Source: Flavobacteriales bacterium (lineage in GTDB: Bacteria > Bacteroidota > Bacteroidia > Flavobacteriales_C > GCA-002722245). Taken from it: DNA of 49,680 nucleotides. The stretch spans positions 1 to 49,680 of the forward strand of contig PBJD01000047.1 of NCBI GenBank assembly GCA_002720635.1, in the 5' to 3' direction. Below are positions 1 through 49,680 of the stretch, piece by piece. The stretch's first letter is position 1, and each line of letters begins with the position of its first letter. The notes under the pieces are model-generated. The model saw only the letters and a program-made list of their open reading frames with translations, searched no databases and was not told the DNA's origin. Both the position numbers and the translations under genes were made by a program.

Positions 1-108
1 AGAACAGCAAATAATATTTTCTTTTTCTCTAACAATAGTTCAAATTTATAAGTATAATTTTACATCACGCATTATTCCAGAAATCTATGTGTATTTAAAA
101 CAACTCTA

Positions 109-798
109 ATGAACTTTATAATAACAGGCGCCAGTAAAGGTTTGGGTAAAGAATTTGCAAAATTTGCGAGTAAATTCGGAGGGACGATAGGCATTATAGC
201 CTCAAATCAAGAACGATTAAAACATGTTGCCGAGGATTTAAAAAACTGTAGTGTAATAACATATACGTGCGATTTTACAGCTTCAGAAGCTGTCCAGTCA
301 CTTATTCACGAATTACAAGCTGATTTTAAGCAAATAGATGTACTCATTAATAATGTTGGAGCTTTTGAAATGGGAGGTCTTGAAGAAACCAACATTGAGC
401 AGGTAAACAGAATGTTAGCCATTAATTTTAAAGCCGCTTTCTCCATCACGCAAGGCCTTTTAAAGGTATTCAAGTCTCAAAAATCAGGAGCAATAATTAA
501 CATCGGTTCCATTGTAACTGAGCAACCCAGAAAAGACATTTCTGCCTATACAATTTCAAAATTTGCCCTGCACGGATACACCAAAGTACTTACTGATGAA
601 CTTAAAGATTTTGGAATTAAAGTAACCGAAATAATTCCAGGATCAATCAATACCTCTTCATGGGATGGAATTGAAGCTCCAAAGGAGGAATTTGTTCAAA
701 CTAAAGATTTAATAGACGCTACTGAAATGATACTTAAATCATCTACAGGAGCTAATTTTGAACAAATCATTGTTCGCCCAACAAATAGAAATTACTAA
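109..798 (+). CDS. SDR family oxidoreductase (short-chain dehydrogenase/reductase)
   Basis: 229-aa ORF. It has the N-terminal Rossmann motif ITGASKGLG (TGxxxGxG) and the catalytic YxxxK motif (YTISK) of classical SDRs. Confidence 0.85.
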   Translation: MNFIITGASKGLGKEFAKFASKFGGTIGIIASNQERLKHVAEDLKNCSVITYTCDFTASEAVQSLIHELQADFKQIDVLINNVGAFEMGGLEETNIEQVNRMLAINFKAAFSITQGLLKVFKSQKSGAIINIGSIVTEQPRKDISAYTISKFALHGYTKVLTDELKDFGIKVTEIIPGSINTSSWDGIEAPKEEFVQTKDLIDATEMILKSSTGANFEQIIVRPTNRNY

Positions 799-800
799 AC

Positions 801-1523
801 ATGAGCAAAGGAAAGCTTGAGAAATTCGCAATGATCAAAGCCTACAAAAATTGCGTAGAACCCACTATGGAAGAGGTTATGAAAACAGGAATTCACTTGA
901 AGGGAAAATGGAATAGTGAATTCTTTAAAAACAAGAACCCTATAACCGTTGAGTTGGCTTGTGGTGGTGGAGAATATACGGTTGGAATGGCAGAAATGTA
1001 TCCAGACAGAAACTTTATTGGAGTTGATATAAAAGGCAACCGAATATGGAAAGGGGCTACAAAAGCAATTGACAAAAAATTGGATAATGTTGGTTTCTTG
1101 AGGACGAGAATTGACTTCATTGCCAATTGTTTTGCACAAAATGAAGTAGATGAAATATGGATTACTTTTCCAGATCCTCAAAAAAACAAAAACAGACGTA
1201 GAAAACGTTTGACGAACAAACTCTTTTTGGCCAGATATCAGCAATTTTTAAAGACCGATGGGAAAATGAGACTTAAATCCGATAGCACATTCTTTTATGA
1301 ATTTACTAAAGAAATAATCCTAGAGAAAAATCTTGAAATTTTGTTTGATTGCGATGATATTTACACCAAATACATTCCTCAAAATCCAGATTCTCAACTG
1401 GCAAAAGAATTATCGATTAAAACATTCTATGAAAATATGTGGTTGGAAAAAGGAAAAACGATTAAATATATTGAGTACAGGCTCACCAACTTAAAAATTA
1501 AAAAGGATGAAAGATTGTTTTAA
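801..1523 (+). CDS. trmB: tRNA (guanine46-N7)-methyltransferase
   Basis: 240-aa ORF. It has the SAM-binding block VELACGGGEYTVGMA, followed by FIGVDIKG and WITFPDPQ, typical of TrmB. The ATG lies 2 nt after the SDR stop. Confidence 0.9.
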   Translation: MSKGKLEKFAMIKAYKNCVEPTMEEVMKTGIHLKGKWNSEFFKNKNPITVELACGGGEYTVGMAEMYPDRNFIGVDIKGNRIWKGATKAIDKKLDNVGFLRTRIDFIANCFAQNEVDEIWITFPDPQKNKNRRRKRLTNKLFLARYQQFLKTDGKMRLKSDSTFFYEFTKEIILEKNLEILFDCDDIYTKYIPQNPDSQLAKELSIKTFYENMWLEKGKTIKYIEYRLTNLKIKKDERLF

Positions 1524-1628
1524 GATAAAACATCTGAATTAATTGTATTTATACTACTAAAAAACTATCCAAAAAGTACCATTTCCAGTGTAATTACTGA
1601 AGATGAAATTCCTGAAAAAAAATGTAAT

Positions 1629-2627
1629 CTAAAGTTCGCCTACTTGATTTTCAATTAAATAACTCCTTACATCCTGATCAGTTTTAAAATTACCAATCGC
1701 TACCATTAACTTGGTTATTGCTGCTTCTTTCGTCATATTTTCACCTGAAATAACATTCAAATCATTTAATATTGAACCGGCCTCATATTTTCCAATCTCA
1801 ACCCCGCCTCTATAACACTCCGAAACAGCAATAATTGGTATGTTTTTATCTCTCAGCGCAGTTGCAAGTAAATCTTTCTTAATTAAAGGGACTGTTCCCG
1901 AACCAAATACAGATAAAACAATTCCCTGAATTGGATTTTCTCGGATTAGTTTAGCTTGAATTTCTTTGTTTATTAAAGGTGAAAAATTCAAAAACAGTAT
2001 CTCAGCATCCATAATATTAAAGAAAACTCTATCAAAAGTACCCTTGTCAAAAGCACTTTTATTATATTTTATCTCTTTCTCTTTTCTTGCCAAAGGCTCA
2101 TGATTGGGAGAGCTGAATCCAGAGAAGCTTTTACTGTCAGATTTAGTAACACATGCCCCTTTGAATAAAGTTTTACAAAACCATAAAGCTACCTCTTTTA
2201 CAACGCCTTGACGGGCTATTTCCAAAGCGTTTATAAAATTATCAACACCATCCGATTTTTCTTCATAAACTGGAACCTGGGCTCCTGTTAATATTACAGG
2301 TTTGTTGATCCCTCTCAATAAAAAACTTAATGCAGAAGAGGTATACGCCATGGTATCGGTTCCATGCAGAATAACAAAACCATCTACTAAATCAATATTT
2401 TTAGTAATTATTTTAGAAATACGCAACCATTGCTCAGGACCGACAAAAGCTGAGTCCATAGGTTTTTCAAAAGACTCTACTATTATATCAACGTCAAGAT
2501 TATAAATTTGAGGAACATAATCCAAAATACCATCCACTGAAAATGGGACATAAGTTCCTGATTCTGATTTGATCATACCTATAGTTCCACCGGTATAAAC
2601 TACAAGAATTTTAGGTTTTAATTTCAT
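1629..2627 (-). CDS. ansA: L-asparaginase, type I (cytoplasmic)
   Basis: It has the catalytic-Thr motif ILVVYTGGTIGM and the HGTDTMAYTSSALSF block of bacterial asparaginases. I place the start at ATG 2627 (MKLKPKILVV...). The ORF-track start at 2675 would overlap cobB by 29 nt. Confidence 0.85.
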   Translation of the reverse strand: MKLKPKILVVYTGGTIGMIKSESGTYVPFSVDGILDYVPQIYNLDVDIIVESFEKPMDSAFVGPEQWLRISKIITKNIDLVDGFVILHGTDTMAYTSSALSFLLRGINKPVILTGAQVPVYEEKSDGVDNFINALEIARQGVVKEVALWFCKTLFKGACVTKSDSKSFSGFSSPNHEPLARKEKEIKYNKSAFDKGTFDRVFFNIMDAEILFLNFSPLINKEIQAKLIRENPIQGIVLSVFGSGTVPLIKKDLLATALRDKNIPIIAVSECYRGGVEIGKYEAGSILNDLNVISGENMTKEAAITKLMVAIGNFKTDQDVRSYLIENQVGEL

Positions 2628-2646
2628 GGCTCTGCTACGTTGAATT

Positions 2647-3342
2647 TCATTTTTTGTTATTTTCCAATAACTCATTAACCAAACGCGTTAATCCCTCACC
2701 GGCATTAGCCTGTATAATTTTTACTTCTTTCAAAAAACCTGAATCAACATTACCTGGATCAATCAGGAAAATCGGGATATTTTGTCTCACTTCATGAATT
2801 AAACCTGCTGCAGGATAAACATTTAAAGATGTTCCGACAACAATCAAACAATCCGCCTTTTTAACCATATCTGCAGCAATTGAAATATTTGGTACTTCCT
2901 CTCCAAACCAAACAATATGAGGGCGTAATTGACTTCCTTTCTCGCAGGTATCTCCTATTTTTAACTCCCAGTCTTTCATAGTATAAACAAGACCAGGATC
3001 CAAGGTTGAACGAACCTTGTTTAATTCTCCATGAAGGTGCAAAATATTTGATGAACCAGCCCGCTCATGAAGATTATCTATATTTTGAGTAATAATTTGA
3101 ACATCAAATTTTTCCTCCAGTTTTACTAAAGCCATATGAGCAGGGTTCGGGTCAACCTCTAAAAGCTGTTTTCTTCTCAAATTATAAAACTTAATAACCA
3201 ACTCTCTGTTCATCTCCCAGGCCTCTGGAGTTGCTACTTCTTCTATTTTATGATTTTCCCATAAACCATTATTATCTCTGAAGGTTGAAATACCACTTTC
3301 TGCGCTTATTCCGGCACCTGATAAAACGACTATTTTTTGCAT
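2647..3342 (-). CDS. cobB: NAD-dependent protein deacylase, Sir2 family
   Basis: 231-aa ORF with the sirtuin motifs GAGISAESGISTFRD, QNIDNLHERAG, HGEL...PHIVWFGE and VVGTSLNVYPAA. Confidence 0.85.
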   Translation of the reverse strand: MQKIVVLSGAGISAESGISTFRDNNGLWENHKIEEVATPEAWEMNRELVIKFYNLRRKQLLEVDPNPAHMALVKLEEKFDVQIITQNIDNLHERAGSSNILHLHGELNKVRSTLDPGLVYTMKDWELKIGDTCEKGSQLRPHIVWFGEEVPNISIAADMVKKADCLIVVGTSLNVYPAAGLIHEVRQNIPIFLIDPGNVDSGFLKEVKIIQANAGEGLTRLVNELLENNKK

Positions 3343-3462
3343 GATGGAAAAATACCAAAAAAGGTTATACTATTCCCTCTTAGAATAAATGATTTTACTC
3401 ATATATTCCTTATTTTAGTGAGCTTTATTCTTTTTAAAAAGAATCCTATTTAAAACTAAAAA

Positions 3463-5742
3463 ATGGCTAAACTAAGAAAAAAGGAAGCGCTCGATTATCA
3501 CTCAAACGGTAAACCAGGAAAAATTGAAGTTGTTCCAACAAAGCCCTACAGTACGCAAAGAGACTTATCACTTGCGTATTCACCAGGAGTTGCGGAACCC
3601 TGTATAGCAATATCAAAAAATAAAAAAAACGTTTATAAATATACTGCAAAATCAAATTTAGTTGCTGTTATATCCAACGGAACTGCGGTTTTAGGATTAG
3701 GAGATATTGGTCCCGAAGCATCAAAACCCGTTATGGAAGGTAAAGGGTTACTTTTTAAAATATTCGCTGATTTAGACTGTTTTGATATTGAAGTTGATGC
3801 AACTGATGTTGATAAATTCATTGATACTGTAAAAGCAATATCGCCAACTTTTGGAGGTATAAATTTAGAAGATATAAAGGCACCCGAGTGTTTTGAAATA
3901 GAACGTCGTTTAAAGGAGGAACTGGATATTCCAATTATGCATGACGACCAACACGGAACGGCAATAATTACCACTGCCGGTCTGTTAAACGCTTTAAGTC
4001 TTGTTGAAAAAGATATCGAAAATGTTAAAATTATTGTAAATGGAGCAGGAGCTTCAGCAGTAAGCTGTGCAAGATTATACATATCTCTTGGCGCAAAAAA
4101 AGAAAACATATTGATGCTGGACTCCAAAGGTGTTATTAAACCATCAAGAGGTAATTTAACGGAACAAAAAGAATACTTCGCTAATGAAGTAGATGCTTCA
4201 ACTTTGGAAGAAGCCATTAAAGATGCTGATGTTTTCTTAGGCCTTTCAAGAGGAAATATTCTGTCTGCAGAAATGGTGAAAACTATGGCGCCCAATCCAA
4301 TTGTTTTTGCATGCGCAAATCCCGATCCTGAAATTTCTTATGATGTAGCAATTAATTCAAGAGAAGATATCATTTTAGCAACGGGTAGATCAGACCATCC
4401 GAATCAAGTAAATAACGTTATAGGTTTTCCATTTATTTTCAGAGGTGCAATGGATGTTAATGCAACAACCATTAATGAAGAAATGAAAATCGCTGCTGTT
4501 AAAGCCATTGCTGATTTAGCCAAAGAACCTGTTCCTGAAGAAGTTAGCAAAGCCTACAATTTGAAAAATATTGTTTTCGGGAAAGAATATATCATTCCCA
4601 AACCAACTGACCCAAGGTTAATTTCAATTGTTGCTCCAGCCGTTGCAAAAGCAGCTATGGATTCCGGTGTAGCCCATAGTGAGATTAAAAATTGGGAAGC
4701 TTACAAACAAGACCTGATAAGCCGAATGGGATACGACAGTACAATTATGCAACAGGTTAGTTTCAGGGCAAAACAAAACCCCAAAAGGGTTGTTTTTGCT
4801 GAAGCGGATAACTATAAAGTTTTAAAGGCCGCGCAAACTGTTTTCGATGAAGGAATTTGTGAACCTGTTTTATTAGGAAATAAAGAAAATATCACAGATT
4901 TAATCAAGGAATATCAGTTGGATTTAGAAGGTGTAGTAATTATTGATACACGATCTGATGAAGCGAAAGCTAAAATAGAAGAGTATGGCGAATTGTTATA
5001 TCAGAAAAGGAACAGAAGAGGGGTGACCCGATATGAGGCAAGTAAAATAATGCGAAGCAGAAATTACTTTGGTAGTATGATGGTTGAAAATGGAGAGGCG
5101 GACGCTTTAATTACCGGAGTAACCAGAAAATACAAAGACTCAATACGACCTTCACTACAAACAATTGGTGTTGATAGTACAATAGGTAAGCTGGCAGGTA
5201 TGTATTTAGTTTTAACTAAAAATTATGGACCATATTTCTTTGCAGATACAACTATAAATCAGAATCCTACTGCTAAAGACCTGGCAGATATCGCATTGCT
5301 TACACATAAAGCAGTAAAAGAATTTAATATTGAACCCAGAATTGCCATGTTGAGCTATTCCAACTTTGGTTCAGTTGAAGGTAAAGGACCTGATCGAGTA
5401 AGGGAAGCTGTTAAATTATTGCACGACTATTATCCCGAAATTATAGTTGATGGAGATATACAGGCAAATTTTGCAGTAAATCCAAGTATGTTAAATGAGC
5501 AATTCCCATTTTCCAAATTCGAGGGAAAAAGAGCCAATACTTTAGTATTCCCGAATTTATCTTCAGGAAATATTTCTTATAAATTATTGCAGCAAATGGG
5601 CGATTTAGAAGTGATTGGACCTGTCTTATTAGGCATGAACAAATCTGTTCATATTATGCAATTAGGGGCAAGTGTTCGAGAAATTGTAAATATGACCACT
5701 CTTGCTGTAGTGGATGCTCAAGTAAAACAAATAAAAAAATAA
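3463..5742 (+). CDS. maeB: NADP-dependent malic enzyme (malic enzyme domain fused to a phosphate acetyltransferase-like domain)
   Basis: 759-aa ORF. The N-terminal half carries malic-enzyme blocks (YSPGVAEPC, GPEASKPVMEGKGLLFK, NGAGASAVSC). The C-terminal ~330 aa is PTA-like, which is the MaeB architecture. Confidence 0.9.
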   Translation: MAKLRKKEALDYHSNGKPGKIEVVPTKPYSTQRDLSLAYSPGVAEPCIAISKNKKNVYKYTAKSNLVAVISNGTAVLGLGDIGPEASKPVMEGKGLLFKIFADLDCFDIEVDATDVDKFIDTVKAISPTFGGINLEDIKAPECFEIERRLKEELDIPIMHDDQHGTAIITTAGLLNALSLVEKDIENVKIIVNGAGASAVSCARLYISLGAKKENILMLDSKGVIKPSRGNLTEQKEYFANEVDASTLEEAIKDADVFLGLSRGNILSAEMVKTMAPNPIVFACANPDPEISYDVAINSREDIILATGRSDHPNQVNNVIGFPFIFRGAMDVNATTINEEMKIAAVKAIADLAKEPVPEEVSKAYNLKNIVFGKEYIIPKPTDPRLISIVAPAVAKAAMDSGVAHSEIKNWEAYKQDLISRMGYDSTIMQQVSFRAKQNPKRVVFAEADNYKVLKAAQTVFDEGICEPVLLGNKENITDLIKEYQLDLEGVVIIDTRSDEAKAKIEEYGELLYQKRNRRGVTRYEASKIMRSRNYFGSMMVENGEADALITGVTRKYKDSIRPSLQTIGVDSTIGKLAGMYLVLTKNYGPYFFADTTINQNPTAKDLADIALLTHKAVKEFNIEPRIAMLSYSNFGSVEGKGPDRVREAVKLLHDYYPEIIVDGDIQANFAVNPSMLNEQFPFSKFEGKRANTLVFPNLSSGNISYKLLQQMGDLEVIGPVLLGMNKSVHIMQLGASVREIVNMTTLAVVDAQVKQIKK

Positions 5743-6326
5743 TGATTCATCATATAAAAGGCAGGTTGGTAGAAAAATCCCCTACACATGCTATTATAGA
5801 AGCAAGTGGTGTTGGATACTTTGTAAACATTTCTTTGATTACATTTTCAAAATTAGGTAATGATGAAAACTGCAGATTATTTACGCACTTATCCATCAAG
5901 GAAGATTCCCATACATTATACGGATTTGCTGAAAAAAGTGAACGCGAAATTTTTCGTCAATTAATCTCTGTTAATGGAGTTGGAGCAAGCACTGCAAGAA
6001 TTATGCTTTCAAGCATGACCGCTGAAGAGATCACAACCGCTATAGTTACCGGTGATGTAAATGCACTAAAAAGTATTAAAGGAATTGGTGCAAAATCAGC
6101 TCAAAGAATAATTGTTGATTTAAAAGACAAACTTGGTAAAATTGATGGCATAGAACAAAATATTTTAACATTTGCCAACAATACAAATCGAGATGAAGCG
6201 TTATCAGCATTATTGGCACTTGGTTTCATCAAAAATTCGGTGGAAAAGATTTTAAATAAGGTACTAAAGGCTCAACCAGACTTAGATGTAGAAAATCTAA
6301 TTAAAGAAGCGTTGAAAAATCTTTAG
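5742..6326 (+). CDS. ruvA: Holliday junction branch migration protein RuvA
   Basis: 194-aa ORF starting MIHHIKGRLVEK. It has helix-hairpin-helix motifs (VNGVGASTARIMLS, IKGIGAKSAQRII). The start overlaps the maeB stop by 1 nt (TAATG). Confidence 0.9.
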   Translation: MIHHIKGRLVEKSPTHAIIEASGVGYFVNISLITFSKLGNDENCRLFTHLSIKEDSHTLYGFAEKSEREIFRQLISVNGVGASTARIMLSSMTAEEITTAIVTGDVNALKSIKGIGAKSAQRIIVDLKDKLGKIDGIEQNILTFANNTNRDEALSALLALGFIKNSVEKILNKVLKAQPDLDVENLIKEALKNL

Positions 6327-6327
6327 A

Positions 6328-9300
6328 TTGAAGTTTTACAAGAACATAACACACTATATACTCTCATTCGTTTTTGTGATTTGCTGGATGCATGGTTCAG
6401 CACAATCAGAAGACTCTTTAAGTATTCCCTTCAACTTACATGATGAAGATAAAAGTCCATTTGACCTGGAAGACCCCAGCAATGTGGAATATGAAGTTGT
6501 ATATGACCCCGTCACAAACACCTACAAGGTCCAGGAAAAAGTTGGTACTCAAGAGTACCGACCGGGTGACGAACAAAATTTTGATGACTTTTGGAAAAAC
6601 AGATACAAGGATGCTGAAAAAGATTATTGGAAACAAAAACAACAAGAAAGTTCAGGAACTTCTTCCAGCAGTGACATTTATCAAAACCTCATACCAGGTG
6701 GAGGTGCAATTAATTCTATCTTTGGAAACGATAAGATTGAAATAAAGCCTCAAGGTTCCGCTGAGTTAATTTTTGGAGTCACCTCCACAAAAACTGAAAA
6801 CCCAATTATTCGTGTTGAAAGTCAAAGAGTGACAAGTTTTGACTTCGATGAAAAAATACAGCTAAATGTAACCGGTAAAATAGGAGATAAACTTGAATTG
6901 GGAACAAGTTATAACACCGAAGCTTCATTTGACTTTGAAAATCAAATGAAACTCCAATATCAGGGAAAAGAAGATGAGATTTTAAAAAATATTGAGTTGG
7001 GTAATATTACTATGCCACTTAATTCAACTTTAATTCAAGGAAGTCAGAGTCTATTTGGTGTAAAAACGGAAATGCAGTTTGGAAAACTGAGTGTAAATAC
7101 TGTTTTATCCCAACAAAAATCGGAATCAAAAACCATTGAACTAAGTGGTGGTGTTCAAACAAAGGAAGTATACATACAAGCTGATGAATATGAAGATAAT
7201 CGACATTTCTTTTTGGCACAATATTTTGCCGACAACTATAACCAAAGTTTGTCGAATCCGCCAATCCTTAACTCAGCTGTAAGTATTACGAAAATTGAAG
7301 TCTGGGTCACTAATATAGGGATTAGTGCCAATGCGGGCGCTCGAAACGTAATTGGTTTTATGGATTTAGCAGAAAACAACCCATATGATGAGACATTAAC
7401 GGGATCTCAGGTTTTACCAGACAACTCAAGCAACGATCTTTACAGTAAAATTAACAGCGACCCACTAACTCGACAATATACGTCAGCTTCTGGAGAATTA
7501 ATTGGTGGAAACTATAATTACACAGCCGGAATCCATTTCAATAAAATTGAAAATGCCCGAAAACTGGATGAAGGCACTGAATACTTTTTCCACCCGCAAT
7601 TGGGTTACATTTCTCTAAATCGAAAAATGGAAGACGATGAAGTTTTAGCTGTTGCCTATCAATACTCAGTTAGAGGTTCTGAAGATGTTTACCAGGTAGG
7701 AGAATTTGCAAGTGAAGTAACCGATGTACAAGAGGCGATTTTCTTGAAAATGCTAAAATCAACACAAGTAAACAACACCAATGTTCCTTTATGGGAATTA
7801 ATGATGAAAAACGTGTATTCATTAGGAACTTACGGAGTGGATGCAAGCACCCTGGATATTGATATTCGATATAGGGATCCATCCACAAATAATGATATTA
7901 ATTTTCTGAATGCTGATAATGCAAATGAAAATGTAAAAAATAAGCGATGGCTGGAAATTATGGATTTAGACCGATTGGACAACATACAAAATCCACAACC
8001 AGATGGAAAATATGACATTATTGAAGGTCAAACGATTCGACTTCAAAATGGTAAAATTTATTTCCCTGTATTGGAACCTTTTGGAAATAAACTAAGGGTT
8101 GAAATTAACAATGATGCTATTGCAGACACTTTCGCTTTTGACTCTTTATATAATGTCAGTAAGTTTCGGGCACAAAATGAATTTCCCACTCAAAATAGAT
8201 TTAGAATATATGCTCGATACTCTTCAAAAAGTAATGTAATAAACCTGAATTCATTTAGTATTCCAAGAGGAGCCGTTACAGTAACTGCCGGGGGAAGAAA
8301 TTTAGAAGAAGGAATTGATTTCAGAGTAGACTATAATATGGGACAGGTTACGATATTAAATGAATCGATACTCAATTCGAACACCCCTATAAGAGTAAAT
8401 GTTGAGAGTAATGCCATGTTTAGTATGATGAGTAAAACTCTTTTTGGAACTCATTTAGAATATGAAGTTAATAAAGACTTTCATATTGGAGGTACATTTA
8501 TCAACTTAACTGAAAGGCCTCTTACACAAAAAGTTAATCAAGGAGAAGAACCCATAAGAAATACAATGTGGGGAGTAAACACAGACTATAAAACAGAATC
8601 GAAATTCCTCACAAAACTGGTAGACAAATTATTGTTCAATACAAAAGCAAAATCATTTGTTGAAGTAAAAGGAGAGTTTGCTCAATTAATACCAGGTTCA
8701 CCAAATGCTATTGAAAATAATGGTCAGGCCGTTTCATTTATTGATGACTTCGAAGCAGGTCAGACAGGAATTGACATCCGAAACAGAGTAACATGGACAT
8801 TAGCTTCTACACCTCAAGGAAACCCTGAATGGCCGGAGGGTGACTTAATCAATGATTTAGCATACGGTTTCAATCGATCAAAATTAGCATGGTACAATAT
8901 TGATCCTCTTTTTGGAAGTAAGGACGGTGCCAACACTCCAAATCATATAAAAGGAAATAAAGACATCCAGGAGAACTTATATCAAAGAATAGTATTACAA
9001 AATGAAATTTATCCCTACAAAAGTTTAGCGGTTGGTGAACCACCTGCACTGCAGACATTGGATTTAGCTTATTTTCCCGAGGAAAGAGGGCCTTATAATT
9101 ATGATACTACAGGAACTTCTGGATTATCAGGAGGTATTGACAAAACAACAGGAAAACTTATTGACCCATCATCACGATGGGGTGGAATAATGCGAAAAAT
9201 AGATTATGTGGATTTTGCAAGCCAAAACATTGAATTTATAGAGTTTTGGGTAATGGATCCATTCCCTTATGATGCGACTTCAACCGATTATATTGATGCA

Positions 9301-12300
9301 TTTGAAGGTTCTCTTGAAGGAGGAGATTTATATGTGCATATTGGTAATATTTCAGAAGATATTTTACGCGATGGACGAAAATCGTTTGAAAACGGCTTAC
9401 CAACTCCCAGTGAACCTGATATTGATATTGACACAACATCCTGGGGGTTTGTATCCAATAAAATAAATTTAGTAAATGCATTTGATAATGATGTTGAATC
9501 CAGAATGCTTCAAGATGTTGGTTTTGATGGCATGAATGACCGAGAGGAGTCTTCAATGTATTCGGATTATTTAAACTTTTTCGGAGGAAGTTCCAATGCC
9601 CCCGGAACTATTGGAAAAGATCCGGCCGGCGATAACTACCAATACTTCAGAGGAGATAATCTCGATAATGAAAATGCCAATGTAATAGAACGTTACAAAA
9701 ATTTTAACGGAACAGATGGTAACTCTCCTACTCAGGAACAAACTGGATTGGACTATGTAAGTACAGCAACTACTCTACCTGATATTGAAGACTTAAACCG
9801 TGATAATACACTTAGCGAAGGTGAAAGCTATTACGAATATAAAATATCAATGCGTCCAAACGATTTAGAGGATGCTGGCCAAAATCATCTTTTTCAAAAA
9901 GTTGTTGCAGACGTCCCCGGATCGGGTAAAAAAGTACATTGGTACAACTTTAGAATCCCCATAAAATCACCCGACAATGTTATTGGTAACATTCAGGGTT
10001 TTCAATCCATACGCTTCATCAGAATGGCATTAAAAGGATGGAGCGATCCTGTTGTTTTACGCTTTGGTTCACTGGATTTAATTCGTTCAGACTGGCGAAA
10101 ATACGAAGGAGACCTGTCACGAGAAAATTCAGTACCGGCAACAGTACCAATATTTAATGTAGGTGCTGTAAATTTAGAGGAAGACTCTAAAAAAGATCCT
10201 ATCCCATATGTATTACCCCCAAATACTCAACGTCAATTTGATTTGGGCTCGCAAAATCAACAAAATGAACAAGCTATGCAAATTCAAGTTTGTGATCTTG
10301 AATCAGGAGATGCACGAGGAATGTACAAACCCGTAAATCTGGACCTATTATCCTACAAGAGAATTCAAATGGACATTCATGCTGAAGATCCTTATGACAG
10401 GGTGTTGGATTTGGAAAATCCGAATATGTCTGTTTTCTTAAGAATGGGTTCTGATTATACAGAAAATTATTATGAATATGAAGTCCCACTTGTGTTCACA
10501 TCTCACGACATTCCTTCGGGAGACGACGCAAAAAGAGAGGCCATATGGGATGTGAGAAACCGTATGGATTTTAACTACGAAGAAGTATTTGCCAACTTAA
10601 AAGCAAAAAGAAACGAACTGAATATTCCAGTTACTGAAAGATATTCAACAATTGACGGAAAAAACATCGCAATTGTAAAAGGTTCACCAAGTATGGCTAA
10701 CATAAATTCTTTGATGATCGGTGTTAGAAACAATGATACAATAGCTGGAGGGACAAAATGCGCAGAAATATGGGTAAACGAACTTAGGTTGTCAGAATTT
10801 GATCAACAAGGAGGTTGGGCATCAACAGCAAGCTTAAATATGAAGTTGGCTGATTTAGGTAATGTTTCCCTATCGGGAGGTTACAGTACACCGGGTTGGG
10901 GAGCTATTGATCAAAAAGTCAGTGATCGATCCAGGGAGACGGTAAGAAATCTGGATGCCGCCGGTAATTTTCAAATTGGCAAATTTCTTCCGGAAAAAGT
11001 GGGGTTATCACTCCCTGTTTACTTAAGCTACAATCAAATCAGAAAAGATCAGAAGTACAATCCACTTGACACTGATATCAAAATAAAAAACCTGAAAAAC
11101 AGTCCTTATAAATCGTACTTACTTGACGTTACTCCGGATAAACAAACCAGTAAGAGTATCAATTTTTCAAACGTAAAAAAACTGCGAAAAGGATCAAAAA
11201 AGAAACGTTTGTATGATATTTCAAACTTTGACGCAACATTTGCTTACAATGAAAATGAAAAAAAGGATGTAAATACTAAAATTGATGTAGTACAAAACTA
11301 CAAAGGTGGATTGAACTACAACTATAACAACCGACCAAAATCAATCCAACCATTTAAAAAAACGCCTATTATAAAAAATATTGAAAAAAAACACTTGGCA
11401 AAATTGACTAAAAAAGAAAAGTCTCTTGAAGATTCCATAAAATCATTAAGAAATTATAGTAGTAGTTATAGTGATGAAATTAAAATACTGCAAAAAGAGG
11501 TAAAGCAAATAAAAAAAGATAAAATAAATTATCGAAAAAATGTAGCAAAACTAAAACGATCAAGATATCTGGCTCTCTATCGAGATTTTAATTTTCAATA
11601 TATGCCCCAACAAATAGGTGTAAAAACAAATATGAATCGAATGTTTAGTGAACGTGAAATCAGAAATGTATCCACAGCAAACTTGCTTATTGAACCTACC
11701 TACAACAAAAATTGGTATTTTAACAGAGATTACTCCGTTAAATGGGACTTAACTAAAACATTAAAACTCAACTACAACTCCGGTAACAAAGCTATAATTG
11801 ACGAACCTTTTGGTAGAATTGATGATCAGGAAAAAAAGGATTCTTTACTAACCAACCTTAAAGACTTCGGAAGAAACACCCTGTTTTCACAAAATGTAAG
11901 TGCAAATTACAGAATTCCAATTAACAAATTCCCATGGACAAGCTGGATAACAGCAAATGCCAAATATACCGGGAAATATGATTGGCAAGCTACCAATCCT
12001 GCTTTTGTAGATTCTATCGGTCACAGCATTTCCAACAACAATACTCGTCAAATTAATGGGCAACTCAATTTTGTAAACCTGTACAACAAATCAAAATACC
12101 TAAAAAAGGTAAATAGAGGGAATAAAAAAAGACCTGTAGCCAAAAAAAATCCAAAAGATAGTACTCAAGTTACCAAACCAAAAATAACCATTACGCCAAA
12201 AGACATCATAAATCAAGGTGTTCGAACAATTATGATGCTAAGAAATCTATCCGTTAATTATAGTGAAAACAATGGAACTTTTCTACCAGGATTTATGGGC

Positions 12301-13602
12301 GAAAGCAGCATAATGGGAATGGATGTAAACAAACTTTTTGCACCAGGATATCAGTTTGTTCTCGGAAGCCAAAAAGATATCCTAACAGATGGAATTCAAA
12401 ATAATTGGTTTAACGAGAACACCAACCTAATAACACAACAAGTAGCAAAAACAAATCGACAAAATTTAAATACAAGAGCTACTATTGAACCATGGAAACG
12501 TTTTAAAATTAACTTATCCGGAACCCGATCTTTGACTACTAATGATAATTATTTTTATCAAATAGATTCAACTCAAGCAAAAAAATACAGAGAGGACAAT
12601 CGCGTCAAAACACAACAATTTTCTATCTCAACCAACACATTTAAAACCGCTTTTTCAAAAACGAAAACAAATCAGGGATCCGCTGCCTACAAACAAATGC
12701 TAAACAATAGATTTATTATTGCAAAAAGACTGGCTGAACAGAATACAAATTGGAACGGCCAATTTGATCCCACAACATCCTTTCCGGAAGGTTACAGTGC
12801 TCAACATCATGAGGTTTTATTGTATTCATTCCTTTCCGCCTACAGAGGACAGAGTCCACAAAATATAAAAATAAACAGCAACCAAACACCCGGATCAACG
12901 AAAGGATTCTTTCCTTCTATTCCTATCCCTGATTGGCGATTTAACTATAATGGGTTAAAAAAAATCCCCATCATTAAAAAATATTTTAGATCTATTTCGC
13001 TTGCTCACGCCTACAAAAGCACATTAAGTATTAATGGAGTTCAAAACAATATGAAATTTGACGGTTCAGGACTCAGAGATACCAGCGGATTAAGTGACTT
13101 TGTCACGAATATTGATTTCTACAACGTTGCTGTTTCCATTAAGGAAACATTTAGTCCTCTGGCTAAAGTAGATATGAAGTTCCACAATTCTATTCTCGCT
13201 AAAATGGAAATCAAAAAAACAAGAACAATTAACTTAGATGTGGGAACACCTCAAGTAGTAGAGAACAATACATGGGACTTTATTATCGGAGGAGGGTATA
13301 CGATAAAAGATTTAGTAATTCCAAATGTTGAAATAAAAGGAAGAAGACTAAAATCTGATCTTAACTTGAGATTGGACGTTTCTGTAAAAAATACCCGATT
13401 GATAACAATTAATGTTGATAAAAGTCCGGCTCCGCCAGTTGGGGGGCTATTGACAGCCATAAAGCTTTCAGGAGATTACAAGGTGAGCGAGAAAGTTACA
13501 GCAAGAGCGTTTTATGATCAAACCATTAATAATCCCCATCTGTCAACCTCTTTTCCCACCTCAACAAGTAAAGGAGGAGTAAGTATTCGATTCACGCTGT
13601 AA
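6328..13602 (+). CDS. sprA: Type IX secretion system translocon / gliding motility protein SprA
   Basis: 2424-aa ORF with an N-terminal signal peptide (…FVICWMHGSAQS). Its very large size and beta-rich composition match SprA of Bacteroidota, and it lies immediately downstream of ruvA. The start is TTG, 1 nt after the ruvA stop. Confidence 0.9.
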   Translation: MKFYKNITHYILSFVFVICWMHGSAQSEDSLSIPFNLHDEDKSPFDLEDPSNVEYEVVYDPVTNTYKVQEKVGTQEYRPGDEQNFDDFWKNRYKDAEKDYWKQKQQESSGTSSSSDIYQNLIPGGGAINSIFGNDKIEIKPQGSAELIFGVTSTKTENPIIRVESQRVTSFDFDEKIQLNVTGKIGDKLELGTSYNTEASFDFENQMKLQYQGKEDEILKNIELGNITMPLNSTLIQGSQSLFGVKTEMQFGKLSVNTVLSQQKSESKTIELSGGVQTKEVYIQADEYEDNRHFFLAQYFADNYNQSLSNPPILNSAVSITKIEVWVTNIGISANAGARNVIGFMDLAENNPYDETLTGSQVLPDNSSNDLYSKINSDPLTRQYTSASGELIGGNYNYTAGIHFNKIENARKLDEGTEYFFHPQLGYISLNRKMEDDEVLAVAYQYSVRGSEDVYQVGEFASEVTDVQEAIFLKMLKSTQVNNTNVPLWELMMKNVYSLGTYGVDASTLDIDIRYRDPSTNNDINFLNADNANENVKNKRWLEIMDLDRLDNIQNPQPDGKYDIIEGQTIRLQNGKIYFPVLEPFGNKLRVEINNDAIADTFAFDSLYNVSKFRAQNEFPTQNRFRIYARYSSKSNVINLNSFSIPRGAVTVTAGGRNLEEGIDFRVDYNMGQVTILNESILNSNTPIRVNVESNAMFSMMSKTLFGTHLEYEVNKDFHIGGTFINLTERPLTQKVNQGEEPIRNTMWGVNTDYKTESKFLTKLVDKLLFNTKAKSFVEVKGEFAQLIPGSPNAIENNGQAVSFIDDFEAGQTGIDIRNRVTWTLASTPQGNPEWPEGDLINDLAYGFNRSKLAWYNIDPLFGSKDGANTPNHIKGNKDIQENLYQRIVLQNEIYPYKSLAVGEPPALQTLDLAYFPEERGPYNYDTTGTSGLSGGIDKTTGKLIDPSSRWGGIMRKIDYVDFASQNIEFIEFWVMDPFPYDATSTDYIDAFEGSLEGGDLYVHIGNISEDILRDGRKSFENGLPTPSEPDIDIDTTSWGFVSNKINLVNAFDNDVESRMLQDVGFDGMNDREESSMYSDYLNFFGGSSNAPGTIGKDPAGDNYQYFRGDNLDNENANVIERYKNFNGTDGNSPTQEQTGLDYVSTATTLPDIEDLNRDNTLSEGESYYEYKISMRPNDLEDAGQNHLFQKVVADVPGSGKKVHWYNFRIPIKSPDNVIGNIQGFQSIRFIRMALKGWSDPVVLRFGSLDLIRSDWRKYEGDLSRENSVPATVPIFNVGAVNLEEDSKKDPIPYVLPPNTQRQFDLGSQNQQNEQAMQIQVCDLESGDARGMYKPVNLDLLSYKRIQMDIHAEDPYDRVLDLENPNMSVFLRMGSDYTENYYEYEVPLVFTSHDIPSGDDAKREAIWDVRNRMDFNYEEVFANLKAKRNELNIPVTERYSTIDGKNIAIVKGSPSMANINSLMIGVRNNDTIAGGTKCAEIWVNELRLSEFDQQGGWASTASLNMKLADLGNVSLSGGYSTPGWGAIDQKVSDRSRETVRNLDAAGNFQIGKFLPEKVGLSLPVYLSYNQIRKDQKYNPLDTDIKIKNLKNSPYKSYLLDVTPDKQTSKSINFSNVKKLRKGSKKKRLYDISNFDATFAYNENEKKDVNTKIDVVQNYKGGLNYNYNNRPKSIQPFKKTPIIKNIEKKHLAKLTKKEKSLEDSIKSLRNYSSSYSDEIKILQKEVKQIKKDKINYRKNVAKLKRSRYLALYRDFNFQYMPQQIGVKTNMNRMFSEREIRNVSTANLLIEPTYNKNWYFNRDYSVKWDLTKTLKLNYNSGNKAIIDEPFGRIDDQEKKDSLLTNLKDFGRNTLFSQNVSANYRIPINKFPWTSWITANAKYTGKYDWQATNPAFVDSIGHSISNNNTRQINGQLNFVNLYNKSKYLKKVNRGNKKRPVAKKNPKDSTQVTKPKITITPKDIINQGVRTIMMLRNLSVNYSENNGTFLPGFMGESSIMGMDVNKLFAPGYQFVLGSQKDILTDGIQNNWFNENTNLITQQVAKTNRQNLNTRATIEPWKRFKINLSGTRSLTTNDNYFYQIDSTQAKKYREDNRVKTQQFSISTNTFKTAFSKTKTNQGSAAYKQMLNNRFIIAKRLAEQNTNWNGQFDPTTSFPEGYSAQHHEVLLYSFLSAYRGQSPQNIKINSNQTPGSTKGFFPSIPIPDWRFNYNGLKKIPIIKKYFRSISLAHAYKSTLSINGVQNNMKFDGSGLRDTSGLSDFVTNIDFYNVAVSIKETFSPLAKVDMKFHNSILAKMEIKKTRTINLDVGTPQVVENNTWDFIIGGGYTIKDLVIPNVEIKGRRLKSDLNLRLDVSVKNTRLITINVDKSPAPPVGGLLTAIKLSGDYKVSEKVTARAFYDQTINNPHLSTSFPTSTSKGGVSIRFTL

Positions 13603-13630
13603 ATCCTTTTAGTATAAGAATTTCAACACA

Positions 13631-13657
13631 AAAAAAGCCGGTAGATACCGGCTTTTT
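13631..13657. terminator. Bidirectional rho-independent terminator between convergent sprA and accC
   Basis: aaaaaagccgg-tagata-ccggcttttt: a GC stem flanked by an A-run and a T-run, so it is usable on both strands. Confidence 0.6.
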
Positions 13658-13677
13658 AAACTATTAAACAAATAACG

Positions 13678-15030
13678 TTACTTCATATCCGAATAATCAA
13701 ACTCAACCTCCTCAAGGAATTTGGTTGTTACTCCACCATTAACAAAAGTTTCATTTTCCATTAATTTAATATGAAAAGGAATGGTTGTTTTAATACCTTC
13801 TATTATAAACTCATCCAATGCTCTTTTCATTTTTGCTATTGCCTCTTCTCTGGTTTGTGCTACCGAAATTAATTTAGCAATCATTGAATCATAATTTGGT
13901 GGAATAGCATATCCTGAATAAACATGTGTATCCAAGCGTATTCCATGACCACCCGGAGTATGTAATTCATTGATTTTACCCGGCGAAGGCCTGAATCCAT
14001 TTATTGGATCTTCTGCATTAATTCTGCACTCAATTGCATGTAATTGAGGAGTATAATTTTTTCCAGATATTTTATATCCTGCTGCTACCTTAATTTGTTC
14101 TCTTATTAAATCGAAACCAACTACCTCTTCTGTTACGCAGTGCTCAACCTGAATACGCGTGTTCATTTCCATGAAGTAGAATTTTCTGTGCTTATCCACT
14201 AAAAACTCAACGGTACCAGCACCTTCATATTTTACCGCCTTTGCGGCCTTAATTGCCGCTTGACCCATTTCATCCCTTAATTTTTTTGTCATAAAGGGTG
14301 AAGGAACCTCCTCAACTAGTTTCTGATGACGTCTTTGTGTAGAACAATCTCTTTCAGAAAGATGACAAGCGTTACCGGTTTGATCACCAATAATTTGAAT
14401 CTCAATATGACGAGGTTCTTCTATGAATTTCTCCATATACATATCGTCATTACCAAAACATGCAGCAGATTCTCGCTTTGCACTATCCATCAATTCTTCC
14501 AATTCATCCTCTGATGGAATAAATCGCATTCCTTTTCCACCTCCACCCGCAGAGGCTTTTATCATTACTGGATAACCAATTTTCTTTGCAATCTTTTTGG
14601 CTTCAGCAGTAGTTTTAACCAAACCTTTTGATCCGGGAACACAAGGAACACCGGCTTCTTCCATAGTTGATTTAGCTTGTGCTTTATTTCCCATCCCGTC
14701 AATCTGCTCTGGTGTTGCACCGATAAATTTAATCCCGTTTTCAGTACAAATTCTTGAGAACTTTGAGTTCTCAGAAAGAAAACCGTATCCGGGGTGAACA
14801 GCATCTGCATTTGTAATTTCAGCAGCTGAAATTATTCTTGGAATATCTAAATAAGACTCGTTGGATGGAGCTGGTCCAATACAAATAGCTTCATCAGCAA
14901 ATCTTACATGTAAACTATCTTTATCCGCAGTGGAATAAACAGCAACCGTTTTTATACCCATCTCTTTGCATGTACGAATAACCCGCAAAGCGATTTCTCC
15001 ACGATTGGCAATTAATATTTTTTTAAACAT
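13678..15030 (-). CDS. accC: Acetyl-CoA carboxylase, biotin carboxylase subunit
   Basis: 450-aa ORF starting [26 protein letters not shown]. It has the ATP-grasp glycine loop GGGGKGMR and [14 protein letters not shown]. Confidence 0.95.
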
Positions 15031-15086
15031 AATAATTTAGTTTAAACCGTTAAATATATACAAGATGAAATAAAACCTAAAATTAA

Positions 15087-15641
15087 TTAACTGGGATCAA
15101 TAATAAACAATGGTTGATCATACTCAACAGGTGTTGAATCATCAACCAGAACTTTTACTATTTTACCCGAAGCCTCGGCTTCAATTTCATTAAATAACTT
15201 CATCGCCTCGATAATACAAATTACATCTCCTTTCTTTATCTCTGAACCAACTTCCACAAAATTCGGCTTGTCAGGAGAAGAACGACGATAAAAAGTTCCA
15301 ATCATAGGAGATTTAATCTCCACATATCTGGATGTATCCTCAACAGGTTCTGCTGCAACTTCTTCATTGGATGAATTAGAAGAAGGAGCTGGTTCAGCGG
15401 CAACTGATGCAGGAACTGCCGGAACTGGCGCAGGAGCTGCTAATGGAGTTGCCGAAACTGGCTGCTGAACAACCTGAGGTACAGGAACCTGTAAAATCTG
15501 AGGTTCAATTGAACCGGTCTTCTTACGCTTAACCGCATCATTTTTTATAGTTAATTTCACATCTTTTGTCTCTAAATTAACCTCACTAACACCAGACTTG
15601 GAAACGAATTTAATCAAGTCTTGAATTTCTGTCGCTTTCAT
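15087..15641 (-). CDS. accB: Acetyl-CoA carboxylase, biotin carboxyl carrier protein
   Basis: 184-aa ORF with a Pro/Ala-rich linker and the C-terminal biotinyl-lysine motif IIEAMKLFNEIEAE. Confidence 0.9.
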   Translation of the reverse strand: MKATEIQDLIKFVSKSGVSEVNLETKDVKLTIKNDAVKRKKTGSIEPQILQVPVPQVVQQPVSATPLAAPAPVPAVPASVAAEPAPSSNSSNEEVAAEPVEDTSRYVEIKSPMIGTFYRRSSPDKPNFVEVGSEIKKGDVICIIEAMKLFNEIEAEASGKIVKVLVDDSTPVEYDQPLFIIDPS

Positions 15642-15669
15642 AATAAAAGAGTTTTCGTTCTTAAAATTT

Positions 15670-16665
15670 TTATGCGTTATATGCCCACTTTAAATATACG
15701 GATCCCCATGTAAACCCGCCACCAAAAGCAGCCAATAATAAATTATCACCTTTTTTTAATTTCTTTTCCCAATCCCACAAACAAAGTGGTAAAGTTCCTG
15801 CAGTTGTATTACCATACTTTTGAATATTAATCATCACTTTATCTTGTGGTAATCCTGCTCTTTCTCTTGTTGCATCAATAATTCTTAAGTTTGCCTGATG
15901 AGGAACTAACCAATCTACATCGCTTCCCTTTAAATTATTTCTTTCCATTACCTCTGCCGCTACATCGGCCATGTTCGTAACTGCAAATTTGAACACAGAT
16001 CTACCTTCCTGATAAACAAAATGTTCTTTGTTATCTATCGTTTCATAACTGGAGGGTTTATATGATCCTCCTGCTTTGATATTTAAATACTCTTTTCCAG
16101 AACCGTCACTTTTTAAAACAGAATCCATAACACCAACCTTCTCTTCTGTTGGTTCTAACAGAACCCCCCCTGCACCATCTCCAAAAATAATACAAGTTGT
16201 TCGATCATCATAGTTTATAATACTGGACATTTTATCAGCTCCTACAACAATCACCTTTTTATAAGCACCACTTTCAACAAACCTTTGACCGGTAACCAAA
16301 GCAAATAAAAAACCAGAGCAAGCTGCACTTAAATCATACCCCCAGGCATTCGAAGCACCCACTTTATGACATATGAGATTTGCTGTTGATGGAAAAGGCA
16401 TGTCAGGTGTGACTGTTGCCACTAAAATCAGATCAATTTCTTCCGGAGATATTCCTCTTTTTTCACAAATCTGTTTGACAACTTCAGCCCCCATATCTGA
16501 TGTTGCCTTCCCTTCTCCTTTTAAAATTCTCCTTTCTTTAATTCCTGTTCGTGTAGTAATCCACTCATCTGTAGTATCAACAATTTTTTCTAATTCTTTG
16601 TTTGTCATTACGTAATCTGGTACGTAACCTCCAACACAAGTTATTGCAGCGTTAATAGCACTCAT
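15670..16665 (-). CDS. fabH: 3-oxoacyl-ACP synthase III
   Basis: 331-aa ORF with the active-site Cys context [22 protein letters not shown] and [10 protein letters not shown] (Cys-His-Asn triad). Confidence 0.9.
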
Positions 16666-17600
16666 TACTTAAAAGCTTCTTTTATTTTTTTTGACAGATC
16701 TGCTTCAACACATTCTGCAGTTAACTTAATCATATTCTTAATTGCCTCATCGTTTGATATACCATGTCCAACTACAACGTTGGAATTAATTCCCAAGATA
16801 GGACTTCCTCCATATATCTCATAGTTAAACCTACTAAAATAATCATCAAGCATGCCACGTTTTTTCATCAAATAATAAAATGCCTCTGCTTCTTTTAAGA
16901 CTACATTACCTGTAAAACCGTCACAAACAATAACATCGCACTTGTCATCAAACAAATCTCTACCTTCAATATTACCTATAAAATTAAAATCCTTGGAATC
17001 ATTCATTAAATTATTTGAAGCCTGACTCAATAAATTGCCTTTTTCAGGCTCTTCGCCTATATTTAAAAGTCCAACTCTGGGATTCTCTATACCAAAAACG
17101 TTCTGAGCATAAACACTACCAACAACACCAAATTGATACAAAACATCTGGTTTACAATCTGCATTGACACCAACATCTAAAATAAGATTAACACCACCAT
17201 TTTCTTTAGGCATTACGGAGGTAATACAAGGACGAATTATTCCGGGAATAGATTTGACGGAATACATTGAGCCAATCATCATCGCACCAGTATTACCCGC
17301 ACCGGCAAAACCCTGAATTTCACCAGACGATAAAAGATGAAAACCTATTCCAATGGATGATTTAGGTTTCTGTTTAAATGCTTTTATTGGATGTTCGCCC
17401 ATACCAATAATATCCGTGGTATGAACAATAGAAAAATTGCTCTTATCGGCGCCTTTTTCATCCATAATAGAGGATATTACAGATTCATCGCCTATAAGAA
17501 CTAACTCTACGTCAGACAATTCCTTTTGTGCTAATATTGCACCTTCGGTAGTAGTTTGGGGAGCAAAATCACCACCCATTATATCTATACCAATTCTCAT
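16665..17600 (-). CDS. plsX: Phosphate acyltransferase PlsX
   Basis: 311-aa ORF starting [14 protein letters not shown], with FIGNIEGRD and [11 protein letters not shown] blocks typical of PlsX. It overlaps the fabH start by 1 nt. Confidence 0.9.
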
Positions 17601-17650
17601 TTACTATTTATAGTTTTATTTTTATAAAACTACAAAAATCTGTAACCAAT

Positions 17651-17842
17651 CTATAAAGATGATGTTTTTTCCATTACAACCTTACCCTTGTAATAAAGTT
17701 TTCCTTCATGCCAATGAGCTCTATGGTATAAATGAGACTCTCCGGTTGTTGGACATTCAGCGATTTGCGGAACAGAAGCCTTGTAATGAGTCCTTCTTTT
17801 GTCTCTTCTTGTCTTACTAATCTTTCGTTTAGGATGTGCCAT
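17651..17842 (-). CDS. rpmF: 50S ribosomal protein L32
   Basis: 63-aa ORF starting [21 protein letters not shown]. It sits between yceD-like and plsX, as in most bacteria. Confidence 0.9.
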
Positions 17843-17865
17843 TTGTATATGGTTTAATTATATTC

Positions 17866-18375
17866 TTATTTTAAATTTTTCAAAGCTGCCCATCTGGGGT
17901 CAATTTCGTCATCATTATCGTCTTCGTTACCGTTGACCTTAGCCATCAATGCTTCATTGCATTTAGGTTCTCCTTCAACTTGCTCATGTACTCTTTTAGA
18001 GGGTAAACTCAAACTAATACTTTCATACAGGTAATGACTAATATCAATATCTGTTTCACCTCTTTCAAGAATAATTATTCCTTCATCTTCATCTTGCTGA
18101 GCTCCTGTCTTAATAACAACAGACTCCTTAAAATCAATTGTTTGAACAAGATCTTCTCCACATAAATCACATGGAACAATCACTTCTCCTTTGAAATCCA
18201 AGTCCATTTCCATAAGCCTTTCAGACTTAATAAAAACAGCGTCAACAATCACTCTACCCTCTTGAATTTCAGAGTATTCCAAGCCTCCAAAGAACGTGTT
18301 ATCTACTAAAAACCTAAAGTCGTGCTCTCCCAATTTAAAGCCTTCGAAACCGATTAAAAACTGATCAAATTCCAT
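17866..18375 (-). CDS. YceD/DUF177 family protein
   Basis: 169-aa acidic ORF immediately upstream of rpmF, the conserved yceD-rpmF pairing. It has a PCDLCGE motif and an acidic tail. Confidence 0.75.
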   Translation of the reverse strand: MEFDQFLIGFEGFKLGEHDFRFLVDNTFFGGLEYSEIQEGRVIVDAVFIKSERLMEMDLDFKGEVIVPCDLCGEDLVQTIDFKESVVIKTGAQQDEDEGIIILERGETDIDISHYLYESISLSLPSKRVHEQVEGEPKCNEALMAKVNGNEDDNDDEIDPRWAALKNLK

Positions 18376-18397
18376 ATGTCAAAAAATTAAGAGCCTG

Positions 18398-18405
18398 CAA
18401 ATTTA
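18398..18405 (-). promoter_or_regulatory. Candidate Bacteroidota sigma-A -7 box (TAAATTTG) for yceD-rpmF-plsX...
   Basis: The minus-strand TAAATTTG matches TAnnTTTG and lies 22 nt upstream of the yceD-like ATG. I saw no clear -33 TTTG. Confidence 0.3.
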
Positions 18406-18441
18406 CTAAATAAAAATTTATAAAAACAGCCATTTGCTAAT

Positions 18442-19581
18442 TTATTCCGACACATCAGGAGCAGGCTTGTGGTAAGATTTTCGCTCACCTCGATTATTTT
18501 TACGTTCTGAAGGGTTTTGAGACCTGTTTTCTTTTAGTTCTTCAGAACGCATTGCGTTCTTTTCAAGCGTATCACTCAAATGCCTGTTCTTACATATTTC
18601 AATAGCTGCATAAATTGCTTTCCGCATCGATGAAGGATCTGCTTTATTTTTTCCGGCAATATCATAACCAGTTCCATGATCAGGGGATGTCCGAACAAAA
18701 CTTAAACCGGCTGTAAAATTAACTCCTTCTCCAAAACTTAATGCCTTAAAAGGAATTAACCCTTGATCATGGTACATCGCCAAAACTGCATCGTAATTTG
18801 AATGTTGAGTTGATCCGAAAAAACCATCTGCAGGAAATGGACCATGCGCAATTATCTTTTCTTCGCATGCATTTTGAATTGCAGTTATAATAACATCCTG
18901 CTCTTCGATACCCAATAAACCATTATCTCCCGCATGAGGGTTCAACCCTAAAACAGCTATTTTAGGTTTACGAATATTAAAATCTCTAATGAGAGACAAA
19001 TTCATTACTTGCAATTTTTGCTGAATTTTTTCAACTGATATCTCACTTGCAACGTCTTTTAAAGGTATATGCCCCGTAACAACTCCAACTCTTAACTTGT
19101 CGGAAATCATAAACATCAGACCTTTTTTTCCGCCATCTTTCTGACCTAAAAACTCTGTATGTCCAGGAAAGTTAAATTCTTGCTGCTGAATATTTTTTTT
19201 ATTGATAGGAGCCGTGACAACAGAGTCGATCCTGCCGTTTAGCAAGTCCTCCACAGCGCTATTCAAAGATTGATAAGCTGATTTACCCGATGAATTTGTT
19301 GGTTCACCAATGGTTAATTCTTCTTGATCATCACAACAGTCAATCAAATTGACTTTATTTCTTTTAGCATCATCCGAATTTTTAATAATGAAAAAAGGGG
19401 AATTTTGCATTTTTAATTTCTCTTTGTGCTCAGCACTATACTTTTTAGATCCGTAAATTATCGGTGTGCACAGATCCAACATTTTACTGTCACTAAATGC
19501 TTTTAAAATAACCTCATATCCAATGCCGTTAGCATCTCCATGAGTTATTCCAATTTTTATTTTCTCTCTTTTTTCGCTCAT
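18442..19581 (-). CDS. pdxA: 4-hydroxythreonine-4-phosphate dehydrogenase
   Basis: 379-aa ORF with GITHGDANGIGYEV, GHTEFL, LNPHAGDNG and YHDQGLIPFK blocks of PdxA. It carries a ~35-aa basic C-terminal tail. Confidence 0.9.
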   Translation of the reverse strand: MSEKREKIKIGITHGDANGIGYEVILKAFSDSKMLDLCTPIIYGSKKYSAEHKEKLKMQNSPFFIIKNSDDAKRNKVNLIDCCDDQEELTIGEPTNSSGKSAYQSLNSAVEDLLNGRIDSVVTAPINKKNIQQQEFNFPGHTEFLGQKDGGKKGLMFMISDKLRVGVVTGHIPLKDVASEISVEKIQQKLQVMNLSLIRDFNIRKPKIAVLGLNPHAGDNGLLGIEEQDVIITAIQNACEEKIIAHGPFPADGFFGSTQHSNYDAVLAMYHDQGLIPFKALSFGEGVNFTAGLSFVRTSPDHGTGYDIAGKNKADPSSMRKAIYAAIEICKNRHLSDTLEKNAMRSEELKENRSQNPSERKNNRGERKSYHKPAPDVSE

Positions 19582-19590
19582 AACAGATAT

Positions 19591-20976
19591 TCAGACTACA
19601 AACTTATTCTTAAAATATTGATACAGCAACCTTACTCCAAAACCAGTTCCTCCTTTTGGTAAATAAAAACTCTCGGAATTTCGAAAAGCTGAACCCGCAA
19701 TATCCAAATGTACCCAGGGGTAATCAGTGAAGCTTTTCAGAAAAAATCCTGCACATACTACCTGTCCTTCGCTGGATCCTAAATTGGTTATATCGGCAAC
19801 ACTACTTTTTAAAGTTTCTTCAAACTCTTCCCACATTGGTAATTCGATTAATCTCTCATAAACATCTTCACCTGCTTTTTTTAGTGCTTTAATATTTTTA
19901 TCGTCTGTACCCATAATTACAGCGCCATGGTTAGCTGTTATTCTGTAAGCTGAACCTGTTAATGTAGCAGCGTCAATTACCAATAAAGGATTGAATTTTT
20001 TAGCAAAAGTTAACGCATCTGCCAGGATCAATCTTCCTTCAGCATCTGTATTTAAAACCTCTACTGTTTTTCCACTGTGCATTTTAATCACGTCACCAGG
20101 AACTAACTCTTTCCCATTTATTCTATTTTCGGTAATTGGTGTCAATACTATAAGATGAACAGGAAGTTCTTGTGTCGCAATGAGTCTTAACACTCCCAAA
20201 ACTGTTGAAGCACCACCCATATCTGCTTTCATATCGTTCATGAAGCTTCCTGTTTTAATATTAATCCCTCCCGTATCGAAAAGCACACCTTTTCCAACTA
20301 AAACAATTGGTCTTGGATTTTTTGGATTTTTCGGTTTCCACTCACTTTTTACCAAAGCAGCTTCATCGTGACTTCCTTGATTCACACCAATTATTCCCCC
20401 CATATTAAGTGCTTCAAGTTTTGATTTCCGAAATACATCAACTGAAATACCTAAACTTTTTAAAGATTTAATTTCCTTTATAAATTGACCGGTTGTTAGT
20501 TTATTAACAGGTTCATTAACCCAATCCCTCGTTTGAAAAACACTGCTCACCAAACTTTTAAGTTCTTGAATATCTACTTCTGATAAATTCGATGAAATTA
20601 AAGCAACCCTTTTCTGTTTAAAATCAGTTTTTGTTTTGTATTTGCTAAATGTATAATCTTTTAACATCATACCTTCCAAAAAAGAGGTTATCCCTTTTGA
20701 ATTGGTAGAAAAATCATATAAAAATGCCCTTCCGAAAATTTCATCAACCAATTCAGCACCCAGCTTTCGATTTTTTTCTTGATTCTTGAGATTTAACAGA
20801 GCTACATATTTCTGCTCATCAAGTACAGAAATATTAATAAGATAATCCTTCTTTAATTTAGCTATCGCAACTTTATACTCCTTGCCGTTAAGCTTACTTT
20901 TTAATACTTTTTTTGAATCAACAACAATAATTTGGCTCCCTTTTTTGATGCCTTCTTTTTCCAGGACTAATTCCAT
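19591..20976 (-). CDS. pepA: Leucyl aminopeptidase (M17 family)
   Basis: 461-aa ORF with VGKGVLFDTGGINIK, MKADMGGA and the M17 signature NTDAEGRLILADAL. Confidence 0.85.
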   Translation of the reverse strand: MELVLEKEGIKKGSQIIVVDSKKVLKSKLNGKEYKVAIAKLKKDYLINISVLDEQKYVALLNLKNQEKNRKLGAELVDEIFGRAFLYDFSTNSKGITSFLEGMMLKDYTFSKYKTKTDFKQKRVALISSNLSEVDIQELKSLVSSVFQTRDWVNEPVNKLTTGQFIKEIKSLKSLGISVDVFRKSKLEALNMGGIIGVNQGSHDEAALVKSEWKPKNPKNPRPIVLVGKGVLFDTGGINIKTGSFMNDMKADMGGASTVLGVLRLIATQELPVHLIVLTPITENRINGKELVPGDVIKMHSGKTVEVLNTDAEGRLILADALTFAKKFNPLLVIDAATLTGSAYRITANHGAVIMGTDDKNIKALKKAGEDVYERLIELPMWEEFEETLKSSVADITNLGSSEGQVVCAGFFLKSFTDYPWVHLDIAGSAFRNSESFYLPKGGTGFGVRLLYQYFKNKFVV

Positions 20977-21082
20977 GAATTGTAATTTTAAGGTAATTTA
21001 CCAAACTATTCCGAAAAAGCTTCATTTGAAATACATAACTTAGAATTGTTATTAAAACCAACCCTTTTATTTGTTCAATTGA

Positions 21083-23632
21083 ATGAAGTGTGGATATTTC
21101 ATAATCTTATATTTTATTTCTTTTGTGTCTTTAGCTACACACAATAGAGCCGGTGAAATATCATTCAAACAAATCGGAGTCAATCAATATGAAATTACAC
21201 TCGTCACCTATACACGAATTGAAACAGATGCAGATCGTCCTGTTATTGAAATTAACTGGGGAGATGGATCAATCGATTCCCTAATCAGATCAGAAGGATT
21301 TCCAAAATTTATTGCTGCCGACATCAATAAGAATGAATACAAAAGTATACATACTTTCCCCGGACCAGGAAACTACACAGTTTATCTTGAGGACCCGAAT
21401 AGAAATGCTGAAATAAATAATATCCCCAATAGTGTAAATGTTCCCTTTTATATTGAATCTCAAATAGTCATAAATCCTTTCTTAGGAGACAATAATTCTC
21501 CAGTACTACTCAACCCTCCCATAGAAGAAGCGTGCACTAATGCTATTTTTCAGCACAATCCGTCAGCTTTTGACGAAGACGGAGATAGTTTAGCATTTTC
21601 AATAATTGAAGCAAATGGTTTAAGTGGGGAGCCCGTTCCGGGATATTCCTTTCCCGAAGGTGTTTCAATAAACCCCCAAACCGGAACATTAACATGGGAT
21701 AGACCTACTATTCAAGGAGAATTTAATTTAGCAATATTAATAAAGGAATATAGAAGTGGCTTTTTAATCGGAAGTATGATCAGGGACATGCAGGTAAGTG
21801 TTAAAGAATGTGAAAATAACCCACCCGAAATTGAGCACATAAAACACCTTTGTGTTCAAGCCGGAACAGTATTGGATTTTGATATTACTGCAACTGATAA
21901 TGATACCGATCAAACTATTACGCTTACAGCGAGTGGTGGTCCGATTACCGAGGTAAGCGGGGATTTAGCTGTTTTTTCTGAAGTTCTTGGAGAGGACACT
22001 GTAACTGGTGATTTTTTATGGAGTACAGGATGTTCTCATGTAAGATATAGTCCATATCAAATTTTTTTCAAGGCACAAGACAATGACAGTGAAGTTCAAT
22101 TAATTGATTTATACACATTAAACATTACGGTAATTGGTCCAAAAGTCCAAAATATAGTTACTGATGCTCAAACCGATGGAATTCATGTTTCATGGACAAG
22201 AAGTATTTGCGAAGAAGTCGTTGGCTATAAAATTTACCGTAAAAATGATTCTTTGAACTGGATTCCGGATTCATGTGAAACCGGAATACCTTCCTATACA
22301 GGATATGTGCTTATCGGAAATTCAGAAGGCAGAGATAACAGTATCTATTTTGACGAATCTGCAATAGAAGGAAACATCTATTGCTACAGGGTTGTGGCGA
22401 TATACCCTGATGGTTCTGAAAGCATTGCCAGTGAAGAATCCTGCACCCAAACAGTAGAGATAAGTCCAATCCCCACTCATATTGATGTAAAAATTACGGA
22501 TTCATCATCTGGAAAAATTTTCATTAAGTGGAAAAATCCAAAAGATATAGATAGTCTTAGTTTTACTGGAGAACTTTTTTGCAAGGTTTATGAAATTAAC
22601 GCAGGAATACCAAACCTGATTTACACCTCATTAAATCTAAATGATACCAGTTTTATTCATAAAAACATCAATACCCAATCTTTTCAAAAAAACTATAAAA
22701 TTGAACTAATTGAAACATTAAATGGTGAAGAAACCATTCTTTCCTCCTCTCAAAACGCATCTTCGGTATTTCTCACTTCTATTCCGGCTGACCAAACTAT
22801 TCAGCTAAACTGGAATTTCTCAACACCATGGAGCAATGACACAACAATAATTCTCCTCGAAAACAATGGAATATGGGAGCCTGTCGATTCTGTAGCAGGG
22901 AATTCATTCACACATACAAATCTGATCAATGGTAACCTCTATTGCTATAAAGTGTTAACATTGGGTGAATACAGCTCCAATAAATCGGATACATTTCTAC
23001 TTAATAACAGTCAGGAAATTTGCGAAATTCCTGAAGATTTGATTCCCCCTTGTGTTCCTGAAATCACTGCATTGTCAAATTGTGACTTAAATCAAAATAA
23101 ATTTTCGTGGAATCCAGACACAATAAATTGCAACTCAGATTTAAGCTTTTTGACTGTTTTCTATAAAAGATATCCTAAAGACGAATATAATTTGCTTTCA
23201 ACAATAAATTCTCCCTGGGAAGATTCAATATTTGTTCATGGTGAATTGACAGAAGTAGCCGGTTGCTATACTTTCTCAGCAATTGATTCTGTGGGCAATG
23301 AATCTGAACCTGCTCATGAAGTCTGTTTTGACAATTGTCCTTCTTACGAACTTCCCAATATTTTCACTCCTAATGGAGATAACTTCAATGAAATTGTTAT
23401 TCCCTTTCCATATAAATATGTTGAAGGGGTTGACTTTAAAATATATAACAGATGGGGACAGCTTGTTTACACAACAAATGACCGTAATATAAATTGGGAC
23501 GGAATGCATATGATAACAAAACTCCCATGTTCATCCGGAGTTTATTTTTACAGCTGCACTATCAAAGAAAAACGATTAAACGGTATTGAAAACCGATTAA
23601 TTAATGGGTTTATTCAGCTCATAAGAAATTAA
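21083..23632 (+). CDS. Secreted cell-surface protein with a T9SS type-B (gliding motility-associated) C-terminal sorting domain
   Basis: 849-aa ORF with a signal peptide and Ig/FN3-like beta-rich repeats. The C-terminal ~90 aa (LPNIFTPNGDNFNE...FKIYNRWGQLVY...NWDG...GVYFY...GFIQLIR) is typical of the type-B CTD. Confidence 0.8.
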   Translation: MKCGYFIILYFISFVSLATHNRAGEISFKQIGVNQYEITLVTYTRIETDADRPVIEINWGDGSIDSLIRSEGFPKFIAADINKNEYKSIHTFPGPGNYTVYLEDPNRNAEINNIPNSVNVPFYIESQIVINPFLGDNNSPVLLNPPIEEACTNAIFQHNPSAFDEDGDSLAFSIIEANGLSGEPVPGYSFPEGVSINPQTGTLTWDRPTIQGEFNLAILIKEYRSGFLIGSMIRDMQVSVKECENNPPEIEHIKHLCVQAGTVLDFDITATDNDTDQTITLTASGGPITEVSGDLAVFSEVLGEDTVTGDFLWSTGCSHVRYSPYQIFFKAQDNDSEVQLIDLYTLNITVIGPKVQNIVTDAQTDGIHVSWTRSICEEVVGYKIYRKNDSLNWIPDSCETGIPSYTGYVLIGNSEGRDNSIYFDESAIEGNIYCYRVVAIYPDGSESIASEESCTQTVEISPIPTHIDVKITDSSSGKIFIKWKNPKDIDSLSFTGELFCKVYEINAGIPNLIYTSLNLNDTSFIHKNINTQSFQKNYKIELIETLNGEETILSSSQNASSVFLTSIPADQTIQLNWNFSTPWSNDTTIILLENNGIWEPVDSVAGNSFTHTNLINGNLYCYKVLTLGEYSSNKSDTFLLNNSQEICEIPEDLIPPCVPEITALSNCDLNQNKFSWNPDTINCNSDLSFLTVFYKRYPKDEYNLLSTINSPWEDSIFVHGELTEVAGCYTFSAIDSVGNESEPAHEVCFDNCPSYELPNIFTPNGDNFNEIVIPFPYKYVEGVDFKIYNRWGQLVYTTNDRNINWDGMHMITKLPCSSGVYFYSCTIKEKRLNGIENRLINGFIQLIRN

Positions 23633-23657
23633 ATTTGTAAATAAATTGCATAAAAAA

Positions 23658-23690
23658 TAGTAATCCCGCCTGTAAATGGCGGGATTACTA
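23658..23690 (+). terminator. Stem-loop terminator after the T9SS cargo gene
   Basis: Perfect 13-bp stem tagtaatcccgcc / ggcgggattacta with a 7-nt loop, 26 nt after the stop. It has only a short T tail. Confidence 0.55.
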
Positions 23691-23801
23691 TTAACCAAAA
23701 CTAAACCTACTTAAAATCTGATTATCGAAAATCAGTAATAAGAATTATGAAAAATTAATCTTTAAAAAGAACGTATCTGATTTATTAACGCACTTTAATC
23801 G

Positions 23802-23809
23802 TATTTTTG
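23802..23809 (+). promoter_or_regulatory. Candidate -7 box (TATTTTTG) upstream of the carrier-protein gene
   Basis: It matches TAnnTTTG and lies 24 nt upstream of the TTG start at 23834. No clear -33 element. Confidence 0.3.
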
Positions 23810-23833
23810 TATCTGCTTAACTTCTTTTAACAC

Positions 23834-24076
23834 TTGAGTAAGGACAAACAAATACTAAAAACACTGAATATTGTAATCGGCGACTTTTTTAAAAAAGAAA
23901 AACTTGCAATCAAATCATCTACTACGGCTAATGATATTGAGGAATGGGATTCTTTAAATCATATGGACTTAATCCGAACAATAGAAGAAGAATTCAACAT
24001 TGAATTTGAATTTTTTGAGGTTATGGATTTTGAAAACATAGGTGAATTAGTTAAAAGTATTGAGCAAAAAATGTAA
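23834..24076 (+). CDS. Acyl/peptidyl carrier protein (DltC-like)
   Basis: 80-aa acidic ORF with the phosphopantetheine-attachment context EEWDSLNHMDLIRTIEEEF (DSL serine). It has a TTG start and no in-frame ATG near the 5' end. Confidence 0.7.
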   Translation: MSKDKQILKTLNIVIGDFFKKEKLAIKSSTTANDIEEWDSLNHMDLIRTIEEEFNIEFEFFEVMDFENIGELVKSIEQKM

Positions 24077-24098
24077 ATCAGTTCAGTAACTTAGTACG

Positions 24099-25430
24099 GT
24101 GAATTGGGTCCCATACATTTCTATATCTATCTTTCTTGTAAGCCTTATTGTTTATTATAAAACGAAGCTTAATGGAAAAGATATACTCATCGCAGCATCA
24201 ATTGTATTAATATCTTTTTTAAGCTGGCAATCTGCTCTTTGCTTAATAGCCCTTACAGCAGCAACTACTTTATTACAAAAGTCCAGGGCAAAAGCATGGA
24301 TTGGAATTATCATCCATTTAGGTGTTCTCTTATCAATATACCTTCCAAAAGAGAATCTCACCTTTTTTAAATTCGGTTTATCCTATTATGCCATTCAAAA
24401 CATTGGCTTATTACTTTTGAGCATAAGACATAAACCTCAGGAATATAACTTTAAAGATTTACTTTTTGCAAATGCTTTTTTTGCAAAATTTATTTCAGGC
24501 CCAATTCTACTGCCTAAAGAGATTAATGCTCTGGATCACCTTTCTAAATTCAATCCAAAAAATTTCACATCAGGTATAAACAGAATTCTGTTCGGAATTT
24601 TTAAGAAAATTGTTTTAGCTGACAACCTGCACATTATAACCGATACAGTATTTGGAGGTGAAGAAGTTGAATTTAAAGGAATTACTATTCTGATTGCCAG
24701 TATACTCTTTACTATCGAAATGTATTTAAATTTCAGCGCTTACACTGATATTGCATTAGGCGTTGGAAAATTGTTCAATGTAAACCTGAAAGAAAACTTT
24801 AAAATTCCTCTAAGATCCTCTTCTGTTAGTGAATATTGGAAAAAAACACATATTTCATTAATTGACTGGCTTACTCAAAACTTCTTTTACCCAATATCCT
24901 TTCAACTTCGAAAACATCCTAAATACAGTATCGTTATTGGCATATTAGTCACATTTATTTTAAGTGGTTTATGGCATGGGCTTTATGCTGGATTTTTAGT
25001 TTGGGGAATATTAAACGGAGTATATTTAAGCACAGAACATATTGGTAAAAAAGCTGGGATAAAACTGCCAAAATCGATTGGATGGTTATTTACAATTCTA
25101 TTCATAAGTTTTTCAAATCTATTTTTTGTTTCAAAAACATGGAAAAATTCACTAAATTTTACTCAACAGGTTTTCACTATCGAATCCTGGAACTTTAAAT
25201 GGGAAACCGATGTATTCGCAGTGCTAGGAAACGGTTGGCATTTAGAGCAACAATTTCAACTAGGAATGATTATAACATTGATTTTAATCTTTCTTATTTT
25301 GGAAAATAACCTTGAAAAAATGGCAAAATCACCCAATTTTTCAATAGGCTTTGTCTCCATTTTAACGCTTATTTGCTTTTTAATTGGAAACATCAATGAT
25401 GGTGCTGAATTCATATACATGCAATTTTGA
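24099..25430 (+). CDS. MBOAT family membrane-bound O-acyltransferase (DltB/AlgI-like)
   Basis: 443-aa polytopic membrane ORF with MBOAT blocks [15 protein letters not shown] and [16 protein letters not shown]. It has a GTG start 22 nt after the carrier-protein stop. Confidence 0.8.
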
Positions 25431-26356
25431 AAGCAGGGAAAAAACATAAGGAGTTAATTAAATCTGAAGCTTACAGATTAGGGTTTGATTATGTTGGTGT
25501 TTCAAAGGCTGAATTTCTTGAAGAAGACGCTCCGAGGCTGGAAAACTATTTACAAAAAAATCATCATGGTAAAATGAACTACATGGAAAACCATTTTGAT
25601 AAACGGCTAGATCCCAGGCTACTGGTAGATGACGCCAAATCAGTAGTTTCTTTTATGATTAATTATTTTCCTGAAAAAACACAAAATAAAAATTCCCCTA
25701 AAATTGCAAAATATGCCTATGGTCAGGATTATCATTTAGTCATTCGCCAGAAACTGAATCAATTGCTTGAATTTATTAACCATGAAATAGGTGAAGTATC
25801 GGGAAGAGGTTTTGTTGATTCGGCACCTGTTTTAGATAAAGCCTGGGCAAAAAAAAGTGGTCTGGGTTGGGTTGGGAAAAATGGAAATTTAATAAATAAA
25901 AAATCAGGGAGTTTTTTCTTCATTGCTGAACTGATTATAGACCTTGAACTACCCAGTGACGGCCCTGTAACTGATCACTGCGGAACATGCACTGCATGCA
26001 TAGACGAATGCCCAACTGAAGCAATTGTAGAACCCATGGTAGTTGATGGATCAAAATGTATTTCCTACTATACCATAGAATTAAAAGAATCCATTCCTGA
26101 ATCCGTAAATGGAAAATTTGATAACTGGATGTTCGGATGTGATATCTGTCAAGACATTTGTCCATGGAACCGGCTTTCCAAACCACACAATGAACCTCTT
26201 TTTAATCCTCATCCGGATTTACTTTCTATGACTCAAAAAGATTGGGATCACATCAATCAGGAGAGCTTCAGTAAACTCTTTTCTAAAAGTGCAGTTAAAA
26301 GAACTAAATTAACAGGCCTAAAAAGAAATATTGCTTTTTTAAAGAAAGGGAAATAA
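25427..26356 (+). CDS. queG: Epoxyqueuosine reductase
   Basis: 309-aa ORF with two 4Fe-4S ferredoxin motifs ([23 protein letters not shown]) in the QueG context. The TTG start overlaps the MBOAT stop by 4 nt. Confidence 0.9.
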
Positions 26357-26416
26357 CTGTATTGAAAAGTTTTCATTTTGCTTAATATTACCATTAAAAG
26401 CTATCTTTATATCGTT

Positions 26417-27262
26417 ATGGCGAACAGAAAGAAAACAGGGGGGAGCAGGAAAAGAAATCACGAACCTGCTGCAGTGCGATTTGGTAAGGATAAAAAAAGA
26501 GGGGGAGGACCCAAAAAAAGGTTAAATTCCAATTCATCAAATCTGGGTGATGGGACAACCCGGCTAAACAAATTTATCGCACATGCCGGAGTATGTTCTC
26601 GAAGAGAGGCTGATGAATTAATCCAATTGGGTTCAATTACAGTAAATGGAAAAATAATCACAGAGATGGGTTACAAGGTTAAAAACACTGACATTATAAA
26701 ACATGAAGGTGAAACTCTTTCCCACAATGAACTTTTTTACTTCGCCATTAATAAACCGAAAAATTTCAATTCAAACTGTGACAACCCATTAAAGGAAAGA
26801 ACTGTTGGACGATTAGTCAACAAAGCCACAAAATATATTTTATCACCCATTGTAAAACTAGAACGAGATTCCACTGGAATATTACTACTTACAAATGATA
26901 ATGATCTTTATTTAAAACTTTCTAATCCAAAACATGAATTTGAAAAAATTTTTCAATTGGAACTGGACAAACCACTTAAACAAGAAGATTTAGAAAAAAT
27001 AACTCAAGGAATACGCCTTCCTTCTGGTGGTTGGGCAAAAGCAGAATCCATTTCTTATGTTAAAGGGAATCAACATACCATTGGAGTCGAAATTTTAAAT
27101 AATAAACCTAAAATTTTGACAAAAATATTTGAGCTCTTAGGGTATAAAATTAAAAAAGCAGATAGAGTTTCATTTGCAGGAATAACAAAGAAAAATTTAT
27201 CCAGAGGGGAATATCGCAAACTTTCCGAAGCAGAAATTACTCAACTTAAAATGTTAGGCTAA
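26417..27262 (+). CDS. Pseudouridine synthase (RsuA/RluB family) with N-terminal S4 domain
   Basis: It has an S4 motif (RLNKFIAHAGVCSRREADELI) and a catalytic-Asp block (LERDSTGILLLTNDNDL), preceded by a basic N-terminal extension. I place the start at ATG 26417 (MANRKK...) rather than the ORF-track start at 26378. Confidence 0.8.
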   Translation: MANRKKTGGSRKRNHEPAAVRFGKDKKRGGGPKKRLNSNSSNLGDGTTRLNKFIAHAGVCSRREADELIQLGSITVNGKIITEMGYKVKNTDIIKHEGETLSHNELFYFAINKPKNFNSNCDNPLKERTVGRLVNKATKYILSPIVKLERDSTGILLLTNDNDLYLKLSNPKHEFEKIFQLELDKPLKQEDLEKITQGIRLPSGGWAKAESISYVKGNQHTIGVEILNNKPKILTKIFELLGYKIKKADRVSFAGITKKNLSRGEYRKLSEAEITQLKMLG

Positions 27263-27718
27263 TTAAAAGCCTTTTCTTTTTTTTGCGAAAAATTCTTTCA
27301 AAATAGTACTGCATTCCGCTTCCATCACCCCCCACTTTACTTTTGTTTTAGGGTGAAGAATGTTTTCATTGATTGATCTATATCCGCGTTTATCATCACG
27401 AGCAGCAATAACGACCTTTTTCAATCGCGTCCAATATGCAGCGCCAGCACACATTGGACATGGCTCAAGAGTTACATAAAGCGTACATTCATCTAAAAAT
27501 TTCCCACCTAAAAAATTAGCAGCCATTGTAAACACTTGCATTTCAGCATGGGCAGTCACATCATTAAGGGCCTCAGTCATGTTATGAGCCTTGGCAATAA
27601 CCTGATTGTCACAAACAATTACCGCTCCAACAGGAACCTCGTCCGTTTCAAAAGCTTTCTGAGCTTCTAAATAGGCCAGTTTCATAAAATGTTCATCACT
27701 AAAAACAGAAAGACTCAT
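27263..27718 (-). CDS. tadA: tRNA adenosine(34) deaminase
   Basis: 151-aa ORF with CDA-fold zinc motifs HAEM and PCPMCAGA. Its stop directly abuts the pseudouridine synthase stop (27262/27263). Confidence 0.9.
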   Translation of the reverse strand: MSLSVFSDEHFMKLAYLEAQKAFETDEVPVGAVIVCDNQVIAKAHNMTEALNDVTAHAEMQVFTMAANFLGGKFLDECTLYVTLEPCPMCAGAAYWTRLKKVVIAARDDKRGYRSINENILHPKTKVKWGVMEAECSTILKEFFAKKRKGF

Positions 27719-27722
27719 ATTA

Positions 27723-27730
27723 CAAAGTTA
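27723..27730 (-). promoter_or_regulatory. Candidate -7 box (TAACTTTG) only 4 nt upstream of the tadA ATG
   Basis: The minus-strand TAACTTTG matches TAnnTTTG. Its position implies a leaderless or near-leaderless transcript. Confidence 0.25.
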
Positions 27731-27759
27731 AAGTTTTCGGCCGACTGTTTACGTTTTAT

Positions 27760-27767
27760 TACTTTTG
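27760..27767 (+). promoter_or_regulatory. Candidate -7 box (TACTTTTG) for aspS
   Basis: It matches TAnnTTTG, lies 23 nt upstream of the aspS ATG, and is embedded in the 12-bp palindrome cttttgcaaaag. Confidence 0.35.
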
Positions 27768-27790
27768 CAAAAGAATCTTAATTAAAAATT

Positions 27791-29539
27791 ATGTATCGAT
27801 CACACAACTGCGGAGAATTAAGAATTTCAAACGCTGGAGAACATGTAACCTTAAGTGGTTGGGTTCAGAAGGTTAGAAACAAAGGAGGTTTGCTATGGAT
27901 TGATCTTCGCGATCGATATGGAATCACACAGTTGGTTCTGGAAGAGGGAGTCTCATCGAATGAATCCATTGAAATCGCAAAAAAAACAGGTAGAGAATTT
28001 GTGGTTTCTGTCTCAGGGGAGGTTATCGAACGTTTTTCAAAAACAACAAAAATCGCAACAGGTGAAATTGAAATTAAAGTTGCTGAAATCATCATCTTAA
28101 ATGCATCAGTTACTCCTCCATTTACCATTGAAGACGAAACAGATGGAGGCGAAGAATTAAGAATGAAATATCGATACCTGGATATTAGACGAAACCCAGT
28201 TCGTAAAAATCTGGAACTGCGAAACAAAGTCTCTTTTCAAACGCGAAAATATTTAGAAAGTCAAAACTTTCTTGAAGTTGAAACACCATACTTAATTAAA
28301 TCCACTCCTGAAGGAGCTCGTGATTTTGTTGTACCATCAAGAATGAATCCAGGTGAGTTTTATGCCCTACCTCAATCTCCACAAACTTTTAAGCAATTAT
28401 TAATGGTAGCCGGAATGGATAGATACTACCAAATTGTGAAGTGTTTCAGAGATGAAGATTTAAGAGCGGATAGACAACCTGAATTCACACAAATAGACTG
28501 CGAAATGTCTTTTGTTACACAAGAAGATATTCTTGAAACCTTTGAGGGACTAACCAAACATCTTTTCAAATCTGTTTTGGATATCGATTTGCCTGATTTT
28601 CCCAGATTAACATACGCAGATGCAATGATACTATACGGAAGCGATAAACCTGACACAAGGTTTGGTATGAAATTCGTTGAGTTGAATTCTGTTGCCAAAA
28701 ACAAAGGCTTTAAGGTATTTGATGATGTTGAACTTGTTGTTGGAATTAATGTAGAGGGATGTGCAACTTATTCAAGAAAACAGCTGGATAAAATCACCAA
28801 CTTCGTTAAAAGACCGCAAGTTGGGGCAAATGGAGTGGTTTACGTTAAATACAATGAGGACGGAACTTTGAAATCTTCTGTAGATAAATTTTTTAATCAA
28901 GAGCAATTAAAAGAATGGGCTATTGAAGCAAATGCAAAGCCTGGTGATTTACTACTGGTACTAGCTGGTGAAACCAATAAAGTTCGAAGCCAATTAAATG
29001 AACTTAGACTTCATATGGGAGAGGAACTCGGATTACGTAACCCAGGTGTTTTCAAGCCACTGTGGGTTGTTGATTTCCCTCTGTTAGAGTGGGATGATGA
29101 AACATCAAGATTTCACGCTATGCACCATCCCTTCACATCCCCAAAAGAAGAAGATCTTGATAAAATGGAGTCCAGTCCGGGAGAAGTAAGAGCAAATGCG
29201 TATGACTTATGCATGAACGGTGTTGAACTGGGGGGAGGATCAATACGAATTTTTGATAAATCTCTACAAAAAAGGATGTTCGACTTATTAGGATTCACCG
29301 AGGAGGAAGCAAAAGAACAATTTGGATTCTTAATGAATGCTTTTGAATATGGTGCGCCACCACATGGAGGTTTAGCATTTGGCTTTGATCGTCTTTGTGC
29401 AATGTTGGGAGGCCAGGATAGCATCAGGGACTTCATTGCATTTCCTAAAAATAATTCAGGAAGAGATGTTATGATAAATTCTCCATCAGAAATTAATCCT
29501 GAACAGCTTAATGAGCTTAACATTTCGTTAGAAAAATAA
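27791..29539 (+). CDS. aspS: Aspartate--tRNA ligase
   Basis: 582-aa ORF with an OB anticodon-binding N-terminus and class II motifs ([34 protein letters not shown]). Confidence 0.95.
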
Positions 29540-29541
29540 AA

Positions 29542-29964
29542 TTGTTTCTTAGATATAACATATTTGCACTTCTCTTTTTCAGCGTAATTATTATTGGATG
29601 CTTTATACCTGGAAGTAACTTACCGAAAGCGCGTTTGGAAAATTTAGATAAGGTTATTCACTGCATACTTTTCTTTCTGTTCTCTTTCAGTGCTATAATA
29701 GGTTTTATAAAGCAGAGTCAATTTCCCAAATTACATTTTGATGCTGTAAAATATGTTGTTGGGATTGGTGCCTTATTGGCAATAATCACAGAAGTTGTTC
29801 AACATTTCATAATTCCCGGCAGGGAATTTGACATGCGGGATATACTCGCTGATCTGGCAGGCATTATTTTGGCATTTATTTTTTTTTATATGTGCGTGGA
29901 GATAAAAAATGTGGATTCTAAAAATTCAAACCTCGATAAGCTAAACAAACCAGACTTACTTTAA
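29542..29964 (+). CDS. VanZ-like family membrane protein
   Basis: 140-aa ORF with 4 predicted TM helices and VanZ-type blocks LDKVIHCILFF and GREFDMRDILADLAG. The TTG start lies 2 nt after the aspS stop. Confidence 0.65.
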   Translation: MFLRYNIFALLFFSVIIIGCFIPGSNLPKARLENLDKVIHCILFFLFSFSAIIGFIKQSQFPKLHFDAVKYVVGIGALLAIITEVVQHFIIPGREFDMRDILADLAGIILAFIFFYMCVEIKNVDSKNSNLDKLNKPDLL

Positions 29965-30650
29965 TCCCTTTTTCAGTTAACTGACTTGCACAAGCTGCCA
30001 ATGTAGCTCCTGTAGTAATAACATCATCAATCAATACTACATGTTTAATCTCTTTGGATAGATTGACTTCCGCAAAAGTATTTTCCATATTTTCAAAACG
30101 CTCAAAAACATCTTTATCGGTTTGAGTTTCGGCGGCTTCCACTCTTTTCAAAAGAGGTATTAAGGTAATTCCAGTAACAGTTGAAAAACCTTCAGCCAAT
30201 TTTTGAGCTTGATTATAACCTCTTTTTTTTTTCTTTTTCCGGATGCATTGGCACAAATGAAACAGCATCTATATCTTGACTTAATAAATCGCTATTGTGT
30301 CCTATAATCTCACCCATTCGAACAGCTAAACCAGCATTCCCTTTGTATTTGAATTCATGAATGATGCTTTGCAACTTCTCTTGCTTTAAAAACTGGAAAA
30401 CAGCAACTGCTGATTCAATCCTTGCCTTGCCCCAAAACAATTGATCAACCTCAGAAAACGCATATTCAGTATGCATGACTTCTCCAAAATTCAATTCACA
30501 ATGCAAACAAACAAAAGACTCGCCTTTAACTAAAATATCCTGACACGATTTACAGCTCTCAGGATAAAAAACAGATAAAAAAGGGCTGATTTTAAACATC
30601 TGAAATTTAAGATTATGTAATCTATAAAAATAGATTATATTTGTTCTCAA
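29918..30650 (-). pseudogene. comF: ComF-family phosphoribosyltransferase-like protein, split by a frameshift in an A10 tract
   Basis: The upstream ORF (30213..30650) carries the Cys-rich N-terminus (CKSCQ...CLHCE) and ends ...VPMHPEKEKKKRL*. The downstream ORF (29918..30268) is in the +1 frame and continues RGYNQAQKLAEGF... through the PRTase loop VVLIDDVITTGATL. The two frames meet in T10 (30223..30232, A10 on the coding strand). The likely true start is ATG 30599 (MFKISPF...). Confidence 0.75.
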
Positions 30651-30672
30651 TTACGTAGTATTTAAAAAAATT

Positions 30673-31653
30673 ATGAGCGATTTACAACAGAAAAAAAAGG
30701 GGAAAAGTGTTCTTGTTATATTACTTGTATCTATCGGATTACTCTCAGGTGTATCTCTGTTTTTGGGATACACATTAAAACAGGAATTAAATGAAAATGA
30801 AATGTTGGAACGTAGATCAACCTCTGCGGAAGATCGATTTAAACGACTAACAGGTGATGTTGCTAAAGCCAAATCTCTTTTAAGTACAATCGATATTTCC
30901 GGAATAGACTCAGTTGCATTAGGTAAAGATGTTGAAGAAATCCTGGCCAAAAGAAAAGAAAGTGCGGAAAAAATTGCAACTCTGGAAAAGCAAATAGCTG
31001 AGTTAATTGAAGAATCAGATGGTCAGGCCAGTAATTTCGCTCAATTCAAAGCTCTATACGCAAAATTAAAAACTGAAGTTTACACTCTGAGATCTGAAAT
31101 TTCTAAATTAAAAGCTAAAAACCAAGCTTTAATCTCAGAGAACGCAAAATTAAAAGAAGAAAACAAACAGCTTGGAACTGACTTGGCTGGAGCAAACGAA
31201 AACAATGCTAAACTTGAAGGAATAAATAATGATCTAGAAGGTAAGGTAGCTATAGGTAAGCGTCTCCAGACATTTGAAAAAATTGCAGAAGGTGTTAAGG
31301 TTAGAAGAAATGGAGAAGAAAAATCTACGAACCGGGCAAAGCGTGCTGATAAGATACGAGTTGCATTTACAATTGGAAAAAACGAAATTGCCGATGCTGG
31401 TGAAATTGATCTTTACTTAAGAGTTCTTGATCCAAGTGATAGAATCATTTCTGAAAATGGAGAAGAATTTAATTACAAAAACGAAAAGTTAGCATACACA
31501 ACTAAAGAATCGATAAATTATAAAAATTCATCTACTGATGTAATAATTTACGCTGAAAAAACAGGTGGTAAAAGTTTCGAGGCCGGTTTGTACAAAGTAC
31601 AGGTTTATACAAAAACCGATATGATTCTTGTTGAAACATTTACTTTAAAATAA
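30673..31653 (+). CDS. Hypothetical membrane-anchored coiled-coil protein
   Basis: 326-aa ORF with an N-terminal TM helix (VLVILLVSIGLLSGVSLFLGY), ~180 aa of heptad-like Lys/Glu/Leu-rich sequence, and a ~110-aa beta-rich C-terminal domain. I recognised no family. Confidence 0.6.
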   Translation: MSDLQQKKKGKSVLVILLVSIGLLSGVSLFLGYTLKQELNENEMLERRSTSAEDRFKRLTGDVAKAKSLLSTIDISGIDSVALGKDVEEILAKRKESAEKIATLEKQIAELIEESDGQASNFAQFKALYAKLKTEVYTLRSEISKLKAKNQALISENAKLKEENKQLGTDLAGANENNAKLEGINNDLEGKVAIGKRLQTFEKIAEGVKVRRNGEEKSTNRAKRADKIRVAFTIGKNEIADAGEIDLYLRVLDPSDRIISENGEEFNYKNEKLAYTTKESINYKNSSTDVIIYAEKTGGKSFEAGLYKVQVYTKTDMILVETFTLK

Positions 31654-31674
31654 AAAATCATTTAATTTCGAAAA

Positions 31675-31705
31675 AGCTGTTTAGCAATGCTAAACAGCTT
31701 TTTTA
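31675..31705 (+). terminator. Rho-independent terminator
   Basis: agctgttta-gcaatgc-taaacagct (9-bp stem) followed by a T-run, 22 nt after the stop. Confidence 0.7.
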
Positions 31706-31706
31706 T

Positions 31707-31736
31707 TTTGTGGCACTTTATAAAAGATTACTTTTG
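31707..31736 (+). promoter_or_regulatory. Candidate Bacteroidota promoter: -33 TTTG (31707..31710) and -7 TACTTTTG (31729..31736) upstream of mgtE
   Basis: Both consensus elements are present with an 18-nt spacer. The -7 box ends 5 nt before the annotated ATG at 31742. Confidence 0.4.
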
Positions 31737-31741
31737 CATTA

Positions 31742-33091
31742 ATGGTAGGCCAGGAAGATGAAATAAATTTTTTTGTAGAAAGACTTCCAAATCATTTGGA
31801 TAAAGGAGAAATTTCCATGATTATCTCCAAACTTGGAGATATGCACCCCGCTGATATAGCTGAGATTATCCGATCCGTTTCAGATGAAAATGCTATTGTA
31901 ATCATCCGTCTACTTAATGAAGAAATTCGTGCTGACGTTGTAGCTGAATTAGAACAGGAAGAAAGGGAAAAATTACTCGAAGAGCTTCCCGCGACCGAAA
32001 TTGCAGAATCTGTCTTAACTAAAATGGATTCAGATGATGCAGCTGATTTACTATCAGAACTTCCTCCCGAAAAACAATCTCGTGTAATCAATGCGTTGGA
32101 GGACACAGACCAGGCTCAGGACTTATTGGATCTACTAACTTATGATGAGGACTCTGCTGGAGGGTTAATGGCAAAAGAGCTTATAAAAGTTAAAGAAAAC
32201 TGGAGTGTAAAAGAATGTGAAGTTGAGTTAAGAAAGCAGGCTGAAGAAGTTGATGACGTTCATACAGTTTATGTTGTTAATGAAGAAGATAAGCTTGAAG
32301 GAATCATATCACTTAAAGCACTCATCTTAAATTCTCCCGATACTCAGGTAAAAGATATTTCAAAAACAGATATTATCTCTATTAAAGCATCTGCAAATAG
32401 TACTGAAGTATCAAGAATAATGGACAAATATGATCTTGTTGTTTTACCTGTTGTTGATGAAAACAACTATCTCGTTGGACGAATAACCATTGATGACGTA
32501 GTAGATGTAATTGTTGAAGAAGCTGAAAAGGATTATCAAATGTTATCAGGTATTTCAGAGGATGTAGAATCTTCGGATAACATTTGGCAATTAACAAGAG
32601 CTCGTTTCCCCTGGCTATTGGTAGGAATGGTTGGAGGAATATTAGGTGCCTGGGTTGTCAATTTTTTCGAAAAAGACGCTTCCCCGGCATTACTCGTATT
32701 TATCCCCTTAATTGCGGCAATGGGTGGTAATGTAGGTATTCAATCTTCCGCACTTATAGTTCAGGGTATTGCAAACCAATCTTTGTCGGGCTCAATTTTA
32801 AGTAAATTGTTCAAAGAACTTGGAGTAGGTATAGTAAATGGATTATTATGTGGGATTTTACTTTTTGTTGTTAACATTCTAATTGGTAAATCCTTTGAAT
32901 ATAGCTTTGCCATAAGCATCTCACTTTTATCAGTTATCATATTTGCCGCAGTTTTTGGAACCTGGATTCCCTTATTCTTTAATAAAATAAAAATTGACCC
33001 CGCACTTGCAACAGGTCCATTTATCACTACTGCAAATGACATTTTTGGACTTTTCTTATATTTTTACATTTGCAAAATACTCATTACATGA
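31742..33091 (+). CDS. mgtE: Magnesium transporter MgtE
   Basis: 449-aa ORF with an acidic MgtE N-domain, a CBS pair, and a C-terminal 5-TM domain with IPLIAAMGGNVGIQS and ATGPFITTANDI blocks. Confidence 0.9.
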   Translation: MVGQEDEINFFVERLPNHLDKGEISMIISKLGDMHPADIAEIIRSVSDENAIVIIRLLNEEIRADVVAELEQEEREKLLEELPATEIAESVLTKMDSDDAADLLSELPPEKQSRVINALEDTDQAQDLLDLLTYDEDSAGGLMAKELIKVKENWSVKECEVELRKQAEEVDDVHTVYVVNEEDKLEGIISLKALILNSPDTQVKDISKTDIISIKASANSTEVSRIMDKYDLVVLPVVDENNYLVGRITIDDVVDVIVEEAEKDYQMLSGISEDVESSDNIWQLTRARFPWLLVGMVGGILGAWVVNFFEKDASPALLVFIPLIAAMGGNVGIQSSALIVQGIANQSLSGSILSKLFKELGVGIVNGLLCGILLFVVNILIGKSFEYSFAISISLLSVIIFAAVFGTWIPLFFNKIKIDPALATGPFITTANDIFGLFLYFYICKILIT

Positions 33092-34059
33092 ATTTAGGTA
33101 AAGTAATTTTTATCGATTCAGTACATACTATTTTATGGGAACGCTTAACAAAATTGGGTTGGATTTGTGATGACTGTACAAAATCCAACCCAACAGAAAT
33201 ATTCAAAAAACTAAATGAATATACTGGAATCGTTATTCGGTCGCGTTTTCAATTAAATCAGGAGATTTTATCATCTCTTCCTAATCTTAAATTTATCGCC
33301 AGAGCCGGATCTGGACTTGAAAACATTGACACTGAATATTGCCATCGAAAAAAAATTCAGGTTTTCAGCTCTCCGGAAGGTAACAGGGACTCAGTTGCCG
33401 AGCATGCTTTAGGAATGTTGCTTATGCTTCAAAACAATTTGAAACGGGCTGATAGTGAAGTTAGAAATGGACTATGGAAAAGAACCGAAAACAGAGGACA
33501 TGAACTGAAAGAAAAAACAATTGGACTTATTGGTTATGGAGTGATGGCCAAAGCTTTTGCTCAAAGACTAAATGGTTTTGGAGTAGAACTTATTGCATTT
33601 GACAAATACAAAAAAAACTATTCAGACACTTTTACAAAAGAAGTTTCATTAGAAACACTTTTAAAAAAATCTGATGTAATCAGTATTCACGCAAACTACC
33701 TTCCGGAAAATAAATATATCATAAATGCTTCTTTTATTGAACAAGTTGAAAAACCCTTTATATTAATTAACACAGCAAGAGGATTTAATGTTAACACAGC
33801 GGACTTGGTATCAGGATTAAAATCAGGGAAAATTAAAGGTGCCTGTTTAGATGTACTGGAATATGAATCTGCTTCATTTGAGTCTTTTAGCACAAAAAAA
33901 GATAATAACGCACTTGAGTATTTAAAAAAATCCTCAAATGTAATCTTATCTCCACATATTGCAGGCTGGACACATGAGTCTCATTTTAAACTAAGTAATG
34001 TTCTCGCAGAAAAAATTGAAAAATGGATTACTCCTGAAGTGCTAAAAAATGAAACTTAA
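33088..34059 (+). CDS. D-isomer-specific 2-hydroxyacid dehydrogenase (phosphoglycerate dehydrogenase-like)
   Basis: It has the NAD-binding motif IGLIGYGVMAKAF plus NTARG and PHIAGWT blocks. I chose ATG 33088 (MNLGKVIF...), which overlaps the mgtE stop as ATGA. Confidence 0.8.
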   Translation: MNLGKVIFIDSVHTILWERLTKLGWICDDCTKSNPTEIFKKLNEYTGIVIRSRFQLNQEILSSLPNLKFIARAGSGLENIDTEYCHRKKIQVFSSPEGNRDSVAEHALGMLLMLQNNLKRADSEVRNGLWKRTENRGHELKEKTIGLIGYGVMAKAFAQRLNGFGVELIAFDKYKKNYSDTFTKEVSLETLLKKSDVISIHANYLPENKYIINASFIEQVEKPFILINTARGFNVNTADLVSGLKSGKIKGACLDVLEYESASFESFSTKKDNNALEYLKKSSNVILSPHIAGWTHESHFKLSNVLAEKIEKWITPEVLKNET

Positions 34060-34423
34060 GTCCCAGTATTTTCTCATACTCCTGTCCACACTCCAACAGA
34101 TCTTCATCAAGAAGATAATAAAACCAGAACACATTTACTTCTATGCCATTACTTTGAATAACTTTTAATTGCTTAAAAATGTTGAAAATAAATTTGGCAG
34201 ACGACGAGTTGTAGTATTCTAGCTTGAAATTAAAATTTAACCTTCCTGCTGATTTTTTATTTTTTAACCAATCAACATAGCTATCCATCCATTTGATAAT
34301 TGGCTCAAAACAGGTCAAAACATTTTCCGGGCGGCATTCACCTTCCATAAAGAATTCCATCGTTTCAATATTGAAATCCAGTGATGGCGTTGTATCCCCT
34401 TTATATATCCTTAAAGAATTCAT
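34028..34423 (-). CDS. DUF1987 / SiaC-like regulatory phosphoprotein
   Basis: 131-aa ORF whose layout matches DUF1987: TPSLDFN...MEGECRPENV...FEPIIKWM...FNFKLEYYNSSSAKFIFNIF...VFWFYYLLDEDLLECGQEY. Confidence 0.65.
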   Translation of the reverse strand: MNSLRIYKGDTTPSLDFNIETMEFFMEGECRPENVLTCFEPIIKWMDSYVDWLKNKKSAGRLNFNFKLEYYNSSSAKFIFNIFKQLKVIQSNGIEVNVFWFYYLLDEDLLECGQEYEKILGLKFHFLALQE

Positions 34424-34968
34424 AATTGATCTGCAGTATTAATTTTAACCTTCAATGTGAAAAAAGAATGATCTACATCAATTTTCTGAAAACTATATTC
34501 AAATTTATGCTTACTTTTTAAAGCCATATCAATAATTCCTAAACCTGATCCGCCATTTTGACTTAAACCTTCATCATCAGTTAAAATATCATTATACCAT
34601 CTTTTTAGTCCAACCCGATCCAAACCATTCACTTTTTCTAACCTACCTTGTAAATTGGGAATTTCATCTTGAATAATTTTATTACCCGTGGCTAAATAAT
34701 AAAAATCATTATCCTTTCCTAAAACAAATATTGCAGGAAATGTATCGCCTTCGATGATAAATGCATGCTTGGTGATATTTTCCAAACACTCAATCATAAC
34801 ATTGTAAATTTTTTTCATAACTGGCCGACCTCCAATTGTTTTTTTAGCCATAAGCAATAAAACTGAAATCAGTTCGGAAGAGAATTCTCCTGAAAAAGAT
34901 AATCTTACCGATTTAACATCCATCAATTGATGTGTGTCATATGCAAATTGTGAGCTTGAATAATTCAT
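34420..34968 (-). CDS. SiaB-like (DUF6272-type) GHKL-fold protein kinase
   Basis: ~182-aa ORF with an N-box-like ECLENITKHAF and a G2-like loop NGGSGLGIIDMALKS, resembling SpoIIAB-type Ser/Thr kinases. Its stop overlaps the DUF1987 start (ATGA). I chose ATG 34968; the ORF-track TTG is at 35007. Confidence 0.6.
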   Translation of the reverse strand: MNYSSSQFAYDTHQLMDVKSVRLSFSGEFSSELISVLLLMAKKTIGGRPVMKKIYNVMIECLENITKHAFIIEGDTFPAIFVLGKDNDFYYLATGNKIIQDEIPNLQGRLEKVNGLDRVGLKRWYNDILTDDEGLSQNGGSGLGIIDMALKSKHKFEYSFQKIDVDHSFFTLKVKINTADQL

Positions 34969-35132
34969 ATAGTGTATCTGGCGGCTTTCCACGAAAGAAA
35001 AAAACAAAAGTTGTTTTTTAATTCAATTTTTATTGATTTTAAATGAAAATTTATACCCTTATTCTTATCCGAGCAACTTTTCTTTACTATCTTTACCTAT
35101 TACATTATTAAATCCCTAAAATTAATATACCA

Positions 35133-36419
35133 ATGAGTGAAATTGCAGAGGTAAAGATTAACGGACAAACATATGAACTACCTATCATTACTGGATCAGA
35201 AGATGAAAAAGGAATAGATATAACAAAGTTAAGATCGCTTTCAGGAGCTGTCACTCTTGATTCAGGGTACAAAAATACCGGATCCACAAAAAGTGCAGTT
35301 ACATATCTTGATGGTGAAAACGGTATTTTAAGATATAGAGGTTACTCAATAGAAGAATTAGCGGGTAAAGCATCTTTTATTGAGGTTGCTTATTTGTTGA
35401 TTAACGGTGAATTACCAAACAAAAGTCAATTAGCTGATTTTGAAGCGAATATTACCAAGCACACATTAATTCATGAAGACATGAAGCGTTTTTATGAAGC
35501 ATACCCTTCAAAAGCACATCCAATGGGTATTGTTGCTTCATTATTATGCTCTCTTTCAACTTTCTATCCAGATTCTCAGAATCCAAACAGAACAGAAGAG
35601 GAAATTGAATTGACAATTTACAGATTGTTGGCTAAACTGCCGACAATTTCTGCTTGGGCATACAAAAACTTTGTAGGACATCCTGTTGTTTATCCCAAGA
35701 ACAATTTGAACTATGAAGAGAATTTCCTGAACATGATGTTCAGTTTACCGGCTGAAAAATACAAAATAGATCCAGTTGTTGCTGACGCATTAAATAAGTT
35801 ATTAATCCTGCATGCTGATCATGAACAAAACTGTTCTGCTTCCACAGTAAGAATAGTGGGTTCTTCACATGCAAACTTATATTCATCCATTTCTGCAGGT
35901 GTAATCGCACTGTGGGGACCACTTCACGGAGGTGCTAATCAAGCAGTGATTGAAATGTTGGAGAAAATACATGCAGACGGAACTCCATTAGAGAACTGGA
36001 TTGCCAAGGCAAAAGATAAAGATGATCCTTTTAGATTAATGGGATTTGGACACAGAGTATATAAAAACTTTGATCCAAGAGCCAAGATAATTAAGAAAGC
36101 AGCTGATGATGTATTGGAAAAATTAGGAATTGAAGATCCATTGATTGAAATTGCAAAAGAATTGGAACAAGTTGCTCTTAATGATGAATACTTTAAGGCA
36201 AGAAATCTATATCCAAATGTTGATTTTTACTCAGGTATAATATATAAAGCTTTAGGTATACCAACTGAAATGTTTACAGTAATGTTTGCATTAGGAAGGC
36301 TTCCAGGATGGATAGCTCAATGGAAAGAAATGATCGAAAACAAAGAGCCAATAGGACGGCCCAGACAAATTTATGTCGGTGAGAATGAACGATCTTATGT
36401 CTCATTAGAAGATAGATAA
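35133..36419 (+). CDS. gltA: Citrate synthase (type II)
   Basis: 428-aa ORF with LILHADHEQNCSAST, GPLHGGANQ and GFGHRVYKNFDPRA motifs. Confidence 0.95.
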   Translation: MSEIAEVKINGQTYELPIITGSEDEKGIDITKLRSLSGAVTLDSGYKNTGSTKSAVTYLDGENGILRYRGYSIEELAGKASFIEVAYLLINGELPNKSQLADFEANITKHTLIHEDMKRFYEAYPSKAHPMGIVASLLCSLSTFYPDSQNPNRTEEEIELTIYRLLAKLPTISAWAYKNFVGHPVVYPKNNLNYEENFLNMMFSLPAEKYKIDPVVADALNKLLILHADHEQNCSASTVRIVGSSHANLYSSISAGVIALWGPLHGGANQAVIEMLEKIHADGTPLENWIAKAKDKDDPFRLMGFGHRVYKNFDPRAKIIKKAADDVLEKLGIEDPLIEIAKELEQVALNDEYFKARNLYPNVDFYSGIIYKALGIPTEMFTVMFALGRLPGWIAQWKEMIENKEPIGRPRQIYVGENERSYVSLEDR

Positions 36420-36442
36420 ATACAATTAATTTTATTCAAAAA

Positions 36443-36472
36443 GAGACTTCAAAGTGAAGTCTCTTTTTTTTT
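36443..36472 (+). terminator. Rho-independent terminator after gltA
   Basis: gagacttc-aaagt-gaagtctc (8-bp stem) followed by T9. Confidence 0.75.
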
Positions 36473-36558
36473 GTTATAAGTACAAATATACTCAACGATA
36501 TATATATTTTTACAAAACATTTTTTTGAGACAACCGTAAGGGATTAGATATATTTCAA

Positions 36559-39500
36559 ATGAGGAAAATACTCTTTAAATTATTTCTTTTGATAAGTTTT
36601 TCTTTGCAATCGCAAAGTTATCATTTCCTTAATTTAACTGTAGAGGACGGTTTAGCAGAAAATGAAGTGTTTGATTTAATTCAAGACAGAAGAGGTGCTA
36701 TCTGGATGGCAACACTTGGTGGAGTATCAGTTTATGACGGTTTAAGTTTTATGAATTTAAATGATAGTTCAGGTTTGCCATCTAACATCATAAACTGCTT
36801 ATATGAAGATATAAAAGGAGATATCTGGATTGGAACACATAAAGGCCTTACCGTATATGATGGAACTGAATTTCATACGTTTACTCAAAAAGATGGATTA
36901 CCCACTAATGTAGTAAAGTCAATTTGTGAAGATGGTTTTGGCAGACTTTGGATTGGAACACAGTATGGAGGTCTTTGTATGCTGGACAACTTTGCAAAAG
37001 ACAAAAAAACATTTGTTCCATTCGACATAAATTTTGGTGGTAGGGGGAGGCTTTCTGTAAACAAAGTGATTGAGACCCCCGATGCAAAAATTTATATTGG
37101 AACAAATCAAGGATTAGCAGAAATATTTAACGGTATAGTAAAAACCTACACTACAAAAAATGGATTAATAGGAAACAGCATTTATGATTTGGAGGAAGAT
37201 GTAAATGGAGATATCTGGATTGGAACCAGAGACGGCTTATCCGTTTTTTCAGATGGTATATTTAATAACTTCACCCCAAGTCCCAATTTCCCTGTTAATG
37301 CAGTAAAAACACTGGAACAGGACAAAAGTGATAATATATGGATAGGAACAGTAAATTCAGGGGTGATAAAATTAAACATCAACAATTATGAATGTGAAAT
37401 ATTCAACGAAGAAAATGGACTAAGTGAAGACTTGGTATTATCAATTCTGGAAGATAAACACGATAATATCTGGGTAGGGACAAAAGGTGGAGGAGTTAAT
37501 AAAATAACGAGATCCTCTTTCAAGTCGATAGGAATTAAAGATGGATTGCCAAATGAAAAAATTAATGGATTAATTCAAGATTCCAAAGATAACTTTTGGT
37601 TTGCTACAAGAGGAGGTCTGATAAGGTATAATGGAGTAGATTCTTTTCAATTATTTGATAAAAAATCCGGCCTTCCTGTAAATTATACAACAACCGTTTT
37701 CGAAGACAGTAAAAAGAATATATGGGCAGGAACACTTTTAGGTGTAGTTAAAATACAAAATGGCGTAATTCAAAAAGTTTATTCAGTTTTAGACGGAGTT
37801 AGGAATCCCGTAACATGTTTTTTTGAAGATCAGAATGGCATAATCTGGATTGGAACAGAAGGTGGTCTGGGAAAACTTGATGATGATGCTACAATAAAAT
37901 TTTATCGAATGTTTGATGGCCTGAGTGACGGAAAAATAAGCGCTGTAACTCAAGATAAATCAGGTAAATTGTGGATTGGAACAAAAAGCAGAGGTATTAA
38001 TTGGTTTAATGGAATTGAATTCGGTCAGATTAGTGAAGATGACGGTTTAATCCCTTCCAATTTCATTAATTGTATTACAAAAGGCCCAAGAGGAGGAATT
38101 TATATCGGAACAAATGCAGGAATTACAAAATTTGATGAAAATCGAAACACATATAAAACATTCAACACAAACAATAGCAAAATAAGTTCAGACAACATCA
38201 AAATGATGTTATTTGACGAAGATAATCAGTTATGGATTGGCACAAACAAAGGATTGGATAGAATTTCCTTCAATCCTCCCCAAATTACGCGCCAAACAGG
38301 AGAGTATATTTCTGAAGTTAAACACTTTGGAAAGTCTGATGGAATTACAGGCGGACAAATAAATGGAAATGCAATTTGCGAAGATTTTGATGGAAACTTG
38401 TGGTTTGGAACAAATAAAGGAGTTATAAAACACGACAGAAGTGTTGATCACACCAGTGATATTGCGCCACAAACTTATTTTACCGCCCTGGAGTTAGAAA
38501 ATAAAATAATAAACTGGGCAAAAAGAAATTACGAAGTAGAAGCCTGGTCTAAAATGCCAAAAAATCTTGTTTTACCGCATGATTCATCAACATTAACTTT
38601 TCATTTTGTAGGAATCAACCATGATAACTCAGCTGAAACAACTTATTACTCCTATCTGGAAAGAGATGGTGAAGTTTTTGCTCCCTTAAAAATAAATAAT
38701 GAGAGTAAAAGAGATTTTACAAAACTTCCTCCCGGTGAGTATCAATTTGTAGTATATGCATGTAACAAAGATGACTTTTGTAATGATAAAACATCTTCAA
38801 AATTCTCATTTACAATCTCTCCTCCATTTTGGGCAGAAATTTGGTTTATAATTCTGATTTCATTAGTAATCATATTTGCTATCATACTTTTCATCAAATA
38901 TCGAGAGAAAAAATTAAAGGAAGAGCGTGAGTTTTTAGAAGAAAAAGTAAAAGAACGCAATCAGGAAGTTTTAGAAAAAAATAAAGAACTTGAATCCGTT
39001 AATTTGGAAATGATTTCCGTAAATAAAGAAATTGAACAAAAAAATAACGATTTAAATTCAAGTATTCGGTATGCTTTAACAATACAGAAAGCATCCTTTC
39101 CTCCACTTCAAAACTTGTATGAAGAACTGCCAAATTCTTTTATTTACCATTTACCAAGAGATATTGTTTCGGGTGATTTTTATTGGTACAGAAAAACAAA
39201 TAATAAATTTGTAATTGCTTGTGCTGATTGCACAGGACACGGAGTTCCAGGTGCTCTTACCAGCATGATAGGAATTGCTCTCTTAAATGAAATTGTGGGT
39301 GGTAATAAAATAACTGACCCTTCTGAAATTTTGAGACTACTTGATCAAGGTATTCTTAAGGCATTTGAAAATAGTGAATCAGAAACTAACGATGGAATGG
39401 ACATTAGCTTAATTACAATAGATACAAAAGCTGATACTATTGAATATTCCGGAGCTTATCGGCCATTAATAATGATCAGAAATAATGAACTTTTTGAATA

Positions 39501-39795
39501 CAAAGCCACCAAAACATCAATAGGGTTTAAAGATGTTGAAAATAAGATTTTTGAAAAGACGACTTTGAAATATCAGAAGAGTGACTGTTTTTATATGTAT
39601 TCTGATGGATATCCTGATCAATTTGGCGGACCAAAAAATAAAAAATTCAAGAGTAAAATATTTAAAGAGATGTTGATTGAGGGAAATTCAAAAAGCATGA
39701 AAAATCAAAAGGAAATTATTAGTCAGCGCTTTAATGAATGGATGGGAGACCGCGAACAGGTTGATGATATCCTAATTATGGGAATTAAATTTTAA
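36559..39795 (+). CDS. Periplasmic double beta-propeller (14 Reg_prop repeats) + Y_Y_Y sensor fused through one TM helix and a coiled coil to a PP2C/SpoIIE-type Ser/Thr phosphatase
   Basis: 1078-aa ORF with a signal peptide and 14 repeats carrying (I/L)W(I/F)GT.xGL cores. It has a Y_Y_Y-like segment (TYYSYLERDG...GEYQFVVYA), a TM helix (IWFIILISLVIIFAIILFI) and a KE-rich coiled coil. PP2C blocks are VSGDFYWY, ADCTGHGVPGAL, NDGMDISL, YSDGYPDQFGG and QVDDILIMGIKF. Confidence 0.85.
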   Translation: MRKILFKLFLLISFSLQSQSYHFLNLTVEDGLAENEVFDLIQDRRGAIWMATLGGVSVYDGLSFMNLNDSSGLPSNIINCLYEDIKGDIWIGTHKGLTVYDGTEFHTFTQKDGLPTNVVKSICEDGFGRLWIGTQYGGLCMLDNFAKDKKTFVPFDINFGGRGRLSVNKVIETPDAKIYIGTNQGLAEIFNGIVKTYTTKNGLIGNSIYDLEEDVNGDIWIGTRDGLSVFSDGIFNNFTPSPNFPVNAVKTLEQDKSDNIWIGTVNSGVIKLNINNYECEIFNEENGLSEDLVLSILEDKHDNIWVGTKGGGVNKITRSSFKSIGIKDGLPNEKINGLIQDSKDNFWFATRGGLIRYNGVDSFQLFDKKSGLPVNYTTTVFEDSKKNIWAGTLLGVVKIQNGVIQKVYSVLDGVRNPVTCFFEDQNGIIWIGTEGGLGKLDDDATIKFYRMFDGLSDGKISAVTQDKSGKLWIGTKSRGINWFNGIEFGQISEDDGLIPSNFINCITKGPRGGIYIGTNAGITKFDENRNTYKTFNTNNSKISSDNIKMMLFDEDNQLWIGTNKGLDRISFNPPQITRQTGEYISEVKHFGKSDGITGGQINGNAICEDFDGNLWFGTNKGVIKHDRSVDHTSDIAPQTYFTALELENKIINWAKRNYEVEAWSKMPKNLVLPHDSSTLTFHFVGINHDNSAETTYYSYLERDGEVFAPLKINNESKRDFTKLPPGEYQFVVYACNKDDFCNDKTSSKFSFTISPPFWAEIWFIILISLVIIFAIILFIKYREKKLKEEREFLEEKVKERNQEVLEKNKELESVNLEMISVNKEIEQKNNDLNSSIRYALTIQKASFPPLQNLYEELPNSFIYHLPRDIVSGDFYWYRKTNNKFVIACADCTGHGVPGALTSMIGIALLNEIVGGNKITDPSEILRLLDQGILKAFENSESETNDGMDISLITIDTKADTIEYSGAYRPLIMIRNNELFEYKATKTSIGFKDVENKIFEKTTLKYQKSDCFYMYSDGYPDQFGGPKNKKFKSKIFKEMLIEGNSKSMKNQKEIISQRFNEWMGDREQVDDILIMGIKF

Positions 39796-40117
39796 CCGCC
39801 AGAATTTCACTTACTTCAAGATTTAAAAAAGCTACCTGCAATAAATCTATACTCAAATTTAGTTCTTCCCAACTTAAAGCCAACATCATATTTTTCACCG
39901 GGGTTTTTAAAAAGACCTTTTCGACCAAATGATTCTTTTTTAAATCATATTCATCCTTAGTTCCTAATAATGCCTTTAAAAATATTTTTGGTTGCTCATC
40001 TTTAAACTTTAGTATAAAAGTGCCCACACCAATAATCATTTCCTGATATTCTTTACAATAAAGCACGTTTCCAATTTCGTTACTTGAGAGCATTTTATAA
40101 TTACAATCTGACATCAT
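39785..40117 (-). CDS. Hypothetical small protein
   Basis: 110-aa ORF with an ATG start and no recognisable motif. Its 3' end overlaps the phosphatase gene 3' end by 11 nt. Coding status is uncertain. Confidence 0.4.
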   Translation of the reverse strand: MMSDCNYKMLSSNEIGNVLYCKEYQEMIIGVGTFILKFKDEQPKIFLKALLGTKDEYDLKKNHLVEKVFLKTPVKNMMLALSWEELNLSIDLLQVAFLNLEVSEILAVKI

Positions 40118-40273
40118 TTATTATTTAGATTCTTTCTAGATTGCAAAATTGAAATATTGTGCGTTAAAACGCAATCACTAAAAAAGGCTATTCTTATCCA
40201 AAAAAGAATAAAATCGAAATATGACCTCCTTTCAGCATCTTTTAAAGCCGTTAATTATTCAATTAACAGCTAG

Positions 40274-41629
40274 TTATATTAAACCGCGAGACTTTAAATC
40301 AATATATTTATTAATGGTATCAATATTTAATCTTTCAGGGGTCGTTAAAATTGTATTTATACCATATTTTTTTAATTCAGCAGCTATTGTTTGCTTTTCA
40401 ATTACAGATTTTTGGGCTATCGTTTGTAAATATATTTCTTCAATTGACTCAGCTTTCCTATTAGATTTTTCAACTAATCCTGTATTTTCGAAGAAAATAA
40501 CTACCAATAAATGTAACTTACTGATTTTTCTAAGCATTGGCAAAGCGCGCTCCATAGCGTAAAGACTTTCAAAATTTGAATACAAAAAAAGTAAACTTCT
40601 ACCTTTTATATTCTGCCGAATACCATAGTATAACATTTCAAAATTAGCCTCATTATATCTTGTTTTTTGACGATACAAATTCTCTAATAATTTCCTTAAT
40701 TGCCCACCTAATTTATCCGCTTTAACATGAACACCCAATTTGTCAGAAAAGGTCATTAAACCTACTTTATCATCTTTTCGTAAAGCTATGTTTGAAATTA
40801 CCAATGCAGAATTAATACTATGATCCAATAAAGTCATATTATCAAAAGGCATTTTCATTGTTCTGCTTTTATCTATTATGGAATAGATTGTTTGCGAGCG
40901 TTCATCCTGGAACTGATTAACCATTAATTCCCCCTTGCGACTTGTAGCCCTCCAGTTTATCTTCCTGAAATCATCTCCCTGAACATATGCCTTAATTTGC
41001 TCAAATTCCTGAGCATTTCCAATCTGACGAACTTTTTTAAGCCCTTGATTTAAATTTGAATTTGTAAAAACTTTTAATTCATATTCTCGCATTAAACGAA
41101 CGGAGGGGTATACCTTTGCAGAAAAATCTTGAGAAAAACGGACTCTTCTCTGAACCATTCTTAAAAATGAGCCTGCAAATACATTTAATGAACCAAACAA
41201 ATACTCGCCTCTTTTTACAGGTCTCAAATTATATTTTAAAACATCTTCTTCTCCGGGTTTTAAGATTAGAAATTTAGAAAAATCTCTGATTTGAAACTGA
41301 TAAGGCAGTTCATCAATAATTTTAATTCTTATTGGAACTGAATTTTTATTTTTCACTCGTACTCTAACCTGATTGTTTTCCCCAAGGTTTAATTGCTCTT
41401 TTACTATTCTTTCTGCTTCTATTTTTTCTGAACCAAAAAACAAAATCAAAATATCAATAAACAAATACCCTATGACCAACGACAAAAACATTTGAGCATA
41501 AAAGAAAAATATTTCAATTAAAAAACTGACCATGAAAAAAGAAGCTGTAACTCCCAGCAGAAAGTAAAACCAACTTGTTAAATAGATGTTTGCTATGAAT
41601 TTATTTTTTTTCATTAAATTCTCATACAA
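40274..41629 (-). CDS. DUF58 domain protein (vWA-like MoxR partner) with N-terminal TM hairpin
   Basis: 451-aa ORF with two N-terminal TM helices and the DUF58 signature GDDFRKINWRATSRKGELMVNQFQDERSQ. It starts 5 nt after the moxR stop. Confidence 0.8.
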   Translation of the reverse strand: MYENLMKKNKFIANIYLTSWFYFLLGVTASFFMVSFLIEIFFFYAQMFLSLVIGYLFIDILILFFGSEKIEAERIVKEQLNLGENNQVRVRVKNKNSVPIRIKIIDELPYQFQIRDFSKFLILKPGEEDVLKYNLRPVKRGEYLFGSLNVFAGSFLRMVQRRVRFSQDFSAKVYPSVRLMREYELKVFTNSNLNQGLKKVRQIGNAQEFEQIKAYVQGDDFRKINWRATSRKGELMVNQFQDERSQTIYSIIDKSRTMKMPFDNMTLLDHSINSALVISNIALRKDDKVGLMTFSDKLGVHVKADKLGGQLRKLLENLYRQKTRYNEANFEMLYYGIRQNIKGRSLLFLYSNFESLYAMERALPMLRKISKLHLLVVIFFENTGLVEKSNRKAESIEEIYLQTIAQKSVIEKQTIAAELKKYGINTILTTPERLNIDTINKYIDLKSRGLI

Positions 41630-41634
41630 CTAAA

Positions 41635-42735
41635 TTAACGAGGAACTTCTATTTTTTGAATAATTTCAGCAATCACATCTTCTGCAGTAATGCCCTCCAT
41701 TTCAGTCTCCGGAGTTAAAATAATTCTATGGTTTAAAACAGGTTCCGAGACGTATTGAATGTCGTCGGGAGTAACGAAATCTCTTCCTCTAATCGCAGCA
41801 GCAGCTTTAGCAGATTTTAAAATAGAGAGAGATGCTCTGGGTGAGGCTCCAATATATAATCTTGCGTGGTTTCTGGTCTCAGCAATTAACTTAGCGATAT
41901 ACTCAATTAACTGATCTTCTATTTTGACTTCCTCTATTAATCCCTGAAACTCTTCAATTTCAGCGGCACTTAAAATAGAATTAATTTGATCAAATGAAAC
42001 ATCTTTAATACTATTTTTAAAGCGCTTTAATATCTCTACTTCTTCCTGAAAAGAAGGGTATTCCAACTTTATTCTAAAAATAAATCTATCCAGTTGAGCT
42101 TCTGGTAATCGGTATGTACCTTCTTGTTCAATAGGGTTTTGTGTAGCCATTATAAAAAAGGGAGGGTCCATTTTATACTTAACACCATCATTTGTCACCT
42201 GTCTTTCCTCCATAATTTCAAAAAGTGCAGCTTGAGTTTTAGCAGGAGAACGATTGATCTCGTCAATCAATACGATATTGGAAAAAACAGGACCTTTCTT
42301 GTAAGTGAATTCTGATGTTTTTACGTTGAAAATTGATGTTCCTAAAACATCTGACGGCATTAAATCTGGAGTGAATTGAATTCTTGAGTAATCAACCGAA
42401 AGTGTTTTTGAAATCACCTTAGAAGTCATTGTTTTGGCTATTCCAGGAACACCCTCAAGCAAAACATGTCCTCTTGAAAATATAGCCAGCAAAATCTGAT
42501 CAATAAGCTGGTGTTGTCCAATAATCAATTTACTTACTTCTTTCTTTACAGCATCTACCTTGGCCTGAAAATTCTGTAATTTCAACCTCGATTCCGGTAC
42601 AAAAGAAACCGATTCAGTATCTTCCTCAACAGAAGGCAAGCTATTTTCCATATCGGTTTTAGATTCCTCAATATTATTCTGATCATTTTCTTGATTCAAA
42701 TCAGTTTTAGGTTGCAGATTTTCGTTTGATTCCAT
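41635..42735 (-). CDS. MoxR-family AAA+ ATPase
   Basis: 366-aa ORF with Walker A (HVLLEGVPGIAKT), Walker B (VLIDEINRSPAKTQ) and the MoxR-type block ATQNPIEQEGTYRLPEAQLDRF. It has a ~50-aa acidic N-terminal extension. Confidence 0.9.
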   Translation of the reverse strand: MESNENLQPKTDLNQENDQNNIEESKTDMENSLPSVEEDTESVSFVPESRLKLQNFQAKVDAVKKEVSKLIIGQHQLIDQILLAIFSRGHVLLEGVPGIAKTMTSKVISKTLSVDYSRIQFTPDLMPSDVLGTSIFNVKTSEFTYKKGPVFSNIVLIDEINRSPAKTQAALFEIMEERQVTNDGVKYKMDPPFFIMATQNPIEQEGTYRLPEAQLDRFIFRIKLEYPSFQEEVEILKRFKNSIKDVSFDQINSILSAAEIEEFQGLIEEVKIEDQLIEYIAKLIAETRNHARLYIGASPRASLSILKSAKAAAAIRGRDFVTPDDIQYVSEPVLNHRIILTPETEMEGITAEDVIAEIIQKIEVPR

Positions 42736-42737
42736 AA

Positions 42738-44018
42738 TTATTTAGCTTTTTTATAAAAATTATTTAGCTTTTTGTACAAATTAACCAGGTATTCATCCGA
42801 TACACCAGTGAGGTTTGCTCCCCCTTTAAATAAATTAAGTATATCTTGAATTTCTGATTTTTCAACACCGGATTTTTGAGCAATTCTTCTTACATATACT
42901 TCTTCCTCGGAAGAAGCAATATAATATCGAGACTTAATCTTATTTTTAAAGATGTTCTCCATGTGAACGATTAATTTGTTATGTTGATTTTGTTTTAAAT
43001 ACAATCGAGCAATAGTCTCTGTAAATTCAAGAGATGAATTGTCATTGGAGGAAACTGTGGGCATTATCTTTTGCTGTCTTTTCCCTGTAAAAATCACAAA
43101 CAAAATTACACCTGCCAAAATAATAAAATACCCCCATCGAAGAGCATGATTACTCAGAAGGAAATCAAGTGAATTTAGTTCTCGTGAAAAATCATTTTCA
43201 GGATGGTCAATCTCCATAGTGCCATCATCGTAAGCGTAATGAGTGTAATTGTCAAATAAAATTGCACTACTCGAAAAATATGAAAGTACTGTTTCCACAT
43301 ATTCTTTTCCCGATTCAGAGCTCATATATCTGTTTGTAAAAACTTGTGGTATCGTATGAATTAATATTTTGCCATCTCCATATTTGAATTCTGCATAACA
43401 CGGACGATAACCCGCTTTACCAATCGTTCTTCCATCAAAGCCATATTCTATACCATAATTTATATTATACCACCTCTTTGTTTTTGACTTCCCTTTGACT
43501 TCATTTGCAATTTCATACTCACCTGTAAACCTGCTGTCCTCAAAAGACAAAGATATCGACGAATCATTGGTGTAACCATAATAATTGTAGTCATTATAAT
43601 TGTAAAAAATTTCCTTTAAAAGATGATTCGGTAAAAATTCAGCGGCAAGAAACATGGTATTCCCCTTATCAACAAAACGCAATAAACTGTCAACCTCATT
43701 ATTATATAAATTAAGCGATTTTCCCACAAAAAAATAAGTTACGTTATCCAACTTTATTTGCATTTCAGTACTGTCAAAGTAAGATTGGACAGACACATTT
43801 ATATCATGTACGGAATGACCCTCAAGGCCATTATCAAAAATTCTTCTGATAAAAAAAGTGCCATAAGGATGTTTACTTTTTGAATCGTATGTTTTTTCCC
43901 AATTAATTGACTCAACGGTTCTTTCTCTAATTGCAACATTATCTTGATTACTTTCTCCAAAAAAATACGCAACACATCCGAGTAGCAAAACCAAGACAAT
44001 CATTATTACATATTTCAT
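42738..44018 (-). CDS. DUF4350-like membrane protein
   Basis: It has an N-terminal TM helix, a large extracytoplasmic domain beginning INWEKTYDSKSKHPYGTFFIRRIF (DUF4350-like), a second TM helix (WGYFIILAGVILFVIF) and a cytoplasmic tail. I chose ATG 44018; the ORF-track GTG is at 44036. Confidence 0.6.
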   Translation of the reverse strand: MKYVIMIVLVLLLGCVAYFFGESNQDNVAIRERTVESINWEKTYDSKSKHPYGTFFIRRIFDNGLEGHSVHDINVSVQSYFDSTEMQIKLDNVTYFFVGKSLNLYNNEVDSLLRFVDKGNTMFLAAEFLPNHLLKEIFYNYNDYNYYGYTNDSSISLSFEDSRFTGEYEIANEVKGKSKTKRWYNINYGIEYGFDGRTIGKAGYRPCYAEFKYGDGKILIHTIPQVFTNRYMSSESGKEYVETVLSYFSSSAILFDNYTHYAYDDGTMEIDHPENDFSRELNSLDFLLSNHALRWGYFIILAGVILFVIFTGKRQQKIMPTVSSNDNSSLEFTETIARLYLKQNQHNKLIVHMENIFKNKIKSRYYIASSEEEVYVRRIAQKSGVEKSEIQDILNLFKGGANLTGVSDEYLVNLYKKLNNFYKKAK

Positions 44019-44048
44019 AGAAGTGTTTATTGCCACCTTTTGATCTAC

Positions 44049-44984
44049 TTACTTTATTTTGCTTATCAACTCTTTAAAATGTTTCTCAACCACATTAAAT
44101 TCATCCAATAAAATATTATATTTTCCATACCAAATGAACTCATAATTTTTTACTCCTGCTTCGAAATCTTCTGAAAATGACTTATCAGCAAGTTCTAAAT
44201 GATAATGATAATTGGTTTTTCTCTTTTTCCAATTGATATAACCTTTATCCGATAACTCCTTAATTACCCAGACAAAATATAATCTGGTAGCCACTCTATA
44301 GTCCTTTGACTCCTTGGCTCTTTTGATGTTTATTTCCAATTCAGACAATTGCACGGAATCAGGATTCATTTCCTGATGATATAAAATCTTAGCTCCGGAA
44401 CCCTCTATCGGAGCATTAACAAACAACATATATGCTGCCGCTCCAAGAATAATCGCAATAAGAAGTATTAAAATAAATTTAAAAATTCCTCCGCCATAAC
44501 TAATCTCAGAACTGTATTCCTCGCTCATTCTATCCGATGGCTCCACCTTCCTTAGCCGATTTTCTTCAATTTGTCTTTTTCTGTTTTCCAACCTTTCCAG
44601 AGCAACTCTTCTTTGGTACTCTTTTCTTTTAGTATTTTCTCGGGCGTCGGGCTGAACACCATCACCAGAATTGTTGGCTCCACCACCTCTATTTTTTTCC
44701 GAATAATAACTTCTTCCTGTAATTGAATCATGAATATAAATTGTATAATTATCACCTTTTTCAACACCATAGCCAACTCCGAATTGAGAGCTGTCCTCAA
44801 GAAGTTTTTTTTGCTCCATGTCCTCAATTAAATCAACTTCTTCCTTTAACTTTTCATATTCTTTTGCATTAAACTCTTTCTTATCCGGACCATAATAAAC
44901 TTCATCATAAGCTGTTTGTGACCTTACTAAAAAAGTAGAAAAAATAACTAAAACCAGAACAACCTTCCTAAAAATCTCCCTCAT
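44049..44984 (-). CDS. DUF4129-like membrane protein
   Basis: 311-aa ORF with a signal/anchor, a charged low-complexity segment, a TM helix (FKFILILLIAIILGAAAYMLFV) and a C-terminal region (YRVATRLYFVWVIKEL...INWKKRKTNYHYHLEL...YGKY) resembling DUF4129. Confidence 0.6.
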   Translation of the reverse strand: MREIFRKVVLVLVIFSTFLVRSQTAYDEVYYGPDKKEFNAKEYEKLKEEVDLIEDMEQKKLLEDSSQFGVGYGVEKGDNYTIYIHDSITGRSYYSEKNRGGGANNSGDGVQPDARENTKRKEYQRRVALERLENRKRQIEENRLRKVEPSDRMSEEYSSEISYGGGIFKFILILLIAIILGAAAYMLFVNAPIEGSGAKILYHQEMNPDSVQLSELEINIKRAKESKDYRVATRLYFVWVIKELSDKGYINWKKRKTNYHYHLELADKSFSEDFEAGVKNYEFIWYGKYNILLDEFNVVEKHFKELISKIK

Positions 44985-46869
44985 CTATATGTTCAAATAA
45001 ATTATTCTTATTTCCAAAATCTTGTAACCTACTGTATAGTGTTAAAGCCATAATTCGCTCTCTAACAGAGTGAAATTGGATTGCCAATCCAGTAATAACA
45101 AATGAAATTATCACTACCAAGAAAAAATAATACAACACAAAATTTAATGCATTGGCATATTGCGTTACATTATCGGTAAAAGGGTTTACATGCTCCAGGA
45201 AAAATTGAGTTATAAAATCTAACGCTGCTGTAGTACTTGAGCCAAAAATTCTTGACAAAATAAAGCCTGCAAAGAATAAAATTAAAGGAATTACCATTTG
45301 TAATAAGAATACCCCTATTGATCCAAGCCAAGATTTAAAAACTAATTTTACTCCCGTCCTGTAAAGTCGTCCATATTTATCCTCATGGTAAAAGCCAAAG
45401 TATGAAAACTGAAAAATAAACGGAACCAAAAATACTCCAATTAAAATCATTAATGGATTTTGCCATAAATGCATAAACACCAAAAATATGATTAATGGCC
45501 AAATCTTTATAAGTCCAAAAAAGCAATATTTATAGAAACCATAGGTTTTAAATTTTTGATTCACTCTATAAAGAAACAAAGCGTAATAAACACTTAAAAA
45601 AACAGGTACTATTAAAATCATCATAAAAATTAGGTTAACCCATCCCGATGGCTCCAGATAAAAAACGTTTTCCAAAGTTTTCCACCAATCTAATTCTTGC
45701 TCATATTCAGTTAAAAAAAAGAAATGATAAACTGTTATGGAAAGCATGAAAGGAAAACCTGAAAGGGATAGGCCTCTTAGAATATTGCCAAAAGATTGCC
45801 GAAACAATTTTAAGGTGTCGTTGAAAATATCCCCTACCTCTCTAACTTTTTCAAAAGGAATCTTTTTATGTTCTGTATGCGGAATCGTATCATTAAAAAT
45901 AAATTTACCCGTTTTTATTTTTGTCTTGTATAGATAAATAGGGTATGCGATAAAATAAAAACAAACTAACGCTAAAGAACCTAAAACAAGACTATACTTT
46001 AATGCCATTGGCATATTGGTATATCGAGTTATACTGCCTTCAATAAAACCTGCAATAATCAGCATGAAAAGACACCCGATAATTATTTTAAAACTTCTTT
46101 TAGCTGTAATTCGCAAAGACTGTAAACGCGTGTAGGTCCCCGGAAAAAGTAAACCTCCACCAAGTAAAAATCCAGCTCCTCCTGCTAAAATTATTGCAGA
46201 AATTTCTAATACACCGTGAATCCAAATAATCCACATAGCATTATCGAGCACTCCTTTATAAAATAAATAATAATGGAACGCACCTAGCATTATTCCATTT
46301 TTTATTAATATAACTACAGAAGGAATACCTCCAACAATACCAAAAGTATAGGTCGTTGCAGCAACTATCGTATTATTTGTGGTCAACCCAAAAGTTGACC
46401 ATGCAGAATTTCCATGTTGATGATATACTGCCATAGGATCGCCATTTTTTATATTTTCATCTGTCATTTGAATATAGCTTGAACCCATTATTTCCTTAGC
46501 ATATTCAATATCGTTTGCAGATGAAACAATACCAATCATGATGGCACCAGTAAAGACAACCAGAGAAAGTAATATTGGTTTCCAACTTCGAGCAACCTCC
46601 ATTGGCAAACCAAATGTGAAAAATTTAACAAAACTAGCCCCTTTTACCTTTTTGTTTTTGTTCACTTTTAAAAACACCAATTGAGACAAGTAATTCAAGT
46701 AAACACGAACGGATCGCTTGTTGTAAAATGTTCTTGTATAGCTTAAATCATCTGTGATTTCGACAAATAACTTGGTTAGCTCATCAGGATTCGCATTTTC
46801 TCTGCGTTGCATATCCTCAAACTTTTTCCAGCTCTTCTTTTTCTGTCGTATAAAGGTAGTTTCCCGCAC
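44968..46869 (-). CDS. SpoIIM/DUF95-like polytopic membrane protein with an extra C-terminal polytopic domain
   Basis: 633-aa ORF with a GTG start. The N-terminal ~315 aa (MRETTFIRQKKKSWKKFEDM..., IWIHGVLEISAIILAGGAG, FIEGSITRY) resembles stage II sporulation protein M-like proteins. Residues ~320-633 add at least 6 hydrophobic helices with no motif I recognise. Confidence 0.65.
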   Translation of the reverse strand: MRETTFIRQKKKSWKKFEDMQRRENANPDELTKLFVEITDDLSYTRTFYNKRSVRVYLNYLSQLVFLKVNKNKKVKGASFVKFFTFGLPMEVARSWKPILLSLVVFTGAIMIGIVSSANDIEYAKEIMGSSYIQMTDENIKNGDPMAVYHQHGNSAWSTFGLTTNNTIVAATTYTFGIVGGIPSVVILIKNGIMLGAFHYYLFYKGVLDNAMWIIWIHGVLEISAIILAGGAGFLLGGGLLFPGTYTRLQSLRITAKRSFKIIIGCLFMLIIAGFIEGSITRYTNMPMALKYSLVLGSLALVCFYFIAYPIYLYKTKIKTGKFIFNDTIPHTEHKKIPFEKVREVGDIFNDTLKLFRQSFGNILRGLSLSGFPFMLSITVYHFFFLTEYEQELDWWKTLENVFYLEPSGWVNLIFMMILIVPVFLSVYYALFLYRVNQKFKTYGFYKYCFFGLIKIWPLIIFLVFMHLWQNPLMILIGVFLVPFIFQFSYFGFYHEDKYGRLYRTGVKLVFKSWLGSIGVFLLQMVIPLILFFAGFILSRIFGSSTTAALDFITQFFLEHVNPFTDNVTQYANALNFVLYYFFLVVIISFVITGLAIQFHSVRERIMALTLYSRLQDFGNKNNLFEHIDEGDF

Positions 46870-46955
46870 TTCAATAAAATTGAAGGTTAAAATTGCTGTT
46901 TATCCTTCTGAATCCAAAACAATTTGTATTATTTCTTGCTATATTGGCACTTTAA

Positions 46956-47696
46956 ATGCGTACAATAAGTATAAATACAACCCAAAATGTAGCCATTGAC
47001 TACGAACTGGCTGGTTTAATGGAACGCTTGTTAGCTTTTTTATTGGATAGTATAATTTTAGCTGCTTATTTATCAATCGTTAGAAAATTTATTTTATTAG
47101 GTGCTTTAAGTGGTTCTGGTGACATCATTTTATTTGTAGCCGTTGTCTTTCTTATGTTCCCTCCTATTATTAGTTATCATTTAATCTGTGAATCCTTATG
47201 GAATGGTCAATCCATTGGAAAAAAAGCACTCGGAATTAAAGTAATGAAGTGTAATGGACAACAAATGGACATCGGCGATTATGGAAAACGGTGGATGTTT
47301 CGTCTTATTGATATTTTATTATCATGTGGAAGTGTAGCCGTTATTACCATTATGAGCAATGACTACAACCAAAGGCTTGGGGATATTGTTGGTGATACTT
47401 GCGTTGTGAAAATAAATCCAAGAAATCAAATGTCCATTAAAGACGTTCTAAAAATTAAAACTCAAGAAAACTATGAACCCAAATACGAGGGGGTAGTTCG
47501 TTTTACAGAAGAGGATATGCTTTTGTTAAAAAACACTTTGGACAGAGCAAAAAGAAATCCAAATGTTCATTATAAAAAATTACTGGCTTTGTTAGCCGAC
47601 AAAATTTGCAAAGAACTTGACATTAAAAAAGTACCCAAGCAAAGAACTAAATTCCTGAAGACTATATTGAATGACTATATTGTCCTAACCCGCTAG
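46956..47696 (+). CDS. RDD family membrane protein
   Basis: 246-aa ORF with RDD-type elements (GLMERLLAFLLDSIIL; QSIGKKALGIKV; QRLGDIVGDTCVV) plus a ~90-aa soluble C-terminal extension. It is divergent from the SpoIIM-like operon. Confidence 0.8.
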   Translation: MRTISINTTQNVAIDYELAGLMERLLAFLLDSIILAAYLSIVRKFILLGALSGSGDIILFVAVVFLMFPPIISYHLICESLWNGQSIGKKALGIKVMKCNGQQMDIGDYGKRWMFRLIDILLSCGSVAVITIMSNDYNQRLGDIVGDTCVVKINPRNQMSIKDVLKIKTQENYEPKYEGVVRFTEEDMLLLKNTLDRAKRNPNVHYKKLLALLADKICKELDIKKVPKQRTKFLKTILNDYIVLTR

Positions 47697-47781
47697 TGTA
47701 GTATGGTCTTTACAAAATGTGCCTAATTATTTTTCATTAAATTTATTAGAGAATCTATAGAGGAGTATATCTGAAAGGATA

Positions 47782-48315
47782 ATGCAAATACGTATCGAAA
47801 CAGGAAATAAACAACATGAAAAATACGCAAGTGTAATTGCTAAAATGATTGAACGTGCAGCACAAAAAAAAGAAACAATCCTTGCACTTAGAAAACCTGA
47901 ATTTATACTAGAAAAAATAACACAGGGGAAATCGGTAATTGCACTAGACGGAGATATTGTTGTTGGCTTTTGCTATTTCCAAAATTGGGAAAACGATACT
48001 TTTATCGCTCACTCTGGTTTAATCATAAACGAAAATTATCTTGGCAGAGGTCTTTCAAAAAAAATTAAAAAACAAATTTTTGATGCATCAAGAGAAAAAT
48101 TCCCAAAGGCAAAAATTTTCGGTTTGACCACCTCTCCTGCAGTTATAAAAATTAATCATGAACTTGGATACCAATCCGTAACTTATAATCAATTAACCGA
48201 CGATGAAGATTTCTGGAAAGGTTGCAAAACTTGCTCCAATTATCCACGGCTTATGGAGGCAAAAAGAAAAAAATGTAAATGCACGGGTATGTTAATGGAC
48301 CCAGGGAAAATTTAA
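47782..48315 (+). CDS. GNAT family N-acetyltransferase (arginine-cluster type)
   Basis: 177-aa ORF with the acetyl-CoA-binding motif NENYLGRGLSKKIKKQIF (Q/RxxGxG/A-like) and a Cys-rich C-terminus (CKTC...CKC). Confidence 0.7.
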   Translation: MQIRIETGNKQHEKYASVIAKMIERAAQKKETILALRKPEFILEKITQGKSVIALDGDIVVGFCYFQNWENDTFIAHSGLIINENYLGRGLSKKIKKQIFDASREKFPKAKIFGLTTSPAVIKINHELGYQSVTYNQLTDDEDFWKGCKTCSNYPRLMEAKRKKCKCTGMLMDPGKI

Positions 48316-48341
48316 AATGATTGATTTTATACCGAACGAAT

Positions 48342-49397
48342 TTAAGTATTGTACCTCATTTTATTTCCTACCAACTGTAAATTAGATTCAAAATTAAACT
48401 CAAACAATTGACCTGTTCCCAAACCTTGTGGCAATTTATTTCCGGTTTGGTAGGCAAACTGTGCAATGGCGTTCAACCCTATATTCCCCTCAAGCGCTGA
48501 TGTTGCCCACCAACCCACTTTGTATTTTTGAGCAATCTCAATCCATTCGTTAGAAGATTTAATCCCTCCTATCAGACTAGGTTTAAGTATAATATATTGC
48601 GGTTGAATCAGCTGGATTAACTGCTCTTTTTTTGAATATGTTTTTATGCCTATTAACTCTTCGTCGAGAGCTATTGGAACAGGAGTTTTGCTGCATAAAT
48701 CCGCCATCAATAATTCCTGCTTAGCTGATATTGGCTGTTCAATAGAGTGAATATTCAAATCTGCCAAAAACTGTAACTTATCCAATACTTTTTCTGCGGA
48801 AAAGGCGCCATTTGCATCTACTCTCAACTCCATTTGATCCGATGAAAATCGATTACGGATGTTTTGAAGCATTTTTTTTTCCTCATTCCAATCAATTGCT
48901 CCTATTTTCATTTTTACGCAAGTAAACCCCGACTCAATTTTTTCCTCAATTTGTTGCGACATATAATCATACTTACCCATCCATATCAAACCGTTTATTT
49001 CAATTGTATCGGTCCCTTCCGTGAAACGAGACGGGAAAATAACTTTCCTTCCACCATTTTGCAAATCCAATAAAGCGGCTTCCAAACCAAACTGGATACT
49101 CGGATATTCGGATAATTCATCAGAGTAAATAAAATTTTTCCAATCATTTATATTTTCGCAAACCCAATCCAACTTTTCAGAATACCCATCTTTAGGATCA
49201 ATACTTAGTGTCCATAGTGGGCTGCATTCACCCCAACCCTCTATTTTTTGGGACACAAAGGATAGTTTAAGGATATAAGTATCCTTTTTCTTAAAAGTTT
49301 CTCTTGAGGTTTTGGCGGGTTGCTTAAACACCAGATCATGCCTTTTCCATTCGGCTTTTAAGGGAGTACTGGGTAGGGAAAATAGTGCTTTATACAT
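48342..49397 (-). CDS. menC: Enolase-superfamily enzyme, o-succinylbenzoate synthase-like (MLE subgroup)
   Basis: It has the KxK motif (CVKMKIG), metal ligands (VDANGAF, IEQP, LDEEL) and a second catalytic Lys (ILKPSLIGG). I chose ATG 49397 (MYKALFS...); the ORF-track TTG is at 49484. Specificity (OSBS versus dipeptide epimerase) is not resolved. Confidence 0.65.
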   Translation of the reverse strand: MYKALFSLPSTPLKAEWKRHDLVFKQPAKTSRETFKKKDTYILKLSFVSQKIEGWGECSPLWTLSIDPKDGYSEKLDWVCENINDWKNFIYSDELSEYPSIQFGLEAALLDLQNGGRKVIFPSRFTEGTDTIEINGLIWMGKYDYMSQQIEEKIESGFTCVKMKIGAIDWNEEKKMLQNIRNRFSSDQMELRVDANGAFSAEKVLDKLQFLADLNIHSIEQPISAKQELLMADLCSKTPVPIALDEELIGIKTYSKKEQLIQLIQPQYIILKPSLIGGIKSSNEWIEIAQKYKVGWWATSALEGNIGLNAIAQFAYQTGNKLPQGLGTGQLFEFNFESNLQLVGNKMRYNT

Positions 49398-49508
49398 ACC
49401 ACAAAGATAATCGAGTTTTGAATTCCCCGTCAAACTAGGTAGAATCCGGTAAATTTCGGTAATTTTGCAATACTGAAAAACCAACTCAATGGTTTAAAAA
49501 CAATAAAA

Positions 49509-49680
49509 ATGAAAAAAGTCGTTTTAGCATATAGTGGAGGTTTAGACACAACCTATTGTGTCAAATATTTAGGTGATCTAGGATATGAAGTCCATGCTGT
49601 TTTAGTAGATACAGGTGGTTTCTCGCAAGAAGAATTGAACTTCGTTGAAAAAAGAGCAAACAGTATTGGTGTAGCCTCAT
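49509..49680 (+). CDS. argG: Argininosuccinate synthase (5' fragment, runs off the window)
   Basis: It starts MKKVVLAYSGGLDTTYCVKYL, the N-type ATP-pyrophosphatase motif SGGLDTS/T of ArgG. Confidence 0.85.
   Translation, partial: MKKVVLAYSGGLDTTYCVKYLGDLGYEVHAVLVDTGGFSQEELNFVEKRANSIGVAS

Follow-up and report, generated by a model that had tools for sequence, protein, structure and literature searches.

Does the block of membrane-protein genes around a MoxR ATPase in the window (the whole stretch of 49,680 nucleotides that was analysed) form an undescribed system, and what might it do? The first-pass annotation described a membrane/AAA+ module with no assigned function and put it forward as a system yet to be described. 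The module is real, and its families, topologies and gene order stood, although a gene fusion and a degenerate MIDAS had been missed. It is not an undescribed system peculiar to the window, since the gene set is widespread, its mycobacterial counterpart is annotated and a related prediction was published earlier (Makarova et al., 2015). It is a widespread "known unknown" and not a new class; no experimentally defined role for the gene set was found in the literature, as the annotation had held, nor any interaction, transcript or phenotype data for the module in any organism. The coordinates and spacings given earlier for the six ORFs all match the ORF calls:

40274-41629, minus strand: DUF58 gene, 451 aa
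41635-42735, minus strand: MoxR gene, 366 aa
42738-44036, minus strand: DUF4350 gene, 432 aa
44049-44984, minus strand: gene of P4 (the fourth protein, DUF4129-like), 311 aa
44968-46869, minus strand: SpoIIM-like fusion gene, 633 aa
44968-45909, minus strand: its second polytopic membrane domain, about residues 321-633, roughly five TM helices
45910-46869, minus strand: its SpoIIM half, about residues 1-320
46870-46955: 86-bp spacer separating the fusion gene from the divergent RDD gene
46956-47696, plus strand: RDD gene, 246 aa

From the ORF coordinates, the SpoIIM-like and P4 genes share 17 nt; P4 and DUF4350 are 12 nt apart (30 nt if the start is the next ATG), DUF4350 and MoxR 2 nt, and MoxR and DUF58 5 nt. 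Median intergenic gaps of -4, -4, 3 and 9.5 nt in Bacteroidota agree with the proposal of one conserved, probably co-transcribed module. The 86-bp spacer contains no exact copy of the Bacteroidetes-type TAnnTTTG motif, and a sigma-70 scan of the region scored 43, not above shuffled sequences (37 +/- 6). Pfam bore out the DUF58, MoxR (AAA_3), DUF4350, SpoIIM and RDD families, and a recognisable enzyme domain occurs in none of the partner membrane proteins, as had been claimed. Topology calls throughout were made from hydropathy and the positive-inside rule only.

The MoxR protein matches AAA_3 (4.5e-61) and AAA_lid_2 (2.4e-25) as well as PDB 2R44 (1.2e-85). It is soluble, with no TM helix predicted, and its N-terminal ~55 residues are acidic and of low complexity. 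GVPGxAKT, LIDEINR, ATQNP and the PEAQLDRF region are at least 90% conserved across 76 orthologs; the first two motifs are read here as Walker A and B, and the predicted ATP-binding and hydrolysis motifs are kept. The DUF58 protein (PF01882, 8.4e-16) begins with a predicted two-helix membrane hairpin (residues 23-41 and 47-65), followed by a predicted cytoplasmic beta-sandwich and a vWA-like domain, for which the sub-threshold VWA_2 match (8.4e-4) is the sole vWA-type match among the six proteins. Its MIDAS is degenerate, with D-K-[G/S]-R-x-M at the DxSxS position in 74 orthologs, and a sequence search found no solved homolog of the protein.

In the 633-aa SpoIIM-like gene, SpoIIM is joined to a second polytopic domain, so that the earlier reading as a SpoIIM-like polytopic protein holds for the first half of the gene, where PF01944 matches residues 102-282 only (1.1e-30), but overlooked the two-domain architecture. 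By the TM map, this half has a K/R-rich cytoplasmic N-domain of 98 aa and then the 5-TM SpoIIM domain; in a homolog (L001, whose P4 partner is 55% identical), a precomputed match to PF28475 (DUF8413) precedes SpoIIM. The second domain has no direct Pfam match in the window and is probably related to GPDPase_memb, DUF7544 and UPF0259, the GPDPase_memb link being made through transitive profile matches. Its profile matches the ORF that precedes DUF4129 in Streptomyces and a Planctomycete (1e-9 to 1e-15); a scan of three such ORFs put two above the cutoff of PF10110, one at 36.5 bits and the other barely (29.9 against 29.6). In Bacteroidota, 25 ORFs carry the domain on its own and 27 as a fusion, while in 29 of 81 loci, a few of them truncated, it was undetected, which implies that the parts are not all obligatory.

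P4 was described earlier as a bitopic protein with a charged segment and a DUF4129-like tail. Topology prediction agrees with the first part, placing a signal-peptide-like N-terminus ahead of the charged RRVALERLENRKRQIEENRLRK helix, then a single TM helix (171-189) and a 122-aa tail. P4 itself has no Pfam match even at E <= 10, but 25 of 47 sampled homologs match PF13559 (DUF4129), so the tail assignment is supported only transitively; the P4 family profile found 6011 representative clusters. The periplasmic region is poorly conserved and carries a clade-specific DSSxFGxGYGVEKG motif and a K/R-rich helix. The helical tail is conserved (~205-311, pLDDT ~90), and the residues R234, W252, T257, N258, Y261 and W285-Y286-G287 are invariant; against the PDB it has no significant match, the best being a HEPN-like bundle (E 0.09). 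Mean K+R of 1.7 versus 3.4 around the TM helix favours a cytoplasmic tail.

The DUF4350 protein (PF14258, 1.4e-8, 35.7 bits against a cutoff of 30.4) is predicted to have an N-terminal TM/signal anchor, a 270-aa extracytoplasmic domain, TM2 and a 116-aa cytoplasmic tail, consistent with the earlier description of a large extracytoplasmic domain between two TM helices. In 59 orthologs, the flanks of TM2 have a mean K+R of 1.6 on the N-side versus 4.5 on the C-side. The AF2 model (mean pLDDT 73) suggests an alpha/beta, GIFT/GH42-trimerisation-like ectodomain and a tail of five helices, with the IFT52 N-terminal domain (1.4e-4) and GH42/GH164 middle domains as best Foldseek matches. The RDD protein (PF06271, 3.9e-17) has three TM helices by the TM map, followed by a 114-aa K/R-rich C-terminal tail.

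The neighbourhood extends well beyond close relatives. The canonical order occurs in 57 of 66 evaluable Bacteroidota loci (GTDB species), an arrangement far beyond chance. The order SpoIIM-DUF4129-DUF4350-MoxR-DUF58 is also found in Pseudomonas, Lysobacter, Alcanivorax and Planctomycetaceae; a Vicinamibacterales MAG fits it by position, the ORF in the middle having no Pfam match. Streptomyces has [GPDPase_memb-like]-DUF4129-DUF4350-MoxR-DUF58, with no SpoIIM or RDD seen in the 8-kb blocks, and an actinomycete MAG (L129) has the Mtb-type layout MoxR-DUF58-SpoIIM(-)-RDD(+). RDD was rightly counted as a member: 57 of 66 Bacteroidota loci have it next to the cluster in divergent orientation, and in Alcanivorax, Lysobacter and the Vicinamibacterales MAG (L161, L083, L084) it is adjacent, upstream of SpoIIM and apparently co-directional, although ORF calls overlap there. 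Conservation within the module is strongest for MoxR, DUF58 and the DUF4129 tail. A survey of 120 MoxR loci gave 39 TgpA-type, 24 BatA-type and ~17 module-type loci; against the Bacteroidota module MoxR profile, module-type MoxRs of other phyla score a median of 378 bits and other MoxRs 345 (Mann-Whitney p = 9e-8).

DUF4129 and DUF4350 recur beside MoxR-DUF58 in otherwise different contexts. TgpA loci share the MoxR-DUF58 pair, and DUF4129 forms the C-terminal tail of TgpA proteins beside it (four of seven sampled); TgpA differs in its TgpA_N polytopic domain and transglutaminase core, a catalytic domain that the window lacks, and the DUF4129 of the window is on a small bitopic protein instead. 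A polytopic domain is fused to DUF4129 in Proteobacteria, and a Gemmatimonadota MAG has a BatA+VWA+DUF4350 fusion adjoining MoxR-DUF58. Such fusions (SpoIIM with the second domain, a polytopic domain or TgpA with DUF4129, BatA+VWA with DUF4350) argue for physical association of the parts.

The mycobacterial counterpart is Rv3689-Rv3695 with MoxR2 (Rv3692), annotated and co-regulated, and the M. chelonae orthologs of Rv3689 and Rv3691-Rv3695 show a joint 6- to 8-fold fall (PMC8191103). It has the same families (Rv3691, DUF4350; Rv3692, MoxR; Rv3693, DUF58; Rv3694c, SpoIIM; Rv3695, RDD; Rv3689, 'transmembrane protein') and is likewise uncharacterised; to judge from the Streptomyces loci, Rv3689 may be GPDPase_memb-like and Rv3690 the DUF4129 protein. 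It differs in that SpoIIM and RDD lie downstream of DUF58, with SpoIIM on the opposite strand and unfused to a second membrane protein. Rv3694c and Rv3695 co-purify with the divisome-associated Rv0954 in one mass-spectrometry list (PMC8093794). In archaea, arCOG01314 (DUF4350)-MoxR-vWA was predicted to be a 'secretion or membrane remodelling complex', and bacterial SpoIIM was found to adjoin vWA and COG0714 genes in non-sporeformers (Makarova et al., 2015; PMC5898192). The core of DUF4350, COG0714 MoxR and an Ig-like/vWA (DUF58-type) protein is common to both, and the likening of archaeal DUF4350 to GldG and the beta-galactosidase trimerisation domain was reproduced by the fold search here. 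The archaeal version has S-layer and Ig-like surface proteins, and SpoIIM, RDD and DUF4129 are absent from the paper's component list; its vWA protein is predicted to be secreted, whereas the window DUF58 appears cytoplasmic and hairpin-anchored. The SpoIIM of Bacillus subtilis, part of the SpoIID-SpoIIM-SpoIIP engulfment complex, shares the Pfam domain, and in Bacillus SpoIIM is a scaffold for cell-wall hydrolases according to work cited in PMC5898192; the window protein is from a non-sporulating lineage, carries a second membrane domain in the same chain and is linked to MoxR-DUF58.

The locus is best read as one instance of an ancient multi-phylum module (RDD, SpoIIM, GPDPase_memb-like domain, DUF4129, DUF4350, MoxR, DUF58) in which MoxR and DUF58 remodel the membrane proteins of their own operon, a reading that we regard as evenly poised. 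A cytoplasmic MoxR hexamer would work with the inner-membrane DUF58, whose two-helix hairpin would leave the beta-sandwich and vWA-like domains facing the cytoplasm. The template is borrowed from NorQ-NorD, RavA-ViaA and CbbQ-CbbO, which likewise pair a MoxR-class AAA+ with a vWA-type adaptor; as in NorQ-NorD (PMC9976466, PMC13036017), the vWA-like domain would couple ATP hydrolysis to the client. These pairs belong to other MoxR subfamilies and have soluble vWA partners, an intact MIDAS and a defined client enzyme, unlike the membrane-anchored window adaptor with its degenerate MIDAS and no known client. The prime candidate clients among the operon's proteins would be the DUF4129 and DUF4350 proteins through their conserved helical tails in the cytoplasm, while their N-terminal parts, including the GIFT-like ectodomain, would be periplasmic; SpoIIM with its K/R-rich N-domain, the fused second domain and RDD may form a platform within the membrane. 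The machine would use ATP to assemble an inner-membrane complex with a small periplasmic face or to switch its conformation, presumably acting from MoxR towards these partners. A role in envelope or cell-surface remodelling is a guess and the weakest step, and a cell-wall-specific role is weakened by the DUF4350-MoxR-vWA core in archaea, which have no peptidoglycan. The canonical MIDAS serines, the client grip of NorD-type vWA proteins, are not conserved in DUF58, which counts against the mechanism, and if the DUF58-like protein were secreted, as predicted for archaea, direct contact with MoxR would be impossible.

Maturation of an unlinked client is an unlikely alternative, conceivable because cofactor or metal insertion is the best-documented role of MoxR-vWA pairs (NorQD, CoxDE, CbbQO, MoxR-methanol dehydrogenase); the membrane proteins would then serve only as tethers or regulators of MoxR-DUF58, or to provide an ion. 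Five co-inherited membrane families make an unusually heavy tether, no conserved candidate client enzyme adjoins the module in 80 Bacteroidota loci or in other phyla, and the client-gripping MIDAS of NorD is the feature that is degenerate here. We are rather more doubtful of a dedicated secretion or surface-assembly system in which MoxR energises export or display. The published archaeal prediction, the resemblance of the DUF4350 ectodomain to the GIFT domains of GldG and IFT52 and the fact that all partners are membrane proteins fit such a system, but S-layer and Ig-like surface proteins are missing from the bacterial module, as are an obvious channel-forming or outer-membrane component and a conserved cargo gene; the genes on either side vary between loci, and MoxR members of known role act as chaperones in remodelling or cofactor insertion and not as translocases.

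A general stress or aerotolerance module equivalent to Bat, with other membrane partners in place of BatA-E, seems improbable. Both have MoxR followed by DUF58, a BatA+VWA+DUF4350 fusion exists and DUF4350 domains occur in some BatA-like proteins (L121), the M. abscessus ortholog MAB_0389c is among the oxidative-stress genes in a table of a hypoxia-adaptation review, and the Riemerella Bat MoxR affects survival of heat and oxidative stress. The first-pass annotation had set the cluster apart from Bat, and this holds at gene level, since no BatA N-terminal domain, separate vWA protein or TPR protein is encoded in it (no Pfam match to BatA or TPR models in any of the six proteins) and BatA-type and module-type loci are almost disjoint (1 of 24 overlapping), but at the level of domains the boundary is softer; with no established mechanism for Bat, this reading explains little. 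Least credible, to the point of being very improbable, is the idea that the module is an anti-phage or conflict system of the MoxR-vWA ternary type, or that unrelated genes are neighbours here by mere chance. MoxR does match bpMoxR (2e-11, Pfam) and is weakly similar to the DolB and IetA ATPases in PADLOC, but its AAA_3 match is much stronger, the other five proteins have no PADLOC match, GC content is about that of the surroundings and no mobile-element-like feature occurs among the scanned window ORFs. Chance adjacency is excluded by the conservation of gene order across phyla.

The gene cluster at 40274-47696 is real, and it is a widespread and partly noted variant of the MoxR-DUF58 membrane modules, of which the copy in the window is an ordinary member with a SpoIIM fusion as its sole distinctive trait. 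Its six ORFs lie at the positions proposed in the first-pass annotation and are listed below with the basis of each call; P4 is the fourth module protein, of 311 aa.

40274-41629, minus strand, DUF58 gene (ORF call and Pfam)
41635-42735, minus strand, MoxR gene (ORF call and Pfam)
42738-44036, minus strand, DUF4350 gene (ORF call and Pfam)
44049-44984, minus strand, P4 gene (ORF call; DUF4129 through profile homologs)
44968-46869, minus strand, SpoIIM-like gene, 633 aa (ORF call and Pfam)
46956-47696, plus strand, RDD gene (ORF call and Pfam)

The spacings described earlier also hold, with a 17-nt overlap between the SpoIIM-like and P4 genes, intervals of 12 nt (or 30 nt if the following ATG is used), 2 nt, and 5 nt along the rest of the run, and a divergent spacer of 86 bp before the RDD gene. 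Scans for promoters and terminators told little: no internal terminator was seen on the operon strand, sigma-70-like sites did not rise above shuffles, and the exact Bacteroidetes motif TAnnTTTG is absent from the 86-bp spacer. The GC content of the module (0.31-0.34) is like that of the remainder of the window, and the surrounding genes, for SprA of the T9SS, fatty-acid synthesis, AspRS, and MenC, are what is usual on a Flavobacteriales chromosome.

Pfam supports five of the six families assigned at first pass, namely DUF58, MoxR, DUF4350, SpoIIM, and RDD, while an NCBIfam search of the six proteins added nothing specific. The MoxR protein, predicted to be soluble by hydropathy, is an AAA_3 MoxR-family member with core (AAA_3, 4.5e-61 across all 131 profile positions), lid (AAA_lid_2, 2.4e-25), and conserved motifs: across 76 orthologs, conservation is 90% or more in GVPGxAKT, LIDEINR, ATQNP, and the PEAQLDRF region, which we take to be Walker A, Walker B, sensor 1, and the arginine finger. 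It is the sole module protein with a solved relative by sequence (PDB 2R44, 1.2e-85). The DUF58 protein matches PF01882 at 8.4e-16 (58.3 bits vs. a cutoff of 23.4) and has a conserved segment, EFxQIKxYVxGDDxRxxNW. Hydropathy shows a tight two-helix membrane hairpin, and its 386-residue body is therefore predicted to face the cytoplasm. Both families of the MoxR-DUF58 pair are thus confirmed, but the degenerate MIDAS of DUF58 had been missed. The DxSxS position reads D(72/74)-K-[G46/S27]-R(72)-[V/A/T/P/S]-M(72) across 74 orthologs; since both serine positions of this first motif vary, these proteins depart from the canonical DxSxS...T...D of NorD/ViaA/CbbO-type vWA adaptors. The VWA_2 match in DUF58 is below cutoff (20.4 vs. 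27 bits).

The SpoIIM family of the 633-aa protein is well supported (PF01944, 1.1e-30, 107.1 bits, all 163 profile positions, residues 102-282, preceded by a K/R-rich N-domain of 98 aa), but its fusion to a second polytopic domain at residues 321-633 had been overlooked; with this fusion, the window holds seven domain families in six genes. In the SpoIID-SpoIIM-SpoIIP engulfment machinery of sporulating organisms, SpoIIM has the partner hydrolases SpoIID and SpoIIP; the neighboring loci come from Bacteroidota, which are non-sporulating. Residues 321-633 have no direct Pfam match in the window protein. Of 81 Bacteroidota loci surveyed, no second membrane domain was detected in 29, a few of these being truncated; elsewhere, 25 ORFs encode it alone and 27 encode it as a fusion. 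Tenacibaculum and Polaribacter (L027, L031, L035-L037, L041, and L043, with others) are among the lineages without a detected copy, and the domain seems to be one that the module can lose or exchange. The profile of this domain also matches an ORF in one Planctomycete and five Streptomyces loci, in each case the one directly preceding DUF4129 (1e-9 to 1e-15). Three such ORFs were scanned with PF10110 (GPDPase_memb, cutoff 29.6 bits), with L107 scoring 36.5 bits, L111 29.9 bits, and L082 below the cutoff; the scanned relatives also match DUF7544 and DUF7847. One stand-alone Flavobacteriaceae ortholog gave sub-cutoff matches to UPF0259 (8e-6) and PF10110 (3e-4). The RDD protein (PF06271, 3.9e-17, 63.3 bits vs. 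a cutoff of 24.1) has three TM helices and a basic tail of 114 aa by hydropathy and the positive-inside rule. A common fold or family for the DUF4350, DUF4129, and RDD tails and the SpoIIM N-domain was rejected at the sequence level (all hhalign probabilities at most 9%).

The DUF4350 protein is assigned by a Pfam match above cutoff (PF14258, 35.7 vs. 30.4 bits) together with a GldG/GIFT-like alpha/beta ectodomain, and a precomputed PF14258 match is present in 36 of 39 homologs. Hydropathy and the positive-inside rule predict a 270-aa ectodomain between an N-terminal anchor and a second TM helix, with a 116-aa tail after the latter, the second helix being flanked by a mean of 1.6 K+R outside and 4.5 inside. 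In the AF2 model (mean pLDDT 73), the ectodomain resembles the N-terminal (GIFT) domain of IFT52 (E 1.4e-4) and the middle domain of GH42/GH164 glycosidases, an outcome that agrees with the HHpred result of Makarova et al. A tblastn search of the protein against PLSDB plasmids returned no match.

P4 had been described as having a DUF4129-like tail, and this description stands through relatives. P4 itself has no DUF4129 match and no Pfam match at all, even at E <= 10, NCBIfam likewise gave none, and 35 close homologs carry no precomputed Pfam domains. A P4-family profile searched against 1.84 billion representatives found 6011 clusters, in which the conserved part is the TM helix and the C-terminal ~145 residues, and 25 of 47 sampled homologs match PF13559 (DUF4129; best 9.6e-9). 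The gene at the P4 position matches the same family in Pseudomonas (2.4e-8), Lysobacter (8e-9), Planctomycetaceae (4.5e-6), and Streptomyces (7.7e-16). P4 is thus a DUF4129 member only transitively, because it is the profile-found homologs, not P4, that match PF13559. Most homologs are predicted by hydropathy and the positive-inside rule to have a signal-peptide-like N-terminal segment, one TM helix (flanking K+R, mean 1.7 vs. 3.4), and the DUF4129 tail. The N-region of P4 is poorly modeled, and the tail is modeled with confidence (pLDDT about 90) as a bundle of helices, for which a fold search of the PDB gave no significant match; the best was a HEPN-like four-helix bundle at a non-significant E of 0.09, and a HEPN identity is not claimed. 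A paper on the AopN "DUF4129" effector was uninformative, the protein being unrelated and XopN-like with a KEGG motif match.

Two lineage-specific features of DUF4129 proteins were also seen. At residues ~60-100, P4 carries DSSxFGxGYGVEKGDxYxIYxYDS, a motif without variation among its 27 closest homologs; these proteins are ~300-350 aa long vs. a median of 248 aa among Bacteroidota P4 homologs, which suggests a periplasmic insertion particular to the clade, and the region is poorly modeled (pLDDT <50). Gammaproteobacterial DUF4129 proteins measure 513-569 aa (L181:395-1936, L084:3954-5663, L161:4844-6490) and have a long, apparently polytopic N-terminal domain without a Pfam match, which in several cases starts with "LRPRxxWEAxDLG", a motif also found on shorter ORFs at the equivalent position in L083 and L193. 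Homology of this proteobacterial domain to the second membrane domain of the window is rejected or undetectable (hhalign probability 0.8%).

The order of the families is conserved well beyond close relatives, a point that the first-pass annotation had put forward for checking. Word-index protein searches yielded ~35-39 close relatives per query, and a combined pattern and tblastn scan of the genomes of GTDB species gave 80 Bacteroidota loci spanning Flavobacteriales, Saprospiraceae and Chitinophagales, Bacteroidales, Cytophagales, and Prolixibacteraceae. With local jackhmmer labeling, RDD on the minus strand followed by SpoIIM, P4, DUF4350, MoxR, and DUF58 on the plus strand was found in 57 of 66 evaluable loci, with median intergenic gaps of -4, -4, 3, and 9.5 nt. 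Other phyla were sampled by searching DNA for GC-biased codings of QFTPDL[LM]PSD, a MoxR motif, which gave 120 blocks of 8 kb, of which at least ~17 are module-type, 39 TgpA-type, and 24 BatA-type; the blocks are uncentered, and the module-type counts are therefore lower bounds. HMMs and Pfam show the SpoIIM-DUF4129-DUF4350-MoxR-DUF58 order in Pseudomonas, Lysobacter, Alcanivorax, and a Planctomycete. Rhizobacter fits it by position, with a putative DUF4129 gene, and a Vicinamibacterales MAG by position only, the ORF there having no Pfam match. In Alcanivorax, Lysobacter, and the Vicinamibacterales MAG, the RDD gene seems to lie upstream in the same direction, with overlapping ORF calls. Streptomyces blocks have the second membrane protein followed by DUF4129-DUF4350-MoxR-DUF58, and an Actinomycetota MAG has the M. 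tuberculosis-type arrangement of MoxR-DUF58-SpoIIM(-)-RDD(+). MoxR proteins of module-type loci score higher against the Bacteroidota module profile (median 378 vs. 345 bits for others, p = 9e-8).

The MoxR-DUF58 pair is shared with other loci, and a Bat-like stress module was considered. The Bat operon has BatA/BatB (BatA N-domain and vWA) and the TPR proteins BatC/BatE after MoxR-DUF58, whereas the module is without these: Pfam finds no BatA or TPR match among the six proteins, and the sole vWA match is the sub-cutoff VWA_2 inside DUF58. BatA-type and module-type loci overlap in 1 of 24 cases, in keeping with the earlier statement that this is not the Bat context, and a Bat-like role is very unlikely. 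TgpA (TgpA_N and a transglutaminase core) is the gene after DUF58 in 7 of 10 sampled non-module loci, and four of the seven TgpA proteins end in DUF4129. A Gemmatimonadota MAG encodes a BatA+VWA+DUF4350 fusion after MoxR-DUF58 (L121:4078-6240), and the DUF4350 ectodomain thus occurs also in a Bat-type context; an alphaproteobacterial MAG has a BatA+DUF4159 protein at this place (L138:3172-6030). The TgpA-DUF4129 and BatA+VWA+DUF4350 proteins make DUF4129 and DUF4350 recurrent partners of MoxR-DUF58, which is read as evidence that the pair acts on or docks to them. A defense system or chance adjacency is highly improbable; the defense reading was rejected as PADLOC gave only MoxR matches, to DolB (37 bits) and IetA, both weak and generic to ATPases, and none for the other five proteins.

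Archaeal DUF4350, MoxR, and Ig/vWA proteins have been predicted to form a "secretion or membrane remodelling complex", and bacterial SpoIIM homologs adjoin vWA and COG0714 genes (Makarova et al., 2015; PMC5898192). In M. chelonae, the orthologs of Rv3689, Rv3691 (DUF4350), Rv3692 (MoxR2), Rv3693 (DUF58), Rv3694c (SpoIIM), and Rv3695 (RDD) drop together 6- to 8-fold (PMC8191103), and co-IP of the divisome-associated Rv0954 includes Rv3694c and Rv3695 (PMC8093794). The proposal of an undescribed system was therefore too strong, the module being neither unique to the window nor wholly undescribed, and its companion claim held up: the literature searched contains no experimentally shown function for the ensemble.

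In the model that we favor, at about even chances, MoxR and a membrane-anchored DUF58 would remodel membrane clients encoded in the same operon, chiefly the DUF4129 and DUF4350 tails, within a platform of SpoIIM, the second membrane domain, and RDD; that the output faces the envelope is a weaker guess. The template is NorQD, where the MoxR pore takes up a vWA finger and the client is held by the MIDAS (PMC9976466, PMC13036017). The degenerate DUF58 MIDAS, a topology drawn from hydropathy and the positive-inside rule, and the occurrence of a DUF4350-MoxR-vWA core in archaea count against this model. Maturation of an unlinked client is unlikely, and a secretion system, the other half of the archaeal prediction, is distinctly unlikely. 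A bolder reading, which we hold to be rather doubtful, sees an "inside-out" membrane machine of a hitherto unrecognized, AAA+-powered class, found in several bacterial phyla and with its DUF4350-MoxR-vWA core also archaeal. Cytoplasmic MoxR-DUF58, by pulling or twisting the tails of DUF4129 and DUF4350, would switch the periplasmic GIFT-like domain and the SpoIIM/RDD platform and thereby govern a basic process of the envelope, for example division or the remodeling of the cell wall or of surface polymers. If true, this reading would assign functions in one step to five DUF-level families, among them the Rv3689-Rv3695 proteins of M. tuberculosis.

Few AAA+ machines are as poorly understood as MoxR-vWA pairs; to our knowledge, a client has been identified for only a handful of them, NorQD, CbbQO, and RavA-ViaA being examples. 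Two things set the module apart: the genes for its likely clients lie beside it, and it is retained across Bacteroidota, Actinomycetota, Pseudomonadota, Acidobacteriota, and Planctomycetota. A long-standing question, on what MRP-type MoxR ATPases act, thereby becomes directly testable. Orthologs are present in genetically tractable Flavobacterium, Pseudomonas, Streptomyces, and mycobacteria, and a function solved in one organism would annotate DUF58, DUF4129, DUF4350, non-sporulation SpoIIM, and RDD in many genomes, including M. tuberculosis.

Several other genes of the window were recorded. Convergent with the module, 36559-39795 (+) encodes a 1078-aa protein with 13 Reg_prop beta-propeller repeats, Y_Y_Y, a TM/coiled-coil region, and a C-terminal SpoIIE-type (PP2C) phosphatase domain, a sensor architecture with a phosphatase rather than a kinase output. 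A 110-aa ORF at 39785-40117 (-) follows downstream of DUF58 after 156 nt, shares 11 nt with the end of the phosphatase gene, and has a borderline DUF6686 match (1.3e-4, 22.4 bits vs. a cutoff of 23.9); the related locus L001 has no called gene at the equivalent position. A SprA (T9SS translocon) homolog of 2424 aa lies at 6328-13602 (+) (SprA_N, 1.5e-172) and an 849-aa protein with a CHU_C type IX secretion signal at 21083-23632 (+); the organism therefore possesses a T9SS, which is unlinked to the module. The stretch 24099-27262 (+) encodes an MBOAT-family membrane O-acyltransferase (4e-15) followed by two ORFs of 309 and 294 aa.
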